Source: an uncultured delta proteobacterium
GTDB lineage: Bacteria; Desulfobacterota; Binatia; UBA9968
DNA length: 64,000 bases
Assembly: GCA_963737905.1 (NCBI GenBank)
Contig: CAVTUQ010000025.1
Coordinates: 288,001-352,000, forward strand
Direction of reading: 5' to 3'
Made by a program: the position numbers and the translations under genes
In this document: piece by piece, positions 1 to 64,000 of the stretch
Position numbering within the stretch: the first letter of the stretch is position 1
How the letters are laid out: each line of letters opens with the position of its first letter
The notes under the pieces: generated by a model
Told to the model about the DNA's origin: nothing
Databases searched by the model: none
What the model saw: only the letters and a program-made list of their open reading frames with translations

Positions 1-312
1 TTCTTGCAAACTACCGTAGCGCACGTGGGTCGGCCGCCGGCCGTCCAGATACGGGCCATCGTGACGAAAGCTTGCGACCTCGAAGGGCTGGCCTTCGACC
101 ATGACGACGATAACGCCAAACTGCGCGCCCACAGGCACAGTTTTTGGGAAAATCCTAACGATGTCGTCGGGCTTGGCATTCGTCGTGATATCATAATCCT
201 GCGGCGTTTTTCCGAGCAGTGTATCGCGCACACAGCCACCCGCCAGATAGCTCTCATAACCTTCGTCGCGCAGACGCTTAACAATAAAGATGGCCTTGTC
301 TTTTTGAGACAT
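1..312 (-). CDS. CCA tRNA nucleotidyltransferase / poly(A) polymerase family, N-terminal part (runs off window)
   Basis: Not in ORF track. Manual translation from ATG at 312: MSQKDKAIFIVKRLRDEGYESYLAGGCVRDTLLGKTPQDYDITTNA...FEVASFRHDGPYLDGRRP. GGCVRD and DxD are the class II nucleotidyltransferase motifs. Confidence 0.9.
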   Translation of the reverse strand, partial: MSQKDKAIFIVKRLRDEGYESYLAGGCVRDTLLGKTPQDYDITTNAKPDDIVRIFPKTVPVGAQFGVIVVMVEGQPFEVASFRHDGPYLDGRRPTHVRYGSLQE

Positions 313-382
313 CGACAAACTGCTCGCTGGTTATCCTAGTAGGGAACGGCCGGCAATAAAAGAAGATCAGGGCGACAGACTA

Positions 383-769
383 CTATGATGGCAGTTCGTT
401 GTTACTCGAAGAAATGAACTCCCGTACTTTTCCCTGGAGCTCCTGAAACGTAAAGGGCTTGACGATATATCCGTTACAGCCGGCATCGAGACAACTCTTT
501 AGATCGGAATCGCGGAATAAAGCGGTTGCCGCCAAGATCGGGATATTTTTAGTTTCCGGATTCGCCCGCAGCGTCCGTGCAGCTTCCCAACCATCCATTC
601 CCGGCATCATGATATCCAATAGAATGAGGTTAGGCTGCTGGGCGACGGCTTTCTCCACACCTTCTTTGCCGTGCTTGGCCGGGATCGGCAGAAATCCCAT
701 AAGCTCAATCTGCCAAGTCAGAAGCTCGCGCATATCAGCGTGATCTTCGACAATGAGGATTTTCTTCAT
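383..769 (-). CDS. Single-domain response regulator (DivK/CheY-like)
   Basis: ILIVEDH, LLDIMMPGMDG, ATA and YIVKPF receiver motifs; no output domain; start taken at MKKILIV. Confidence 0.9.
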   Translation of the reverse strand: MKKILIVEDHADMRELLTWQIELMGFLPIPAKHGKEGVEKAVAQQPNLILLDIMMPGMDGWEAARTLRANPETKNIPILAATALFRDSDLKSCLDAGCNGYIVKPFTFQELQGKVREFISSSNNELPS

Positions 770-954
770 CAAATCCGTTGCCTCGACCAAAAACGGAGTC
801 CGTGCATTGCTGAGGGAAATCCAGCTTTCGATACTTAGCGCAAACTATGCCGCACCCTTTATCTAGCTGTCAAGCAGGCCTTGCCGAATCTCGTTTCTAC
901 AACCCTGCGGTGTCATGAAGAGAGTCAAATAACGAGCGAGCGAAGGCTGACCTT

Positions 955-2277
955 TCATGAATCGCCAATTTTTTTCTGATTCGCGACAATCACCGTGATG
1001 AGCGTCTCGGGTTTAAGATAAGTCTGGGCCACGCGCTGAACATCTTCCCGCGTCACCTTTCGGATAAGATCAGGATAGCGATCCGGATAGTCCCGGCCCA
1101 ATTGAAAATATTCGACCTGTGCCAAAAAGTTGGCAACTTTGCGATTCGTGTCGAAACGCAACGGGAAGCTCCCCGTCAGATAATCTTTCGCGTCGGAAAG
1201 TTCTTCTTCGGTGACAGACTCTTCGCGCATGCGGCGCATTTCTGCTTTGGCGATGCGGATGGCTTCCAGCGCGGTTTCATTCCTTGTCTGCATGACCAAT
1301 TCGAAGGTACCGTGGCCCTTTTCAGCGCTAAAGTAACTGTAAACAGAATACGCCAACCCCCGCTCGTTTCGAATCGAGTCCAGAGTGCGCGAGGAAAAAC
1401 CGCCGCCACCTAATATATAATTCATAACTTGAATGGCATAATAGTCTGGGTTCTCCCGCCCAACCCCTTCATGGCCGAGGATGATATTCGCCTGGGTAAG
1501 ATCTTTGTTGACCCGTAGGGTCTCTGCCGCACCGGTTTTCGTAGGAGCAACAGGCGCGGTAGCCGGTTCACCTTTGGGCCAGGAGCGGAAGGCATCATTC
1601 AGTGCCTGGGCAATTTCTTGATGCGAAATATCGCCGACAACCGATAAAATTGTTCGATTGGGGCGGTAATAGCGGTCATAGAATGCTCTCAGGTTTTGCT
1701 GCTGCAGGCCCTTGACCGAAGCTTCGCTTCCTTCCACCGGCCGCCCGTACGGGCTCCGAGGATAGAGCGCCGCCGCGAATTTCCTCTCGGCAATGTCTCC
1801 AGGTCTTTCCTCTCTGGCCTTGATGGATGCAATAACCGATTGCTTCTGGCGATCCATCTCCTCTTGCGGAAAAGTCGAAGTGGTTAGCACCTCCGCCAAC
1901 AGCTCCAGCCCTGTAGCCAAATCTTTCTTGAGCACGGTCATGCTCACAGTGGCGAGATCCTCACTGCAGCCCGCGGACAGGTGGGCGCCAATAAAATCCA
2001 AGGTGTCGCTGATCTGCAATGCGGTCCGCCGCTGGGTCCCGTAGGTCAAAAGTCTGGCGGTCAAATTGGCCAGTCCTTCCTGGTTCGGGCCGTCGTGGCG
2101 GGAGCCGGAGTCGATCAAAAGCTCGATGGAAACCATCGGCAGCGCCTTTTGTTCGGACGTCAGGAGAATCATACCGTTTTCCAGGACCGACCGCTGCGGA
2201 ACCATGTTTGCCGTAGCCGGCACCGCCAGCAAACAAATCGAGAATATATGAAAGAGGCCTAGGGAGAATGCTTTCAT
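955..2277 (-). CDS. M16 (insulinase/pitrilysin) peptidase, non-catalytic-type subunit
   Basis: Signal peptide, GLANLTARLL (degenerate HxxEH), RNERGLAYSV; overlaps the upstream M16 gene. Confidence 0.88.
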   Translation of the reverse strand: MKAFSLGLFHIFSICLLAVPATANMVPQRSVLENGMILLTSEQKALPMVSIELLIDSGSRHDGPNQEGLANLTARLLTYGTQRRTALQISDTLDFIGAHLSAGCSEDLATVSMTVLKKDLATGLELLAEVLTTSTFPQEEMDRQKQSVIASIKAREERPGDIAERKFAAALYPRSPYGRPVEGSEASVKGLQQQNLRAFYDRYYRPNRTILSVVGDISHQEIAQALNDAFRSWPKGEPATAPVAPTKTGAAETLRVNKDLTQANIILGHEGVGRENPDYYAIQVMNYILGGGGFSSRTLDSIRNERGLAYSVYSYFSAEKGHGTFELVMQTRNETALEAIRIAKAEMRRMREESVTEEELSDAKDYLTGSFPLRFDTNRKVANFLAQVEYFQLGRDYPDRYPDLIRKVTREDVQRVAQTYLKPETLITVIVANQKKIGDS

Positions 2278-3599
2278 GAGGCGTTTTCCTTGGTGGGAAT
2301 CAGCACGCCAACGGTCCGGCGATCACGGTCCAGGTACTGTTGAGCGACGCGCTGAACATCCTCGCGAGTCACCTTGCGGATGCCGTCCAGGTAATGATCC
2401 ATTAGCCGCCAATCGCCCGCGGCTTCATAGTAACCAATCTTCATCGCCTGTCCAAAAATCGAATCCTGACCAAAGACAAAAGCGGTTTCTATCTGGTTCT
2501 TCGCTTTCTGCAGTTCGCGGTCACTGATCAATTCCGCCTTCACTTGCTCCAATAGGCGATCGATCTCGCGCTCGATTTCCGCCGGCTCTTTTCCCGGCAT
2601 CAATTGCGCGGTTACGGAAAAGACGGATGGATCGATCGATACGCCGTCGTAGTCTGCGTCCACGCTTCTCGCCAAACGTTTCTGATAAACCAAATCGTGG
2701 TACAGCCTCGAACTCCGCCCCCCCGCGAGAACCACGCTCAGCAGATCCAGCGCGTAGCTGTCCGGACTTTTTAGATTGGGCGTGTGATAATACATCAATA
2801 CATAAGGAAGCTCCGCTTCCTTCTTCAATAGGACTCTGCGTTCGCCTTGCTGGGGCAGTTCTTCGGCTCGGACCTTCGGAGGCTCGGATCCGCGAGGTAT
2901 ATTTCCGAAGACGGCCTTGATCTTTGGCAGCATCTCTTCGGTGGAAAAATCTCCCGCCATCACAATGAAGGCGTTGTTGGGCTCATAGTAGAGCTTGTAA
3001 TGATCCACCAGGTCTTGACGGGTCAGATTTTGAATATCTTCCATCCAACCGATCACCGGCCGGCGGTAGGGATGGACCATGTACGCCACTGCACCGGCGA
3101 CTTCCCCCAACGCTGAGACCGGATTATCCTCCGTTCTCAGCCGACGCTCCTCCTGGATCACTTTTTTCTCAGGTTCAAAATAGGTTTCGCCCAGCAATGC
3201 ATTGGCCATCCGGTCGGCTTCCAATTCGATCTCAATCCCGATCTTGTCTCGGCTCATGGTCGCGAAATAAACCGTAACGTCAGAGCTGGTAAAGGCGTTG
3301 GACCGCCCGCCGTTTTTCGCGATGATCCGCGAATATTCTTCAGGCTTTGTCTTTTTTGTGCCTTTGAACATCATGTGCTCGAGAAAATGGGATAAGCCGC
3401 TTTTGCCGTCCTTTTCGTTGCGCGAACCCACGCGATACCAGACTTGGAAGGTTACAACCGGGCTCTTGTGATCCTCCAGCAGCAGTACTTTAAGACCGTT
3501 GTCCAGAACAAATTCCTGAACTTTCGTCGCGCCAGCAGGCCCGGGGAGCGCGAAAAACGCGCTAACAATAAAAATGAGAGAAAAACCAAACTGAGACAT
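2274..3599 (-). CDS. M16 peptidase, Zn-binding subunit
   Basis: HFLEHMMFKGT (HxxEH), NAFTS, EERR; likely start at MSQFGF followed by a signal peptide. Confidence 0.92.
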   Translation of the reverse strand: MSQFGFSLIFIVSAFFALPGPAGATKVQEFVLDNGLKVLLLEDHKSPVVTFQVWYRVGSRNEKDGKSGLSHFLEHMMFKGTKKTKPEEYSRIIAKNGGRSNAFTSSDVTVYFATMSRDKIGIEIELEADRMANALLGETYFEPEKKVIQEERRLRTEDNPVSALGEVAGAVAYMVHPYRRPVIGWMEDIQNLTRQDLVDHYKLYYEPNNAFIVMAGDFSTEEMLPKIKAVFGNIPRGSEPPKVRAEELPQQGERRVLLKKEAELPYVLMYYHTPNLKSPDSYALDLLSVVLAGGRSSRLYHDLVYQKRLARSVDADYDGVSIDPSVFSVTAQLMPGKEPAEIEREIDRLLEQVKAELISDRELQKAKNQIETAFVFGQDSIFGQAMKIGYYEAAGDWRLMDHYLDGIRKVTREDVQRVAQQYLDRDRRTVGVLIPTKENAS

Positions 3600-3761
3600 C
3601 GTGAAATCAAGGTAAAGGAACGAAGCTCCAAGTGCAAGAGAACATCCGCGACGCGTGCTTCGCATAGGGCTGATAGCTTATGGCCTACGGTTGGGCAATG
3701 CGAACCAGACGCCATAAGCCACAAGCTACACGCCAGCCGATCTGCTAGCGCACGATCCTTG

Positions 3762-3790
3762 TTGACACCTCTACCCCTCCACAATACTAT
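3762..3790 (+). promoter_or_regulatory. Sigma70-type promoter upstream of the UbiD gene
   Basis: TTGACA-17 nt-TACTAT, then GGAGG RBS before ATG 3816. Confidence 0.7.
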
Positions 3791-3815
3791 GACCTTCGAT
3801 AACGGAGGATAAAAA

Positions 3816-5249
3816 ATGTCAGACATCACGGACATGCGCGGGTACATCGAAACCCTGGAAGAGATGAAAGATCTGCGTCGACTTGAGGGCGTCGATCTCG
3901 ACTTGGAAGTTGGAGCGCTGACCGAGCGGGCAGCGGAAAAAGAAGGTTCGGCGCTGCTGTTCAGCAAGTTCAAGGGCTTCCCAGGCGGATTCAGAGTCAT
4001 CACTAACGTCTTTCGTACCTGCAAGCGCACCGGTCCGGCGATGGGAATCTCACCGGACTTAAGCGGCATAGATTATCTTCACGCTTGGAGAAAAAAACTT
4101 GCCGCTTATAAACCGGTGCCGGTTCAGCAAGTCGAAGGCGGCCCGATTTTCGAAAACCAGATGTCTGAGCATGAGGTGGATCTCTATAAGTTTCCCACGC
4201 CAAAGTGGCATGATCGCGACGGCGGGCCCTATCTAGGAACCGGTTGCGGTGTGATCACCAAGGATCCGGACACCGGCAAGATCAACATCGGCACCTACCG
4301 CGTGATGGTTCAGGATAAAAACAAGGTCTCGGTAAAGATGAATATGGGCAAGCATGGCCGGCTCGCTTTCGAACGGGCCAGAGACGCCGGCAAACCGCTA
4401 CCGGTCGCGATCACACTCGGCCAGGGGCCGGCAGTTTTCCTTGCGGCGCAAATGCCATTGCCACCCGATGTGAACGAGTTTGAGTTTGCCGGTTATCTCC
4501 AGGGGTCGCCGGTGCCCGTGGCGCGGGGAGCCGTGACCGGTCTGCCGATTCCAGCGAATGCTGAGATCGTACTCGAAGGCGAGCTTCCACCGATGAAAGA
4601 CGAGGAGATGCCCAAGGAAGGACCCTTTGGCGAGTGGCCGGGTTATTTCACAGAGGAAAACGTCGGCGAGACGCCCGTCATGGTAGTGAAGCGGATCTAT
4701 TATAGAAATGATCCGATTATGCTGGGCGCGCCGCCGCTGAAACCCCCAGCGAGTTATCTCCCGATCCCTCTCGGCGCCGCCACACTCTGGGAACAGTTGG
4801 AGAAAGCGGGAATTCCCGAAGTGAAAGGCGTTTGGGGATTCGTTTACGGTGGCCAGCCCGGCCCCTTCACCGTCATCGCTATCAAGCAGCGCTACGCCGG
4901 ACACTCTAAACAAGCGTTGCTCGTTGCCGCGGGCGCGCGTGCGGGAGCCTACGGGGGAAAGTTTGTAGTGGTGGTGGATGACGACATCGATATCGCCAAC
5001 CCCGCCGACGTCATCTGGGCGATCGCTACGCGCTGTCACGTGCGTGAAGGCTTGGACGTTGTGAAAGGGGTCTGGGCCTCCGTTTGTGAACCTGCTTTAC
5101 CGCCTGAGGAACGCTCGCCCCGCGGCTATACGTCGGACCGCGTCTTGATCGACGCCTGCCGGCCTTTTAAGTGGATGGATCAGTTCCCGGCGGTCAATGC
5201 CTTTACCAAGGAATTCAAAGATCAGATCGAAAACAAGTGGAAAATGTGA
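3816..5249 (+). CDS. UbiD family prFMN-dependent decarboxylase
   Basis: NIGTYR, EGPFGEWPGY and VVVVDDDID...VIWAIATR motifs. Confidence 0.92.
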   Translation: MSDITDMRGYIETLEEMKDLRRLEGVDLDLEVGALTERAAEKEGSALLFSKFKGFPGGFRVITNVFRTCKRTGPAMGISPDLSGIDYLHAWRKKLAAYKPVPVQQVEGGPIFENQMSEHEVDLYKFPTPKWHDRDGGPYLGTGCGVITKDPDTGKINIGTYRVMVQDKNKVSVKMNMGKHGRLAFERARDAGKPLPVAITLGQGPAVFLAAQMPLPPDVNEFEFAGYLQGSPVPVARGAVTGLPIPANAEIVLEGELPPMKDEEMPKEGPFGEWPGYFTEENVGETPVMVVKRIYYRNDPIMLGAPPLKPPASYLPIPLGAATLWEQLEKAGIPEVKGVWGFVYGGQPGPFTVIAIKQRYAGHSKQALLVAAGARAGAYGGKFVVVVDDDIDIANPADVIWAIATRCHVREGLDVVKGVWASVCEPALPPEERSPRGYTSDRVLIDACRPFKWMDQFPAVNAFTKEFKDQIENKWKM

Positions 5250-5326
5250 TCGGATTAATGTTTTCCCAAACTGCGTCAAACTAGGAGCAAGCGGCTAACT
5301 GAACAGCTCTCAAAAAAGAGTCTCAT

Positions 5327-5965
5327 ATGGACACTCTTCAAGCACTGAGTTTGGCCATGGGGACGGCCTGGACCTCCGGTATTAACCTCTACGCCACCGT
5401 GGCAGCGTTGGGCATCGCCGGGCGGACGGAGATGATCCAGCTCCCGCCCGACTTGCAGGTCCTCACCCATGCAGCGGTCATCGCGGTGGCCTGTGTAATG
5501 TACCTGATCGAATTTTTCGCCGATAAGGTTCCCTACGTGGACAACGGCTGGGATGTGCTGCACACATTCATCCGCGTACCCGCGGGCGCAATCCTGGCGG
5601 CGCGCACGTTAGGTGATGTAAATCCGGCTTTGGAATTGGCCGCTGTTTTGGCAGGAGGAACCATTGCCTTCGCGGCCCACGGCACCAAGATGGCCACGCG
5701 GCTCGCCCTCAATGTCAGCCCCGAGCCTTTCAGCAATTGGTTCGCCAGTATCGGCGAAGACTTGGCGGTGTTCGGGAGCATTTGGATGATTTTCCATTAC
5801 CCGATCCTAATGCTCATTCTCATTGTCAGTTTCCTCGCGCTCGTTGTTTGGCTGGTGCCGAAGTTATTGCGCATGGCGAAGCGCGGATTTCGGGCACTGC
5901 GCGATCGACTGCGCGGGGTCAAACCGGATCATCCGGCGCCGACCGGTTCACCGCAGCTCGGTTAG
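5327..5965 (+). CDS. DUF4126 family membrane protein
   Basis: SGINLYA, EFFADKVP.VD..WD..HTFIR and SPEPFSN...S..ED patterns. Confidence 0.85.
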   Translation: MDTLQALSLAMGTAWTSGINLYATVAALGIAGRTEMIQLPPDLQVLTHAAVIAVACVMYLIEFFADKVPYVDNGWDVLHTFIRVPAGAILAARTLGDVNPALELAAVLAGGTIAFAAHGTKMATRLALNVSPEPFSNWFASIGEDLAVFGSIWMIFHYPILMLILIVSFLALVVWLVPKLLRMAKRGFRALRDRLRGVKPDHPAPTGSPQLG

Positions 5966-6024
5966 AGCACCGCGGCGGGACCTGCTGGTCGCCGGCAAGC
6001 GGATTCTGAAGTGTTCGTAAGACT

Positions 6025-6885
6025 ATGGAACACGAGAAACAGCAAGCGCAGGGGAACCGGCCACCCGCCGTCCCGCTGACATTGGACGGATCTTATATCC
6101 TGCACCAGATGTTTCGGATTCGCTGGTCCGCTTGGCGCGCCCTCGGTGCATCGGATCAAAAGCACATCCTCGACAGGGCCACAGCCATGTTCGTAGGCAT
6201 GGAAAAAACCCAGGGGGATCCCAGCGCGCTCTTTTCTCTCTTGGGCCATAAAGGTGATCTGATGGTGGTGCATTTTCGGCGCAGCTTGGATGAACTGAAC
6301 CACGCCCAACTGCGCCTGGGTCACTCCAGATTGCACGAATTTCTCGAACCGACGAATTCCTACGTCTCTGTGGTTGAATTGGGGCTCTACGAAGCCTCGG
6401 TAAAACTTTACACGGAGCTGATGGCGAAGGGACTTGAACCAGGAAGCGCCGAATGGAACCGAGAGATCGAGGCAGAATTAGCCAAGCACCGTCAGGCGAT
6501 GGCGCCGCGTCTTTGGCCTGAGATTCCGCAACGGCGCTACCTTTGCTTTTACCCGATGAACAAGCTTCGCGGCGAGAGTAAGAACTGGTACAGCCAGCCG
6601 ATCACAGAACGCCAAAGGATGATGCGCGAGCATGGCATGATCGGTCGCCACTATGCCGGCCGGGTCATTCAAATTATATCGGGCTCCATCGGCTTCGACG
6701 ATTGGGAATGGGGCGTGGATCTTTTCGCCGACGACCCGTTGGTCTTCAAAAAACTCGTCTACGAAATGCGCTTCGACGAAGCCAGCGCGGTTTATGGTCT
6801 TTTCGGGACCTTTTTCGTCGGGCTTCGCTTTCCGGCGAATAATCTGGGTAGCCTGCTCGAGGGCAAAACACCGAGCTTTGCTTAA
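6025..6885 (+). CDS. Chlorite dismutase superfamily heme protein, coproheme decarboxylase (ChdC/HemQ)-like
   Basis: GHKGDLM, CFYPMNK.R....WY, MM.EHGMIGR, GSIGFDDWEWGV, YEMRFDE.SA motifs. Confidence 0.85.
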   Translation: MEHEKQQAQGNRPPAVPLTLDGSYILHQMFRIRWSAWRALGASDQKHILDRATAMFVGMEKTQGDPSALFSLLGHKGDLMVVHFRRSLDELNHAQLRLGHSRLHEFLEPTNSYVSVVELGLYEASVKLYTELMAKGLEPGSAEWNREIEAELAKHRQAMAPRLWPEIPQRRYLCFYPMNKLRGESKNWYSQPITERQRMMREHGMIGRHYAGRVIQIISGSIGFDDWEWGVDLFADDPLVFKKLVYEMRFDEASAVYGLFGTFFVGLRFPANNLGSLLEGKTPSFA

Positions 6886-6925
6886 GCTGATTTGCGACGC
6901 AACTGTCCGCTGGCGAGGAGAAAAT

Positions 6926-7687
6926 ATGAGACTACAGAACAAAGTGACGATCATCACCGGCGCGGCCCACGGCATCGGCAAAGCCTACGTGCGACGGTTT
7001 GCCGAAGAAGGCGCCCACGTCGTCATCGCCGATATCGATGAAAAGGGCGGGCAGGCGGTCGCCAATGCGCTGATCGATTCCGGGTTTTCAGCCTGGTCAC
7101 GTCACACCGACGTCCGCAGCTATCCCAATGTCGAAGGATTGATGCGCGAGACCGTCGACAAATATGGGCGCATCGACGTCCTGCTCAACAACGCGGCGAT
7201 CTACGTCACCCAGAAGCTTTGGAAAGGACCGGTGGAAGAATTGGCCTTGGAGGAGTGGGACCGCGTATTGGAAGTGAACCTCAAAGGCGTCTTCCTTTGT
7301 AGCAAAGCCGTGATCCCCATTATGAAGAAACAAAGAGGCGGCAAGATCATCAACATCGCTTCGGGCACGTTCTTCAGCGGCTCCGGAAACATGCCCCACT
7401 ACACGACGGCGAAGGGTGGCGTCGTGGCGCTCACCCGGGTCATGGCGCGACAGCTTGGTGAATGGGGAATTAACGTCAACTGCATGACGCCAGGCTCGAC
7501 GATGAGCGAGGAGTCAGTGACGGATGAAGTGCGCAAGCGGCGTGAAGAAGGCGTGGACAAGCGCGTTTTCAAGCGCATCGAAACTCCCGCGGATATCGTC
7601 GGCACGGCGCTTTTTCTCGCGAGCGCTGATAGCGATTTCGTAACTGGCCAATTGCTCGTCGTAGAGGGGGGCGCCATCATGCACTAG
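6926..7687 (+). CDS. SDR family oxidoreductase
   Basis: TGAAHGIG, NNAA and YTTAK (YxxxK); start at MRLQNK after GAGGAG. Confidence 0.92.
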   Translation: MRLQNKVTIITGAAHGIGKAYVRRFAEEGAHVVIADIDEKGGQAVANALIDSGFSAWSRHTDVRSYPNVEGLMRETVDKYGRIDVLLNNAAIYVTQKLWKGPVEELALEEWDRVLEVNLKGVFLCSKAVIPIMKKQRGGKIINIASGTFFSGSGNMPHYTTAKGGVVALTRVMARQLGEWGINVNCMTPGSTMSEESVTDEVRKRREEGVDKRVFKRIETPADIVGTALFLASADSDFVTGQLLVVEGGAIMH

Positions 7688-7791
7688 CCCCTTTCGATAC
7701 TTCGATATGGCTAAGTACTGGTTTTAGATTTCAGATTGTCAGAAGAGGACTTCGGCCATTCCACTACTCCGGTCTCGACTTCAGCTGCACG

Positions 7792-8262
7792 CTAAGACGA
7801 AGAATGGCCTGCGACACCGTAGACATGACCGCATTGATCGCAGAAGATTACTTGGAACGGACTGGTGATAAACTGCTTTCCCCGTGCCATGCCACTGCCG
7901 GATTTACGCGAGATCACGTGATTCATGCCTACCGCCGAACAGGTGGGGCACTGAGGTTCCGGTTCCAGTCTTTGCTTGAATTCATAGGAAAACTGCGACC
8001 CGTTGCCGGAGTTTTTCTTTCCATCGGCGCCCTTATCATTCCGGAACCCTTTGTTTTTATCGTAGTGAGCACGGCTTTCTTCGTTTGAAAGAACATCGTA
8101 AGCCGCCATGATTTCTTTCAGTTTCTCAGCGGCTTCGCGATTATCGGGATTTCGATCGGGATGATATTGGAACACCAATTTCCGATAGGCGCGTTTGATT
8201 TCGTCAGGAGTCGCTTTTGACTCTATGCCTAGGAGAGAATAATAATCGATCGAATCGTCCAA
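7792..8262 (-). CDS. J-domain protein with C-terminal Cys4 zinc ribbon
   Basis: DYY..LG, AYRKL, HPD motif; C-terminal CPTC...CDQC. Confidence 0.85.
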
Positions 8263-8286
8263 CGGCTCACTTCCTTACAATTTTTT

Positions 8287-8763
8287 TTAGGGGCGCCAAA
8301 TGTTCCTTGCTAATTTTCCCCTGCGCTTGTACATGTTGACACAGAGGTCGTAGATTGCCGATCCCGAGCGATCGTCTACCACGCGTTCGCCCTCTCGCGT
8401 CTCGTATTCGACTCGAAACACAACATCGGCCGCCGGGCAATCATTATTGGAAAGTCTGAGCCAACGGCCCTTTTTCTGGTCGACGTATCCGCCGATCGCC
8501 CTCAAGGTCTGAGAAAGCGTAAAAAAGTCCCCCTGATTTGAAGGTTGTCCTCTCTTTTCCGTGCCCTGGGGTTTTAATTCTTCAATATCAATCGGAGTGT
8601 AGTAGAGCGTTACCGGGGTTTCGGCGGGCGGGACTTGATACCCACAGTGGACCAAAATCCTTTCCCTTTCATTCCGTATATCAAAGGCTTTTATGCCTCG
8701 GCTTTCCAGATCTTGTCCAATGACACGAAGGATTTCGGAGTAACTTACAACGGGCACTTCCAT
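8287..8763 (-). CDS. Hypothetical protein with internal two-fold repeat
   Basis: GGAGG RBS; YSEILRVIGQDLE and LSQTLRAIGGYVD repeats. Confidence 0.6.
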   Translation of the reverse strand: MEVPVVSYSEILRVIGQDLESRGIKAFDIRNERERILVHCGYQVPPAETPVTLYYTPIDIEELKPQGTEKRGQPSNQGDFFTLSQTLRAIGGYVDQKKGRWLRLSNNDCPAADVVFRVEYETREGERVVDDRSGSAIYDLCVNMYKRRGKLARNIWRP

Positions 8764-8928
8764 GGCCTCCCTGATATGTTTAAACCGCGCCCCGAGGCCA
8801 CGGATAATTCTACTAATTATAGGGTGGGTAGGCTAGGCTGTCAAAAATAAGCCGGCGAACCCCGTGTCGGCTTCGGAGTCCCGACGGGGAGGCGAGTTAG
8901 ATACACTGGTGATTTGACGCGGGTTGGT

Positions 8929-9576
8929 TCAGGATGGCAGCATGGCAGGCAGCGCGTCCATGACGCCGATCATGCTGTCACGGGTCACGAGCTTGGCGAG
9001 TTCTGCCTCGCTCAATGCTTCCGTACCCTTGGGCCTCAAGGGGAGAACGAGATAACGGATATCGGCCGTGCTGTCGTGCACCCGTACTTCCACGTCGTCA
9101 GGCAAAACTAGGCCGAATTCCCGCATCACGGCGCGAGGATCACTCACCGCCCGTTGGCGATAGTTAAAGCTCTTGTACCAATCGGGTGGCCGCCCCAAGA
9201 TCGGCCGCGGATAACACGAGCACAAAGTGCAGACGACCATGTGGCGCACCTTTTCAGTATTCTCCAAAACCACGAAGTCGTTAATGCTGGCCGCATCAAT
9301 TCCCATCTCCGCACAGGCAATCTTGGGATCGCCAACAAGGCGAGCTTTGAAGGCCGGATCAACCCAGGCACGAGCGACGAGCTTGGCGCCATTGGCCGGT
9401 GAGCGAGCTTCCTGGTATTCGACTTGGCACTGAATATCCTTGTCGGTGATTACGCCCTTTTCAAGCAAAAGGTCACGGATCGCGTAAATCCGTTTTGCAT
9501 AGTAGCTCAGCTCATGCTTCGGGTGCTCGTGACCATGATCTTGAGGCGTCTGGCCGTTGTCGTGATCTTCGCTCAT
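8929..9576 (-). CDS. Co-type nitrile hydratase alpha / thiocyanate hydrolase gamma-like catalytic subunit
   Basis: VVCTLCSCYPRPILG metal-binding motif (CTLCSC = Co type); GAKLVARAWVDP; start MSEDH after GAGGAGG. Confidence 0.93.
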   Translation of the reverse strand: MSEDHDNGQTPQDHGHEHPKHELSYYAKRIYAIRDLLLEKGVITDKDIQCQVEYQEARSPANGAKLVARAWVDPAFKARLVGDPKIACAEMGIDAASINDFVVLENTEKVRHMVVCTLCSCYPRPILGRPPDWYKSFNYRQRAVSDPRAVMREFGLVLPDDVEVRVHDSTADIRYLVLPLRPKGTEALSEAELAKLVTRDSMIGVMDALPAMLPS

Positions 9577-9589
9577 GGAATTAGCCTCC

Positions 9590-9883
9590 TCATGCGGCGG
9601 GATCCAACCAGTGTTCGTAGATATCGACCAGAACTTTGTCCTTCGAGCCCACGGCCTTTCCCGAAACATCGGCTTGATTGAAGGCAACCAAATAGAGAGT
9701 CCGCTTGGGCAATCCGTCGCGACCGAAAGCGAGCGACTCGGGATTGAGGAAATCGCCATAAACTCGTTCAATCCAGCCGGTCTTGCCGCGAATGTACCAC
9801 GGTGTGCGAATGTGACCTGGGCGATCTTCGAATTTTACTGTAACTCGGTCTCCTGGCTTAAAGTTACCCACCGGCAAATTCAC
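9590..9883 (-). CDS. Nitrile hydratase beta C-terminal (SH3-like) domain / thiocyanate hydrolase alpha-like subunit
   Basis: FKPGDRV, GHIRTPWYIRGKTG, LYLVAF, VDIYEHWL; GTGA overlap with the upstream gene. Confidence 0.88.
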   Translation of the reverse strand: MNLPVGNFKPGDRVTVKFEDRPGHIRTPWYIRGKTGWIERVYGDFLNPESLAFGRDGLPKRTLYLVAFNQADVSGKAVGSKDKVLVDIYEHWLDPAA

Positions 9884-10191
9884 GGCTCGCCCCATTTAGA
9901 TTCAAATTCGGCAAGCTTCCGGTCGATTTCCTCTTTTGTGAGGATATTCTTCTCGACCAGAACAGTTTCAATGCTCGCAATCCAACGCTCGTAGTAAGTC
10001 ATGTCGCGGTAGGCCGCGGAATCCATCTCCTCTCGTGCCCGGCGCATCTCGTCGGTCCGTTTGATCCCGTTGGCTCCGAGCGCCTGATTGACCGCGTCTG
10101 CGAGGATTTCCCAATCGGAAAGTTCGTGTTCAGTCTGATCGATCTTTCCGGCACCGGGCAACCCGCCGATATCGTGATGTCCCCTCGGCAC
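9880..10191 (-). CDS. Nitrile hydratase beta N-terminal domain / thiocyanate hydrolase beta-like subunit
   Basis: HDIGG, WE, DEMRR, YYERW and LVEK motifs. Confidence 0.88.
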   Translation of the reverse strand: MPRGHHDIGGLPGAGKIDQTEHELSDWEILADAVNQALGANGIKRTDEMRRAREEMDSAAYRDMTYYERWIASIETVLVEKNILTKEEIDRKLAEFESKWGEP

Positions 10192-10203
10192 GATTAACTC
10201 CGT

Positions 10204-11976
10204 CTAACTATTGAGTCTGCTCGCGAGCGCTTTGTGTTCTTCCTTGATACCAGCCGGCAGGCGATCGCCGAAGGTATCGAAGAAATCGCTCTGGCTCTTG
10301 AGATTATTCTTCCAAGCCTCGCAGTCGACGGCCACCAGTTGATCGAGATCGCCCTTGGAAATTTCGAGTCCTTCGCCGCTCAGGCTCGACGCCTTGGGCA
10401 CATAGCCGATGGGCGTCTCATTGGCCTGGCCCCCGCCCTTGCAGCGCTCGATGATCCAGCGCAACACCCGCAAGTTTTCGCCAAAGCCGGGCCAGAGAAA
10501 CCGGCCACGCTCGTTGCGTTGGAACCAGTTGACGCGGAAGATCTTCGGTGGATTGCTGGCCCGCTTGGCCATTGATAGCCAATGGCTCCAATAGTCACCC
10601 ATGTTGTAGCCGCAGAACGGCAGCATCGCCATCGGATCTCGCCGCACCACACCCACGGCGCCGGTGGCCGCCGCGGTGGTTTCGGAGGCCAGTGTCGCCC
10701 CAAGAAAAGTGCCATGCTGCCAATTGAAGGATTGATAGACGAGCGGGATCATTTTTTGCCGGCGCGCCCCGAAAAGGATCGCGCTGATCGGCACGCCTTC
10801 GGGCTTCTCCCACTCTGAGGAGTAGCTCGGACATTGTTTTATCGACACAGTGAAGCGGGCGTTGGGGTGCGCCGCCGGGTGGCCGCCTTCGGGGTCCCAG
10901 GGCTTGCCGCGCCAATCCTGAGCATCGTTGGGCACGGGATCGTCGTGTCCTTCCCACCAGACGGTTCCGTCCGCTCGCAAAGCTACGTTGGTAAAAATGG
11001 TGTCTCTCGTGACTGTCTTCATGGCGTTTCGATTAGTATTCGATCCGGTCCCCGGCGCAACACCGAAGCAGCCGGCTTCCGGATTGACCGCCCAAAGTCT
11101 GCCGTCCTTGCCGACGCGCAACCAAGAAATATCATCGCCGATGGTGTGGATCTTCCAGCCTTTCATGCTTGGCGGCGGAACCAGCATCGCGAGATTGGTC
11201 TTACCGCAGGCGCTTGGAAAGGCGCCGCAGACATAGTGGATCTCGCCATCTGGGCTTTCCACCCCGACGATCAGCATATGCTCGGCGAGCCAGCCTTCTT
11301 GCTGTCCGAGTTTGCTGGCAATACGCAGAGCCAAGCATTTTTTCGCCAACAACGCGTTGCCGCCGTAGCCCGAACCAACGCTCCAGATGGTATTGTCCTG
11401 AGGGTAATGACAGATGAAGCGGCGCTCGATGTCGAGGTCGGCCTTGGAATGGAGACAACGGGTAAAATCGTCGGAACCGCCGAGATGATCGAGCGCGATC
11501 TGGCCCATGCGCGTCATGATACGCATGTTGAGCACGACATAGACGCTGTCGGTCACTTGAATTCCGACCTTGCTGAACGACGAGCCCCGCGCGCCCATGA
11601 GAAACGGAATGACATACATCGTGCGTCCTCGCATCGAGCCGGCATAAATTTTCGACAGCTTGTCGTAGGATTCCGCGGGGGCCATCCAGTTGTTGTTAGG
11701 GCCTGCATCTTCCTGCCGCTCTGTGCAGACGAAGGTCAAATTTTCGGTGCGCGCGACATCGTTGAGAGCGCTGCGATGCAAATAGCAACCTGGTAATTTC
11801 TTTTGATTCAGCTCGATTAGATCCCCGCACTGAAGGGCGATTTGTGTTAGTCGTTCACGCTCGTCCTCGGAACCGTCGCACCAGAAAACTTCGTCAGGCT
11901 GGCATAGTGCAGCTACATCTTTGACCCATTTCTGGACATGGGAATTGGACGGTACCGTTCCTGTTACTTTATTCAT
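10204..11976 (-). CDS. pckG: Phosphoenolpyruvate carboxykinase (GTP)
   Basis: FPSACGKTNLAM, GDDI, GWLAEHM, DPMAMLPFCGYN motifs. Confidence 0.97.
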   Translation of the reverse strand: MNKVTGTVPSNSHVQKWVKDVAALCQPDEVFWCDGSEDERERLTQIALQCGDLIELNQKKLPGCYLHRSALNDVARTENLTFVCTERQEDAGPNNNWMAPAESYDKLSKIYAGSMRGRTMYVIPFLMGARGSSFSKVGIQVTDSVYVVLNMRIMTRMGQIALDHLGGSDDFTRCLHSKADLDIERRFICHYPQDNTIWSVGSGYGGNALLAKKCLALRIASKLGQQEGWLAEHMLIVGVESPDGEIHYVCGAFPSACGKTNLAMLVPPPSMKGWKIHTIGDDISWLRVGKDGRLWAVNPEAGCFGVAPGTGSNTNRNAMKTVTRDTIFTNVALRADGTVWWEGHDDPVPNDAQDWRGKPWDPEGGHPAAHPNARFTVSIKQCPSYSSEWEKPEGVPISAILFGARRQKMIPLVYQSFNWQHGTFLGATLASETTAAATGAVGVVRRDPMAMLPFCGYNMGDYWSHWLSMAKRASNPPKIFRVNWFQRNERGRFLWPGFGENLRVLRWIIERCKGGGQANETPIGYVPKASSLSGEGLEISKGDLDQLVAVDCEAWKNNLKSQSDFFDTFGDRLPAGIKEEHKALASRLNS

Positions 11977-12106
11977 AGCGTCGATTTTCTCCCTTACAGA
12001 CTTGGCTCTCTACTTTTCAAACTATCCGATTGAGAACGGGGATGTCAACTAACCCATCGGCTCTCAATAAATGGCAACCAAAGTCCCAAAAAAGCGGCCG
12101 AGGATG

Positions 12107-13000
12107 CTATCCTCGGAACACCCGGACCAGACGCCAACGTCCACCGGGAATATCTTCAACCCACTCTACTAATGCAACCAACCCCCCGCAGGGGTCGAGG
12201 ATGCGCGCCAGCTTCTCGGCCCCGATCGGTTTATCTAACTCCCGCAAGATTTCTTGCTGCCCCAGACGGAGTCGAGCCAGCAGTTGGTTTTCCCAGGTAA
12301 CGGCTCGAAGATGGTCCAAGGCTTTTTCCAAAGAAAGGAGGAGAGCCTTTGAATCGACCCGCTCAAGCTCGTCCAAAGTCACCGCCCGATCTACCGTCAG
12401 ATGACCGCACGCGATTCGGCGGAGGCTTTTCAGATGCGCGCCGCAACCGAGAGATTGTCCCATGTCAGCCGCCAGAGTCCGAACGTAAGTTCCACGAGAG
12501 CAGGTCAACTCAATTTCGATCTCATCTTTGCCCAACTGATTCAGTTGAAGCCTTTCAACCCTGATGGAACGCGGTTCGCGCGGCACTTCTTTACCCTGGC
12601 GTGCCAGCCGATAGAGGGGCACCCCGTCCCTCTTGAGCGCCGAGAACATCGGCGGCACCTGCCGCAGGTCACCGGAGAATTGCTGTTCGAGCTTTTCAAG
12701 TTCCGCTTTTCCTAGAGTCGGCACGGCTCGTACTTGCACAATAGTTCCGGTGGCGTCCTGAGAATCGGTTTCTACTCCCAGGACCATGATGCCGCGATAG
12801 CTCTTGGCGGCGCTCAGGAATAGATCGGCAACCTTCGTCCCCTCATTAATTCCTAAAACCAACAATCCGGAAGCAAACGGGTCCAAGGTACCCAGATGAC
12901 CAACCTTCTTCGCTCCCAACAGAACCTTGACCCTGTGCACCACCTGTGCGGAGGAGGGACCTTCTAGCTTGTCGATCAAAAGGAGGCCGCTATCCACCAC
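12107..13000 (-). CDS. truB: tRNA pseudouridine(55) synthase TruB
   Basis: KVGHLGTLDPFASG, QVPPMFSALK, CSRGTYVR; downstream of rbfA. Confidence 0.97.
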   Translation of the reverse strand: MVDSGLLLIDKLEGPSSAQVVHRVKVLLGAKKVGHLGTLDPFASGLLVLGINEGTKVADLFLSAAKSYRGIMVLGVETDSQDATGTIVQVRAVPTLGKAELEKLEQQFSGDLRQVPPMFSALKRDGVPLYRLARQGKEVPREPRSIRVERLQLNQLGKDEIEIELTCSRGTYVRTLAADMGQSLGCGAHLKSLRRIACGHLTVDRAVTLDELERVDSKALLLSLEKALDHLRAVTWENQLLARLRLGQQEILRELDKPIGAEKLARILDPCGGLVALVEWVEDIPGGRWRLVRVFRG

Positions 13001-13063
13001 GATATCGCTCCGCTTAACGACCCTTGTACTGTAAAGCGATGATAGATTGATGAAAGGAAAGGT

Positions 13064-13405
13064 CTATTGCCTAACCTGTTTCAGAAGATTTTCGATCCGC
13101 TGCGCTTCATCTTGCGTCTCGTCGTAGAAGAACTCGATGGTTGGGACAAATCGAAGGTTCAATTGTTTGCCAATCTTTGAGCGAATAAATCCGGTGGCGC
13201 TTTGCAACCCCGCCAGCACGTCTTTCCTATTCTCACGGTCACCAAAAAGATTAAAGTAAACACGCGCGTGGCGAAGATCTTTGCTGACCTTAGCAGCCGT
13301 GATCGTGACCGCGCCGAGGCGAGGGTCACGGATTTCTCTTCTCAACAGTTCCGAGATCAACTCCACGAGCAAATCACCGACCCGGTCTGAACGTTGATAA
13401 TCCAT
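13064..13405 (-). CDS. rbfA: Ribosome-binding factor A
   Basis: R..RV, DPR, SKDLRHA, GFIRS, LRFVP; operon context. Confidence 0.95.
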   Translation of the reverse strand: MDYQRSDRVGDLLVELISELLRREIRDPRLGAVTITAAKVSKDLRHARVYFNLFGDRENRKDVLAGLQSATGFIRSKIGKQLNLRFVPTIEFFYDETQDEAQRIENLLKQVRQ

Positions 13406-13424
13406 GAGCGGTCACTAAGCTGCA

Positions 13425-13712
13425 TCAGCAATGATAGAACTCGATTTCGGCGCGGCCCACCTCGGCCAACCCCATATCGTCCACAAACTCCACGACCTTC
13501 TGGAGCATTGCGTCGAGGACGGGCTGACTTGTGCCGACGACGCCGAAGCCCAGGACTGCGCTTTGCCAGAGATCTTGGTCACCGCACTCAGTGACGGAGA
13601 TGTTAAATTGATTTCCAACCTGCGCCTGGATTCGTTTTAACACCCCTCGCTTTCCCTTCAAAGAGTGATTCTCGGGGAGCACAAGGTTGAGCTTGAGAAC
13701 CCCCACGACCAT
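13425..13712 (-). CDS. DUF503 (YlxP-like) protein
   Basis: SLKGKR, FNISVTE, QDLWQ; canonical position between infB and rbfA. Confidence 0.9.
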   Translation of the reverse strand: MVVGVLKLNLVLPENHSLKGKRGVLKRIQAQVGNQFNISVTECGDQDLWQSAVLGFGVVGTSQPVLDAMLQKVVEFVDDMGLAEVGRAEIEFYHC

Positions 13713-13751
13713 CGAGGCCGAGGGCGATGGATCATGATGTCGGCTTATCGC

Positions 13752-16523
13752 TTATCCTCTACTCGCGTGCGATGCTTCTCGTCCCCCGGCGGTGGTCGCG
13801 ATACGCCTTATCACGGGGATTTTCTCGTACGCTTCGACCACGTCTCCCTGCTTGATATCCTGGAAGCCTTCGATGGCAAGACCACATTCGTAACCGGCAG
13901 CTACCTCACGGACGTCGTCTTTGAAACGTTTGAGGCTGCCTAGCTTGCCTTCGTGTACGACCACCTGATCTCTCAGCAACCGTACCAAACTTCCGCGCTG
14001 GACTTTTCCTTCAGCGACATAGCAACCGGCAACCGTACCCGCGCCGGAGATATTGAAGACCTGGCGAACTTCAACCCGACCCATAATTTGCTCGCGGTAG
14101 GTCGGTTCCAACAGTCCTTCCATTGCTGCCCTCACATCGGCTACCGCTTCATAGATGATCGTGTACAAACGAACGTCCACCCCTTCTTTAGCCGCCAGCG
14201 AAGCTCCTTTGGCTTCCGGCCGAACATTGAAGCCAATCACAATGGCATTGGAGGCTGCCGCCAGCAAGATATCACTCTCGGTAATGCCGCCAACGGACCC
14301 GTGGATCACCCGGAACTTGACTTCGTCGCTGGAGAGCCGACCTAGAGCTTCCGTTAAAGCTTCTACGGAGCCCTGGACATCCGCTTTGAGGACGACCCGG
14401 AGTTCCCTCACATCGCCCGCTTTGATCTGATCGTAAAGTTCTTCCAGCGAAACCTTGCTCGACTTAACCAGCTCGGTCTCTCTTTGCTTGCTGTGGCGAT
14501 ACTCCGCAACCTGCCGCGCCTTTGCCTCGTCGGCAACCGCGACGAAAGAATCTCCAGCCTGCGGAACACCCTGCAGGCCAAGAATTTCCACGGGGAAAGA
14601 AGGCGAAGCCGCATCTACTTTACGTCCCCGATCATCGACCATCGCCCGCACCTTGCCATAGAATACACCGCAGACAAAGGCATCACCGACGTGCAAGGTC
14701 CCCTCCTGCACGAGCACGGTTGCCACCGGTCCGCGTCCACGATCGAGTTTGGCTTCAACAATCGTCCCGCGGGCAAGTTTGTTTGGATTGGCCTTGAGCT
14801 CGAGTATGTCCGCCTGTAACAGAAGCATTTCGAGGAGATGAGGAATACCCTCTTGGGTCTTCGCCGATACCGGCGCAAAAACCGTATCCCCCCCCCAGTC
14901 CTCCGATACGAGCCCGTATTCCGAAAGCCCCCTTTTCACCCGCTCAAGGTTGGCGTCTGGCCTGTCGATTTTGTTGATCGCGACGATGATGGGCACTTCA
15001 GCGGCGCGCGCATGGTTGATCGCCTCCACAGTCTGCGGCATGACACCGTCGTCCGCCGCCACCACCAGCACGACGATATCCGTCACCTGCGCACCGCGCG
15101 CCCGCATGGCGGTGAACGCTTCATGACCGGGAGTATCCAAGAAAGTTACACTGCGGCCGTCAACTTGCACATGATACGCGCCGATATGTTGGGTAATGCC
15201 GCCGTGCTCTTGATCCGTCACATGGGTGCTGCGAATAGCGTCGAGCAACGAGGTCTTTCCGTGGTCGACGTGGCCCATAATGGTGACCACCGGCGACCGC
15301 GGCATCAGTGCCGTCTCCTGTTCTTCCACCTGGTGCTCGACTTCAAGAGCGCTGTCGGCGTCGAATGCGACATTCTCTACTTGATGGTCGAACTCCGAAG
15401 CAATCAGGGTCGCGGTATCCGCATCCAAAACCTGATTAATCGTCGCCATCATCCCGAGCCCCATTAATTTCTTAATGACCTCCCCGGCCTTGACACCCAT
15501 GTCACGCGCCAAGTCACCGACGGTAATGACTTCGGAGATTTTAATAATGCGCTTGCTGGCCCTGGGAACAGTAATCTCGGTTTTTCTTTGCTCTTTTCCG
15601 GGGAGCGCTCTCTTCTTTCTCGGGATACGCCCGGAGCGAAGCTCTTTTTCTCGAAACTCCAAGACATCTTGTTTCTTGACGACGCGCTTCTTGTGGCGGC
15701 CGGCCTTGGCTGGTTTCTCCCCTTCGGCTCCTTCTGGCTTGGGGGCCTCGCCTTCGCGAGCGGGTTTGAGAGTGTCTGCCGCCGGCCTCTGAGTTACCAC
15801 CGGTGCGCCGGGTACCGGACGCCGAGCTACGGGTGTCGGCGCCGGCTCGACTCTCGTTGTTCGCCTAAGATCGATACGGCCCAGGATCCGCGCACCGCGG
15901 GGTGCTTCTTCTTGAACGGGCGCTGGTTTTTCTTCTGCGCCCGGCTTGGGAGCGGGTTCTTCTGGCACCCCCTGCACCGAAGGCGCCGCTTCTGCTGTCA
16001 CTTCCTCAGTACCAAGAGGTTCTTCCTGAAAAACCGCATCCATCTCACCCACCAGGTGATCTGGCATTTCAATTTCAGGCGTAGATTGATCCGGCAATTC
16101 CTCGGCAGGTGCAATCGGTGCTGCCGTTTCTTCGATGGCCGGGGCGGGTGTTTTCTCGAGGCCGGGCTCGACTCCCGTCTCGGGTCTCTCAACCACCTGC
16201 GCAGCCACCTCGACCCGGCTGGTGCGGCGGCGAATGACATTGGCTCGAACCCTTCGCTCCACCACCGTTTCCCGAGCCTGAATTTCTCCGAGGTTCTCAT
16301 CCTCTGCGGTCACGACACGGTCCGCGACGACTTTTTCTTCGCCAACGTGGACCTGAGGCTTCTCTTGTCCTGCTAACACCGCCCTGAGACGAGTTACTTC
16401 GTCATCTTCCAGGGAACTCTGAGCCTTACGGCCGCGAATTCCCAGTTTGTCAAGCTGGGCAATGAGATCCTTGGTCTCGATTCCAAGTTCCTTAGCCAAT
16501 AAATGGACTCTCGTTTTTCCCAT
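13752..16523 (-). CDS. infB: Translation initiation factor IF-2
   Basis: [39 protein letters not shown]. Confidence 0.99.
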
Positions 16524-16526
16524 CTC

Positions 16527-16805
16527 TTACTCTCCGTATCGCTCCCTCAATTCTAGAATTATTTTTCCCCTTACATCCTTGCCGATTTCGACATGAAATG
16601 CCCGATGAAGACTCTTTCTCCGCAAAAAAGCCTGCCAACAGGAATGAACCGGGTGGAGATATCCTCCCCGACCGTTACCCAACCAGTCCATTTTCAGCTC
16701 ACCCTGTTCGCCGACGACCAGGCGAATTAATCTATTCTGCTCCTCTCTCTCGCCACATCCCAAGCATGTCCGTCGTGGACGATGGCCTCGTTTCGACAAA
16801 GGCAC
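16527..16805 (-). CDS. ylxR: YlxR (DUF448) family RNA-binding protein
   Basis: P.RTCLGC, LIRLV, GRGGY; between nusA and infB. Confidence 0.9.
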   Translation of the reverse strand: MPLSKRGHRPRRTCLGCGEREEQNRLIRLVVGEQGELKMDWLGNGRGGYLHPVHSCWQAFLRRKSLHRAFHVEIGKDVRGKIILELRERYGE

Positions 16806-16807
16806 AC

Positions 16808-18154
16808 CTAGGATTCCTGAGGTTGTTTTTCCTCCACTGATTGCACTTCTAATTGCACTTCGCTGATGGCCGCCGCTGCTTCGGCTGCGGCTTGTGCCTC
16901 TTGTTCCTTCTTCCGCTTCTCGGCTATGTATTCCTTGGCGGATTTGTGCAATGCCTCGGCTTTATCCTTGCTTACGCCTTCGACATCGAGGATGTCTTCC
17001 AATTCGCTGTCGGCCACTTCCTCGGCAGATTTGAATCCAGCCTGGTACAGGAGCTCGGCCGCAAAATCGTTGATGCCGGGGATAGCTCCGATCGACTGCC
17101 GCGCCTGGCGTGTCTCTTCTTCGGCCTCAGCTTCGCTGCGCACATCGATCCGCCAGCCGGTCAGGCGCGACGCCAGGCGGACGTTTTGGCCCTTCTTGCC
17201 GATGGCAAGAGAGAGCTGATCGTCGGGAACAATAACCTCCATGCTGTGCTCGTCGTCATCGATGATAATTTTAGAAACTTTTGCCGGCGCCAGAGCCCGG
17301 CACACGTATTCGGCTTGATCGGGTATCCAGTGAACGATGTCGATTTTCTCGCCGCGCAACTCCTGAACCACCGACTGAACCCGCGTCCCCTTCATGCCAA
17401 CGCAGGCCCCCACAGGATCGACATCGGGATCATTGGAGACAACGGCGATCTTCGCCCGACCTCCGGGCTCACGCGCCGCGCCTTTAACTTCCACGATGCC
17501 TTCGTAGATTTCCGGAACTTCCTGCTCAAAAAGTTTTGTGAGCATGCCGGGATGGGTGCGCGACAGGACAATCTGCGGACCGCGACTCGTGATCTCCACG
17601 CTCACAATGTAGGCTCGAATCCGATCTCCTTGCCGGTATCGTTCCCTCGGCACTTGCTCCTTTTCCGGGAGAATGGCATCGGTGCGTCCCAGATTCACAA
17701 TTATGTTACGTTTCTCGAAGCGCTGCACAATGCCGTTGACCAACTGTCCTTCTCGCCCCTTAAACTCGTTATAGATAATCTCCCGCTCCGCATCTCGAAC
17801 ACGTTGGACAATATTTTGTTTGGCCGCTTGCGCGGCGATGCGCCCGAATATGCTGGAATCCAGTTTGCTCAGAAGCTCGTCGCCGATCTCGGCATCCGGA
17901 TCAAGAGCCTCTCGAGCCTCCTGCAAGGTCACCTCCACAGCCGGGTCTTGCACGTTTTCCACCACGGTTTTGGCTTCGAAGAGCTCCACCTCGCCGATCT
18001 CTGGATTGAACTGGGCCTCGATCTTTCGTTGATGACCGAAAGTCTTCTTGGCCGCTGAGATCATGGCATTTTCCAAAGCGCTGATGAGGATAGACTTGTC
18101 GATGCCTTTTTCTTTGCTTACTTGTTCGATAACTCGATTGAGATCCTGCTGCAT
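16808..18154 (-). CDS. nusA: Transcription termination/antitermination factor NusA
   Basis: FGRIAAQAAKQ, AREPG.RAKIAV, DPVGACVG, AIGKKGQNVRLA. Confidence 0.98.
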   Translation of the reverse strand: MQQDLNRVIEQVSKEKGIDKSILISALENAMISAAKKTFGHQRKIEAQFNPEIGEVELFEAKTVVENVQDPAVEVTLQEAREALDPDAEIGDELLSKLDSSIFGRIAAQAAKQNIVQRVRDAEREIIYNEFKGREGQLVNGIVQRFEKRNIIVNLGRTDAILPEKEQVPRERYRQGDRIRAYIVSVEITSRGPQIVLSRTHPGMLTKLFEQEVPEIYEGIVEVKGAAREPGGRAKIAVVSNDPDVDPVGACVGMKGTRVQSVVQELRGEKIDIVHWIPDQAEYVCRALAPAKVSKIIIDDDEHSMEVIVPDDQLSLAIGKKGQNVRLASRLTGWRIDVRSEAEAEEETRQARQSIGAIPGINDFAAELLYQAGFKSAEEVADSELEDILDVEGVSKDKAEALHKSAKEYIAEKRKKEQEAQAAAEAAAAISEVQLEVQSVEEKQPQES

Positions 18155-18155
18155 A

Positions 18156-18623
18156 TTAAGCGCTCCAATCGTGCTCGTAATTCGACTTTTCAATCATGGA
18201 AAGTGGAATCTGATAGCGTTTTCCTTCCTGCGTCAAAATCACACTGTCTCCCACCACCTGGCCCAGAATTCCCAGAAACGATCTCCGGCCATCGATCAAA
18301 TCCCGGGTGCGAACGCGAATTCGCTTGCCGACAAACCGGGCAAAATGCGCCGCTTTTTTGAGCGGGCGATTGATCCCGGGGGATGAAACTTCCAGGGTGT
18401 AGGCGCCGTCGATCGCATCTTCTGCGTCCAGCAGCTCGCTCAGCTGGCGGCTTATCCGGCTCAAATCATCGACATTCGGCCCCCCCTCTTTGTCCAAATA
18501 CAGCCGCAGCACTCGTCCGCCGCGGCTTCCCTCGTGCCGAAACTCGATATCCACAATCTCCATTCTCTCGCCTTCGACTAGCGGGCCCGCGAGCTGCCAG
18601 ACTCGCGTGAGGGTCGCATCCAT
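18156..18623 (-). CDS. rimP: Ribosome maturation factor RimP
   Basis: LRLYLD, YTLEVSSPGINRPL; start at MDATL. Confidence 0.95.
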   Translation of the reverse strand: MDATLTRVWQLAGPLVEGERMEIVDIEFRHEGSRGGRVLRLYLDKEGGPNVDDLSRISRQLSELLDAEDAIDGAYTLEVSSPGINRPLKKAAHFARFVGKRIRVRTRDLIDGRRSFLGILGQVVGDSVILTQEGKRYQIPLSMIEKSNYEHDWSA

Positions 18624-18640
18624 CGCAATTCCAAGTCCCA

Positions 18641-18669
18641 AAAACAAAAAAAGCGGGCAAAGCCCACTT
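18641..18669 (-). promoter_or_regulatory. rimP leader hairpin / attenuator-like terminator
   Basis: Minus strand AAGTGGGC-TTT-GCCCGCTTTTTTTGTTTT immediately 5' of rimP, the usual position and shape of the rimP leader. Confidence 0.65.
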
Positions 18670-18806
18670 CGAGTGTAAACTCCTAAAGTGTAAGATTTTT
18701 TTACCACAGCGCCCACCGGAATTGCAAGGCCCGGAGCGCGCCCGCGGTGCGTTTGCTTGCCGGGGTAGATTTGCTATGATTTTCCGAATTCACACGCGTC
18801 TATGCC

Positions 18807-19916
18807 ATGAAAGTATTAAACCTTCACAGTAAACAGTCACCGTCCAAAATCTCCTGGGACCAGATTCTTGCCGCCATGGAAGATGGCGTCATCACGGTGG
18901 ACCGGGACGGAAAGGTCTCTTATTTCAACGAAGCCGCTGAGATGCTCACGGAACTTTCTGCATCCCAGGCGATCCAAAAACCCGTGATCCAGCTCTTCAA
19001 GCGAGAGCATTGGCTCATAGAACTGGTCAAAAAGAGTCAACCGCCACGACAGGAAAGCACGCGGGGCGAAGGCGAGTTGGTGACGCGCTGGGGACACAAG
19101 GTGCCCGTCAGCCTCACGGTTTCTCCTCTGCAAGACCGGCACGACAATTTTCTAGGTAGCATCCTCGTCCTACGGGATCTGAAGCATCGGAAAGAACTAG
19201 AAGAAGATCTGAAACGAGCGGATCGTTTAGCCATGGTCGGAACTTTGGCCGCCGGCCTGGCTCATGAAATTCGTAACCCCTTGGGAGGTATCAAAGGCGC
19301 CGCTCAGCTGTTGAAGCGCTGCTTGGATCGCGATTCATCGTTGCTGGAATTTGCCAACATTATGATTCGCGAAGTCGATCGGGTGGACAAACTCATCGAG
19401 CAGCTTCTTGATCTATCTCGCCCGGCAAAACTTGAACTCACGGCGGTGAATATCCACGAGGTGTTGAATGACGTTTTATTGCTGGAAGCACAAGCGGCGG
19501 AAGAGTTGAGCATCGTTGTTAAAAAACGTTTCGATCCCAGCCTGCCTCCGATCCGCGGAGACCGAGCCCAATTGACGCAAGTTTTTCTCAATCTCGTGAA
19601 AAACGCCCTGCAGGCGATGAACGGGGGCGGCGCTTTGACCGTCACGACACGGCTGGAAACCGACTTTCACATCCGCGGTCAAGGAACCGAGCGCAGTCGG
19701 CTAATTTGGGTGGACATCGAGGATCAGGGAGTCGGAATCAAAGAGGAAAACCTTCCCCATATCTTCTCCCCTTTCTTTACCACCAAGAACAGCGGTACCG
19801 GTCTCGGGCTCGCGGTTTGCTATCGAATCGTCAACGAGCACGGCGGTCTCATCCGCGTGGAGAGCGTCGAAGGGAAAGGAACCACCTTCAGGATTTCTCT
19901 CATGGAGGCAAATTAG
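18807..19916 (+). CDS. ntrB: PAS histidine kinase, NtrB/GlnL-like
   Basis: LAHEIRNPLGGIKGAAQLL H-box typical of NtrB; N, G1, F, G2 boxes. Confidence 0.82.
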   Translation: MKVLNLHSKQSPSKISWDQILAAMEDGVITVDRDGKVSYFNEAAEMLTELSASQAIQKPVIQLFKREHWLIELVKKSQPPRQESTRGEGELVTRWGHKVPVSLTVSPLQDRHDNFLGSILVLRDLKHRKELEEDLKRADRLAMVGTLAAGLAHEIRNPLGGIKGAAQLLKRCLDRDSSLLEFANIMIREVDRVDKLIEQLLDLSRPAKLELTAVNIHEVLNDVLLLEAQAAEELSIVVKKRFDPSLPPIRGDRAQLTQVFLNLVKNALQAMNGGGALTVTTRLETDFHIRGQGTERSRLIWVDIEDQGVGIKEENLPHIFSPFFTTKNSGTGLGLAVCYRIVNEHGGLIRVESVEGKGTTFRISLMEAN

Positions 19917-19920
19917 CACT

Positions 19921-21366
19921 ATGGATCAGGGAAAGATCCTGGTTACGGAAGACGAAGAATCGCTGCGCTTTGTGCTGAAGAAGGCCCTCGAAAACGAAGG
20001 CTATTGGGTACAAACCACGGCCAACGGTAATGCGGCGCGCCAGTTACTGACGGAAACACATTTCGACGTCTCACTCATGGACATTAAATTGCCCGACGCG
20101 GATGGTCTAAGCTTGCTGAAAGAAATCAAAGAAGCAGGCATCGATACTGCGATGATCCTGATGACCGCCCAGAACACCATGCGCAATGCCATCGGCGCCA
20201 TGAAGAACGGGGCCTTCGATTATATTACCAAGCCCTTTGATCTTGATGAGGTCCTGGTCCTGGTCAAACGGGCCATCGATAGCCGCAAGTTAACCCGGGA
20301 TTTCCGGGAACTCAAAGAAGAAGTGAAAAAACGTTTTGAGCCCGGCGTCAATATCATCGGCACGAGTTCCAACATGCAGAAGGTCTACAAGACCATCGGG
20401 CAGGTGGTCGATACCCATGCCACGATTTTGATTCAGGGAGAGAGCGGCACGGGCAAAGAGCTGGTCGCCAAGACGATTCATTATAATTCGCCGCGCTGGA
20501 ATCAGCCGTTTGTCGCGATCAACTGCGCAGCCATCCCTCGTGACCTGTTGGAAAGTGAGCTCTTCGGTCATGAAAGGGGTGCCTTCACGGGCGCTCTGGA
20601 TCGGCGCATCGGCAAATTCGAGTTGGCCGAAGGCGGGACGCTTTTCCTCGATGAGGTGGGCGACATCCCGCTGGAGCTGCAAACGAAACTTCTTAGAGTC
20701 TTACAGGATCGCGAGTATAGCCGTGTCGGCGGCAGGGACGTCTTGAAGGCCGATGTTCGGATTCTGGCGGCCACAAACCAGGATCTCGAGAGAGCGGTCA
20801 AAGAGAAGCGCTTCCGTGAAGACCTCTACTTTCGTCTCAAAGTGATTCCGATTTACTTGCCGCCGTTGCGCGAGCGCAAGGGCGACATTCCGCTCTTGAT
20901 CAGCTACTTCATCGACAAGATCAATCGCGAAATGGGCATCCAGATCTCTGGCATTTCTCCGGAAGCCCAGAAGCTTTTGGAAGAACACACTTGGCCCGGC
21001 AACGTTCGCGAGCTGGAGAACACGCTTATCAGAGCGGCGGTGCTCTCCTCCGGCCCTATCTTGTTTCCCAAAGATTTTACTTTACAGAACAAACCGGCGA
21101 TCGCGAACCTCGAGGTGGATCAATTGTCCTTCGAAGAGATTATCCGCCACAAACTCGAAGACTACTTTCGCCGAACCGGTGACGTGGATTTGGATAACCT
21201 TTACTCTCTAGTCATCGAAAGAATCGAGCGGCCATTGATTGAGCTGACGCTCAAAAAAACTCGCGGCAATCAAATCCGCGCGGCGCAGATTCTCGGCATC
21301 AACCGAAACACGCTGCGCAAAAAGATCGTCGACCTGCGGATTGAGGTCAAAAGAGAAAGCAGTTAA
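19921..21366 (+). CDS. ntrC: Sigma54-dependent response regulator, NtrC/GlnG-like
   Basis: Receiver, GESGTGKE, GAFTGA, GNQIRAAQILGINRNTLRKK HTH. Confidence 0.85.
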   Translation: MDQGKILVTEDEESLRFVLKKALENEGYWVQTTANGNAARQLLTETHFDVSLMDIKLPDADGLSLLKEIKEAGIDTAMILMTAQNTMRNAIGAMKNGAFDYITKPFDLDEVLVLVKRAIDSRKLTRDFRELKEEVKKRFEPGVNIIGTSSNMQKVYKTIGQVVDTHATILIQGESGTGKELVAKTIHYNSPRWNQPFVAINCAAIPRDLLESELFGHERGAFTGALDRRIGKFELAEGGTLFLDEVGDIPLELQTKLLRVLQDREYSRVGGRDVLKADVRILAATNQDLERAVKEKRFREDLYFRLKVIPIYLPPLRERKGDIPLLISYFIDKINREMGIQISGISPEAQKLLEEHTWPGNVRELENTLIRAAVLSSGPILFPKDFTLQNKPAIANLEVDQLSFEEIIRHKLEDYFRRTGDVDLDNLYSLVIERIERPLIELTLKKTRGNQIRAAQILGINRNTLRKKIVDLRIEVKRESS

Positions 21367-21373
21367 CCGCTCC

Positions 21374-22006
21374 ATGCCACAGCCTTCACGAAGGCTCCAA
21401 CTACCGCCGCTTTACGCCATTCTCGATCCCGAGCAAACCAAGGGCCGCGCCACCGAGACCGTCCTCCGCGAGCTTTTGGAAGGCGGGATTAAGCTGCTTC
21501 AATTGCGCGCCAAGGTACTAACCGCCGGCGACTTCCTCCAGCTCGCACGGGTCGCGCGCAGATTGACGCGGTCCTCCGGATGTAAAGTGATCGTCAACGA
21601 CCGCGTGGACATCGCGCTTGCCTGTGACGCCGACGGTGTCCACCTTGGACAAGAAGATTTACCCCTATACGCCGCGCGGAAGTTGATGGGCGACAGCACG
21701 ATCGGCATCTCGACCCATGCAGTGGAGCAAGCCAAAGAAGCTGAAGACGGCGGCGCTGACTACATCGGGTTCGGTCCGATGTTCGGATCCACGACGAAAG
21801 AAACAGGCTACAGCGCGCGCGGCCTGGAAATGCTTCGCCGAGTTCGTGCAGCAATCGCCCTCCCCATAGTCGCCATCGGCGGAATCACCGAAGCGAACGT
21901 TGTAGAAGTCTGGCAAGCCGGCGCCGATTCCGCAGCCATCATCAGCGATATCTTAGGCGCGGACGATATAGCGGATAAGGTCAAAAGAATTCTAGCTCTC
22001 CGTTAA
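21374..22006 (+). CDS. thiE: Thiamine phosphate synthase
   Basis: QLRAK, VNDRVD, GVHLGQED, GISTH, STTK, VAIGGI. Confidence 0.96.
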   Translation: MPQPSRRLQLPPLYAILDPEQTKGRATETVLRELLEGGIKLLQLRAKVLTAGDFLQLARVARRLTRSSGCKVIVNDRVDIALACDADGVHLGQEDLPLYAARKLMGDSTIGISTHAVEQAKEAEDGGADYIGFGPMFGSTTKETGYSARGLEMLRRVRAAIALPIVAIGGITEANVVEVWQAGADSAAIISDILGADDIADKVKRILALR

Positions 22007-22124
22007 GCCGTGTAAACACCTCTTCCTCGATTCGCATCCTATGGTTCTCCGTCCAAAAGACGAAAATCTCGCTCCACTGTTGCACTTGCTGGGGTGATGG
22101 CGCTCAGGGTAAACTCTCATCAGC

Positions 22125-22445
22125 ATGAGTAGAACCTTCGACAAGGTCGTGCTCTGGTTCAGCGCGCCGAAGTGAGGATATCGGACCACGGATATGATGA
22201 TGTCTGACGAAAATATCCTCGCCAGGGATGTCTTGGCCGGTGTTTTCAACGGTATTGTCGTCGAAGACTATCCGAGCTATGGCAAGGGACCATGTGTGCT
22301 TGTCCTGCAAAAAGATCTGAACCAGGAACCGATCCACGTCGTCTGGGGAATTCCGAAGGATTTATCGTCGCCGGCGGTTGTCGTGACCGCCTATAGACCT
22401 GATCCCGATATGTGGTCTGAAGATTTCACAAGGAGAAAAGCATGA
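22125..22445 (+). CDS. DUF4258-like putative toxin (5' part frameshifted)
   Basis: VEDYP...KGP..LVL...PIHVVW...AVVVTAYRPDP..W. Upstream sequence reads MSRTFDKV / ALVQRAEVRISDHGYD only across two apparent short deletions. Confidence 0.65.
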
Positions 22446-22657
22446 GAAAAAAGCGCCATACAAAACTAGTTCACGAGGGACAATACGTAGCCGAAGTTGA
22501 TGTTGAACTCATCGAGACCGACGAAGGTTGGTCGCCGTACTTGTCGCTGGAGGATACCTACAAGTTAGACGATGGCCGTTTTGCGCTACGTCGGGGCGAC
22601 CTAAAGAGTGCAGCGCGCCTATCGCGCCTGTTCAGCCTGACCCCAGTGCGTGCGTGA
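22442..22657 (+). CDS. Small partner (putative antitoxin) of the DUF4258 gene
   Basis: ATGA overlap; HEGQYVAEVDVELI...WSPYLSLED..KLD pattern typical of DUF4258 partners. Confidence 0.65.
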   Translation: MRKKRHTKLVHEGQYVAEVDVELIETDEGWSPYLSLEDTYKLDDGRFALRRGDLKSAARLSRLFSLTPVRA

Positions 22658-22665
22658 GTTTGATC

Positions 22666-22725
22666 GGAGAACACTCGGATGGAGCCGCCGCGATAACTGC
22701 ACGCGGCTCACCCAAAACGCTAGGC
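22666..22725 (+). other. Degenerate attC site
   Basis: GGAGAAC...GAGCCGCCGCG/CGCGGCTC...GCTAGGC. Confidence 0.6.
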
Positions 22726-22753
22726 GGATCAATAGCAGGTCCTGGACGAAACG

Positions 22754-23290
22754 ATGACTCCACTAACAACAGAGCAGATTGATGCGATGTCCGCAGGTTA
22801 TGAGTTGGATGCGCTCGTGGCCGAAAAAGTCATGGACGAAATTATGCCTACAGCGCCGCACGACCGGGCGCACCTTGAGCCGATTAGGTCTAATGGCGAG
22901 AACTGGATATGCTGGCCGGAGTACGAACACGGAGATAAGTGCGAATGGGCACCCCTTCCGTTCAGCACAGATCCGACGGCTGCTTGGAAAGTTGTGAGTC
23001 GGTTTGAGCCCTGGGTTTGCCGTTTTCAATCAGCGGACGGATTCATTCATCTTGCTTGCGGCCATTGGGCAGATCACGGAAACTGCATCGAACATGGGTG
23101 GACGGAAGAAGAGGAAAAGTTGGAAGCCGACCCAGAAGCGTGGTCGTTTCACATTCATTTGGGCCTATTGGCCGAGGGGGATAAAAGTCCGCCACATTGG
23201 AAACACGGGGATCGATTTTGCGCGTTCGGCCCCACGGCGCCGCTCGCTGTCTGCCGAGCGGCCTTGAAAGCGATCGCGACGGCGGGCTAA
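22754..23290 (+). CDS. Cassette gene, phage ABA-sandwich-domain-like protein
   Basis: AG.ELDALVAEKVM, P.FSTD..AAWKVV, TAPLAVCRAALKA; the stop lies in GGCTAAC (attC R'' box, rest truncated). Confidence 0.65.
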   Translation: MTPLTTEQIDAMSAGYELDALVAEKVMDEIMPTAPHDRAHLEPIRSNGENWICWPEYEHGDKCEWAPLPFSTDPTAAWKVVSRFEPWVCRFQSADGFIHLACGHWADHGNCIEHGWTEEEEKLEADPEAWSFHIHLGLLAEGDKSPPHWKHGDRFCAFGPTAPLAVCRAALKAIATAG

Positions 23291-23353
23291 CAAGGCCGTG
23301 AACCTGCGCCAGTCCCCGACCCTACACACGGGTCGTAGGTCAAATCAGGGCGT

Positions 23354-23437
23354 CACATCAAAAGTAAAGAAGGAGGCGTCCGCTTTCTAAAGACGATCAT
23401 TCCCAGCCGAAAAGCCACGAAGGAGTATCTAAAATGA
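23354..23437 (+). pseudogene. BrnT-like toxin C-terminal remnant
   Basis: ...GGVRFLKTIIPSRKATKEYLK* with ATGA overlap to the antitoxin; no N-terminus present. Confidence 0.65.
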
Positions 23438-23718
23438 GCGGCAACCCGCTGAAATTGGACGAAGAGGAATTGCAGGTCCTGCGTGATTTTGAACGCGGGG
23501 AGTTTGAGAGCATTCAGCATTTTCGAAAAGAGAAACGTAGTCTGGAAGCAGCCGCCAAAAGAACTCTCCAAAAGGATAAGCGCATCAACATTCGCATTTC
23601 CTCCCGCGACCTGGAGAAGCTACAAAAACGAGCCGCCATGGAAGGGATTCCCTATCAGACATTCATCGCCAGTACCTTGCATAAGTTTGTAACTGGTAAG
23701 CTCAAGGAGCCCGGCTAA
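23434..23718 (+). CDS. CopG/RHH-type antitoxin
   Basis: KDKRINIRISS.DL..L...A..EGIPYQT; stop in GGCTAAC R'' box. Confidence 0.8.
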   Translation: MSGNPLKLDEEELQVLRDFERGEFESIQHFRKEKRSLEAAAKRTLQKDKRINIRISSRDLEKLQKRAAMEGIPYQTFIASTLHKFVTGKLKEPG

Positions 23719-23736
23719 CTTTTGCGCTGCAACCGG

Positions 23737-23886
23737 ATCGTCGCCATCGGCGGCATTACCGAAGCGAACGTTGCCGAAGTCTGGCAAGCCGGCGCTGATT
23801 CCGCAGCCATAATCCGCGACCTCTTGGGCGCGGGCGATGTTGCGGATAAGGTCGGAAGGATTCTAGCTCTCCATCAAGCCCTGTGA
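23737..23886 (+). pseudogene. thiE: Diverged duplicate of the thiE 3' end
   Basis: IVAIGGITEANVAEVWQAGADSAAIIRDLLGAGDVADKVGRILALHQAL*; about 21 mismatches over about 150 nt versus 21866-22015 (hand count). Confidence 0.9.
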
Positions 23887-23917
23887 ATATGGTTTCACAC
23901 CCTGCGCTGTCTCTATG

Positions 23918-24057
23918 ATTTACAATCGCCATACTCGGAGAGTAACATTTGGCTCCGCGGTTTAGTCCAACCCGTTTTATTCCCCGTCGCTCCTTCGACG
24001 ATCTCTCCCAGGCTTGATTGCTTCCAGGCTTTGGGGATAAAACGCTATACGTTATAG
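23918..24057 (+). mobile_element. Orphan right end of a tyrosine-recombinase/IS91-type element, abutting a cassette core site
   Basis: 24012-24054 matches 57018-57060 at 42/43 nt. TTTACAATC..CATA and GGCTCCGCG.TTTAGTCCAAC.CGTTTTAT.CCCC are also shared. Ends CTATAC|GTTATAG. Confidence 0.85.
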
Positions 24058-24067
24058 CGCACTTGAG

Positions 24068-24682
24068 ATGGACGTGTACGGGAAATTTGCTGAGCTAAAG
24101 GAGGTAGAGCGCGAAGGCGTCGATTACTGCGTCTGTGTCGTCCGGAGAAAGCACTCGTCCACCGTCGTCTTGGCGCCCCATGGCGGAGGTATCGAGCCCG
24201 GGACCTCGGAAGTGTCGAGGAAGATCGCGGAAGACGACTTGTCCTTAGCCATATTCGAAGGGAAGAAGTCCGTGGGCAACGCTCGCCTTCACATGACAAG
24301 CACGAACTTCGATGAGCCCCGGTGTCTGGAGCTCATCCAGGCTACCGACAGTGTGGTCGCAATCCACGGCGAAGAAAGCAAAGAACCAGTCATATTTCTG
24401 GGGGGTAGAGACAAGAAGCTGGGCGCGCGATTACGTGCAGCGTTGGAGAGGCACGGGTACAAAGTCAAGGTGCACGAGAATCCTGAGCTACAAGGGATGG
24501 CTACCGCCAATGTCTGCAACCGCGGGCGCCAAGGGGCAGGCGTTCAACTCGAGCTGAGTTTTGGGTTGCGCGAGACCTTTTTCGAGTCATTGACAGCCGA
24601 AGGCCGGAAGAAGCCCATTGATGAACTGGCCAAGTTTGCAGGCGCGGTACGGGAGGGGTTGCGTGCCGCAGGTGCGCTCTAA
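24068..24682 (+). CDS. Cassette gene, poly-gamma-glutamate hydrolase family (PghP/YjqB-like)
   Basis: APHGGGIEPGTSE, HMTSTNFDEP, AIHG, NVCN, GVQLEL; flanked by GTTATAG and CTCTAAC. Confidence 0.85.
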   Translation: MDVYGKFAELKEVEREGVDYCVCVVRRKHSSTVVLAPHGGGIEPGTSEVSRKIAEDDLSLAIFEGKKSVGNARLHMTSTNFDEPRCLELIQATDSVVAIHGEESKEPVIFLGGRDKKLGARLRAALERHGYKVKVHENPELQGMATANVCNRGRQGAGVQLELSFGLRETFFESLTAEGRKKPIDELAKFAGAVREGLRAAGAL

Positions 24683-24710
24683 CCCTTGAACACCGCGATG
24701 AACGTTAAGC
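24677..24710 (+). other. Internally deleted (34-bp) attC
   Basis: CTCTAAC...GTTAAGC with only 20 nt between the R boxes. Confidence 0.55.
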
Positions 24711-24717
24711 TCCAAAC

Positions 24718-25113
24718 GTGAATCCACTATCACGAAAACTGACGACAGGTACAATTGGGGAGCTTCTCGTTCAGCTTCGCCTGCTCCAGTTTGATGTCCA
24801 AGCGGCGCCACCACTCAAGGATTCTGGCAATGACCTCATCGCAGTCCGCGGGCATGCGATGCGGGCCATACAGATAAAGACTAGCGCGGGACATGCTTTT
24901 AGCGGCCGTCGTTTACCAAGATTTTATCACATCCTTGCGGCTGTTCGCCTCGTTGGCGATGGAGAAATTCTGCACCTGGATAAGTGCGAAGTTTTCCTGA
25001 TTCCCAAGGAGGAGCTACCGACTGTTTCCCGGCAGTTCGCTCGTTTATTGGATTATCGGTTGACACGGAGCTTGGTTGATCGGTTATTCAAGCCAAGAAG
25101 ATTACACAGATGA
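24718..25113 (+). CDS. Cassette gene, PD-(D/E)XK nuclease-like protein
   Basis: GE, D.G.DLIA, IQIKT catalytic-like pattern. Confidence 0.6.
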   Translation: MNPLSRKLTTGTIGELLVQLRLLQFDVQAAPPLKDSGNDLIAVRGHAMRAIQIKTSAGHAFSGRRLPRFYHILAAVRLVGDGEILHLDKCEVFLIPKEELPTVSRQFARLLDYRLTRSLVDRLFKPRRLHR

Positions 25114-25123
25114 GTGCCATGGA

Positions 25124-25213
25124 GCCTAACTTTTGCCCCAGCCGTTGCACCGATTGCGTCCCTGTTGGACTTCGGACACCGTGGGCGGCGCGCCACTGAG
25201 CGTTACGTTAGGC
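25124..25213 (+). other. attC site
   Basis: GCCTAAC...GTTAGGC, perfectly complementary R boxes, 90 bp. Confidence 0.75.
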
Positions 25214-25223
25214 CTCTTAGCTA

Positions 25224-25745
25224 TTGATCGAGATGATATATCTTCTGGGCGTCAACCATGGTGTACAGTTCGAGAGCAAGACCTCGGATATGAACGTCAT
25301 TAATGCGTTTGAGGACTACTTAAGGGATGCGTGCGCAAGGTATAACACTGACTGCATCGCAGAAGAGATGAGCATCGAATCTCTGAAGAAATGGGAAGCG
25401 ACCCGGTACGTATGTAGATCCATTGCCGACACGCTATCCATAAGACACATGTTTTGTGACCCAGACTCAAATGAGCGCAAGAAAAAAGGGATAAAACTTG
25501 AAAAGGAAGTTAGGGAGGCCTTGGGCTACGGACAAATTTTGAGCGATTCTCAGGTAGAGAAACTAGACGAGGCGTTAAAAACACAATGGCCGCTCCGTGA
25601 ACAATTTTGGTTGGAAAAGATACTCGAAGCAGAAGCAGAGCGCACCTTGTTTGTGCTTGGTAGCAGCCATATCGAGTCATTTTCAGAGCTACTAAGTCAA
25701 AAGGGTATTGGTTTTGTCATCTTGGAAAGAAAGTGGGACACCTAA
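25224..25745 (+). CDS. Cassette hypothetical protein
   Basis: AT-richer ORF between GTTAGGC and ACCTAAC; LGVNH, IAEE, RE..W and G..H pattern. Confidence 0.7.
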   Translation: MIEMIYLLGVNHGVQFESKTSDMNVINAFEDYLRDACARYNTDCIAEEMSIESLKKWEATRYVCRSIADTLSIRHMFCDPDSNERKKKGIKLEKEVREALGYGQILSDSQVEKLDEALKTQWPLREQFWLEKILEAEAERTLFVLGSSHIESFSELLSQKGIGFVILERKWDT

Positions 25746-25816
25746 CCCGTCACTAGGGGTCATCGCCGAGCAGCGGCGCTAGTGCTAGTTGAAGTGAACT
25801 CATAATGATTTCTCAA

Positions 25817-27141
25817 CACTACTGTCCCAACGTTGAAATCGTGAACCGGTAAAAGCTATTAAAAAGACTTAACTTTTTGTTGAAAATGCAATTTATCGAT
25901 TTGAAATCAAAAACGCTCCAAAGCCACACTTGCGTATCCCCGCGCAAGGAGATGGCTAATGAATTCAGGAAAGACGGTGTTCTCTCAACTGATGGACTTT
26001 GTGCCCTCATACGAATTCCGCCTCTGTGTGGATCGCTATCACGGCAACCACAAAGTGAAAAGCTTTTCATGCTGGGACCAGTTTCTATCGATGGCCTTTG
26101 CTCAGCTTACCTATCGCGAAAGTCTCAGAGACATCGAGACCTGTTTGAGAGCTGCGGGCGAAAAGCTTTATCACATGGGCATTCGCGGCAAGGTCTCTCG
26201 CAACACCCTAGCTCACGCCAACGAGGTGCGCGACTGGAGAATCTACCAAGACTTTGCCCAAGCCCTGATTCAAAACGCCAGAGAACTTTATGTGGGAGAT
26301 CCTCTCCAAGTTCAGCTCGATCAAACCGCCTATGCCTTAGATTCGACCGTCGTCGATCTGTGTCTGACGCTATTCCCTTGGGCGAAGTTTCGAAAGCGCA
26401 AGGCCGCCGTGAAGCTTCATACCCTTTTGGATTTACGTGCCAGCATCCCCACCACCGTGATTGTTACTACGGGAGCGGTCCACGATGTGAACATCATGGA
26501 CGAGCTTTTTTGGGAGCCAGGGTCGATCTACGTGATGGACCGGGGCTACGTGGACTTCGCTCGGCTTTACCGCATCCAGCAAGATTCGGCCTTCTTTGTC
26601 ACCAGAGCCAAGAAGAACTTTCGCTTCCAACGCCTTTACTCTCACCGAGTCAACAAAGCCACCGGCCTTCGCTGCGATCAAACCGTGGTGCTTTGCGGTT
26701 TCTACGCTCAAAAAGATTATCCCGAAAAGCTGCGTCGCATCCGTTATTTCGATCAGCAAACCAACAAAGCTCTGGTTTTTCTGACCAACAATTTTACCTT
26801 ACCGGCTTTAATCATCGCCCAATTGTATCGATGCCGCTGGCAGGTGGAATTGTTCTTCAAGTGGATCAAGCAACACCTTCGTATCAAAGCCTTCTATGGC
26901 ACCAGCGACAATGCCGTGAAGACACAGATCTGGATTGCCATCTCGATCTACGTGTTGGTGGCGATCATCAAAAAGCGCTTGAATCTCGATCACAGCTTAT
27001 ACTCGATTCTACAGATCCTGAGCGTGACAACCATGGAGAAAACTCCGCTCATACAAGTACTTTCGCAGTTCGATGAGTCGGAAAAAATGCTCGATAACAG
27101 CAAACAACTGATTTTGTTCAATTAACGTTGGGACAATAGTG
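25817..27141 (+). mobile_element. IS4-family insertion sequence, complete
   Basis: 18-bp IRs CACTACTGTCCCAACGTT and AACGTTGGGACAATAGTG (1 mismatch); 9-bp target duplication ATTTCTCAA at 25808-25816 and 27142-27150. Confidence 0.95.
25959..27125 (+). CDS. IS4 family DDE transposase
   Basis: LDST, MDRGY, Y..RWQVELFFKWIKQHL (YREK motif). Confidence 0.96.
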   Translation: MNSGKTVFSQLMDFVPSYEFRLCVDRYHGNHKVKSFSCWDQFLSMAFAQLTYRESLRDIETCLRAAGEKLYHMGIRGKVSRNTLAHANEVRDWRIYQDFAQALIQNARELYVGDPLQVQLDQTAYALDSTVVDLCLTLFPWAKFRKRKAAVKLHTLLDLRASIPTTVIVTTGAVHDVNIMDELFWEPGSIYVMDRGYVDFARLYRIQQDSAFFVTRAKKNFRFQRLYSHRVNKATGLRCDQTVVLCGFYAQKDYPEKLRRIRYFDQQTNKALVFLTNNFTLPALIIAQLYRCRWQVELFFKWIKQHLRIKAFYGTSDNAVKTQIWIAISIYVLVAIIKKRLNLDHSLYSILQILSVTTMEKTPLIQVLSQFDESEKMLDNSKQLILFN

Positions 27142-27250
27142 ATTTCTCAATTGTAATTATCGATGGAAGCGTTTTTCATTTTTTCCGCACGCCTTGACAG
27201 TCACCCTTGATCGTCGGGCGGACGATCACTGAGGAACGGAACCGCGACTG

Positions 27251-28366
27251 GTGAGAGTTATGGTCACGAAGTTGGGCTTCTGCGATGGACTTCTCGTTTC
27301 GCTCGATCAGTTGAGCGCGTTGAAGCGATCCAAGGAGCTTATCTGTCTCCTGCTTGACAGAGGAACGTGGACTTTTTCTCTCATTGGACCCCCCGTCGGT
27401 GATGAAAGGCGCACCTCCATCTGGAACGTTGCGCGGGAGGCGGAGGCGAGCCCTGAAGACCGACAATATTGGGCTGAACTCCGGACCCTCTGGAGTCAAC
27501 TAAAAAATTTCAGCCTCTCACCCTTCCTGGGCGATTCGATCGCCAACGGCGAAATCACGGGCCTAGACTACGCTTCCCTTCTCCAATCTTGGCGACCAAA
27601 ATACGAGGAGTTGAGCGACGTGAAGCGACTCAAGGAGGTTGTCTGCCTCCTGCTTGACAGAGGAAAGTGGCACGATTTTCCTCTGGTTGAACCACCCGTC
27701 GGTGATGAAAGGCGCACCTCCGTCTGGAACGTTGCGCGGGAGGTGGAGGCGAGCGCCGAAGACCGCCAATATTGGGATGAACTACGGAGCCTCTGGAGTC
27801 AACTGCAATATGTCAGATCCTTCCTCTTACCCTTCCGCGCCCTGCCCCAAGTGGGCGATTCGATCGTCAACGGCGAAATCACGGGCGTAGACTACGCTTC
27901 CCTGCTCCACTCTTGGCGACCAGAATACGACGAGCCAGAGAGTCTCCACTCTAGGATCCACGAGGCCCTCGAAAGGTCGCAGACCGATCCAGTTCAGTTT
28001 GACTTTGCGGGATGCTGGCTTTTCAAGAACAACCGCTATTCGATAGAGGGCCACTACGACAGCGAGGAAAAGAAACTCCTGGTCGTGGAGGAGTTCGATA
28101 AAGAAAGAAGGCACTTCGAGCGGCTACACCATAAGCACAGGTCAGCCGGTTCTGACAGCAACCAGCCAGGCCGTCCACGCGTGCCAGAAGCCGTCAGAAT
28201 CGAGGTATGGCGGAGAGACGGGGGGCAATGTTCAAGGTGCGGAAGCCGAGAGAATCTCGAATACGACCACATTGTCCCTCTTGTGAGGGGAGGCAGCAAC
28301 ACAGCGAGGAATGTTGAACTCCTCTGCGAGAAGTGCAATCGCTCGAAGGCGGATAAGATTGAGTAA
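27251..28366 (+). CDS. Cassette gene, HNH endonuclease with a tandemly duplicated ~100-aa N-terminal domain
   Basis: VWRRDGGQCSRCG...LEYDHIVP...GGSN...N.ELLCEKCNRSK; repeats at about 27311-27610 and 27611-27930. Confidence 0.85.
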   Translation: MRVMVTKLGFCDGLLVSLDQLSALKRSKELICLLLDRGTWTFSLIGPPVGDERRTSIWNVAREAEASPEDRQYWAELRTLWSQLKNFSLSPFLGDSIANGEITGLDYASLLQSWRPKYEELSDVKRLKEVVCLLLDRGKWHDFPLVEPPVGDERRTSVWNVAREVEASAEDRQYWDELRSLWSQLQYVRSFLLPFRALPQVGDSIVNGEITGVDYASLLHSWRPEYDEPESLHSRIHEALERSQTDPVQFDFAGCWLFKNNRYSIEGHYDSEEKKLLVVEEFDKERRHFERLHHKHRSAGSDSNQPGRPRVPEAVRIEVWRRDGGQCSRCGSRENLEYDHIVPLVRGGSNTARNVELLCEKCNRSKADKIE

Positions 28367-28398
28367 GAGGAGAAAAAAGCGACATTCTGAGTTATTAG

Positions 28399-28455
28399 GC
28401 CTAACCTCTGCTTCAGACCGACGCGGAATACGCGCAGCTGAGCACAGCGCTAGGC
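28399..28455 (+). other. attC site (short)
   Basis: GCCTAAC...CTTCAG..CGCG/CGCG..CTGAG...GCTAGGC. Confidence 0.7.
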
Positions 28456-28462
28456 GGACATC

Positions 28463-28945
28463 ATGAACCGATCGACATTTACCACCTCCCCGGACAACCG
28501 TTATTTTGAAGATTATGTCGTCGGAGCGGTGCACGAGTTCGGTACGATCTCGGTGGAAGAAAAAGAAATCCTCGACTTTGGACAGCGCTTCGTTCCGTTG
28601 GCTTACCACATCGATAGGGAAGCGGCAAAAAAGAGTATCTACGGCGGTTTGATTGCGAGCGGCTGGCATACCGCTGCGCTCATGATGCGGCTTTACGCGG
28701 ATAACTATTTATCTAAAGTAGCGAACCTCGGCTCCCCTGGCGCTGATGAGCTGAAATGGGATAACCCGGTCTTCCCCGGCGATGAGCTGTCGATTCGCAT
28801 CACAGTTTTGGAAACCCGCCGCTCCGAATCTAAACCGGATCGCGGCATTGTCCGCTCTTTTGTCGAGGTACTGAACCAAAAACGCGAAGCCGTGATGAGC
28901 GTAAAGATGGTGAACTTTGTGCGGAGCCGAGAGACCCCGGCGTAA
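28463..28945 (+). CDS. MaoC family dehydratase
   Basis: YFED, H.D..AA..S.YGGLIASGWHT, PVFPGD. Confidence 0.9.
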   Translation: MNRSTFTTSPDNRYFEDYVVGAVHEFGTISVEEKEILDFGQRFVPLAYHIDREAAKKSIYGGLIASGWHTAALMMRLYADNYLSKVANLGSPGADELKWDNPVFPGDELSIRITVLETRRSESKPDRGIVRSFVEVLNQKREAVMSVKMVNFVRSRETPA

Positions 28946-28970
28946 TTCCGGAAACAGCAGGAACTAAATT

Positions 28971-30344
28971 CTAGGCTTCGTCCGCCTCTTCGTAGTCGAA
29001 TTCGTCACGCGGCGTAAAATTCTCAAACCGCATAAACTCGTTCAAAAAGGTCAGTTCGACGGTATCGATGGGGCCGTTTCGCTGCTTGGCGACGATAATT
29101 TCGGCGATGCCCTTTTTTTCCGAATTCTGATTGTAAACCTCGTCCCGATAGATAAACATGATGACGTCTGCGTCCTGTTCGATGGCTCCCGATTCCCGCA
29201 GATCGGACATCATCGGCCGCCGGTCGCCGCGATCCTCAACCCGACGGTTGAGCTGCGAGATGGCGATGACCGGAACGGTCAATTCTTTGGCCAAAGCCTT
29301 TAAGGAACGTGAAATTTCTGAAATCTCCTGTTCACGGTTTGACGCGGCTCCCATGCCGCGCATCAACTGCAAGTAATCAATGACGATCAGCCCGACCTTC
29401 TTCGTCCGGTCACGCACCAGGCGCCGCGCCTTGGCGCGCAGCTCGAGAACCGAAATTGCGGGCGTATCGTCGATATAAATCGGCGCCTCGTGGAGCCGAC
29501 CAGCGGCGTTCGCCAATTTTGGGAAATCTCGTTCTGCTAAATAGCCGGAGCGAACTTTGGAATTGTTAACGTGGGCTTCGGAACAAAGCATGCGGAGAAC
29601 GAGCTGCTCCTTGGCCATTTCCAGGGAGAAAACCGCGACTCCGACTCCCGTAAATGCCGCGTTGGTGGCGATATTGAGGCTGAAGGCGGTCTTACCCATG
29701 CTGGGTCGACCGGCAACGATAACCAGGTCGGATGGCTGGAGCCCGGCGGTAAGTTTGTCCAAATCTTCGTAACCCGTGGGCACGCCGGTGACCATCTCCT
29801 TGCGTTCATACAGCCTTTCGACTGTTTTGAGCGTGTCCTTGATCATATCCCCGACGGCGACGAAGGATGCTTTGACCTTCTTTTCCGATATATCAAAGAT
29901 CACTTTCTCCGCCGTGTCCAAAAACTCATCGACGTTGCCCTGCTCTTCGTAACCTCGCGTTGCAATCTCCGTTGCCGTACTGATGAGACTGCGCAAGATC
30001 GCCTTTTCCCGTACAATACGCGCATAGTAGGAGATGTTGGCCGCTGTCGGTACAAAATCAGCCAGAGAAGCCAGGTACGCGCTGCCTCCGACCGCGTCAA
30101 GCTCGCCCCGACTTTTGAGACACTCGCTCAGCGTGATGAGATCCGCCGGCTCGCCGCGGTCCGTGAGCTCAATCATGCCGCGGAAAATCTTGCGGTGAGA
30201 TTCGCGATAGAAATCTTCGGGGCGAACCAATTCCAAAACGAGATTAATGGCGTCGTTTTCAAGCAGAATTCCTCCCAAGACGGAAGTCTCCGCCTCGAGA
30301 TTCTGAGGAGGAACCTTTCTGAGATTGTCGTCCAAAGCTGCCAT
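28971..30344 (-). CDS. dnaB: Replicative DNA helicase
   Basis: GRPSMGKT, SLEM, IDYLQL, SQLNR, DLRESGAIEQDAD, KQRNGP; no intein. Confidence 0.98.
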   Translation of the reverse strand: MAALDDNLRKVPPQNLEAETSVLGGILLENDAINLVLELVRPEDFYRESHRKIFRGMIELTDRGEPADLITLSECLKSRGELDAVGGSAYLASLADFVPTAANISYYARIVREKAILRSLISTATEIATRGYEEQGNVDEFLDTAEKVIFDISEKKVKASFVAVGDMIKDTLKTVERLYERKEMVTGVPTGYEDLDKLTAGLQPSDLVIVAGRPSMGKTAFSLNIATNAAFTGVGVAVFSLEMAKEQLVLRMLCSEAHVNNSKVRSGYLAERDFPKLANAAGRLHEAPIYIDDTPAISVLELRAKARRLVRDRTKKVGLIVIDYLQLMRGMGAASNREQEISEISRSLKALAKELTVPVIAISQLNRRVEDRGDRRPMMSDLRESGAIEQDADVIMFIYRDEVYNQNSEKKGIAEIIVAKQRNGPIDTVELTFLNEFMRFENFTPRDEFDYEEADEA

Positions 30345-30573
30345 GAATCTAATTTCAGTTTGGGATTTGCAAGCGTTCAAGCTCGCGCACAATCAATTCA
30401 TTCTTCCCCGTCGATTGGAGGACCGAACAGCAAGGCTACACGAAAGAAAACAAAAAGCAAGGAAAAATTTTACCCGGAAAGAAATTTTTGTCGCCGGGCA
30501 GCTGGAAAGCAATCGGCAACCGAAAATCTATGGATCAGACTTCTTAAAGAGCTTCGCCTGGTTAAAAAGAGGC

Positions 30574-32574
30574 TCAAAATGGATGATTATCGCCGGGCGG
30601 ATTCAGAATTTGCGCGGCATCATCCAAAGCCTTGTGGCCGCCCAAGAGAATAAGCATGTCGCCGACTGCCAACTTAAAGTCGTTGCCAACGTTGTGGTAG
30701 GATTGACCCTCCCGAACCACTGCGATGACGGACACGCCGCTCCGGGAAGGCAGGTTGATCTCTTCCAAGCTCTTGCCCGCGGCCGGCGACCTTTCAACAA
30801 TGGAAAAGATGTCGCTTGTGGTTCCCACGAGAAATTGACTCAACGCATCCAATTGTTTGCCCTGAAGCTGGATGCCACGCAACGTGCCGTAATGTTCCTT
30901 GCGGATTAGATCCACCTGTAGCGAGATCACATTGCGCGGAACATGATATTCCTGCAACACGCGGGCAAAAATCTCCACGGACGTCTCAAACTCTTCGGGG
31001 ATGACCTGGTTCGCCCCGAGGCGGTAGAGATGATCGATCTCCGCCACGTAACGAGTCCGAACGATGATGTACAGGTCGGCCCTTAACCGGCGAGCCTGCG
31101 ATACCAGCCGCGCGGTGGCGGCGGGATCAGAGATCGCGATGACCAAAACGCGGGCCTTTGCGATACTCACTTGCTGCAATATTTCCGGCCGGGTTCCATC
31201 ACCGAAAGAGATCGGCTCTCCCGCCGCTTTCGCCGAACCTACCAAATCCGGATCCATTTCGAGGACCCGATAGGGAACCCCGACTTCTTTGAGAACACGT
31301 GCCAAATTCTGCCCGTTTAGTCCATAACCAACCACAATCACGTGCCCCTCAGCTGCCCTTGTTTCGCTTGCTCCTCCCTTTGTTGGACGGTCGATCCCGA
31401 CACTCTTAAAGAGTCCCTCAAAACCAAACGCCAAACCGTGCGCCCACTGGATGAGAAACGGCGTCGCTATCATGCTCAAGATCGAGGCCGCCAAAAATAT
31501 CTGTTCGTCCGCAGGGTTCAAAAGTTTATAGTTGATACCCGCCTTGGCCAGAACAAATGAAAACTCACCGATTTGAGCCAGCCCTAAGCCCAGCACAACT
31601 CCCAATCGAATCGAGCGATAGAACCACCAAAAAACGGCAAAGAGCACCAAACCTTTGATACCAATCATCAACAGAAGATCCAGAAGAGCCATGCCAAAGT
31701 CTTGGGACAAAAGAGCGAGGTTTAATAACATCCCGACAGAAATAAAGAAGATGCCGCTGAAACAGTCGCGCAAGGGCAGAATGTCGGCGACGATCTGGTG
31801 ACTCAGTTCGGATTCAGAGATGACCAGGCCTGCAACCAGCGCTCCCAGCGCCAGCGAAAGCCCGGATTCCGAAGTTAACCAGGCAGTTCCGAAACACACC
31901 AGAACCACGAAAAGGACAAAGATCTCCCGATTTCGAAGCAAGGCGACCTGATGGAGGAGTCGCGGCAGTAATTTGCGCGCCGTCCAGACGATCACCACCA
32001 AGGAGATCAGAGACTTCGCCAGGGCCCAACCGATCAAAACGATCGAGTCCTGTCCGGAGCCAGCCAAAACCGGAAGCAGCAGCATCATCGGCACGACGCA
32101 GAGATCTTGAAAAAGAAGAATGCCGCTGGCCAGACGACCCTGCAGCGAATTGATCTCGCCGCGATCATGGTAAATCCTGAGCACAATGGCCGTACTGCTT
32201 AACGAAAGCAGAAATCCGTAGAAGATACCGACTTCCGCCGACACGCCGAGGAAAAGAGCGACGGCTAGGACAACCAGAATCGTCAGCACCACCTGAAGAA
32301 GTCCGGCCCACACCACTCGTCGCTGCACCGAGAGGGTCGCCTCTAGAGAGAATTCCAAGCCGATGGTAAAGAGCAGGAGAACCACACCGATTTCGGCCAA
32401 TGTTTCCACTTGGCCGACGCTTTGGATCAACTGAAATCCATGGGGTCCGATGATCACGCCGGCAAGAAGAAACCCAACGATGGTCGGCAGGCGTAATTTT
32501 TGAAAGACGAAGACGATCGCAATCGTCGCCGTCAATACGATGATGAGCTCGCGCAGAAAAGTTGGGTCAGACAT
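30574..32574 (-). CDS. CPA2 family cation:proton antiporter with TrkA-N and TrkA-C domains
   Basis: EIGVVLLLFTIGLE, SSTAIV, FQD, QIGEFSF, VGYGLNG. Confidence 0.92.
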   Translation of the reverse strand: MSDPTFLRELIIVLTATIAIVFVFQKLRLPTIVGFLLAGVIIGPHGFQLIQSVGQVETLAEIGVVLLLFTIGLEFSLEATLSVQRRVVWAGLLQVVLTILVVLAVALFLGVSAEVGIFYGFLLSLSSTAIVLRIYHDRGEINSLQGRLASGILLFQDLCVVPMMLLLPVLAGSGQDSIVLIGWALAKSLISLVVIVWTARKLLPRLLHQVALLRNREIFVLFVVLVCFGTAWLTSESGLSLALGALVAGLVISESELSHQIVADILPLRDCFSGIFFISVGMLLNLALLSQDFGMALLDLLLMIGIKGLVLFAVFWWFYRSIRLGVVLGLGLAQIGEFSFVLAKAGINYKLLNPADEQIFLAASILSMIATPFLIQWAHGLAFGFEGLFKSVGIDRPTKGGASETRAAEGHVIVVGYGLNGQNLARVLKEVGVPYRVLEMDPDLVGSAKAAGEPISFGDGTRPEILQQVSIAKARVLVIAISDPAATARLVSQARRLRADLYIIVRTRYVAEIDHLYRLGANQVIPEEFETSVEIFARVLQEYHVPRNVISLQVDLIRKEHYGTLRGIQLQGKQLDALSQFLVGTTSDIFSIVERSPAAGKSLEEINLPSRSGVSVIAVVREGQSYHNVGNDFKLAVGDMLILLGGHKALDDAAQILNPPGDNHPF

Positions 32575-32644
32575 CGCGAAGAAGGATGGGTACGAGGTCT
32601 GTCTATTAACAGTAAAGCAGTCTTAACACCAAGTAATCGAGGCT

Positions 32645-33001
32645 TCAGGAAGCCTTATACTCGGCGGTTACCGTCGTGTGAATGCCACCGCGGATATTGA
32701 AATCACCGACGACCGTCATTGCCTTGGGGCGGCAGGCCTGCACGAGGTCGTCCAAAATTCTGTTGATGACCGCTTCGTGAAATGCTCCTTCGTCGCGATA
32801 GGACCAAAGGTAAAGCTTGAGCGACTTAAGCTCTACGCATAGTTCCCCCGGCACATAACGAATGCGGATAGTGGCAAAATCAGGTTGTCCTGTACGCGGA
32901 CAGAGGCAGGTAAATTCGGGGCACTCCATCGCGATCTCAAAGTCACGCTGCGGGCGCGGATTGGGAAAAGTCTCCAGTTGTTTGCTCGGTTTCGTGGCCA
33001 T
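32645..33001 (-). CDS. queF: preQ0 reductase QueF (type 1)
   Basis: [31 protein letters not shown]. Confidence 0.95.
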
Positions 33002-33054
33002 ATCGCAATTCATCTTAACGCAGCAAGAATATTATTCCAATTCTCCCCGCCGCC

Positions 33055-33083
33055 TTGACAAGCCAATAATGCGATGGTAAACG
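33055..33083 (+). promoter_or_regulatory. Putative sigma70 promoter
   Basis: TTGACA-17 nt-(TGG)TAAACG upstream of 33125. Confidence 0.45.
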
Positions 33084-33124
33084 CGCGTTATCTATGTAAA
33101 TATAAGTGTTCTAGGGGGTAGAAC

Positions 33125-33916
33125 TTGAGTAAACCGAGAGAGCCGAAAGCCGGCGAGAAATTGAGCGCAGAAGAAGCCAAAGCTTACGTGGACTATCTTT
33201 ATTCTACGCTCTACAAAGCCTGGAATGAGAAGATCCACGGCGGTCCTTTCATGACCCAACTCCGTGAGGGGGAATTGCCAATGCCGGTGATCCGGCAGTT
33301 TTTCAAGAACTGGGGACATTTTTCAATGGAGGTGAATGCGCTCAACGCGGTCTCGTACTACACGCATCTGCCGTTCTTCGTTCGTAACTTTGATCTTTTG
33401 GGTCCCTTCTGCGCCAAGATCGCTGACGAGTTGATCTCACCCAGAGCGCCGGGACATGTTTTGGTGCTTCTACAAACCGCCGAGGTGATGGGTTTGAGCC
33501 GCAAAGAAGTTTTGGAAGATCCCTATCTCCCGGCGGCTCGCGCCATCAATGACTTTTGCCATAAGATTTTTATCGATGGCTCGCTCGTCGAGCTCTGGGG
33601 ACTGCATGTGTTCGAAGAGTCGTTGTCCCATTGGTCCGGCGAGTGGTTTACCGCCCTCACGACTAAGTACGGTTTTACCAAGCAGCAGGCGATTTATTTT
33701 TCCACCCATGAAGAGGCCGATATGGATACGCACCAGTTAGGCGAAGGCGGTGAAGAGGCCATGGGACATGGCGCCTTCAACCGCACGGTGCTGACGCGCG
33801 CTCTCCAAGACGGGGTGGAGTTTCGCGCCGGCTATTCGATGGAGTACTGCGCGCTGACGATGGTCGATCTCCATGCCCAAATGAAACAAGCGGCGCTGGA
33901 TCATCCCTATCCCTGA
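33125..33916 (+). CDS. Heme-oxygenase-like (CADD/PqqC/TenA fold) putative di-iron redox enzyme
   Basis: Helical protein with E...GH...EE...YFSTHEEAD...GH ligand pattern. Confidence 0.65.
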   Translation: MSKPREPKAGEKLSAEEAKAYVDYLYSTLYKAWNEKIHGGPFMTQLREGELPMPVIRQFFKNWGHFSMEVNALNAVSYYTHLPFFVRNFDLLGPFCAKIADELISPRAPGHVLVLLQTAEVMGLSRKEVLEDPYLPAARAINDFCHKIFIDGSLVELWGLHVFEESLSHWSGEWFTALTTKYGFTKQQAIYFSTHEEADMDTHQLGEGGEEAMGHGAFNRTVLTRALQDGVEFRAGYSMEYCALTMVDLHAQMKQAALDHPYP

Positions 33917-34176
33917 TTTCTGGATGCGCCTGCGAGCCGCTGAGGCCCGGCGTAGACGTTGCAGCCCTCGCCGTGCAGAATCCAATTAGGGTTATCTGAA
34001 CTTGCGCGCTGCCGAACCATATCCGAGCCTTCCCGTTTACTTATTACGACGGCTTGCAGGCTGCTCTCAGCTGGGGCACCATCATTCCTATCGAACCTCA
34101 ATTGGCCACGGTTCAATACCACGCGTCGCTATAAGAACAGGCAGAGTTAAAACGTCACCCATGTCTGGAAGACGAG

Positions 34177-35901
34177 ATGACTGATAGTGAATTTGATCCT
34201 CTGCGCGCGATCCTCGCAGAGTTGGCGCCGCAAGGACGCCCTGCACTCCTGCCGGCGTTACACGCCGCACAGAAGATCTACGGCTGGCTCGCCGAACCGG
34301 TTTTGGCTGAAGTGGGTCGCGCATTACACGTGCCCCTCGCCGACTTGTATGGTGTCATCGACTTCTACGCGATGTTCCAACGACAACCGGCCGGCCGGAC
34401 CATGGTGCGCGTATGCAGCGCGCCGGTGTGCGCCCTTGCCGGGGCCGAGGTCGTGGCGCAAGCCCTGTGCCGTCACTTGCAAATCGAGCCGGGCGCAGTC
34501 AGCTCGGATGGCGCATTCACCGTCGAGCATAGCCCCTGCCTGGGCTTGTGCGACCGCGCGCCGGCGCTGCTCGTGAACGAAGCCGCTGTTGGACATGCCG
34601 ATCCCGCAGATGCGGCCGCGATCTGCGCGATGAGCAGGCCGCAGACGGTGAGCTTCGTCGGCGGCGATATCCGCATCCTCACGAGCAATTGCGGACCAGG
34701 GAATCCTACGTCCCTTGCCAACTACCAAGCGCGCGGCGGTTATGCGGGGCTGAAGAAAGCTTTGACGATGACGCCGCGAGCTGTGCTCGCCGAAGTGAAA
34801 GCAGCGGGGCTGGTCGGCCGCGGTGGCGCGGCATTTCCCACCGGCGTCAAGTGGGAGGCAGCCGTCAATGCGCCAGGCCAACCCAAGTATATCGTCTGCA
34901 ATGCCGACGAATCCGAGCCCGGCACGTTCAAGGACCGCATTCTCATGGAAGAAGACCCGCAACGCATCATTGAAGGAATGATCATCGCGGCCTATACCGT
35001 GGGCGCGAGTCAAGGTTACATTTACGTGCGCGGCGAGTATCCGTACGCCTTCAAGGTTATGAGCGAAGCCTTGGCCGAAGCCCGCCAAGCCGGTATCATC
35101 GGTAAAAATATTTTCGGCGCCGGCTTGGACTTCGATATTGAAATGCGGATGGGAGCCGGCGCTTACATTTGCGGTGAGGAAACCGCGCTGTTGGAGTCCA
35201 TCGAAGGCAAGCGAGGTCTGCCGCGCATCAAGCCGCCGTTCCCCACCACCCACGGCTTATTCGGCAAGCCCACGGTGATCAACAACGTGGAGACATTCTG
35301 CAACGTCCCGCTGATCGTCGAACGGGGCGCCGCCGAGTATCGAAAAATCGGTACGGAACGCTCGCCCGGCCCGAAACTCTTCTGCGTGTCGGGCCACGTG
35401 CAGAGGCCTGGACTTTACGAGGTGCCGTTTGGAATCACCTTGCGCCATTTGTTGTTCAATCTCGCCGGCGGGTTGAAGCAGGGACGCAGGCTTCAAGCGG
35501 TGCTCATGGGCGGGGCCGCGGGCGCATTTGCTATTGAGAAAAATCTCGACGTGATTTTGTCGTTCGAGAGCCTGAGCGCGGCCGGCTTGCCCCTTGGCTC
35601 CGCCGCAGTCATGGTCTTCGACGATAGCGCGGACATGCGCGATGTGCTGAAGCGGCTGGCGCACTTCTTTGCCGACGAGAGCTGCGGCAAATGTTACCCT
35701 TGCCAGCTCGGCGCGCAGCGGCAGTATGAAATCCTGGAGCGGGGCGCGGCCGGGCATCCTCTCGCCGGCGACCGCGAACGCTTATCGGACGTGGGCCAGA
35801 CTATGACCGACGCATCCCTCTGCGGCCTGGGCCAGACGGCGGCCACCGCGGTATTGAGCGCGATGAAGTTATGGCCGGAAATGTTTAGTGTGAACAAATA
35901 A
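34177..35901 (+). CDS. NuoE-NuoF fusion, diaphorase subunit of NAD-dependent formate dehydrogenase
   Basis: C....C...CLGLC (2Fe-2S), GRGGAAFPTG, NADESEPG, GAYICGEETAL, ESCGKC.PC...CGLG. Confidence 0.92.
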   Translation: MTDSEFDPLRAILAELAPQGRPALLPALHAAQKIYGWLAEPVLAEVGRALHVPLADLYGVIDFYAMFQRQPAGRTMVRVCSAPVCALAGAEVVAQALCRHLQIEPGAVSSDGAFTVEHSPCLGLCDRAPALLVNEAAVGHADPADAAAICAMSRPQTVSFVGGDIRILTSNCGPGNPTSLANYQARGGYAGLKKALTMTPRAVLAEVKAAGLVGRGGAAFPTGVKWEAAVNAPGQPKYIVCNADESEPGTFKDRILMEEDPQRIIEGMIIAAYTVGASQGYIYVRGEYPYAFKVMSEALAEARQAGIIGKNIFGAGLDFDIEMRMGAGAYICGEETALLESIEGKRGLPRIKPPFPTTHGLFGKPTVINNVETFCNVPLIVERGAAEYRKIGTERSPGPKLFCVSGHVQRPGLYEVPFGITLRHLLFNLAGGLKQGRRLQAVLMGGAAGAFAIEKNLDVILSFESLSAAGLPLGSAAVMVFDDSADMRDVLKRLAHFFADESCGKCYPCQLGAQRQYEILERGAAGHPLAGDRERLSDVGQTMTDASLCGLGQTAATAVLSAMKLWPEMFSVNK

Positions 35902-35905
35902 GACT

Positions 35906-35976
35906 CACCGCGAAGAGCACGAAGGTTTTGGACAATCCAAACTCCGAACTTCGTGATCTTCGTGTCCTTCGTGGTG
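35906..35976. repeat. REP-like imperfect palindrome with 9-nt periodic units
   Basis: CACCGCGAAGAGCACGAAG ... CTTCGTGATCTTCGTGTCCTTCGTGGTG. Confidence 0.6.
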
Positions 35977-36026
35977 CACTATTCCCTGTGCCTGACTCAG
36001 GCAAGGCTTAACCCGAGGGATGACTC

Positions 36027-36726
36027 ATGGCTGATATCACACTCACCATTGACAGCGCTTCCGTCACCGTGCCTGCGGGAACGACGATTCTTAAAGCCGC
36101 AGAGAAGCTCGGCCGGCGGGTTCCGACCATCTGCTATCACGAGCACTGTACGGCGAACGGTCTTTGCCGCATCTGCGTCGTTGAAGTCGACGGGGTCAAG
36201 CCGCTGCTGCCGGCGTGCCTAAGCCGGGTAAGCGAAGCCATGAAAGTCTCAACGTCGAGCCCGCGCGCCGAGCGCAGCCGTCGTACTATTCTCGAATTGC
36301 TTGACTCCGCCGTGGATCTGTCTCAAGCGCCAGAGATTCAAAAGTTCATCGAGGATTATCGCGCCGACCGCTCGCGCTTTCCGGAAGCCAAAAGGCGTGA
36401 GGTATGCGGTGCTCGATGACAACGCGATGTATATCCGAGACTATTCCAAGTGCATTTTGTGCTGGCGCTGCGTTCAGGTGTGCGCCGACGACGCGCAGTT
36501 CACCTACGCGATCAACTTCAAGGGACGCGGCTTCGACACCGCCATCGGCACCTTCTTTGACAAGCCCATGCCGGAAACGAGCTGCGTATTTTGCGGCCAG
36601 TGCGTGGGTGTTTGCCCCACCGGCGCGCTCAAGCCCAAGCGCGAGGCGCTGCTCGAACAGGGATTTGACTTAAATGAAATCATGCAAGCAACCAGGGGCG
36701 AAAAGCGCCGGAGAAAATCGCCATGA
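36027..36726 (+). CDS. FDH iron-sulfur subunit (2Fe-2S + 2x4Fe-4S), apparent 1-nt insertion near 36401
   Basis: PTIC...CRIC...C, then [11 protein letters not shown] and [12 protein letters not shown] in the next frame; removing one G gives RREYAVLDDN. Confidence 0.85.
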
Positions 36727-38885
36727 TCACCGCCGATCGCGTCGTTCCGACCACCTGCCCGTACTGTGGCGTCGGATGCAATCTCGAGCTACACATCAAG
36801 GACGACTACATTTATAAGGTGACGTCGCCGTTTGACGCGGTGGTCAACCACGGAAACCTGTGCGTCAAAGGTCGTTTCGGCTATGACTTCATTTACAACA
36901 AAGACCGGGTGACCACTCCTCTCGTCCGCAAAACCAAGCAGGCGCCCGGCGCGCGCACACAGGCCTTCGATCGCGATCAGTGGCGGGAGGTCTCGTGGGA
37001 CGAGGCGCTCGATTACACTGCCAATCGGTTGGTCGAGATTTACAAGCGCGACGGCAGCGACGCCATAGCGGTATACTGCTGCGCCAAGGCGACCAACGAG
37101 GACAACTATCTCCTGCAGAAGCTTTTCCGCGCGCTGTTCCGCACGAATAACGTCGATCATTGCACCCGCCTGTGCCACGCCGGCTCGGTGGTTGCGCTAC
37201 AGATGGCGCTCGGCTCCTCGGCGATGAGCAACACCGCCGCCGAGGTCATTCACAGCGACGTTTTTCTGGTGACCGGTTCCAACACCGCGGAGACTCATCC
37301 GATCATCGCGCTGCAAATGAAAGCCGCGGTCGCCAGCCATGGCGCCAAGCTGATCGTCGTGGATCCGCGGCGCGTGGAAATGGTCAACTGGGCCACGCTC
37401 TGGCTGCCCGAGAAACCCGGCACCGACGTGCCGCTCTTTTCCGCCATGGCGCATGTCATCATCAAGGAACGGCTCTACAACCAAGATTTCATCGATCGGC
37501 GCACCGAGGGCTTCGATGACTTCTCCAGGTCCATGGAAAAATTTACGCCGGAATATGCGGAGGCGATTTCCGGCGTCGACCGCAGCCTGATCGTTCAGGC
37601 GGCCCGAATGTATGCGACGGCGAAGAATGCGGCGATTTATTGGGCGCTGGGCATTCCCGAGCATTCGCACGGCACCGACAACGCGATGTCGCTCATCCAT
37701 CTGGCGCTGCTCACCGGCCACATCGGCCGCAAAGGAACGGGGCTCAATCCGCTGCGCGGGCAAAACAACGTGCAAGGCGCGTCGGATGCCGGCGCCATGC
37801 CATGGCATTATCCCGGTTATCAGCGTGTCGATGACGAAGCGGCCGCGCGCAAATTCGAGCAGGCGTGGAATATCGAGCCGGGTGGGCTCAACCGCAGACT
37901 CGGGCTGACGACAACGGAGATCATGAGCGCGGTTGGCCCCGGCGGGGTGCGCGCGCTTTACATCATGGGCGAGAATCCCATGATGTCCGAGCCTAACTTG
38001 AACCACACACGCCACCTGATCGAACAGTTGGAGTTCCTGGCGGTGCAGGACCTGTTCATCAACGAATCCGGCGCCTATGCCGACATGTTTTTACCCGCCG
38101 CTTCCTGGGCGGAGAAAGAAGGCACGTTCACCAACACCGACCGCCGCGTTCAGCGCGTGCGTAAAGCCCTGGAACCGCGCGGCCAGACGAGACCCGATTG
38201 GGAGATCGTCTGTGACCTTGCCTGTCGCATCGAAAATAGGCTTGGCCGTCCGCAGACCGCTTTTTGGGCGTACCGGACGCCCGCCGAAGTGCTTGAAGAG
38301 ATGGGGCGGGTTGTTCCCGAATATGCCGGAGTACAGTATCAGCGCCTCGAAAGGGAGGGCCTCCAAACGCCGGTGTGGGATGACAGCCATCCCGGCACTC
38401 CCTATCTATTCGCCGAAAGTTTCCCGCGCGGCAAAGGCAAATTTCACACGTTGGAATACGTACCATCTGTGGAGAGGCCCGATGAGGAATATCCGTTCAT
38501 CCTCACCACCGGACGCCTGCTCGAACACTGGCACGGCGGCACGCTGACGCGCCATTCAAAACTCGACGACCTCTATCCAGAGGCGCGCATCGAAATCAAT
38601 CCTGCGGATGGCGCCCGCCTGGAGATCGAAAACGGCCAAGCCGTGCGCGTCTCATCGCGCCGCGGCACCATCGTCCTGCGCACCTGGCTAACCCAGCGAA
38701 CCACCGTAGGGGTGGTCTTTATTCCCATGCATTTTGCCGAAGCCGCCGCGAACCTCCTCACCATCGACGCCTTAGACCCGTTGGCCAAGATCCCCGAGTA
38801 CAAAGCCTGCGCCGTGCGCATCGTCCCCGCGGCTGAAACAGAGCTGGCGCAGCCCGAGACAAAGGTGGAACGGGGCCGGTACTGA
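36723..38885 (+). CDS. fdhF: Formate dehydrogenase alpha subunit (Mo/W-bisPGD, Cys-type, cytoplasmic)
   Basis: CPYCGVGC...CVKG, RLCH (TGC codon), [14 protein letters not shown]; no Tat signal. Confidence 0.93.
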
Positions 38886-38957
38886 TAGGGGCGATACATG
38901 AATCGCCGCGTAGGTTCGTAAATTGATCGGCTATCCACCATATGTTATAAAATCATC

Positions 38958-39236
38958 ATGAGTTCTCCCCTGGAAAGCAGCGAAGCGGCCATTCTTGATC
39001 GGGTGTTTCGACCCAATGCAGCGGATTGGCCGCATGCTGTCGCGGAAGCCATTTTGAAAATCCAGTTTGACCCAAGCGACCGTGAAAAGATGACTGAGCT
39101 GCTAGACAAGGCGAAAGCAGGTGAGCTCACCCAAGAGCAAGCCGAAACGATCGAACATTACAGGCATATCGGCCGTTTGCTGGAGCTGATGAAATCCAGA
39201 GCCAGGCGATCCTTGCGAAGCGCATCCACCGGCTAA
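38958..39236 (+). CDS. Small hypothetical protein (antitoxin-like) paired with HNH
   Basis: L..KA..GELT..E..E..Y...L..LK.RAR pattern; 2 nt before the HNH gene. Confidence 0.65.
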   Translation: MSSPLESSEAAILDRVFRPNAADWPHAVAEAILKIQFDPSDREKMTELLDKAKAGELTQEQAETIEHYRHIGRLLELMKSRARRSLRSASTG

Positions 39237-39238
39237 TC

Positions 39239-39649
39239 ATGCCCCGTCCAGACCGCGCGCTGGAGCTCGAAGTCGTCCGCCGTGCGCAAGGACGCTGTGA
39301 ATATTGTCACTTTCCGGAAACCGCAGCAGAACTTCCGTTCCACGTCGATCACATCATCGCTGAAAAACATGGCGGTCAGACAGTCTCTTCCAATCTCGCA
39401 TGGGCATGTTTCTCTTGTAATTTGCACAAAGGGCCGAATATCGCCGGCCTCGATCCTGAGACTGGCGAGCTGACGCGATTATTCCACCCGCGAACCGATC
39501 TCTGGACTGACCACTTTGAATGGGCCGGTGTTTTCATTCGGGGAAAGACCGCGGTGGGACGGACAACAGTAGTAGTCCTTGCCGTAAACGATTCTGATTC
39601 CGTAGCCGTGCGCGAGGCTTTACGTGACGAGGATGTTTTCGACTTTTAG
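39239..39649 (+). CDS. HNH endonuclease
   Basis: RCEYC, HVDHII..HGG, NLAWACFSCNLHKG, LFHPR. Confidence 0.9.
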   Translation: MPRPDRALELEVVRRAQGRCEYCHFPETAAELPFHVDHIIAEKHGGQTVSSNLAWACFSCNLHKGPNIAGLDPETGELTRLFHPRTDLWTDHFEWAGVFIRGKTAVGRTTVVVLAVNDSDSVAVREALRDEDVFDF

Positions 39650-39859
39650 AACCATAAAGGATGCACAATGGCCAAGAGGACAGATCGCATTGGCAAGGCT
39701 CTAGCGGCACCAAGACAGATTTACGTAGGAACCCGCCCTTCAGGCCCGCTGGAATTGCTTCAACTGGGAAAAGAAATTGGCGCAAGGCTGAGATCTAGGG
39801 GGGCGGCCCAGTGATCCAAAGTGGAATGTGCGCAGGGTGATTAACGTTAGAACCACATC

Positions 39860-39952
39860 TGACCTTGAACCTGGAACTTTGAACGAAGCATTCGTCATCT
39901 GACGTTGAACCTTGAACTCAGGGCAAGCACTAGAACTTTGAACGAAGCATTT
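39860..39952. repeat. TTGAAC(C/T) heptamer-type intergenic repeat
   Basis: Multiple TTGAAC units and GAACTTTGAACGAAGCATT present twice. Confidence 0.6.
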
Positions 39953-39954
39953 TG

Positions 39955-41026
39955 CTAGCGCAACTGGGACATATGCACGAAGGCGCTCATCTCGTGCGGA
40001 AAGAGTCACCGCCGGCGCTTTGCAGACATGATGCGGTTTGATCTGATCGACGCGAGTTACTCCAAGCAGCGCCATATCGATGGTAATCTCCTCCTCGAGC
40101 AACTCGAGGACGCGCATCAAGCCGGCCTGACCTCCCGCGCCCAAGCCCCAGCCCTGGAGTTTCCCGATGGTCACAGCCTTACACCCAAGCGCCAGCGCCT
40201 TTAAAACGTCGGTACCGCGGGTCACGCCGCCGTCCAGCACGATGTCCACCTTGCCGCCCGCCGCTTCGGCAATTTCCGGAAGCGTGTCGATGGTGCCTCT
40301 GCCGTGATCCAACTGCCTTCCCCCGTGATTCGAGACGTAGATTACGTCGACTCCGTGCTCTACTGCCAATTTGGCATCTTCCGCAGTCGCCACTCCCTTT
40401 AGAATGAAAGGCAGGCCGGCGATTTTTTTGATCGCCTCCATCGTTTGCCAGGTCAGCATCGCTTGAAAGTGTCGGCCCGTCTCGGATCGTCTGCTGGGCG
40501 GCTGCCAACGGTTGAGCAGTGGCCGCTCGCGGCGGCTGTAATGGGCCGTATCGACGGTCAGGCAGAGGGCATGATATCCGGCTTTCTTCACGCGCCCGAG
40601 GATCTCTTCACACCAATCCAAACCGCCACGGATGTAGAGCTGAAAAATCTTTGGATGGTTCGTGCTCGCGGCGATCTCTTCCAGGCTCGGCTGGGTAACG
40701 GAACTGACGAAGTTCATCGTGCCGAACTCAGCCGCAGCCTTCGCCACCGCGACTCCGCCCTCGGGTGTGATCGTCTGCAATGAACCGATGGGGGCCATCA
40801 TAACGGGAATGCGCAGCTTCTGCCCCAAGAACGTCGTCGAAGTGTCGATCTTTGAAACATCTACCAGCACCCGCGGGCGCAATCCCAGGCTGTCAAAACC
40901 GAAACGGTTGCGGCGCATGGTGGTTTCAGACTCCGCACCACCGGTTAGATAATCCCACACGTCCTGTGGCAGATTGCGCCGCGCCGCTTGGATGATCTCT
41001 TGGTTACTGACGTAATCGAGGCTCAT
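39955..41026 (-). CDS. FMN-dependent alpha-hydroxy-acid oxidase (1-nt insertion near 40001)
   Basis: LTVDT, LKG, VSNHGGRQLD, DGGV.RG.DV.KAL; deleting one base gives the C-terminus TLPHEMSAFVHMSQLR*. Confidence 0.88.
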
Positions 41027-41136
41027 TGTAAGAACTCCTTTCGTCCCTGTTGACACAGAAATCCGACAACTCAGTCCCCTTTAACTCTGCTGTTTCTTAT
41101 GTGTGCTGCCTTCGTTCCGTCGTTGCATGGTTCCAT

Positions 41137-42811
41137 TCAATTCGTAACGGCTCCCTGAGACGCCGAAGAAACAAGTTTGGCATATTTTGCCATGACTCCG
41201 GTGGTATACCGAGGAGCGGGAGGTGACCATTGGCGCAGCCGCGCATTCATCTCCTCTCCGGAGATCACAACGTCGAGCCGCCTCGCCTCGATATCAAAAA
41301 CAATCGTATCGCCGTCACGAACCAGTGCGATGGGGCCACCATGGGCCGCCTCAGGCGCGACATGACCGGCCATGAGACCATGGGTCGCTCCGGAGAACCG
41401 GCCATCGGTAAGGAGCGCAACGGAATCACCCAGACCGGCGCCCACAAGAGCAGCGGTCACACCGAGCATCTCGCGCATTCCAGGCCCGCCTTTCGGACCT
41501 TCATAGCGAATCACAACGACGTCGTTAGGTTTAATTTGTCCTTTTTGCACCGCCTGGAAGGCGTCTTCCTCGCGATCGAAGACACGCGCCGGACCTTTGT
41601 GAATCATTCTTTCATGCCCCGCAACTTTAACCACGCAACCTTCCGGCGCCAGATTGCCTTTGAGAATCACTAGGCCTCCGGTGGGCTTCAGCGGGTTCGA
41701 CAGTGGGCGCACGACTTCTTGCCCGGCAGTTTCCCGCACCGATTGCAATGCTTCGGCGAGGGTACGACCGTCCACGGTCAGCGCATCGCCGTGAATCAAA
41801 CCGCCATCAAGTAAGCGCTTGGCGACGAGTTGGATGCTGCCTGCTTTGTAGAGATCGCTGGCGACAAATCGACCACCCGGCTTGAGGTCGGCGATCAAGG
41901 GAGTACGATTGCTAATGGAATCAAAGTCGTCAATGGTCAAATCGACGCCGGCCTCACGCGCGATGGCAAGCAAATGCAGCACGGCATTCGTCGAACCGCC
42001 GGTGGCAGCCACCGAGGCAATAGCATTCTCGATGGATTTGCGCGTGATGATCCGAGACGGCCGCAAGTCACGGCGCAATAGATCAACGACGAGCTTCCCT
42101 GCATTGAAAGCGGCCTCGTCTTTTTCCCCAACCGTCGCCGGAATCCCATTGCTCCCCATCGGGCGAGATACCCAGAAATTCCATGACCGTAGACATGGTA
42201 TTGGCCGTGAACTGCCCGCCGCAGGCGCCCGCACCCGGGCACGCCGTATTTTCGACGGCTTTGAATTGATCCGCGTCGATCCTGCCGCTTCCATACGCCC
42301 CCACCGCCTCAAAAACGTCTTGAATCGTCAGGTCACGGTCTCCGAGATGCCCTGGGGCGATGGAACCGCCGTAGAGCGCGAGTCCGGGAATATCGAGGCG
42401 AGCGAGCGCCATAACGACACCGGGATTCGTTTTGTCACAGCCCGAAAGGCAGATCAACGCGTCGAAGTGATTGCCCCGAGCCACCAGCTCGATGGAATCC
42501 GCAATCACTTCGCGACTGACGAGCGAGCACTTCATCCCCTCCGCGCCCATGCTGATTCCATCGGAGATCGATACCGTGTTGAATTCCATGGGCGTTCCGC
42601 CCGCGGCTCGGATGCCCTCCTTGACTTTGGCCGCTAGGCGGCGGAGATGGAAATTACACGGACCGATTTCGATCCAGGTGTTCGCCACGCCGACGATAGG
42701 TCGCGACAAATCTTCGTCCGAAAAACCAACGGCCTTCAACATCGCCCGCGACGGCGCCCGATCGGGTCCATCGGTGATCACGCGACTTCGAGGTTTTAAA
42801 TTTTCAGCCAT
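41137..42811 (-). CDS. ilvD: Dihydroxy-acid dehydratase (frameshift near 42162)
   Basis: [24 protein letters not shown] / [23 protein letters not shown] across two frames. Confidence 0.93.
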
Positions 42812-42957
42812 AAAATGCTCCTTATCAGTAGCACAGAGGATTAATTAACAATGGCGGTCCTGCTTTTGCAAGCAGCATTCAAATGAGTGAATTTACATTT
42901 ACGGTTCCTACGTAATGAACGGCACAGCCATCGCCGGACCGATTGGCCCCATTTTGC

Positions 42958-42986
42958 TTGACAGCGGTGATGCTGATCGATAGGTT
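42958..42986 (+). promoter_or_regulatory. Putative sigma70 promoter
   Basis: TTGACA-17 nt-TAGGTT upstream of the M43 protease. Confidence 0.45.
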
Positions 42987-43104
42987 TCACACAAAGCTTC
43001 ACAGCGCCAGAACTTGGAATGACGATAGACGTTTATTGTGCTCTAAGCCGAATTAGAGTCTCGGGATTACGCCTATCGTGATCCCTTAAAACAAGGAGGG
43101 GCAG

Positions 43105-43989
43105 ATGGCAACAGCGAAGGAACCGAAACTGATGCGCCGTACGTGCGGCACAATGGGCGCACACATGTTCATGCTCGAACGGTATCCGGCGTTCCGCGCA
43201 AGACAACAGCGACTGGAAGGCGAAACCGCCCGCCGTCGCGCGCTGGGATTCGTGGCAGCGGAGCTCAAGCTCGCCAAGATCAAGGTGGTCGTCAACGTCG
43301 TCTACAACGACGCGACACAAAACGTCTCCGACGCCCAAATCAACAGCCAGATCAAAGCGCTCAATCTCGATTTTCGGGCGAAAAACTCCGACAAGAAAAA
43401 GACACCCGCCGTATGGAACGGACTCGTCGCCGACTCGCAAGTCGAATTTGAGCTTTACAAAGTCACGCGCACGCAAACCACGCAGTCGTCCTTCGGAGCC
43501 GATGACGATGTCAAGCGCGCTTCGACGGGCGGCATAGCTCCGCTCAATCCGAGCCGCTACCTCAATCTTTGGGTGTGCCCGCTGGGAGGCGGGCTACTGG
43601 GTTATGCGCAGTTTCCCGGCGGGCCAAAGACAACCGATGGTGTCGTGATTAACTATCGCGCATTCGGAACCGTGGGCACGGCCCAATCGCCGTTTAACAA
43701 AGGACGAACTGCCACCCATGAGATCGGGCACTACTTCAACCTGCGCCACATTTGGGGCGATACTGAGGATTGCAGCGGGAGCGACATGGTCGCCGACACT
43801 CCCAACTGTGCCGGTCCCAACTATGGAAAACCAACGTTTCCCAAAGTCTCCTGCAACAATGGTCCCAGTGGCGACATGTTTGTGAATTACATGGACTATG
43901 TGGACGACGCCGCCATGTTCATGTTTACGCCGCAACAGATGGCACGCATGCGCGCCACTCTCGATGGCCCGAGACGCTCGCTATGGTAG
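43105..43989 (+). CDS. M43 (pappalysin/ulilysin-like) zinc metalloprotease
   Basis: RTCGTM Cys-switch-like propeptide, HEIGHYFNLRH, NYMDY Met-turn. Confidence 0.93.
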   Translation: MATAKEPKLMRRTCGTMGAHMFMLERYPAFRARQQRLEGETARRRALGFVAAELKLAKIKVVVNVVYNDATQNVSDAQINSQIKALNLDFRAKNSDKKKTPAVWNGLVADSQVEFELYKVTRTQTTQSSFGADDDVKRASTGGIAPLNPSRYLNLWVCPLGGGLLGYAQFPGGPKTTDGVVINYRAFGTVGTAQSPFNKGRTATHEIGHYFNLRHIWGDTEDCSGSDMVADTPNCAGPNYGKPTFPKVSCNNGPSGDMFVNYMDYVDDAAMFMFTPQQMARMRATLDGPRRSLW

Positions 43990-44017
43990 GCGCGCTATCC
44001 GGGCAACGATGTAAAAT

Positions 44018-44347
44018 ATGGCTCAGAAAAAACTAAGCCCGGAGTTGTTTCGGCATCGTTGGATTCACTCCTTCGAGGAGGATAGCGACCAGGCTCAAGT
44101 TTACCGGCCTCAATCCTGGGACTTTCCCTTGTCGCGCCGTCCGCGCGAAGCTTTTGAATTGCGCGCGGACGGCACGGCTCAGCTCTTTTTACCCGGCGCG
44201 GAAGACCGGCCGGAAGCGGCAGATGCATCATGGACCGAAGAAGAAGGTGAGCTGATCATACGCTCGGCAAAAAAGGCAACCCGCGGCGCGTTCAACTTAC
44301 GTATTGTCGAGTCCGCAGCCGACAAGCTCGTTGCACGTCGCTCCTAG
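44018..44347 (+). CDS. Hypothetical small beta-rich protein downstream of the protease
   Basis: WIHSFEED...VYRP...FP.SR..R..FEL..DG pattern. Confidence 0.65.
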   Translation: MAQKKLSPELFRHRWIHSFEEDSDQAQVYRPQSWDFPLSRRPREAFELRADGTAQLFLPGAEDRPEAADASWTEEEGELIIRSAKKATRGAFNLRIVESAADKLVARRS

Positions 44348-44564
44348 CGATTCAGTTTCCAATTTCCAAATCTTCTGCCACTCACCGAGACTCACAAGCA
44401 ATAAGAATTGACCGGTTTATTGTCTTGAATTTCTGCAGTCTGGGCAAACTATTGAAATTCAGACTATAATTGGTAATGAGTACAGGTCGGCGGGGAGCCA
44501 TGCATCATTCCATCCTTTCTCATACATGCCACGTGAAGAGTTTCTAAATGTAACCGGAGAATGA

Positions 44565-45563
44565 ATGAATAGAGCAACTATAACTTTCCTGGGGGGCTTC
44601 GTCACACTTGCGTTACTGCTCGTCTGCCCCGTTTCCGTTCGCTCCGCTGATCCAATGATTGTGGGCGTTGCCGGACCGGCAATCAACATGGTGTATTCCT
44701 TTGTGGCTAGAGATGCGGGGCTTTTTCAGAAGTATGGTCTCGATGCCCGCATCGTCGTGTTTGACGCCGGCTCTATCTTGGCCCAGGCCGCGCTCTCGGG
44801 CGAGGTCAAAGTTTCCGTATCGTCGGGACCCGCCACCATTGCTTCTCGCACCCAAGGGGCAGACACAATTATCATTGCGGCTTGCGTCAATACGCTCCCC
44901 TATAGCCTGGTCACTGCCAAAGGAATAACCAAGTGGGATCAGCTCAAAGGAAAGAAAATCGCCATCAGTCGCTTCGGTTCGGGAACGGACACGGCGATCC
45001 GCTTGGTGCTAAAGCAATTTGGGCTCGATCCAGTCAAAGATGTCATCATCGTTCAGCTCGGCACCCAGCCAAGCCGCGTGCAGGCTTTGGCGGCCGGGGC
45101 CATCGATGCTACCATCATCTCGCCGCCATTGGATATAACCGCGAAAAAACAGGGCTATCAGATTCTCGTGAACATCGCGGAACTTAAGATTCCCTACCCG
45201 CAACAAGTGATTGAAATGACGGACCGTTTCATCCGGGAGAACCCGCACATGGCCAAGACCATCCTGAAAGGGTTTATCGAGGGTGTCCGCTATGCAACGA
45301 CGCATAAAGAAGAAACAAAGAAGATAATAACCAAATACTTAAAGACCGCCGATCCTGAAATCCTCGAAGCGACTTATCAGAGCTTTGTCCAGGTCACCGA
45401 TGAAAACTGCTATCCGAATCTGGAGGGCATCCGCAATGCTATGGACGAAGTGGCGCAGCGCGTCCCTGGGGTCAAGAGCAAAAAGCCCCAGGACTTCGTC
45501 AACACGCGCTTTCTAACAGATCTCGAGAAGGAAGGTTTTTTTAAACAGATAACAGAAAAATGA
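44565..45563 (+). CDS. ABC transporter substrate-binding protein (NMT1/SsuA-like)
   Basis: Signal peptide, GLFQKYGLD, LKGKKIAISRFGS, ALAAGAIDA. Confidence 0.88.
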   Translation: MNRATITFLGGFVTLALLLVCPVSVRSADPMIVGVAGPAINMVYSFVARDAGLFQKYGLDARIVVFDAGSILAQAALSGEVKVSVSSGPATIASRTQGADTIIIAACVNTLPYSLVTAKGITKWDQLKGKKIAISRFGSGTDTAIRLVLKQFGLDPVKDVIIVQLGTQPSRVQALAAGAIDATIISPPLDITAKKQGYQILVNIAELKIPYPQQVIEMTDRFIRENPHMAKTILKGFIEGVRYATTHKEETKKIITKYLKTADPEILEATYQSFVQVTDENCYPNLEGIRNAMDEVAQRVPGVKSKKPQDFVNTRFLTDLEKEGFFKQITEK

Positions 45564-45664
45564 CCAATAGAGCCGCGCAAACACAAGCTCCGGCTCTGCC
45601 TTAAATCTAAGAAAATTCTCGACCTTCTCTTTCCGACCCGCCGTCCTTGAGAAAGGTGATAAGC

Positions 45665-46540
45665 ATGCAAACCCTTCCGTTCAAGCAAGTCGATGTCTTC
45701 ACGCAGAAGCCGTTCTTCGGCAATCCGGTGGCGGTCGTTATCGGTGCGGAAAGGTTGGCAACGGAAGAAATGCAGCGCATCGCGGCATGGACCAATCTAT
45801 CGGAAACGACTTTTGTGCTCCCGCCGTCGTCCGAGCGGGCAGACTATCGCTTGCGCATTTTTACGCCGAAGCAAGAGCTGCCGTTCGCGGGCCATCCGAC
45901 CGTAGGCAGCGCCCATGCTGTGATGGAATGTGGTTCTGCCACGCCACGAGGGGGGAAACTTCGTCAGGAGTGCCCTGCGGGCTTGATCGAACTAACGGTG
46001 GAGGACACGGAGATCGGCAAACGCATTCTAGTTCAAGCGCCGGAGGCAAAGATAAACCCGCTCACCGATAACAACAATCGGCTGCTCACTTCGGGGTTGG
46101 GTGCGGCTTGTGATTCGAGCGATCCCCCTTTGCGAGTGGATGTTGGCGTCGTGTGGCTGGTCGCGAACCTGGGCGATGCGGGCGTCGTGGCGACACTCAA
46201 ACCGGTCCTCGACACACTCTTGAATGTATGCGCTGAAACTCAAGCGGCCGGCGTGACGGTTTTCGGTCGGGCGAATGATGGCCATTTCGCGCTCCATGTC
46301 CGTTCCTTCGCTCCCGCACTCGGGGTGGCGGAAGATCCGGTCTGCGGCAGCGGCAATGCAAGCGTGGCGGCGTTTCTGCTTCATACTGGGAAATCAAATG
46401 ACTTCGGTTCCAAATACGTCGCCCGCCAGGGCATGCAAGTGGGCCGCGACGGCCATGTCGCCGTACGCATCGACGGAATGTCGATCCAGATCGGCGGTTA
46501 CGCGGTCACCTGCGTCGATGGGAGCCTGCGTGTGAAGTGA
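45665..46540 (+). CDS. PhzF family isomerase
   Basis: QVDVF...GNP, NLSETTF, ELPFAGHPT, EDPVCGSG. Confidence 0.93.
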   Translation: MQTLPFKQVDVFTQKPFFGNPVAVVIGAERLATEEMQRIAAWTNLSETTFVLPPSSERADYRLRIFTPKQELPFAGHPTVGSAHAVMECGSATPRGGKLRQECPAGLIELTVEDTEIGKRILVQAPEAKINPLTDNNNRLLTSGLGAACDSSDPPLRVDVGVVWLVANLGDAGVVATLKPVLDTLLNVCAETQAAGVTVFGRANDGHFALHVRSFAPALGVAEDPVCGSGNASVAAFLLHTGKSNDFGSKYVARQGMQVGRDGHVAVRIDGMSIQIGGYAVTCVDGSLRVK

Positions 46541-46593
46541 CAGCCGGTGGCGGCAACGAGGAGTCAGACATTGCCAAAATCGACGCCATCCCG

Positions 46594-48608
46594 TCAGTTG
46601 TCCGCGCCTACGACCGCTCTTGGCGCTCGAGCGCGAGGGGAGCGGGCCAGCCACTCCAACGCCACAAGTAAAATAGCTAACGCGAGTCCGATACCATTCG
46701 TGGCCCAGGTTAGCGCCGCAAAGTCGCCGCTGTGCATCGGTATCAGCAAACCGGCTGCGGCAAGGACAAAAAGAATCCGTTTAATGACACCCACCGGGAC
46801 GAAACAGATAGCCCACCAAGCCAACACTGAGCAGGACGGCGCCGACGACGGCGGTCGTAACTGAAAGCAACACGATGTACCAATGCCCGATCAGTAACAG
46901 CGAAGGAGAAAAGACAAACAAAAAGGGGACGACATAGGCAATGGCGCAAAGCCGCATCCCCTCCCAGCCGGTTTTTATCGGATCCGTCTTGCCGATGGAT
47001 GCCGCAGCGTAGCTGGCGATACAAACCGGCGGCGTGATCATGCTCAGCATACCGAAGTAAAAGATGAATAAATGTGCTGCGATCGGAAGAATACCCAACT
47101 TCGGAAAGGCCCGGCGCCACTAGAACCGCGAGCAAAACGTAAACCGCCGTGGTGGGCATGCCCATGCCGAGAATCATACTCACGATAGCCGTTAAGATTA
47201 GAAGCAGAGGAGCGCTGCTCTGCCCAAGGTTGAGAAGGGTCAAGGTCAGGCTGAAGCCCAGACCCGTCAGTTGAAGAATGCCGATGACGACACCGGCCAA
47301 GCCGGTGATAGCGGCTATCTCCAGCATGCTACGGCCCATACTGATTAAGATCTTGAAGATTTCGCGCGGACCGACGCGAATTCCCGGTGTGAGTAAACCT
47401 ACGACGAGGCCGGCCAAGGTGGCCGTGAGTCCCGCTTCTTCCGGTCGCCAATTGAGGAAGAACATCAAAACGATCAGCACAATTAACGGAACTACAAAGC
47501 CCGCGCAGTGCCGCATTACCTTGAGCAGGTGAGGCAACTCCGCGCGCGGCAGGCCGTGAATACCATTGCGCGCCGCCAACAAGTCGACCTGAATAAAAAG
47601 CGTTACATAGTAAAGAATCGCGGGCACCAGTGCTGCCAGCGCCACTTGTGCATAGGGGATGCCGAGATACTCGGCGATCAAAAAGGCCGCGGCGCCCATA
47701 ACCGGCGGCATGATCTGTCCGCCCGTCGAGGCGACAGCCTCTACGGCGGCAGCCTGCGGAGGAGGATAGCCCGCTTTTTTCATCATCGGTATAGTGAAGG
47801 CGCCGTCAACCACCACGTTGGCCACTGCACTGCCGCTGATATTGCCAAACAAGCTGGAAGAGACGATGGCGATCTTGGCCGGGCCGCCGCGAAACCGGCC
47901 CATGACGGCCTGAGCAAAATCGCTCAGGAATGCGGCACCGCCGATCGCGTTCAGAACCTCGCCGAAGAGGATAAAGACCAAGACTATGCTCGACCCTACT
48001 TGCAGGGGCAGACCGAAGATTCCATTGGCATCGAGATACAGGTAGGTAGCAAGACGGCTCACCGACCAGCCACGACCGTAAAAATCTCCGGGAAAAAGGT
48101 AGGCGAAGAAAGCGTAGAAAACGAAAACAGCAGCAATGATGACGAGGGGCAAGCCCACGAGCCGCCGGGTGGCCTCGGCCAACAACAAGATCGTAACAGT
48201 ACCTAAAACGACTCTTTCCTGGGTGATCTCACCCAAGGTGTTTACGAGCGCGGGATATTCAATGAAAACATAGAGTCCCACTCCAAGACCTGCGGTCGCG
48301 GCAACTAAATCATACCACGGTACCCGGTCAGGCTCGGCGGCCGCTCTTACGGGTATCAGGAGAAACGTCGCGAAGAGTGCCAGCGCCAAGAACAGCCCCA
48401 TATACTGTTCATTGAAGGCCAACCAACCGATTCTCTGGGGCACATCGAGTAGAAAAAAGATCCCCACCACCGGAATCGCGATGAGGGCACCGTTTGCTGC
48501 CCAGGCGAGAGGGCCGTGCAGTTGCTCGAGAACGGGCACTTTCCTCGATTTCCACCTTATCGACCTTTGAAGAATTCGGAGCCGAAGCCATTGCGCCGGC
48601 TCCGGCAA
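46594..48608 (-). CDS. TRAP transporter fused permease (TAXI-associated), frameshifts near 47105 and 46797
   Basis: GGPAK, SGSAVANV, EAVASTGGQIMPPVMGA, LGMGMPTT, ITPPV across frames. Confidence 0.88.
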
Positions 48609-48624
48609 AACGCGCTCCTGAATT

Positions 48625-49671
48625 TTAACTACAGATTTCTTTTAAACGCGCTTCTTGTTTGGCCGTCCATACGCCGACTTCCTTGTAGAACTTAATGGCT
48701 CCGGGATGGTACGGCACGGTGAAGTTAGTGAGCGCCTGATGTTCTTTCGTCCACTTTTTGAAAAGCGGATGTAGTGTCTGGAGTTCCGCGAGATTATCCC
48801 ACCATGTTTTCACCATCGTATAGACGGTTTTTTCGCTGACTTTGGTGGAGCTGACGAGTTGGAGAGGATAACCAATTACATGGGTTTCACCCTTGACACC
48901 CGTGGTCGGGTCTGACTTTACAATCGCGGCGCCATAGCGAGCTAGAACATTGTTGGCCGCGTCTGTACTTGGGAGATTAATGAACCGTATCGGCTCCATC
49001 GCATTGACCTCCTCCACCAGACCGATACCGAGCGCCGAGATCGACGAATCGACCTTTCCCTCTGCCACCGCGCGCACGCCATCGTTCAAATTGGAAACGC
49101 GCACCTGAACCACATCCGTGCCCTTCAAGCCGCCGGTCTCCAACATGGCATCTTGCCACGTCTGATTGATCGCATGGCCGCCGAAATCCCAGGCCATCCG
49201 CTTGCCCTTGAGATCCGAAACCTGCTTGATTTCCGACTTGTCACGAACCAAGAGTCCTGCGGTGAAGGGGAAGACACCGCCCTGGACAACGCGGATACTC
49301 TGATAAGCTTTTTTATAATTGCCTGTCCCCGTCGCCGCCATATAGGAGTCCAAGATATTGATGATGCCGAACTCCAGCTCGCCGTTATCCAACAAGGTCA
49401 TCCAGGCATTGGGGCCATTGTAGGGTTGAACCTTGCCCGATACCGGGGTCGTCTTGCTCGCCACCGCTGCCAGTCCCGACCCTAGAGCATGAGCGCCGGT
49501 GCCGGCGGGATTGGTCCCGATGGCGATAGTGCGCGGGAGGTTATCGCTTTTATTGGTCACCGGGCCGCAATCGAGCTTGGCTGCTGCTGCAAATCCGGGG
49601 AGCTGCCCTTGAACGGTCAGCAAGCCGACGACCGCGACCATAGCCAGAACTTTCTTAAATCTACGGATCAT
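48625..49671 (-). CDS. TAXI family TRAP solute-binding protein
   Basis: Signal peptide, GT...G, DLKGKR, PYHPGAIKFYKE.G. Confidence 0.9.
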   Translation of the reverse strand: MIRRFKKVLAMVAVVGLLTVQGQLPGFAAAAKLDCGPVTNKSDNLPRTIAIGTNPAGTGAHALGSGLAAVASKTTPVSGKVQPYNGPNAWMTLLDNGELEFGIINILDSYMAATGTGNYKKAYQSIRVVQGGVFPFTAGLLVRDKSEIKQVSDLKGKRMAWDFGGHAINQTWQDAMLETGGLKGTDVVQVRVSNLNDGVRAVAEGKVDSSISALGIGLVEEVNAMEPIRFINLPSTDAANNVLARYGAAIVKSDPTTGVKGETHVIGYPLQLVSSTKVSEKTVYTMVKTWWDNLAELQTLHPLFKKWTKEHQALTNFTVPYHPGAIKFYKEVGVWTAKQEARLKEICS

Positions 49672-50072
49672 ATTTCGCCCTCCTGAGTTGATTGATTCTC
49701 CTTCTTCCGAGTCACGTTGCTCTTCCTTGTTTAGACCCGAAATCCGGACCACGCGCCGCTATCTATCCCTTTTCTCCCCCGGAGTTGTCAAGACTTTTAG
49801 GCAACACTTCCGCTTTGCTTGCAAAGTAGCTGAAGCCGGTATTCACCACGTGGGTGATGCAACCGGCGATCACAAGCCACCATTTTCGTTCCATCAGATG
49901 AAATCTCCAAACTCGTTGCTTAGCGCTGAGCGTTGAGAAAATCCGTGCAGATTAACCGAAATTTAGCGCGTAAGGAAGGCATTTACTCCATCTCTAAGTC
50001 TAGTAGACTGGGATTGATCTCAACGAAACTCCCGGATTTTCACGCCACAGCCAAGATTAGGAGACGCGACAC

Positions 50073-51809
50073 GTGCCTCATGACGTTCCTCTGATCACCA
50101 CGATAGCTGCCGCTTTGGGACTCGCGTTGATTATGGGCTTTATCGCCGCGCGCCTTAGGCTGCCGGCTCTGGTCGGCTATCTCATCGCCGGCATCATCAT
50201 TGGCCCCGCCACACCGGGGTTTGTCGCCGACATCGAGCTTTCGAACCAGCTCGCCGAAATCGGCGTGATGCTTTTAATGTTCGGCGTCGGCCTGCACTTC
50301 TCTCTCGACGACCTCTTGGCGGTGCGCCGGATTGCCTTACCCGGCGCCATCGTTCAGATTGCCGTCGCCACTATGCTTGGCATGGCTGTCACCGCTCTTT
50401 GGGGGTGGAGCCTCGCAGCCGGCATCGTCTTCGGTCTCGCGCTTTCCGTAGCGAGCACGGTGGTGCTCCTAAGGGCGCTGGAAAGTCGGGGCGTTCTCGA
50501 ATCTGTTAACGGGCGCATCGCGGTGGGCTGGCTCGTGGTGGAGGATCTCGTGATGGTCCTCGTGCTGGTATTGCTGCCGCCGTTTTCATTATGGCTCGGT
50601 GGCGACTCAGGGATTCACGCTAAAGGAACAGGAGATCAAAGTTTACTGGCAACGCTCGTCCTTACCGTCGGTCGAGTCTCGGTCTTTATTGCGCTCATGC
50701 TCGTTATCGGCCGGCGGCTTTTCCCATGGCTGCTCTGGCAGATCGCCCGCACCGGCTCGCGGGAACTTTTTACTCTGTGCGTCATTGCGGCCGCGGTGGG
50801 CATCGCTTACGCCTCCGCCGAGCTTTTCGGCGTTTCCTTCGCTCTAGGCGCTTTTTTCGCCGGCATGGTGATGCGGGAATCTCCGCTAAGCTATCGGGCT
50901 GCTGAAGAATCTCTGCCGCTGCGGGATGCGTTTTCCGTTCTGTTCTTTGTATCTGTGGGTATGCTGTTCGATCCCCACGTTCTGATTAGCGAGCCGGCCC
51001 ATGTAATCGTCGTCCTGGCGATTATCGTACTCGGCAAGTCGCTGGCTGCTTTCCTCCTCGTCCTTTTGTTCCGCTACCCGCTCAACACAGCGCTCACGGT
51101 ATCGGCCAGCCTGGCGCAAATCGGCGAGTTTTCTTTCATCCTGGCCAATTTGGGGGCTTCCCTGGGGCTGATGCCAACGGAAGGTCAAAGCCTCATTCTG
51201 GCCGGGGCAATCATATCGATCGCGCTCAATCCGCTGGTTTTTCGCGCCATCGAGCCTGCACAAGCCTGGATTCGAGCCCGCTCGAAACTTGCAGAAACCT
51301 TGGAACGACCGGACGATCCTCTCGCGGTTCTGCCGATGACCGTCGAACTGAATCGCCTCACCGGCCACGTCGTGTTGGTAGGTTATGGCCGCGTCGGCCG
51401 GCGCATCGGGGAAGCACTGGCTGGCAACGGCATATCCTTTGTCGTGGCCGAGGAGAATCGTGAGATCGTCGAGAAATTGCGCGAGAGCGGCATACCCGCC
51501 GTTTCCGGCGACGCCTCTGAACCAACGGTCTTGATTCAGGCACATGTCCATCGTGCACGTATGCTGGTGATCGCCACGCCGGATACGCTGGATGTGCGGC
51601 GCATGATCGAAATTGCGCGCACGGTCAACCCGCGCATCGAGACCGTGGTGCGTACCCACAGCGAGGAAGAGGCGGTGCTTCTCGAAAAAGAAAATGCCGG
51701 CAAAGTTTTCCTGGGTGAACAGGAGCTGGCGCTCAGTATGATCCGACACGTGCTCGACTTCTACGCCGCCGGAGTTGACGGCGTCACTACCGACGCCGGC
51801 AACCCCTAA
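50073..51809 (+). CDS. ybaL: YbaL-like CPA2 K+ transporter
   Basis: MPH...LITTIA, GWLVVEDL, PLRDAFSVLFFVSVG, VGYGRVG. Confidence 0.85.
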   Translation: MPHDVPLITTIAAALGLALIMGFIAARLRLPALVGYLIAGIIIGPATPGFVADIELSNQLAEIGVMLLMFGVGLHFSLDDLLAVRRIALPGAIVQIAVATMLGMAVTALWGWSLAAGIVFGLALSVASTVVLLRALESRGVLESVNGRIAVGWLVVEDLVMVLVLVLLPPFSLWLGGDSGIHAKGTGDQSLLATLVLTVGRVSVFIALMLVIGRRLFPWLLWQIARTGSRELFTLCVIAAAVGIAYASAELFGVSFALGAFFAGMVMRESPLSYRAAEESLPLRDAFSVLFFVSVGMLFDPHVLISEPAHVIVVLAIIVLGKSLAAFLLVLLFRYPLNTALTVSASLAQIGEFSFILANLGASLGLMPTEGQSLILAGAIISIALNPLVFRAIEPAQAWIRARSKLAETLERPDDPLAVLPMTVELNRLTGHVVLVGYGRVGRRIGEALAGNGISFVVAEENREIVEKLRESGIPAVSGDASEPTVLIQAHVHRARMLVIATPDTLDVRRMIEIARTVNPRIETVVRTHSEEEAVLLEKENAGKVFLGEQELALSMIRHVLDFYAAGVDGVTTDAGNP

Positions 51810-51884
51810 ATTTCTATGCGAAACTTTGAGAGCAGGCGAGTATAGGACAGCTAACCAAAATCGTAGCCGCGATGGGTGTTCTCA

Positions 51885-51913
51885 TTGACACCGTTCCACA
51901 GAAAGCATAAGTT
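51885..51913 (+). promoter_or_regulatory. Putative sigma70 promoter
   Basis: TTGACA-17 nt-TAAGTT upstream of the dipeptidase. Confidence 0.55.
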
Positions 51914-51982
51914 TTTCAGCGATGTAGACCCGCCGCACGCGTAATGTTGCCGGTGCGGGTTCTTGCAACGAATGAACTTCCA

Positions 51983-53305
51983 ATGTCACGTCATGCTTTA
52001 TTCGCTTTGTTTTTCTTTGTGATCCTTATGGCGGCCACTCGACCTGATGCATCGTCCTATGCGCAGTCTTCCGAAGACGCGCTGATAAAAAAAGCTCGGG
52101 CGATCCACGAAAAAGTGATCACCATCGACACTCACATCGATTTCCTCCCGGTGGATCTCGTCGGGGAGCGCAATTACACGGAGCGGCTCGATACGCAGTT
52201 CAACCTGCCCAATATGATCGACGGCGGCCTGGACGCACTCTTCTTCAGCATTTATGTCCGCCAGACGAGAGAAGCGCAGAGTCCGGATGCGTTCAAACCC
52301 GCGGGCTACGAGCGCTCCTACAAGCTCGCCGTCGAAAAATTTGACGCGGTCCATCGTTTTACTCGCGAGATCGCACCAGACAAGATCGAGCTGGCCCTCA
52401 ATGCCGCCGACGTGCGCCGGATCAACACGCAAGGAAAGAAAGTCGCTCTGATAGGCGTCGAGAACGGCTATCCCATCGGCGAAGACATCTCTCGGGTTAA
52501 GGAATTCTACGATCGCGGTGCGCGTTACCTATCGCTCACCCACAACGGTCACAATCAGCTCGCCGACTCGCAAACCGGCGAGCACGACGGCTGGAAATGG
52601 AACGGGCTCTCGCCTCTCGGCAAACAAGTCATCGCCGAGATGAATCGGCTCGGCATAATGGTCGATGTTGCGCACGCGTCCAAGGAGTCGATGATGCAAG
52701 CCGCGGCGCTGTCCAAAGCACCCATCATCGCCTCTCACTCGGCCCCCCGCGCGCTCTGCGACGTAAGCCGCAACATGGACGACGAGCAGCTTAAGGCGCT
52801 CAAGAAAACCGGAGGCGTCATTCAGGTCTTCGCCTATAGCAGTTCGGTCAAGACAACGAGACCTGATTCTTCCGACCGCGCGGCGGCTCTGGTTGCTTTG
52901 AGAAAGGAGTTCGGCCTACCTGAACAAACGGGTCCGAGTCAACGGGCGCGCTTCCAAGCCGCGTTGAAGCGCCTTTCTGCCGATCACCGCGCAGAGTACG
53001 ACAAGAAGCACGGCGAGGTCGACAAGCAGCACCCGGGTGATTCGCCCGCCACGATCAAGGACTTCGTCGACCATATTGATTATACCGTGAAGCTCATCGG
53101 CATCGACCACGTAGGCATCTCCTCCGACTTCGACGGCGGCGGCGGCGTTATCGGCTGGAACGACGCCAGCGAAACCTTCAACGTGACTCTGGAGCTTGTC
53201 CGCCGCGGCTACACCGAACAGCAAATAGAAAAACTCTGGGGCGGCAACCTGCTGCGGGTTATGAACGAAGTGCAGCGGGTCGCGACGGAGCTGCAAAAAA
53301 ATTGA
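51983..53305 (+). CDS. M19 membrane dipeptidase family, secreted
   Basis: DTHID, GVENG, LTHNG, DVAH, ASHS, SDFDGG. Confidence 0.92.
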   Translation: MSRHALFALFFFVILMAATRPDASSYAQSSEDALIKKARAIHEKVITIDTHIDFLPVDLVGERNYTERLDTQFNLPNMIDGGLDALFFSIYVRQTREAQSPDAFKPAGYERSYKLAVEKFDAVHRFTREIAPDKIELALNAADVRRINTQGKKVALIGVENGYPIGEDISRVKEFYDRGARYLSLTHNGHNQLADSQTGEHDGWKWNGLSPLGKQVIAEMNRLGIMVDVAHASKESMMQAAALSKAPIIASHSAPRALCDVSRNMDDEQLKALKKTGGVIQVFAYSSSVKTTRPDSSDRAAALVALRKEFGLPEQTGPSQRARFQAALKRLSADHRAEYDKKHGEVDKQHPGDSPATIKDFVDHIDYTVKLIGIDHVGISSDFDGGGGVIGWNDASETFNVTLELVRRGYTEQQIEKLWGGNLLRVMNEVQRVATELQKN

Positions 53306-53418
53306 ACAGCAGGATACTGGGGCCGACCGAAACCGCAGCCTTCCGCCGCAGCAACTCATAGGCCTACAAAGGTTACGCCCGTATTCGAAAGGCCGTCATC
53401 AGACAAACGAAGTCGTGT

Positions 53419-53979
53419 ATGAACGACTTGATCAAGAAACTGACAGCGGAACAGGCTCTCGAAGTCGTCAAGCGGCTGAGCGAGAAAGGAGGTAAGATTC
53501 GAGAAGCCGTGGTCACCGAAGCAAGAAACCTTGTGATGGCGATCGATGTGGATGAAACAGCCGATGAAGTTTTCCGTATTCTAGATTCGATAGACGTACA
53601 AGATTGTTGGGAGCGGTCAGGCAGGTCCCGTCATGGCTACACCGAACCTAGTGAAGCGGCGGTCGAACTCGTGGAGGAAGAACTTCAACCGTTTCACGAC
53701 CAAGCCAAAACATACCGAGAGTTGGGTATGTCCGAGCAAGAAACGACTTACTGCATGGGAGTGATTCTAGGAATCTACCGCTACGAGCATGAGTCCAAAT
53801 CAGAATTTAGGGAGTGGTGCGTGGACGTTCCTCTTGAATGCGCGGGCTACCTGCTAGATCTATGGCGGAAACGAAACAAACGTACGGCTGTCGCCCGGGC
53901 GATGGATAAGTTCATTCAAAACCGTTGTCCGAAATGGGCCAAGTACTTGATTCCCAAACGAGCCGCTGGTGGTTCATGA
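53419..53979 (+). CDS. Hypothetical protein
   Basis: 186-aa ORF, cassette-like composition; no recognised motif. Confidence 0.6.
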   Translation: MNDLIKKLTAEQALEVVKRLSEKGGKIREAVVTEARNLVMAIDVDETADEVFRILDSIDVQDCWERSGRSRHGYTEPSEAAVELVEEELQPFHDQAKTYRELGMSEQETTYCMGVILGIYRYEHESKSEFREWCVDVPLECAGYLLDLWRKRNKRTAVARAMDKFIQNRCPKWAKYLIPKRAAGGS

Positions 53980-54140
53980 CCGTTCCTACACCCAACTGAT
54001 CAAAGCTACCTTTCAACCTCATTTTCTACCTTGTCACTCCTGGTATCGCATGGACCGCTGCCGCCACAAGGCACTCCTACTCAAGTTTGTGCGCGAGCGA
54101 CGCCCCGGCGCCGGATCGAGCGCTATTCACCGCGCGGTTG

Positions 54141-54289
54141 ACTTTTGCGACTCATCTCCTCGAAGACGGCTACGACATCCGAACCGTCCAGGAATTATTA
54201 GGGCATAAAGACGTTTCGACTACGATTTTTACACTCATGTGTTAAATCGTGGCGGCAAGGGTGTTTTCAGTCCCGCTGATCGGCTTTAA
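54141..54289 (+). pseudogene. intI: Integron integrase C-terminal remnant
   Basis: [28 protein letters not shown] / [19 protein letters not shown] (1-nt frameshift); characteristic IntI C-terminus; N-terminal part absent. Confidence 0.88.
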
Positions 54290-54400
54290 TAACACCCTTG
54301 TTGCATGTGAGGGCGGTTCTTTCTTTGAGAAAGGTCATGAAAAAAAAGTCTATGGGAGAGGATTTGGTAACCGCTGCCGTGCTACACCGCGGGCTGATAT

Positions 54401-54553
54401 CTGGATACCCCGCCCCCGGCGCAGCGTTTGTCGGGAAAAGAGATTGACAAGGCAGCGCTTGTTGGCGGATATTGCAGCTGTTTTTGCTCTTACTCGATTG
54501 CGGATTCCTGGATACCCCGTCGGAAGAGCCGGCAGTTCACTTAATAGTTGAAC
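54401..54553 (+). promoter_or_regulatory. Putative Pc promoter and attI
   Basis: 12-bp direct repeat CTGGATACCCCG (54401, 54508), TTGACA(54444)-18 nt-GATATT, core GTTGAAC at 54547-54553. Confidence 0.55.
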
Positions 54554-54689
54554 TAAACCGCTTCGCGGTGGCACTGGTTATGTAAGGTCGGTGCCACTCA
54601 CTCTACCTTTGTTTTTCATTGATCTTGCTAGCTGATTGTTTTTCTCTGAACTAGCGTAGTTCCCAAAATTAATCCAAGGAGGATTTTTT

Positions 54690-55538
54690 ATGGGAGCACT
54701 ACGAGAAAAGATGGTTGGGGAGATGAAACTGCGCAACTTCGCGTCCAGGACACAGAAGTCTTACCTTGCCGTGATGGTGGGGTTGGCCAAGCACTATCGT
54801 CAGTTTCCGGATCAACTGACGCAGGAGCAGATCCGCACCTACCTGTTGCATTTGCAGGAGCGGGGGCTGTCGAGCAGTTCGCAGAACGTGGCCATCTCGG
54901 GGCTACGGTTTTTCTATCAGCAGGTTTTGGGGTGGACCCAGGAGCAGATATTCTTGCCACCGAGAAAACGCACCTGGCGATTGCCGGAGGTGTTAAGTCC
55001 CAGGGAAGTGGAGCGATTGCTAGCTGCCGCAGTCAAGCTTCGCGATCGCTGTTTGCTAATGACGGCCTACTCGGCAGGGCTTCGGGTCAGCGAGCTGGTC
55101 CACCTCAAACTGAGCGATATCCATACCGAGCGGATGATGATCCGCGTAGAACAGGGCAAAGGGAAAAAAGACCGTTACACCATTCTCTCCCAACGGCTGC
55201 TCGGTGAGCTGAAGAGATACAAGCAGACTTATCAACCGGTTTCGTGGGTCTTCTTTGGCAAGAACAGAAATTGCCCTTTGGATATCACTGCAGTCCAGAA
55301 AGTCTACAATCGAGCCAAGCAGAAAAGTGGCGTTGAAAAAGGCAAGGGCATTCATACATTGCGCCATTGTTTCGCAACCCATCTTCTTGAGGGCGGAGTG
55401 GACCTGTGCACGATCAAGACGCTGTTGGGGCATAACTCGCTTCAGAGTACCCAGCGCTACCTGCAGATTCGCCAGCCCAAGTTGAGCTCGACCACGAGTC
55501 CGTTAGACTTGCTCGATCTGCGTGACCCCCCGCTTTAG
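54690..55538 (+). CDS. Tyrosine recombinase with N-terminal SAM-like domain
   Basis: GLRVSE, GKGKK, HTLRH, LGH, Y: full R-K-H-R-H-Y set; no IntI-type insertion. Confidence 0.95.
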   Translation: MGALREKMVGEMKLRNFASRTQKSYLAVMVGLAKHYRQFPDQLTQEQIRTYLLHLQERGLSSSSQNVAISGLRFFYQQVLGWTQEQIFLPPRKRTWRLPEVLSPREVERLLAAAVKLRDRCLLMTAYSAGLRVSELVHLKLSDIHTERMMIRVEQGKGKKDRYTILSQRLLGELKRYKQTYQPVSWVFFGKNRNCPLDITAVQKVYNRAKQKSGVEKGKGIHTLRHCFATHLLEGGVDLCTIKTLLGHNSLQSTQRYLQIRQPKLSSTTSPLDLLDLRDPPL

Positions 55539-55550
55539 TCGGGCACGATC

Positions 55551-56726
55551 ATGCTGCTTGCCCGTCCAGGGCTGGTGGCAGGAGAGAGAAGCGGGGGCCC
55601 CGAACTGGCCGATATCTTTCGTAGTCACGGGCAGAGCTACCAACGAACGCATCGCCTATCGGCCTCTGAGCAAAAAGTGATGCGGGCCGTTGAGGTCTGT
55701 CGCACGGCTGAATTGGGAGGGCATCTCAAGCAGTGCGACACTTGCGGCTTTGAGCACCCGACTTATAACTCCTGCCGTAACCGCCACTGTCCTAAATGCC
55801 AGTCGCTGGCCAAAGCCAAGTGGTTGGAGAAGCAGACCTCTGAGCTTTTGCCGGTGGGCTATTTTCATCTGGTCTTTACCTTGCCGCACCTTCTCAACGG
55901 CTTGATCCTGGCCAACAAAAAGATCCTGCTAAGCCTGCTGTTTAAAGCCGTCAGTGAAACGTTACTAGAGTTTGGCCAGACACGTCTTAAGGGAACCCTC
56001 GGAATCATCGCCGTGCTACACACCTGGGACCAAACGCTCAAGGATCATTTTCATCTGCACTGTTTGGTTCCCGCCGGCGCTCTGTCTTCGAATCACAGCC
56101 GTTGGATTGGAGCACGGCCAAACTTTCTGTTTCCTGTCACCGCTCTGAGCCAGGTGTTTCAGGGAAAGTTCCTGGCTCTCTTACAACAGGCCTGTGATAA
56201 AGGAAAAATCCCGCCGGCCAACAACGAGATCAAAGCATCACGGCAAAAGAGCTGGGTGGTCTACGCCAAAAAGCCGTTCGGTTCTCCACAGACCGTGCTC
56301 GATTACCTCGGCCGCTATACCCACCGCGTGGCGCTGTCCAACGAGCGCATCCTTTCGGTCCAAAACGGTCAGGTCACCCTGAGTTATAGAGATCGAAAGG
56401 ATGGCAACAGAAAAATGACCATCCCCCTTGACGCCCAGGAGTTCATCCGCCGCTTCCTGCTTCACGTCTTGCCCGATGGCTTCATGCGCATCCGTCACTT
56501 CGGGTTTTTAGCCAACCGCTCTAAAAAACAGGCCTTGGCTCAGTGTCGCAGACTGCTAAAAATTGAGGCCGCGTTGCCGGAAACCCCGAAGGAGTCAGCT
56601 AAAGATTTGTTGCTGAGAATCACCGGCATCGATCTGAGTCGCTGCCCTTCCTGCCATCGGGGAACCATGATCGTCGTCGCTGAGCTGCCGCCGATTTCAA
56701 GCCCGTCTCAATGGGATTCTTCATGA
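55551..56726 (+). CDS. IS91 family (Y2 HUH) transposase with Zn-binding domain
   Basis: C..CG...YNSCRNRHCPKC, HLVFTLP, HTW...HFHLH, YLGRY, EFIRRFLLHVLP.GF.RIRHFG. Confidence 0.96.
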   Translation: MLLARPGLVAGERSGGPELADIFRSHGQSYQRTHRLSASEQKVMRAVEVCRTAELGGHLKQCDTCGFEHPTYNSCRNRHCPKCQSLAKAKWLEKQTSELLPVGYFHLVFTLPHLLNGLILANKKILLSLLFKAVSETLLEFGQTRLKGTLGIIAVLHTWDQTLKDHFHLHCLVPAGALSSNHSRWIGARPNFLFPVTALSQVFQGKFLALLQQACDKGKIPPANNEIKASRQKSWVVYAKKPFGSPQTVLDYLGRYTHRVALSNERILSVQNGQVTLSYRDRKDGNRKMTIPLDAQEFIRRFLLHVLPDGFMRIRHFGFLANRSKKQALAQCRRLLKIEAALPETPKESAKDLLLRITGIDLSRCPSCHRGTMIVVAELPPISSPSQWDSS

Positions 56727-57087
56727 GAAAAACTCAAATGCTGATAAGCCCTTTTTACTGTTTACAGGCCGTCGTCGCACAGGTGTGTCTGCTGATACCC
56801 AAAAGTTGCTCCCATGCCCCATTGCACCGTAGCCATCAAACAAAATCTACCGACCTCGATCTCAACCTTCTCCTGCTTCTCGATCTATCGCTCACACAGC
56901 ACCACCCTCGGCACCGCTGTGCCACTTTACAATCCGCATAGCCGCAACCTCCGTGCGGCTCCGCGCTTTAGTCCAACACGTTTTATCCCCCCGTGGCGCT
57001 TGCCAGAATATTTTGGAGCTTGATTGCCTCCAGGCTTTGGGGATAAAACGCTATACGTTAGGCAAGCCAAGGCAAGCCCAGTATGCG

Positions 57088-57663
57088 ATGACGACCTATC
57101 AACCCTACTCGGACTTTACTGCGCAGAGCCGGACGGTTTCGGCGCTCATGTCGATGTACGCGCAGCTTAAGCGTGGTACGTCGTCGACGACCGAACTCAC
57201 ACCCATTGTTGTATTTCTTGCGTTCTCAATCGAGTCGTACCTTAACTCAATTGGAGCACGAAAGCTCGCGATCTGGGACGAGTTGGAACGCCTTCCATGG
57301 AAAAACAAGATTGCAATACTCCACAAGACAGTCGGCAAATCGCCGGTGTGGGATAAAGATCCGTTGCAGTTCGCAATTGAGGTGTTTTCATTGAGAGATA
57401 AACTTGCTCATGGGAAACCCGAACGGGTGGTCGGTCTGAAATTTAGAACCCACGCAGAGGCGGCGCGGTATATCAATCGGCCAGAGTTGCACCCCGACTT
57501 GCAGCCACAGTGGTACAGGAAAATTACAAAGGACTGGGTGATGGATGCAAAGGAGCGTTTTAGACTCCTGATGATATACCTAAGTGGGATGTTCGATCTT
57601 CACGAGTCGGACCACTTGCTCACCTCCACTGGCGGCTTGCTTATCGACGATGAGAAAGATGCC
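57088..57663 (+). CDS. Cassette gene, HEPN-like protein (native stop lost at the intron junction)
   Basis: F..E.YLN and RDKLAH (Rx4H); cassette starts GTTAGGC; ORF reads through GCC into intron sequence to 57798. Confidence 0.6.
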
Positions 57664-59665
57664 AGGAACGCCGGTTACCCGGCGCCCCCCGTACAGACCC
57701 CGGCGTGCAGTTTTTCCGCACCGGGTTCCTCGGTCCTACTCGCTTCCGCGCAAGACCTAGCCATCAAGCAAACACTCTCCGTCGCGGCATCTCGGTGATA
57801 CACGGCTTGGCGATAGAGACACATTTAAGCACCCGCTCAAACTGCTCCCATGTGTAGCTTCGCCGCCAACTCCGACGGTTGAGCCACTTGAAGGCGCAGT
57901 TTATCGCCCACGCATAGAAGCGGTACAGCGAGTGCGAGTTGCCTCGCACACCATAGTAATTGTAATGACCGCGTAACCGAGCGTTTAACCGCTCGAAAAA
58001 TTCGCCTCCAGGCAAGTGTCGGTTGAGCTTGATCCATTCCTTGATCCTACGGCATGCAGCCTGCAATCTCTTGCGGGCCGTACGCCGCTTTACCCTCGGC
58101 ACGCCTTGCCGATCGAGCTTCCACTGAAACTCGAAGCCCAGAAAGGCAAAACGATGCTTCAGTCTCGGATGAAATCGACTGAAACGCAGGATGCGTGTCT
58201 TCTCCGAAGCCACCTCTAAGTTGAACTTCGCCAACCGCTTCGGTAGCACCCGATAAAACCGCTCTGCGTCTTCCCGATAGCGGAATGCCCACACCGCATC
58301 ATCAGCATAGCGACACATGATCGCCTCTCCCCGGCTCCGTGGCTTAACGACTTTCTCAAACCACAAGTCCAATGCGTAATGTAAGTACACATTGGCGAGC
58401 ACCGGGGAAACAATCCCGCCTTGAGGAGTGCCGGTATCTGGATGAATGACCTCTCCATCTGTCTCCAAAATGCCAGCCTTCAGCCATTTCCGAATCAGGT
58501 CAAGAAAGGCCTGGTCGTCGATGCGCAGACTCAGCATCTTCAGCAGCCAGTCATGGTCCATATGATCGAAAAAGCCTTTGACATCAGCCTCAACCACATA
58601 CCCATAGACTCCGTATTGCAGGTCGAAGGTGAGGTCTCTCACCCCATCCAACGCACTGCGCTCGGGCCGATAGCTATAACTGCAACTTAGGAACTCCTGC
58701 TCGTAAATCGCACTCAAAAGCTTCGCACAGGCCAACTGAACCAGCTTGTCTTCCAACGCCGCTATCCCTAACGGCCTCTCTTTACCATCCTCCTTCGCAA
58801 TGTATCTTCGCCTCACCAACTTCGCCCGATAGCGCTTCGCTCTCAGTCGCTCTACCAGCGCCTCGATGTTAGCCTTGAGATTTCTCTCATAAGCCGCCAC
58901 CGTGACCCCGTCCACACCCGCCGCGCATTCTGTTCAACTGCGGCCAGCACCACATCACGTACTCAACGTTCAAGTACCGGTAAAGATCCTGAAATCGGTG
59001 GCACTTGTTGGCTTTCGCCTTGTTTGCTATTTCCCGCAGGAAGGTTGGCTCGTGTTCTCCCGGCCCAACTCTGTCCGGCACGAGTTGCCTATGCAGGTTT
59101 CGTAGTTCCGTCAGGTCCTTCCCCATGTACGTGGCTTTCCCACGCTCCGAGTACTATGCCTGATAAGACCCCCTAAGCTTGCGGCGGGCTTTCCCTCTTA
59201 CAGTACTTCTCCGCCTACCTCGCGGCGTTCCACTCGGGCGCTCTAGGTTCCAGCATAGCTCCGTCTCCGGGTTTCCCCTTGTGTGCCTCATTAGCTGTAT
59301 ACCCTACTCCCTAGTTTTGCTCCGCTTGGAACCCATGGGGCCTCCCGGGTTCTCCTAGCGTATCTCTCCCTGCATGCCATGGCCTGTGGACTCCGGCGGA
59401 CCTCCACATCCTCGCCCTATCGGATGCTTCGTGTTGGCTTCGTGCACGTTAAAACACTCGCCGTCCGCAACAACCCTATCTCGAAGCTGTACCAGCTCTT
59501 CAGGACGCGCGGTCGTCCCTACGGCCTACAGGATTCTCTGTCTACGCTTCGCCTGTCTCGTTCGCCTTTCGGCTCCTCCACAGACGCAAGACTCGATACG
59601 GGCGGGTGGCTCACCCTTACCCGACGGGGACTCTCACCCCGTAAGATACGCCGAGCTTTGGCGGA
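57664..59665 (-). mobile_element. Group II intron (IIC-attC type) inserted antisense in an attC site
   Basis: Domain V GAACCCGGTGCGGAAAAACTGCACGCCGGGGTC and domain VI near 57665-57730; 5' region CGGCGTATCTTACGGGGTGAGAGTCCCCG next to TAAC of the attC at 59663. Boundaries approximate. Confidence 0.85.
57764..59126 (-). CDS. ltrA: Group II intron reverse transcriptase/maturase (frameshift near 58927; no En domain)
   Basis: AGVDG, RPLGI, GTPQGG, RYADD, FLGF, LRGHYNYYG; N-terminal part in another frame; true start uncertain. Confidence 0.9.
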
Positions 59666-59743
59666 TAACGATCGGGTTGAGTCCGATCGTCCGCCTACTC
59701 GCTTGCGCTCGCGAGCTGCGTCCGCTCACCCTCAGCGTTAGGC
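59663..59743 (+). other. attC site (remainder after intron insertion)
   Basis: GGATAAC..GGGTTGAG ... CTCACCC..GTTAGGC. Confidence 0.75.
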
Positions 59744-59773
59744 CACCCATATGACTACTGGTACGAGTCACTC

Positions 59774-60595
59774 ATGAAAAACCTTAAGGCCTTTCAAAAA
59801 AGCCAGTTGATCTACGAATTCGGCATTCTCATACAACCACTCGAAGAACTCGCAAGAGCGAACCGGATACCGTTGCTAAACGAGTATCGGATCGCGATAG
59901 CAAAAGTTCAGGCGGGTGACGGTGCTTGGCGTCGGCAAGTCAAAGCGTTCACTACATTTGCAGCCGACATATTTTTTATCCAAGAGTATCAGGACATCTC
60001 GCATGTTCCCGAGCGATGCTGGGGCGCTTTGAAGGGAGTCATCAATGACCAAGCTTTCCAAAATGACCCAAACCAGCTTAAAGGACGGGTCGCGCAGGAA
60101 ATCGCAAATGCTCGCGAGAGGTTTTTCGAATACATCGACAGGATTCCGCTTGCATGGGAGCCTGTTGTGTTTGAAGCTAATACGCCATTCACGTCGTACT
60201 TGAGAATCAAGGAAGCAATCGTCGCGGTCAAGCAACGTCTGCACTACTTTGATAGGTATCTTAAGCCAGATTTCTTCGCGCTGTTCTTAGTCTCAGTGGA
60301 TAACACCGTTTCAATCCGGCTCGTTACCACTGCCGGTAATACACAATACGGCGTTACCAGTGTTGCTGCTGTGTCAAACCTTGCTCGGCAGCAGTTTGCC
60401 GACTATCAACTGATTGAGGTTGCTCCAACTGATCTACATGATCGCAATTTGCGAGTTGATGATCTGATCTTCTCTCTCGGTCCGGGAGTTGATCGCGCGG
60501 GAATGGCATTGACGAATTTCGGACCGTCGGACAGCTCCTTAGAGGCTCACAACGAATTCGATCGAATAATAGCGGGCGGGCGTGTCGTGTCATAG
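59774..60595 (+). CDS. Cassette hypothetical protein with PLD-like C-terminal domain
   Basis: YFDRYL, IRLVT, LHDR...D...SLG pattern. Confidence 0.6.
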   Translation: MKNLKAFQKSQLIYEFGILIQPLEELARANRIPLLNEYRIAIAKVQAGDGAWRRQVKAFTTFAADIFFIQEYQDISHVPERCWGALKGVINDQAFQNDPNQLKGRVAQEIANARERFFEYIDRIPLAWEPVVFEANTPFTSYLRIKEAIVAVKQRLHYFDRYLKPDFFALFLVSVDNTVSIRLVTTAGNTQYGVTSVAAVSNLARQQFADYQLIEVAPTDLHDRNLRVDDLIFSLGPGVDRAGMALTNFGPSDSSLEAHNEFDRIIAGGRVVS

Positions 60596-60625
60596 TTGTG
60601 TCTATTGGGAACTCACAAGTTCAGG

Positions 60626-60724
60626 CCCTAACAAGCCACTGGAGCAGACGGCCCACCCGACAGATTGTGTGGGTCTACACTCATCTCGTCGTGAGTGGGC
60701 CGCTGCTCACCGGCGGCGTTATGC
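60626..60724 (+). other. attC site
   Basis: CCCTAAC..TGGAGCAG.CGGCCCAC ... GTGGGCCGCTGCTCA..GTTATGC. Confidence 0.85.
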
Positions 60725-60745
60725 GGTCTATGAATTGGATTAATA

Positions 60746-61014
60746 ATGCCAGAGGTTTCTAGGTTCTTCGGAATTATCATTCGCATGTTCGTTGAGGCCG
60801 GAGGACAGCACATATGCCTCACTTCCACGCGTACTATCAGGATCATGTGGGAATCTACGATATCGGCAGGGTCGAGCGTTTGGCCGGCTCCCTTCCGAGA
60901 CGTCAGGAACGCCTTGTGCTAGCGTGGGCAGAGCTTCATCAGGAAGAGTTACTGTCGAATTGGCAGACGTTGCAACAGGGCCGTCCGCCCATTAAGATTG
61001 ATCCATTAAAGTGA
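60746..61014 (+). CDS. DUF4160 family protein (1-nt frameshift near 60811)
   Basis: MPEVSRFFGIIIRMF / PHFHAYY...WAELHQEEL..NW...IDPLK. Confidence 0.8.
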
Positions 61015-61025
61015 GAGGTCCGCCT

Positions 61026-61343
61026 ATGGCTCATGAGATTTATCGGGTTTCCTCGTTTCAGAAGGTAGCGCCATTCACTCTGCGCGTACAGTTTGACGAC
61101 GGTACGTCCCAAATCATCGATTTCGGTCCTGTCCTGAAAGGGGAACTGTACGGTCCTCTGCAAGAGCTAACGCTTTTTGATCAGGTCCGGATCGATCCAG
61201 AGGTCCACACGCTTGTTTGGCCAAACGGTGCAGATTTTGACCCAGCAATTCTTCATAACTGGCCCGAGTCAGGACCGGCACTCAAAGCTCTAGCGGAGCA
61301 GTGGGTCTCCGCAAAGCACGGCATGACCGATTCCGCCACATAA
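61026..61343 (+). CDS. DUF2442 family protein
   Basis: LRVQFDDG, PL....F..V, TLVWPNGADFDP; stop in ACATAAC R'' box. Confidence 0.85.
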   Translation: MAHEIYRVSSFQKVAPFTLRVQFDDGTSQIIDFGPVLKGELYGPLQELTLFDQVRIDPEVHTLVWPNGADFDPAILHNWPESGPALKALAEQWVSAKHGMTDSAT

Positions 61344-61344
61344 C

Positions 61345-62099
61345 CAATAAGGATTGAGACGACTTCCGAGTCGTTTCAATCCTTAGTTCAAGAAGCCCGT
61401 GGTGAGGCAACGATCAATATAAAGGGAAATGGTTGTGAGTGTGGTTTGCGCCGAAGGAAGTGAAGGTCAGATTGGCGGTATGAATCGGCGCGCTGTGAAG
61501 TTGCAGCGGTAGAGTTTACTTAACTTTTGTTTTTTTCTCGCCAGTCTCTCCGCAAAAGAGAGTATCAGAACAAGGTTGGTGGCAAACCTCGGCGCATCCC
61601 CATGAGCTTTCATGTAGCGGAGGAGAAACAGAGGGAGATGAGTATGGTGTTGAAGAGTTTTTTTAACCTGATCGACGCAGAATTTTGAGAGGCGGCAGCA
61701 GCGAGCGCAATTTGAGTAGCCCACCGCAGGTTGGGCAGGTAGCGCCATGAGGAGGATCGACCTCGGGCAGAGGCAGATCGAGAGCGAAACCGTAGCTTAA
61801 TTCGATCAGGGCGCGAATCCGATCGAGTGCAATCTTGCAGTTGGGATTCATAAAGCCGTAGTAGCGGATCTTCATGAAACCAGTGGGCAGCACATGCTGC
61901 AAGAAACGGCGGATGAACTCCATGACATCAAGAGCCAAGATTCTGGAGCGCTGGCTGTGAGGCTTGCGATAGCGAACCAGCACGGTGCGGTCTTGGACGC
62001 CGAGGATGCGCGAGTTGGAGATCGCGACTTTGAAGACGTAGGGAGCGAGATACTTAAGACAAGCTTCACTGGAAGAGACCGCTTGGCAGTTGACGTTCC
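61345..62099 (-). mobile_element. Truncated second IS91-family element (right end plus transposase C-terminus), inverted
   Basis: WNVNCQ...YLAPY...EFIRRFLQHVLPTGFMKIRYYG...CPTC (61663-62099); 17-bp terminal hairpin at 61348-61385 abutting the R'' box. Confidence 0.88.
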
Positions 62100-62100
62100 A

Positions 62101-62181
62101 GGCGAATTGATTCGCCTCATTTCGGCCCGCAAGGCGGACCGGTCAGAGCGGGCCCAATACAGCAGACGGTGGAGACAATGA
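62101..62181 (+). pseudogene. BrnT toxin C-terminal remnant
   Basis: GELIRLISARKADRSERAQY...* with ATGA overlap to the antitoxin. Confidence 0.75.
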
Positions 62182-62396
62182 GAAAACATTACGACTTTTC
62201 CCAGGCCAAACCGAATCCCTACGCCAAACGGCTGAAGAAGGAAGTTACGCTTCGGCTTGATGAGCGGACGGTTAACTATTTCGAGGAACTGTCTGAAGAG
62301 ACGGGGATTCCCTCCCGAACGCTTATTAACCTGTATTTGCGTGAATGCGCCGCAAGTCGGAAGCGGCTGGCTCTTCAATGGAAACCTGCGGCTTAA
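62178..62396 (+). CDS. BrnA/CopG-type antitoxin
   Basis: MRKHYDFS...NPYAKRLKK.VTLRLD...YF...GIP..TLINLYL. Confidence 0.85.
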   Translation: MRKHYDFSQAKPNPYAKRLKKEVTLRLDERTVNYFEELSEETGIPSRTLINLYLRECAASRKRLALQWKPAA

Positions 62397-62404
62397 ATGT
62401 CGCG

Positions 62405-62505
62405 GCCTAACAAACCCACTGCACCCGACCACGACCTTGCTACAGTTCTGAATGAGGGCTCAAGGCCAGAGTCTGGCCGCGTCGGGTGAGCGGGTGCCGT
62501 TAGGC
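62405..62505 (+). other. attC site
   Basis: GCCTAAC..CACCCGAC ... GTCGGGTG..GTTAGGC. Confidence 0.85.
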
Positions 62506-62527
62506 GTGAATGCAGCAAGGGAGGGCA

Positions 62528-62896
62528 ATGATGAAAAAGCTTTTGCTTTTAGCGGTGACGATTTCGATATCGGGTTTCTTTGGCAAGGCTGCGACGGCGC
62601 AAGAAAAAGCGGAGAAGGCGAATGTACCTACCATAACGGTCTTTGTGCAAAATGACCGGGTCAAAGGTTACGAGGGTCACTTCAAACCTGGCGACAAGAG
62701 CGCTGGGATGGCGAAGCGTCCCGCCCGAGTCGAGTTTGCTATCACGGATGGTCAGATGAGGAATTACTATCCGGACGGTAAAACAGAAGAGGTCATGTGG
62801 AAAGCCGGTGAAGTAAAGTGGTCGGAGCCGGCGACTTACCAACAGGAGAATATTGGGACAACAGAATTTAGAATCCGGGTTGTCCAATTGAAGTAA
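62528..62896 (+). CDS. Cassette gene, secreted cupin-like protein
   Basis: Signal peptide; NDRV, PGD, G..KW, NIG..E..V.LK cupin pattern. Confidence 0.65.
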   Translation: MMKKLLLLAVTISISGFFGKAATAQEKAEKANVPTITVFVQNDRVKGYEGHFKPGDKSAGMAKRPARVEFAITDGQMRNYYPDGKTEEVMWKAGEVKWSEPATYQQENIGTTEFRIRVVQLK

Positions 62897-63010
62897 AGTG
62901 CAGCGCTTGAATTTTTGGATATTGCCTTCACTCCTACCATCGGAGCTACGTCGCGAGCTGCTTGGGCTTTAACATTAGGTGAGACACTACGCATATGGTA
63001 GACTACCTCG

Positions 63011-63253
63011 GTGCCAACCGTCTTGAGGAGCGGTCCGTACCGCGTGTACTTTTTCAGCCACGAACCGAACGAACCTCCTCACGTCCACGTGGATCGAGAT
63101 GATTTGTCCGCTAAGTTCTGGCTTCAGCCGTTGGCACTGGCACGGAACTTCGGGTTTCCGCCGCGAGAATTACGGCGGCTCAGCGCTCTGATCGAAGAGA
63201 ACCGAGAAAAACTATTGGAGGCGTGGCATGGGCATATTAGCGCTAAGCGCTGA
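63011..63253 (+). CDS. DUF4160 family protein
   Basis: PTVLR.GPYR.YFFS.E..EPPHVHV...AKFWL. Confidence 0.88.
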   Translation: MPTVLRSGPYRVYFFSHEPNEPPHVHVDRDDLSAKFWLQPLALARNFGFPPRELRRLSALIEENREKLLEAWHGHISAKR

Positions 63254-63539
63254 CGAGCGGGTGCGGGATGTGCGTGTGTCGGAAGACACATTGACTGTCG
63301 ATTTGATGGACGGTCGAACGATCTCCGTACCCTTGGTTTGGTATCCGCGACTGCTGGGTGGGACACCGAAACAGCGATCGAATTGGAAGGTATGCGCGGC
63401 CGGTTACGGTATCCACTGGCCGGATCTGGACGAGGATCTCAGTACAGAGGGTTTATTGCGGGGTGCGCCGGCGCCCGCAGCTTCGGCACGGCGCCTAACC
63501 AACCGCTCCAAGCGACGGCGGAAAGCTCGCCGCGCCTGA
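63228..63539 (+). CDS. DUF2442 family protein
   Basis: L.DGRTISVPL.WYPRL...GIHWPDLDEDLS; C-terminus reads through the attC. Confidence 0.88.
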   Translation: MGILALSADERVRDVRVSEDTLTVDLMDGRTISVPLVWYPRLLGGTPKQRSNWKVCAAGYGIHWPDLDEDLSTEGLLRGAPAPAASARRLTNRSKRRRKARRA

Positions 63540-63554
63540 CCGGAAACGTTTAGC
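63493..63554 (+). other. attC site
   Basis: GCCTAAC...GGCG..AGCTCGCC...GTTTAGC. Confidence 0.7.
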
Positions 63555-63601
63555 CAGCAGAATAAATTTGTGTTAGATTTCAGGGCGTGGAGAAAAGCGA
63601 G

Positions 63602-63826
63602 ATGTCAGTCCCTGAGCCCTTAATCACGACCTCGCCTGATCGGTTAAGCGGGACTCCCGTCTTTGCGGGCACCCGCGTTCCTGTGCAAACCCTTGTCGAT
63701 TACCTTGAAGAAGGCGATTCTCTGGACGATTTTTTGGCCGACTTTCCTAGCGTTTCTCGCGAGCACGCCATCGCGGTGTTGGAGCTCGCAAAATCGGCTC
63801 TCCTTGCCAAGGCTGTTGCCGCATAG
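63602..63826 (+). CDS. DUF433 family antitoxin
   Basis: SGTPVFAGTRVPV...FL.DFPSV. Confidence 0.9.
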   Translation: MSVPEPLITTSPDRLSGTPVFAGTRVPVQTLVDYLEEGDSLDDFLADFPSVSREHAIAVLELAKSALLAKAVAA

Positions 63827-63832
63827 CTGCAA

Positions 63833-64000
63833 GTGCGAGTGCTCCTCGATGGCTGCGTGCCGAGCCGCCTAGCCGATGAATTGCCAGACCACGAGGTTAA
63901 CACGGCGCCGGAAATGGGCTGGGCGAATCTCGACGACGGGCCCCTCCTTGATGCTATGGCCGAGCGGTTCGACGTACTTGTTACCGTGGACCAGAGTCTT
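63833..64000 (+). CDS. DUF5615 PIN-like toxin (partial)
   Basis: MRVLLDGCVP...EMGW....DG.LL....FDVLVTVDQ; follows DUF433. Confidence 0.82.
   Translation, partial: MRVLLDGCVPSRLADELPDHEVNTAPEMGWANLDDGPLLDAMAERFDVLVTVDQSL

Follow-up and report, generated by a model that had tools for sequence, protein, structure and literature searches.

The locus described here raises the question of why a short non-coding stretch resembling the end of a transposable element should lie directly in front of a gene cassette. It is found in a 64,000-nt stretch of DNA (hereafter, the window), in which an earlier note, made from the letters alone, had singled out positions 23918..24057 as an orphan right end of the element at 54.5-57 kb, inserted independently at a cassette boundary, decayed since, and standing in for an attC. 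The claimed repeat is present (42 of 43 nt are identical between 24012-24054 and 57018-57060), and the remnant as a whole matches the non-coding 3' end of full copies. When the whole 6.7-Mb genome was searched with BLAST, the remnant (23951-24054) aligned with the right end of the window's full element at 82.9% identity over 105 nt (E 1.6e-22), with the C1 copy at 89.4% over 104 nt (E 2.8e-32), and with the C22 copy at 84.5% over 103 nt; in a related genome, one copy (L030) reached 92%. Since the remnant resembles other copies more than the one at 57 kb, it reads as an independent, decayed insertion, as had been proposed. The "same element" of that proposal is right as to the family but not as to the copy, the remnant being a member of a diverged family rather than a duplicate of the element 33 kb away.

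The stretch is real but longer on its left than first delimited. Aligned with full copies, its homology runs past 23918 to about 23893-23898, an approximate limit (some matches begin at window 23898-23905). The remnant therefore starts ~6-11 nt from the stop codon (23885-23887) of a relic of the thiE 3' end, and on the left its homology extends beyond the R''-like box by ~70 nt, as far as the 3' untranslated region of the element. The remnant contains no recombinase, transposase, or left end. A covariance model of the right end, built on 26 ends, scored the remnant itself at 125 bits, and model and BLAST agreed on the same seven places in the genome, comprising three full-length copies (that of the window, C1:58681-61155, and C22:22259-19814) and four truncated right ends (the remnant, C39, C28, which retains a transposase fragment, and C9, of 45 nt). 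A left-end query, run by BLAST against the whole genome, matched only the three full copies. The alignments confirm that the remnant comes, in truncated form, from the right, oriIS-type end of an IS91-family element with a Xer/IntI-like recombinase gene (Table 1).

Table 1. Coordinates of the remnant, its surroundings and the full-length family member in the window, with the evidence for each.
Feature	Position	Strand	Evidence
attR-like relic of the original 3' end of thiE, adjoining the remnant on its left	23737..23887	+	86% to 21866-22016
Truncated right (oriIS-type) end of an IS91-family element (the remnant)	23893..24050	+	BLAST, covariance model, alignment with full copies
Inner inverted repeat CCGCGGTTTAGTCCAAC, ending in the R''-like box GTCCAAC (23965-23971)	23955..23971	+	Alignment
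Hairpin; arms 23973-23984 and 24033-24044, 12 pairs (one T-G), diverged loop of ~48 nt	23973..24044	+	Fold, alignment
Terminal spacer CTATAC, last bases of the element	24045..24050	+	Near-invariant in 26 aligned ends, kept in distant relatives
GTTATAG, target tetranucleotide GTTA plus the core that marks the next cassette's 5' boundary	24051..24057	+	Homologous junctions GTTAGAG
Poly-gamma-glutamate hydrolase cassette; ORF 24068-24682, R''-type CTCTAAC 24677-24683, degenerate 34-nt site ending GTTAAGC 24704-24710	24068..24710	+	PF05908
attC-like site GCCTAAC...GTTAGGC	25124..25213	+	Only R boxes pair; fold z -0.06
attC-like site	25740-25794		Same array
Final attC of the array (GCCTAAC...GCTAGGC); the maoC-like gene follows after 7 nt	28399..28455	+	Fold
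Integron-integrase gene remnant (C-terminal box, then stop)	54090..54242	+	TIGR02249 positions 262-310
attI-like repeat with TTGACA-17-GATATT promoter-like site; full copy inserted at its GTTAGGC core	54291..54547	+	Three empty paralogues
Full-length family member; recombinase 54690-55538, IS91 transposase 55551-56726, right-end module 56925-57056	54548..57056	+	Domain searches, NF033538, empty sites

The full-length copies identify the family. In the window's copy, the ORFs for transposase and recombinase are both full length. The transposase (391 aa) carries Zn_Tnp_IS91 and Y2_Tnp domains and scores 439.6 bits against NF033538 (NCBIfam "IS91 family transposase"; cut-off 125), and homology to the ends of elements with such a Y2/HUH transposase with a zinc domain places the remnant in the IS91 family. 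By analogy, this subgroup would be of the rolling-circle (HUH/Y2) type. The gene upstream of the transposase encodes a tyrosine recombinase of 282 aa (Phage_integrase and SAM-like domains) with near-equal scores for XerA, XerC, XerD, and integron integrase, all below the NCBIfam cut-offs. It is 29% identical over its full length to the one true IntI of the genome (C7:226498-227442) and is without the ~41-residue insertion specific to IntI.

Right ends follow the order CCGCGGTTTAGTCCAAC, 1-2 nt, CGTTTTATCCCC, a loop, GGGGATAAAACG, CTATAC, and GTTN. The inner repeat CCGCGGTTTAGTCCAAC and the left terminus GTTGAACTAAACCGC of full copies are complementary; the left end of these copies begins (G)TTGAACTAAACCGC, and the right-end model gave a weak minus-strand match on the left end (54539-54582). 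The part of PMC13181058 available to us does not describe such complementarity for classical IS91 members. According to the same part, IS91, IS801, and IS1294 have unlike ends, the right one (oriIS) having a subterminal palindrome beside an essential target tetranucleotide, CTTG or GTTC. A subterminal palindrome with an adjacent tetranucleotide of the GTTN/CTTG type is likewise present at the right end here, and the 7-mer that follows begins with GTT in 22 of 27 ends. The left (terIS) end is unlike the right, and there is no target-site duplication: among copies that possess a left end, which the remnant does not, the trinucleotide on the left may be GTT, GGT, TTT, or ATT whereas GTT stands on the right, which argues against a duplication of the target.

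The insertion target can be read from empty sites. Left of the window's full copy stands a repeated stretch of 150-260 bp, three paralogues of which (C34:45597-45772, C34:68768-69031, and C7:414092-414211) are free of the element and end in ...CACTTAATA followed by GTTAGCC, GTTAGGC, and GTTGGGC, respectively, and then by unrelated DNA. The filled site in the window reads ...CACTTAATAG↓TTGAAC..element..CTATACG↓TTAGGC (arrows mark junctions), and the comparison of empty with filled sites indicates that the hairpin module travels with the element. Before the repeat lies an intI remnant whose translation is nearly identical to the genome's true IntI and which is oriented with the cassettes, as is the true C7 intI relative to its own; on this basis we read the repeat as the attI-like site of a decayed integron. 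The window's intact copy evidently sits at the core of this putative attI site, beside the intI remnant. Among other loci, the left flank of the element in L070 is homologous over ~140 nt to the DNA that directly follows the true intI of the window's genome, ending at the core; TTCAxTTAATA stands before the element in both L064 and L068; and in L088 and L089 the complement of the right-flank core lies 53-58 nt left of the element, as expected within an attC.

By the earlier note's own criterion, its reading would fall if most other copies of this end were not followed by GTTRRRY plus a cassette ORF, and the 27 ends compared (seven in the genome and 20 from relatives) do not refute it. An exact GTTRRRY follows the right end in 10 of them, against a baseline of 4.7% of all 93,942 genomic GTT, and at least six of the seven positions match in 17, against 26% of the 93,942 GTT. 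A same-strand ORF starts no more than 80 nt from the right end in 24 of the 27, compared with 51% at 4000 random places. Members of the subgroup thus insert with the right end abutting a GTT-starting integron-type core, at attI sites as well as at cassette junctions, and the targeting would be done by the transposase. The junctions themselves do not separate insertion by a transposase 5' of GTTN from an integrase crossover at G↓TT, because the element starts (G)TTGAAC. We also considered the element as a platform for the recruitment of cassettes, which is not favoured since empty attI-like sites with other downstream DNA exist, as does a true intI with a homologous attI and no element.

Whether the junction to the right of the remnant is a genuine cassette boundary can be judged from homologues of the cassette that follows. 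The hydrolase ORF scores 204 bits against Pfam PF05908, and no fold was found for the cassette's 34-nt site. Homologues in 401 genomes of the phylum (present in 24 genomes) were at most 44% identical and useless for boundaries; a metagenome scan supplied both informative loci, on the contigs L062 (88% aa identity) and L063 (75% aa identity). The hydrolase gene is preceded by ...GCTATAC GTTATAG CGCACTTGAG ATG in the window, by ...GCTATTGC GTTAGAG CGCACTTGAC ATG in L062, and by ...CCAATCC GTTAGAG CACACACGT ATG in L063; the DNA upstream of GTTA is unrelated among the three, and all three genes end ...GCGCTCTAAC and then diverge. In integrons, the first bases of a cassette complete its own attC, and for the hydrolase cassette R'' is indeed the complement of the cassette's own start, GTTAGAG being the exact complement of its CTCTAAC. 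The shared GTTAGAG start, the unrelated upstream DNA, and this complementarity together show that G↓TTA(G/T)AG is a true cassette boundary, the T in the window's GTTATAG being a later change. Both the match of GTTATAG to the complement of CTCTAAC at six of seven positions and the placement of the insertion exactly at a cassette boundary, as the earlier note had them, are borne out. In L062, the upstream DNA holds a different IS91-family transposase gene with a right end of its own, in which GTCCAAC and a 14-bp stem (GCTGCCAACGGGCC/GGCCCGTTGCAGC) quite unlike that of the remnant precede GCTATTGC, and which folds at -28 kcal/mol (z -3.98). Since this end differs from the remnant, two different family members occupy the same junction of the same cassette.

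The left side of the remnant has another history. The thiE relic beside it (151 nt) is separated from the thiE copy at 21866-22016 by toxin-antitoxin and phage-like genes. A genome of the same genus (G002) has the same junction of a CopG-type antitoxin gene and thiE relic and is without the remnant and without the array, so the relic is an old attR-like scar that does not belong to the remnant. The DNA left of the remnant is thus a chromosomal thiE relic and not a cassette. The motif GGCTAAC TTTTGCG at 23712, tried as the left part of an attC that the remnant would have interrupted, was rejected because G002 has the junction without the remnant. Carriage of the thiE relic into the locus by one-ended transposition was set aside as less economical, the relic and junction, common to G002, fitting an old integration at the thiE 3' end.

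In two other genomes (G015 and G017), a MaoC-like dehydratase gene follows thiE after ~22-31 nt, and in the window this gap is filled, from the remnant through the last attC, by a putative array that contains the remnant, the hydrolase cassette, two small ORFs with attC-like sites, an IS4-type transposase, an HNH gene, and a good attC. Only the last of the three attC or attC-like sites listed in Table 1 folds better than shuffles (-15 kcal/mol, z -3.2, with 0 of 200 shuffles as good). No IntI was found in window 18-32 kb, the array has neither intI nor attI, and Rfam gave no family match in 21000-29000. The hydrolase cassette would be the first of a small, decayed, integrase-less array in the short thiE-maoC spacer. 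Ad hoc attC scans (box patterns plus DNA folding) were too noisy genome-wide and served as pointers, the sites being read by eye. The window's other array contains a group II intron.

The suggestion that the remnant stands in for an attC holds for its position, but its left neighbour is the thiE relic, and the extrahelical bases and spacer geometry of an attC are missing. The 12-bp stem is uninterrupted, and the spacers measure 1-2 nt on the 5' side and 6 nt on the 3' side, where an attC would have extrahelical bases and symmetric spacers. Neither does the module move with a cassette on its 5' side; it moves with the IS. GTCCAAC fits RYYYAAC, GTTATAG matches GTTRRRY at five of seven positions (six of seven for GTTAGAG of the homologous junctions), and the two boxes are complementary at four of seven. 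Even with its filters off, the right-end model matched none of the attC sites of the window. In sum, the order of parts and the position are attC-like but the geometry is not, and a use of the site by an integrase is hypothetical.

Copies of ~105-165 nt at 75-92% identity are numerous, lie upstream of same-strand ORFs, and occur in 20 of 41 related genomes, as would be expected if the remnant were an ordinary attC from a homogeneous chromosomal-integron repeat family, the recombinase-transposase unit being one cassette that uses it. However, the homology does not stop at the R''-like box but continues into the 3' untranslated region of the element, left truncation points vary between copies, attC sites elsewhere in the same arrays have unrelated sequences, and the module is tied to IS91 transposases across phyla (37 of 79 loci, by the best stem after a ..CAAC box). 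The ordinary-attC reading is already contradicted by these observations, and we find it hardly credible.

The 79 loci come from a family scan of related transposases in several phyla. The stem that ranked best downstream of the transposase gene directly follows a ..CAAC box at 37 of the loci, and most of these then have a short spacer and GTT; at 19 of the 79 loci, a stem of 10 bp was not found. Among 33 ends with a TTTTA(T/A) core, 16 arm combinations occur, with compensatory changes at five of the 12 pairs (the outermost pair being C-G, G-C, or A-T). Pairing across these 33 ends is 96.4% versus 84.0% in shuffles, the selection of ends having required pairing at five of 12 positions and only the two outermost pairs being free of this bias. 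In the subfamily alone, 91.5% of the cells of the 12-bp stem are paired, as are 69.8% of those of the R-type boxes, and there is no covariation (83.4% of cells paired versus 83.8% shuffled; score 0.082 versus 0.082); because the arms are conserved in sequence, this null result speaks neither for nor against structure. The hairpin therefore covaries across the family, with arms that differ between subfamilies yet stay complementary, and not within the subfamily.

These results bear on the earlier view of the hairpin as conserved arms with a variable loop at a structure-dependent site. The arms and their 12 pairs (one of them T-G) are kept and the ~48-nt loop differs, as had been seen, and the dependence on structure is supported at the level of the family, where arms change and complementarity stays, but not by covariation within the subfamily. 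The bottom-strand fold that the note had proposed as a check came out at -11.5 kcal/mol for the remnant (z -1.36), no better than shuffles, as against -16.3 (z -2.87) for the intact copy in the window. Folding alone was dropped as a criterion, as it does not single out the remnant.

The attC-like layout (R''-like GTCCAAC, 1-2 nt, 12-bp stem, loop, stem, 6-nt spacer, and GTT core) could also mean that the right-end module is a working analogue of attC or attI, that the element is a cassette with its own integrase, integrating at G↓TT via a folded single strand, and that the remnant is still an exchange site. The boundaries of the element are cassette-like (G↓TTGAAC...CTATACG↓TTAGGC), and full copies lie at attI cores, where new cassettes enter. 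In a circular form, GTCCAAC would face GTTGAAC (six of seven positions) and pairing of the 15-nt left terminus with the inner repeat would lengthen the stem; the first position of this pairing covaries between subfamilies (G..C versus A..T). The full-length similarity of the recombinase to the genome's IntI (29%) points the same way, as does the bottom-strand single-stranded circle that IS91 uses as its working intermediate (PMC13181058, in the part available). On the other hand, the stem has no bulged bases, the spacers are unequal, and the arms are conserved in sequence; the recombinase, without the IntI insertion and below all NCBIfam cut-offs, is not a canonical IntI; the core of the remnant fits GTTRRRY at only five of seven positions, and its R boxes are unpaired in the fold; and the end model matches none of the window's attC sites. 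Moreover, the C22 copy is oriented opposite to the neighbouring small ORFs in the ORF list, an orientation more in keeping with a transposase that reads GTTRRRY on either strand than with an integrase. We regard an exchange site of this kind as quite unlikely.

Truncated ends such as this one are common. Matches to the element family were found in 20 of the 41 genomes searched (18 of 24 of the same family). Fourteen of 20 right ends fetched from relatives are without a transposase (tblastn, 0.85-3.2 kb upstream), four have one, and two were too short; all 14 keep the right junction, and their left limits differ, with ~88 to 280 nt retained. The truncated copies are all shorter than ~300 of 2500 nt. 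BLAST pieces in relatives, with G006 left out, comprised 24 right-end-only against six left-end-only pieces, to which contig edges may contribute; nothing stated here depends on the unpublished genomes G006 and G012. The genomes are metagenome assemblies, in which full copies break contigs and are hence under-counted. Short remnants, intact right junctions, and the excess of right over left ends argue against uniform random deletion, and this non-random pattern points to a biased mechanism (abortive rolling circle) or to an end kept for some use. By analogy with IS91, a process that begins at oriIS and yields truncated products would fit the pattern. The remnant in the window starts a few bases from the thiE stop, so that in its case a deletion limited by selection on thiE would fit as well.

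We consider it likely that the remnant is the dead end of an IS91-type element that landed at the first cassette boundary and lost its body, with no function required. Elements of this subgroup end in a conserved module made up of an inner repeat ending ...GTCCAAC, a hairpin of 10-21 bp, and a short spacer, here CTATAC. One such element would have inserted at the 5' edge of the poly-gamma-glutamate hydrolase cassette, after which its body, with whatever stood to its left, would have been lost, leaving the origin end and the exact right junction, the last ~160 nt. The truncation may have come about through a truncated rolling-circle insertion or through a later deletion that selection halted at the thiE stop codon, and what is left probably has no required function now. 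The steps of transposition and truncation are reconstructed from sequence comparison.

The terminal 45 nt of the remnant are as conserved as in intact copies, so it may still be usable. One such use would be as an active orphan origin, nicked by the transposase 33 kb away and mobilising the DNA to its left (the thiE relic and the toxin-antitoxin genes) one-endedly in the manner of ISCR elements. In its favour, the remnant has kept ~160 nt together with GTTA, its last 43 nt are all but one identical to those of the intact copy, and that copy has full-length transposase and recombinase ORFs; in IS91, the final 82 bp and the tetranucleotide suffice, and termination fails in 1-10% of events (PMC13181058, in the part available). 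However, no mobilised product was seen, the genome-wide BLAST showed no other copy of the leftward DNA joined to such an end, and the hairpin has a T-G pair and folds less well than that of the intact copy. Such activity seems rather improbable to us. A broader reading, which we hold to be unlikely, makes the element a hybrid of rolling-circle transposon and integron cassette: its single-stranded circle would pair left terminus and inner repeat into an attC-like hairpin, the element's IntI-like recombinase or a host IntI would integrate it at the G↓TT of attI or attC cores, and its remnants would stay usable as sites or origins, seeding and reshuffling integrase-less arrays.

Integrase-less cassette arrays are common in genomes. 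If true, a widespread IS subgroup that homes to attI and cassette cores and leaves its hairpin ends there could give rise to attC calls that are false or ambiguous. It would also offer a route to the inactivation of integrons, the window's full copy parting an attI-like site and promoter-like motif from the cassettes, and possibly a vehicle for the movement of arrays. More generally, it would connect two systems that work on single-strand DNA, namely HUH rolling-circle transposition and attC recombination.

Among known systems, the subgroup shares with IS91, IS801, IS1294, and IS1294b the HUH/Y2 transposase, an N-terminal zinc domain, unlike ends, and the absence of target duplication, and with the IS91 family truncated or one-ended products that always keep oriIS (PMC13181058, in the part available). 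It differs from the IS91 family in having an upstream Xer/IntI-like recombinase gene, where IS91 members have orf121 or nothing, in its left terminus of ~15 nt complementary to the right-end inner repeat, and in a target that extends to integron-type cores (GTTAGGC etc.) at attI sites and cassette junctions. Members of the IS91 family that have an integrase ORF are listed in ISfinder. By their description, ISShvi3 and further IS91-like elements in which an integrase gene stands upstream resemble the subgroup, and the accessible part of the source paper of ISShvi3 gives no target rule, end structure, or remnants. In the published full texts searched, supplements aside, we found no description of this target rule and only a passing remark on such an element; PMC7923331 and PMC11023631, in the portions consulted, treat IS91 in general terms only or do not mention it.

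ISCR elements are IS91 relatives tied to integrons as well; their oriIS ends are persistent and are believed to mobilise the DNA beside them. ISCR1, however, lies beyond the 3' conserved segment and not at attI or attC cores, and it has no recombinase gene. Its oriIS has outward promoters (PMC6218425, in the part available), whereas the remnant gave only one weak promoter-like match (23919-23948, 9/12), and a terminator scan of the remnant found none. Mobile elements that home to integron recombination sites are also known in the IS1111-attC group (the invasion of attC by IS1111 is mentioned in the available part of PMC9229058) and among group IIC-attC introns, which differ in their DEDD transposase and reverse transcriptase, respectively, and have no attC-like end of their own. 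Lastly, the remnant resembles an integron attC in standing just before G↓TT and a cassette ORF and in its RYYYAAC-type box, imperfect palindrome, variable loop, and GTT core, but it differs in that extrahelical bases are lacking, the spacers are asymmetric, the arms are conserved in sequence, and the module belongs to a transposable element.

The window contains two copies of the 3'-terminal 151 nt of thiE (21866-22016 and 23737-23887; 86% identical), and between them lie toxin-antitoxin genes (DUF4258 and CopG-type) and a Phage_ABA_S gene. These copies look like the attL and attR of an element that integrated long ago into the 3' end of thiE; no integrase is left in this putative element, and the right junction of the duplication is also found in a same-genus genome (G002). 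In the small integrase-less cassette array between thiE and the maoC-like gene, an IS4-type transposase gene (see table) separates the HNH cassette from the attC-like site at 25740-25794. The HNH-domain ORF (27251-28366) contains three direct-repeat pairs (27304-27934; period of ~300-324 nt, 84-93% identity), indicating that this gene underwent internal tandem duplication.

Coordinates of an intron, a transposase and integron-related features in the window and on other contigs of the same genome (C7, C34)
Feature	Position	Strand	Details
IS4-type DDE transposase	window 25959-27125		domains DUF4372 + DDE_Tnp_1
Integron-integrase gene remnant	window 54090-54242		followed by the 150-260-bp repeat
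150-260-bp repeat copies	window 54291-54547; C34:45597-45772; C34:68768-69031; C7:414092-414211
Group II intron	window 57764-59660	minus	Rfam RF02005 at 59380-59634, 119.8 bits
Reverse transcriptase/maturase ORF of the intron	window 57764-58915	minus

On L062, a metagenome contig with a homologue of the hydrolase, there is another IS91-family element (184-1490), which differs from the window's, encodes a 429-aa transposase and has a 14-bp hairpin end of its own. It adjoins the same cassette, that of the hydrolase, and its junction falls at the same base as that of the truncated right end in the window. A locus in another genome (L070, ~2640-2680) carries a full right end, then GTT and the terminal ~21 nt of another right end (TTAGGGATAAAACGCTATAC); here an older remnant has received a nested or repeated insertion. 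Both element genes are whole only in the window copy, whereas the ORF listing has the transposase in three ORFs in the C1 copy (C1:58830-60774) and the recombinase in two in the C22 copy (C22:20122-22116). As the genome is a metagenome assembly, it may contain errors of assembly.

The 150-260-bp repeat, with four occurrences in the genome, contains a TTGACA-17-GATATT motif and terminates in a GTTRRRY core, beyond which the DNA is different at each occurrence. We regard it as a candidate attI with promoter, from a second integron type of this genome. In the C7 stretch C7:226498-229000 (L016 15380-17100), the sole above-cut-off intI of the genome has the same orientation as its cassettes. The DNA after this gene contains two ATATACAGAAGC repeats, a GTTATCC core and toxin-antitoxin cassettes carrying attC sites.

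The group II intron is oriented opposite to the cassettes and adjoins an attC-like end, ...GTTAGGC (59737-59743). This reversed orientation, together with the attC-like neighbour, is the usual arrangement of attC-homing introns.

Follow-up and report, generated by a model that had tools for sequence, protein, structure and literature searches.

Background

Bacteria capture genes chiefly by means of integrons. Cassettes are inserted into them by the integrase IntI, which prefers attI as the site of insertion (attI x attC). In an attC site, some bases are extrahelical and the central spacer is unpaired and about equally long on both sides; recognition by IntI relies on those extrahelical bases. 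To our knowledge, few mobile elements home to integron recombination sites, these being the IS1111-attC elements and the group IIC introns. The IS1111-attC elements and group IIC-attC introns interrupt the attC and do not take the cassette slot at the crossover.

A second set of relevant elements belongs to the IS91 family, where members with an upstream tyrosine recombinase are catalogued as ISAzo26, ISShvi3, ISSod25 and ISWz1 (ISfinder/TnPedia). PMC13181058 describes the IS91 family as having an oriIS with a subterminal palindrome beside a GTT-type target, a terIS with the same cleavage motif, and no duplication. It also describes a bottom-strand single-stranded circle that is inserted by TnpA alone, 4-nt targets (CTTG or GTTC) beside oriIS, and termination that fails in 1-14% of events. 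ISShvi3 has been reported beside attC as “a new gene cassette structure” (PMC9229058). A search of the accessible literature found no paper on integron-site specificity or an attC-like oriIS in such elements; Figure S2 of PMC9229058, which concerns the ISShvi3 context, may show to what extent a cassette-like placement had been recorded before.

The element and its surroundings

Here, the window is the whole stretch of DNA that was analysed, 64,000 nucleotides long. Positions 54547-57056 of the window are an intact IS91-family element with an extra gene for a Xer-like tyrosine recombinase. The features that matter to the argument are these:

23951-24056, plus strand: solo right-end module of a related element (repeat, hairpin and CTATAC, then GTT), 83% identical to 56957-57060
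54099-54290, plus strand: frameshifted C-terminal remnant of an integron integrase, pointing towards the element (NCBIfam, tblastn)
54291-54549, plus strand: attI region with the crossover GTT (54547-54549) as its last triplet, in an “inverted” integron whose intI and cassettes point the same way
54547-57056, plus strand: insertion sequence, delimited by the homology limits of copies C1 and C22, its ends kept in 23 genome and 80 listed metagenome loci
54547-54600, plus strand: left end, terIS-like, with the 15-nt terminal repeat GTTGAACTAAACCGC, then palindromes 54557-54569 and 54569-54597 (read from the sequence)
54690-55538, plus strand: gene for a Xer-like tyrosine recombinase, 282 aa, not IntI (Pfam and NCBIfam profiles)
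55551-56726, plus strand: intact gene for an IS91-family Y2/HUH transposase, 391 aa (Pfam and NCBIfam)
56963-57056, plus strand: right end, oriIS-like and attC-like, with subterminal repeat, hairpin and spacer CTATAC (57051-57056)
57057-57063, plus strand: core site GTTAGGC, made of the target triplet and the start of the first cassette
57064-59743, plus strand: first cassette, with an ORF (57088-57798) without family and the end core GTTAGGC at 59737-59743
59744-64000, plus strand: further cassettes, with DUF4160/DUF2442 pairs (twice), a CopG-like antitoxin and DUF433

The transposase matches Pfam Y2_Tnp (E 7.9e-56) and Zn_Tnp_IS91, and scores 439.6 bits against NCBIfam NF033538, “IS91 family transposase,” where the cut-off is 125. 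It has the combination that defines the IS91 type, a Y2/HUH transposase with a zinc-binding N-terminal domain. Its translation contains HLH and YLGRY, which we take to be the catalytic motifs. This is the sole transposase of the element, which has no DEDD-type transposase of the kind that marks the IS110 family.

The recombinase matches Pfam Phage_integrase (E 9.8e-38) and Phage_int_SAM_4. Against the integron integrase profile TIGR02249 it scores 164 bits, below the cut-off of 265. It covers that profile in two stretches only, 4-179 and 237-314, which implies that the insert specific to IntI is absent. Thus, the protein falls outside IntI both by the cut-off and by the extra domain. The genome has one intact intI gene; with its product the recombinase shares 29% identity, 315 IntI residues aligning to 272. 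Residues that look catalytic can be seen in its translation. These matches bear out the initial annotation in its claim of a discrete mobile unit with an intact tyrosine recombinase and a HUH transposase.

Two decayed copies, together with left flanks that occur without the IS, set the limits of the element. The decayed copies in this genome, C1 and C22, are ~75% identical to the element, are both frameshifted, and align over window positions 54541-57059 and 54549-57063. The three IS-free flanks (two at C34, one at C7 of this genome) end at 54549 (...TTAATAGTT) and diverge beyond it. An alternative left boundary at 54577, which the initial annotation had named as counting against its own reading, is excluded.

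By the IS91 convention, the element is spelled GTTGAAC...CTATAC, although its left GTT possibly belongs to the target instead. IS-free sites have a single GTT, and the occupied site has one on each side of the element. Three readings (a crossover at G/TT, a left GTT owned by the element, and a 3-bp duplication) would give the identical sequence, which cannot tell them apart.

The neighborhood is that of an integron. The best NCBIfam match of the remnant upstream is TIGR02249 (profile 262-296), and tblastn of the genome's intact IntI finds 83-85% identity over 33+18 aa at 54129-54286. Besides the copies in C34 and C7, the attI unit occurs without the IS in relatives G016, G013, G003 and G015. 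Each IS-free copy is then followed by a different GTTRRRY-like start. At locus L024, the unit stands downstream of an intact intI. The proposal that the element starts at the GTT of an attI is upheld by the integrase remnant and by the IS-free copies that end at 54549. Its proposed end, at the core of the next cassette, also stands, given GTTAGGC at 57057-57063 and the cassette array beyond; contigs from other soil runs diverge from the window only past 57063/57064. The element is placed as a cassette would be, bounded by G/TTRRRY cores, within an array and co-oriented with it.

Close to its 3' end, the first cassette is split by a minus-strand group II intron. This intron is the only Rfam match; Rfam gave none for the attI unit or the ends of the IS. 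The attC sites of the window were called by eye and by folds, with attC-like hairpins at ~60624-60722 (z -4.0) and ~62405-62505 (z -2.9), and weaker ones at 63493-63556 whose fold z is not significant. Two detectors that combine core boxes with MFE found, in the window against shuffles, 3 versus 1-4 and 1 versus 1-2 sites. A second cassette-like array in the window is headed by the solo right-end module at 23951-24056.

Architecture of the ends

The right end has a fixed order. The repeat at 56963-56977, ending in GTCCAAC, is followed by one base, by the two arms of a hairpin (56979-56990 and 57039-57050), by the spacer, and then by GTT. The arms form the perfect 12-bp stem originally described, with all 12 pairs formed at its foot. 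The subterminal 15-mer is complementary to the left tip at 54547-54561 with two mismatches (13/15) and to the copy at 23957-23971 with one (14/15), just as first reported. Judged on the window alone, chance could account for this, since 3 matches are found where 1.54 are expected and as many occur in 22 of 100 shuffles. The complementarity is taken to be real because it is conserved in related elements, where 13-14 of the 15 positions pair in 33 of the 34 relatives with both ends.

These relatives were obtained by omitting from 40 elements the six (L021, L023, L086, L090, L094 and L092) in which the hairpin-finder chose the wrong repeat or stem. In four rows the right triplet was entered manually, and L049 was excluded from alignment A1. 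Across relatives, double (compensatory) changes are seen at 9 of the 12 pairs of the right-end stem. The spacers that the initial annotation called non-canonical recur, with 1 nt on the 5' side in 22/34 elements and 6 nt on the 3' side in 24/34. The triplet after the spacer is GTT in 29/34, ATT in three and GCT in two. Left and right triplets match in 29/34, and the end of the repeat shifts with the triplet in two of the three ATT elements. One locus, L109, is a natural head-to-tail junction. As had been proposed for the joined ends, it is predicted to fold into a long hairpin (-40.9 kcal/mol, z -7.9), in which two duplex boxes flank an unpaired spacer.

Two descriptions fit this architecture. 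In the language of the IS91 family, the element has two different ends with subterminal palindromes, its oriIS lying downstream of tnpA beside a short conserved target. In the language of integrons, 56971-57063 matches RYYYAAC-N-GTTRRRY and forms an imperfect palindrome of the type R''-L''...L'-R', and pairing between the R''-like box and the flank downstream is seen in 80% of cells (helix 1, helix statistics). The hairpin has no extrahelical bases and its spacers are unequal. The right end is attC-like without the bulged bases, and is equally a normal IS91 oriIS layout. The same holds for the whole element, each of whose sequence features is equally to be expected of an IS91-family member.

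Insertion sites of relatives

Left ends were listed for 103 loci, 23 from genomes and 80 from metagenomes, the latter from at least 120 metagenome stretches. The left-end motif is present in all 103 listed, with up to two mismatches permitted. Nine left ends have GAA before them and probably come from a subgroup with a more leftward end; they enter the counts only. The recombinase gene, sought by tblastn, is present and co-oriented in 21 of the 23 genome loci.

The initial annotation proposed to check whether the boundaries of relatives fall at integron cores, and in part they do. GTT adjoins 76 of the 103 listed left ends, and attI and attC recur among the flanks. An intI gene lies within 450 nt of 12 of the 103 listed, eight on the same strand and four divergent, so that both integron layouts occur. 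Another 10 of those listed have a flank that resembles either these attI regions or the attI next to the one intact intI of the genome, and 11 more adjoin a simple attC-like stem. Several distinct attI classes are hit among the listed loci. Strict rules leave 69 of the 103 listed flanks unclassified, nine of which are shorter than 100 nt.

The attC-like stems can be counted against a control. A simple stem with a score of at least 9, ending 2-8 nt before GTT, is found in 15/67 left flanks and in 19/743 control GTTs (Fisher 7e-9), an enrichment of about 9-fold. Several of these stems have two single-base bulges on the 5' arm, which is the attC rule. Folding energy alone does not separate left flanks from control GTTs (20/67 vs 98/466, p 0.12). 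Only 4-6 of 68 left-flank folds pass when AAC/GTT pairing is demanded, which asks too much, since the RRRY half has given way to the IS. On the right side, RRRY follows the GTT in 15/28 (p 1.5e-11). The GTT-type left flanks are diverse, 63 of 72 being non-redundant, and have no strong sequence motif to the left of the GTT. Together, the sites give good support to the targeting of integron sites by this lineage.

About half of the sampled words are contained in 19 public runs from 9 studies. The circle junction that the initial annotation proposed was not found in the assembled contigs of the four soil runs X1, X2, X3 and X7, nor was an empty-site bridge; parts that the contigs leave uncovered are no evidence either way.

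Explanations and mechanism

The explanation that we consider probable is that the element belongs to an ISAzo26-like IS91 subgroup and sits, in cassette orientation, in a decayed “inverted” chromosomal integron, precisely on the crossover GTT that separates attI from the first cassette, and that its lineage is specialised on attI and attC. Most likely, the transposase would nick the right end, which bears the hairpin, at the step from the CTATAC spacer to GTT, and rolling-circle replication would release a circle of single-stranded DNA, whose left end and subterminal repeat would pair to make the long hairpin. The element's own enzymes, and not the IntI of the host, would then insert the circle into a GTT with a hairpin or binding box a few bases 5' of it, such as attC and attI offer. 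The assignment to the element's own enzymes is favored by the recombinase kept in 21/23 loci, the bulge-free foot of the hairpin, the missing IntI insert, and two plasmid relatives without an annotated integron. Against the explanation we count the circle junction and empty site not found in the soil-run contigs, the unclassified flanks, the negative test on energy alone, and attC calls made partly by eye. We also count that attI-type sites are at least as many as attC-type sites, a preference known from cassette insertion by IntI, which fits a tyrosine recombinase, perhaps IntI. As to the joining step itself, we hold the transposase alone, for which there is family precedent, and the element's recombinase at roughly equal odds.

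A strict form of what the initial annotation proposed divides the labor: the HUH enzyme would make the single-stranded circle only, and the Xer-like recombinase would integrate the folded ori-ter junction at attI or attC by one strand exchange, resolved by replication. This is possible, if with the chances against it. It would account for a co-oriented recombinase gene with what we presume are catalytic residues, for a bulge-free hairpin accompanying a recombinase without the IntI insert, for the frequency of attI among the targets, and for the two duplex boxes around an unpaired spacer in the junction hairpin. However, TnpA alone does all IS91 steps, insertion of the circle included (PMC13181058). 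Further, the agreement of the triplets (29/34) and the repeat end that follows the triplet (2/3 ATT) would also fit guide-type recognition by the HUH enzyme.

A wider form of that proposal is doubtful. Here, the element would be an autonomous “selfish cassette” with two enzymes, the HUH enzyme peeling off a single-stranded circle and the element's own IntI-like recombinase, lacking the insert, integrating the folded ori-ter junction at attI or attC, with the host integrase dispensable. Solo right ends left behind could then serve as attC-like sites, seeding or extending arrays.

We think it unlikely that the element is a true selfish cassette, whose right end mimics attC and which the host IntI excises and inserts, the transposase supplying single strands or being irrelevant to the choice of site. 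The GTT bounds on both sides, the RYYYAAC-N-GTTRRRY match and the pairing of the R''-like box are what such a cassette would present; so is the first position beside intI in 12/103 listed, which matches the attI x attC preference of IntI, and an intact intI is available in the genome. However, a fully paired stem foot and spacers of 1 and 6 nt offer little that IntI is expected to recognize, the local intI is only a remnant, plasmid relatives with the same ends sit outside annotated integrons, and both genes of the element are conserved.

Very improbable is an IS91-type element of the ordinary sort, using a short GTT(N) target and linked to integrons incidentally (through the core GTT, sampling bias, or flanks carried by read-through in one-ended transposition), which the 4-nt family targets and 1-14% termination failure (PMC13181058), the 69 unclassified flanks, the negative energy-only test and the missing left motif would allow, but against which stand intI near 12/103 listed left ends though intI is rare and single-copy, the IS-free attI units leading to different cassettes in this genome and its relatives, the stem and RRRY enrichments, and the multiple attI classes and both integron orientations hit.

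Significance

On the probable explanation, a whole IS91-type lineage, common in soil and sediment metagenomes, would fill cassette slots at the exact crossover point. Its members often stand first beside attI, where they cut the array off from the side that holds the integrase. Two single-strand systems, HUH rolling-circle transposition and folded-hairpin recombination, would be joined in one 2.5-kb unit, and the recombinase of this IS91 subgroup, so far unexplained, would gain a testable role. IS91 relatives can carry neighboring DNA; such elements could therefore move cassettes or parts of arrays. If solo right ends do act as attC-like seeds, this would bear on the origin of attC sites and of cassettes.

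Comparison with known systems

With the IS91 family (IS91, IS801, IS1294 and the ISCR relatives), the element shares the Y2/HUH transposase with its zinc-binding N-terminus, two different ends with subterminal palindromes, a GTT-type target beside the end that follows tnpA, perhaps the lack of a target duplication, and the solo right ends expected of one-ended events. Unlike them, it has the additional gene for a recombinase, an inverted repeat of 15 nt that the left tip shares with the subterminal right site, and a place at integron attI and attC, not at any CTTG or GTTC.

The closest relatives are ISAzo26-like, with recombinases ~45% identical to this one. The ISAzo26 copy on an Aromatoleum EbN1 plasmid and a copy on a Sinorhizobium meliloti plasmid have the same gene pair and the same end architecture, but these two stand beside other palindromes, have ATT at the right end, and have no integron annotated. 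The initial annotation knew of no description of such a mechanism. Complete novelty is too strong a claim, since recombinase-bearing IS91 elements are catalogued (ISAzo26) and the cassette-like ISShvi3 has been noted (PMC9229058).

Like integron cassettes with their attC, the element has GTTRRRY-type cores at its bounds, is co-oriented with the array, carries at its 3' end an R''-like box, an imperfect palindrome and an R' box, and is found in first position at attI and behind attC sites. Unlike them, it is 2.5 kb long with two mobility genes, its stem foot has no bulged bases, its spacers are asymmetric (1/6 nt), and its joined form pairs over 15 bp where cassettes pair over 7. IS1111-attC (IS110 family) and group IIC-attC introns are likewise mobile elements homing to integron attC, with unrelated enzymes (a DEDD transposase in the first, a reverse transcriptase and ribozyme in the second).

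Mechanistic analogues, with no membership implied, lie further afield. In CTX-type filamentous phages, single-stranded DNA made by a HUH enzyme folds into a hairpin that Xer recombinases use for site-specific insertion. In IS200/IS605, single-stranded DNA is again made by a HUH enzyme, and IS608 chooses its site by a guide sequence at the foot of a hairpin. Here, in contrast to both, one 2.5-kb element encodes both types of enzyme and appears to target integron sites.

Genes and integron context

The element (window 54547-57056, followed by a GTTAGGC core site that ends at 57063) carries two co-oriented genes and stands in the following setting.

54099-54290, + strand (that of the element): integron integrase C-terminal remnant, frameshifted, directly upstream of the unit at 54291-54549
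54690-55538, + strand: tyrosine recombinase ORF, intact, 282 aa; Pfam Phage_integrase (E 9.8e-38) and a SAM_4 N-terminal domain
55551-56726, + strand: IS91-family transposase ORF, intact, 391 aa; Pfam Y2_Tnp and Zn_Tnp_IS91
57764-59640, minus strand (opposite to the cassettes): group II intron; RT/maturase ORF 57764-58915, Rfam RF02005 at 59380-59634
60621-60722: attC-like hairpin, fold z -4.0
62405-62506: attC-like hairpin, fold z -2.9

The transposase scores 439.6 bits against NCBIfam NF033538, where the cut-off is 125. For the recombinase, no Xer or IntI profile in the NCBIfam search reaches its own cut-off. The IntI profile matches it only at profile positions 4-179 and 237-314; thus, the IntI-specific insert is missing. 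By its sequence, this protein is Xer-like and not an integron integrase.

The initial annotation had placed a putative attI at the left junction and another cassette to the right, and the surroundings bear out both. A unit homologous to 54291-54549 follows an intact 360-aa intI in the related locus L024, where the gene ends 214 nt before the element, and in the related genome G013 the intI 3' end is contiguous with such a unit. Downstream of the element lie small + strand ORFs such as chromosomal cassettes usually carry (two DUF4160/DUF2442 pairs, a CopG-like antitoxin, DUF433), separated by hairpins of the GCCTAAC...GTTAGGC type; those other than the two listed fold weakly. The site therefore reads as an "inverted" integron: its intI and cassettes point the same way, and the element fills the first-cassette slot.

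Within the first cassette, the group II intron is inserted towards the 3' end, right after a strong stem-loop (59660-59695). The array also contains, in reverse orientation, a fragment of another IS91-family transposase (61663-61983, minus strand; Y2_Tnp, E 2.8e-13).

Boundaries of the element

The 6.7-Mb, 46-contig genome holds two further copies of the element, both frameshifted, at about 75% identity; their homology to the window spans 54541-57059 and 54549-57063. The 259 nt to the left (54291-54549) are themselves a repeat, with three more copies in the genome that lack the element. These finish ...TTAATAGTT and then differ (GTTAGGC, GTTAGCC, GTTGGGC), and family-level relatives have the same unit followed by GTTGGAC, GTTATCC, GTTAGGT or GTTAGAA. 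Because element-free copies all diverge after TTAATAGTT, the left boundary is the GTT at 54547-54549, as had been claimed; the same copies rule out the alternative edge at 54577. On the right, the element ends in CTATAC (57051-57056), with GTTAGGC next.

Insertion sites across the lineage

Searching species genomes at the protein level gave 23 loci (62-89% amino acid identity) in Syntrophobacteraceae, Binatia, Nitrospirae and other MAGs. A 22-nt left-end pattern matched at least 120 stretches of metagenome contigs, of which 80 were stored. Together these make 103 left ends, including the three copies of this genome.

The triplet before GAACTAAACC in the 103 listed left ends is GTT in 76, GAA in 9, ATT in 7 and another in 11. 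Among the matches listed, 63 of the 72 GTT-type left flanks of at least 40 nt are non-redundant, which implies many separate insertions. Of the 103 matches listed, 12 have an intI gene or remnant no more than 450 nt from the left end, and there the element is always in cassette orientation. In eight cases intI shares the strand of the element and stops 154-264 nt short of it; in four it is divergent and starts 82-409 nt away. Thus, both integron layouts are targeted. Ten more flanks resemble those attI regions or the attI beside this genome's single intact intI. In twelve others a simple stem stops 2-8 nt short of GTT, one of them being a tandem copy's right end. Among the matches listed, such a stem precedes 15 of 67 left flanks, versus 19 of 743 control GTTs from the same contigs (Fisher 7e-9). 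Several of the stems (L077, L062, L099, L118, L045) carry a pair of single-base bulges in their 5' arm, the mark of true attC sites.

The expectation that boundaries fall at the GTT of attI or attC stands for these classes, but 69 of the 103 listed left flanks stay unclassified under strict intI/attI/stem rules, which counts against integron targeting. So does the finding that folding energy alone does not separate left flanks from control GTTs, that purpose-built attC detectors failed on the window, and that GTT-type left flanks hold no strong sequence motif left of GTT. By eye only, a TATAC- or CTAAT-type box precedes GTT by 6-7 nt in many unclassified flanks.

At L101, L038, L021 and L024/L033, the attI unit is of a class ending ...CTCACTTAATAGTT. 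In the last ~60 nt before the element it contains a stem with arms that vary from locus to locus yet remain complementary, so this attI type may itself fold.

The right end and its complement

The perfect 12-bp stem noted initially is present (56979-56990/57039-57050), as is the complementarity of the first 15 nt to 56963-56977. Taken by itself, the window has no more 15-mer matches than chance allows (22 of 100 shuffles reach that number), and the window's integrated right end folds no better than shuffles (z -1.4).

The homologues are more informative. Both ends were available for 34 elements, after 6 of 40 were left out where the script picked the wrong repeat or stem. All 34 have one layout: a 15-nt subterminal repeat ending GTCCAAC, 0-3 nt, an 11-25-bp hairpin and a 4-8-nt spacer (6 nt in 24), followed by GTT (29), ATT (3) or GCT (2). 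Among 29 aligned right ends, double-sided changes occur at 9 of 12 stem pairs, with pairing in 86% of cells. Covariation scores 0.256; shuffling gives 0.109 (0/500 reach 0.256) and a slid partner at most 0.066. In 33 of 34 elements, 13-14 positions of the repeat are complementary to the left 15 nt, the conservation that had been proposed as a check. The left triplet equals the right one in 29 of 34, all three ATT elements among them, and in two of those three the repeat ends AAT in place of AAC. The right-flank sequence after GTT fits RRRY in 15 of 28 (p 1.5e-11), and 80% of its cells pair with the GTCCAAC box.

Joined ends had been predicted to fold as one long hairpin. At L109, two copies stand head to tail with one GTT in common, a natural joined form whose predicted fold is just such a hairpin (-40.9 kcal/mol, z -7.9).

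Right ends also occur in other arrangements. At L025:2630-2669 the last 23 nt are tandemly duplicated, with GTT after each copy. In the window, the final 151 nt of a thiamine-phosphate-synthase-like gene (named from its translation; 21866-22016) recur at 23737-23887 with 86% identity, with small cassette-like ORFs in between; a solo right-end module (23951-24056) and a second + strand cassette-like run follow, so that the module may mark the head of a second array. Other solo or decayed right ends of this genome, on contigs C39 (5602-5649), C9 (100110-100166) and C28 (37585-38375), precede GTTAGGC, GTTAGAC or GTTGGCG. L024 has a second, solo right-end-like sequence upstream of its intact intI (3400-3462; ...GATAAAACGCTATAC then GTT).

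A possible mechanism

The transposase would produce a single-stranded circle, and element-encoded proteins rather than IntI would recognize a GTT lying just 3' of a hairpin or box, a few bases away. The element's own proteins are favored because the stem is free of bulges and the recombinase lacks the IntI insert, and because the recombinase gene is present in 21 of the 23 genome loci. They are favored also because ISAzo26, an IS91-like element with an upstream tyrosine recombinase already catalogued (RefSeq annotation), and a Sinorhizobium plasmid copy share the end architecture yet adjoin other palindromes, on plasmids with no annotated integron.

Either protein might perform the joining. 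The covariation of triplet and repeat recalls guide-type recognition, known in IS200/IS605, and would suit the transposase; the high share of attI sites recalls the behavior of tyrosine recombinases, and would suit the element's recombinase.

Comparison with known systems

ISAzo26-like copies lie beside long palindromes on plasmids of Sinorhizobium meliloti (L160) and Aromatoleum EbN1 (L159). The L160 copy is directly downstream of three successive tyrosine-recombinase genes, with the same palindrome motif on both sides, a setting that suggests homing of this branch to the ends of another recombinase-borne element. Other IS91-like elements with an upstream tyrosine recombinase are catalogued as well. 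In the open full-text literature that was searched, neither integron-site specificity nor an attC-like oriIS is described for this group.

The proposed integron-targeting element is confirmed as a real, observed unit. Targeting by an element with its own mobility genes, as initially proposed, is supported by comparative evidence. These comparisons are taken to show an IS91-family lineage that targets the crossover GTT in attI and attC sites, its oriIS having the attC geometry of box, hairpin, spacer and GTT.

According to PMC13181058, IS91-family elements have oriIS and terIS ends with subterminal palindromes and a tetranucleotide target beside oriIS, which in IS801 and IS1294 is the terIS cleavage site too. 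They make no target duplication, and a bottom-strand single-stranded circle inserts with TnpA alone (PMC13181058). The features that the element's sequence shows agree with this family pattern; what sets it apart is where it inserts and its additional recombinase.
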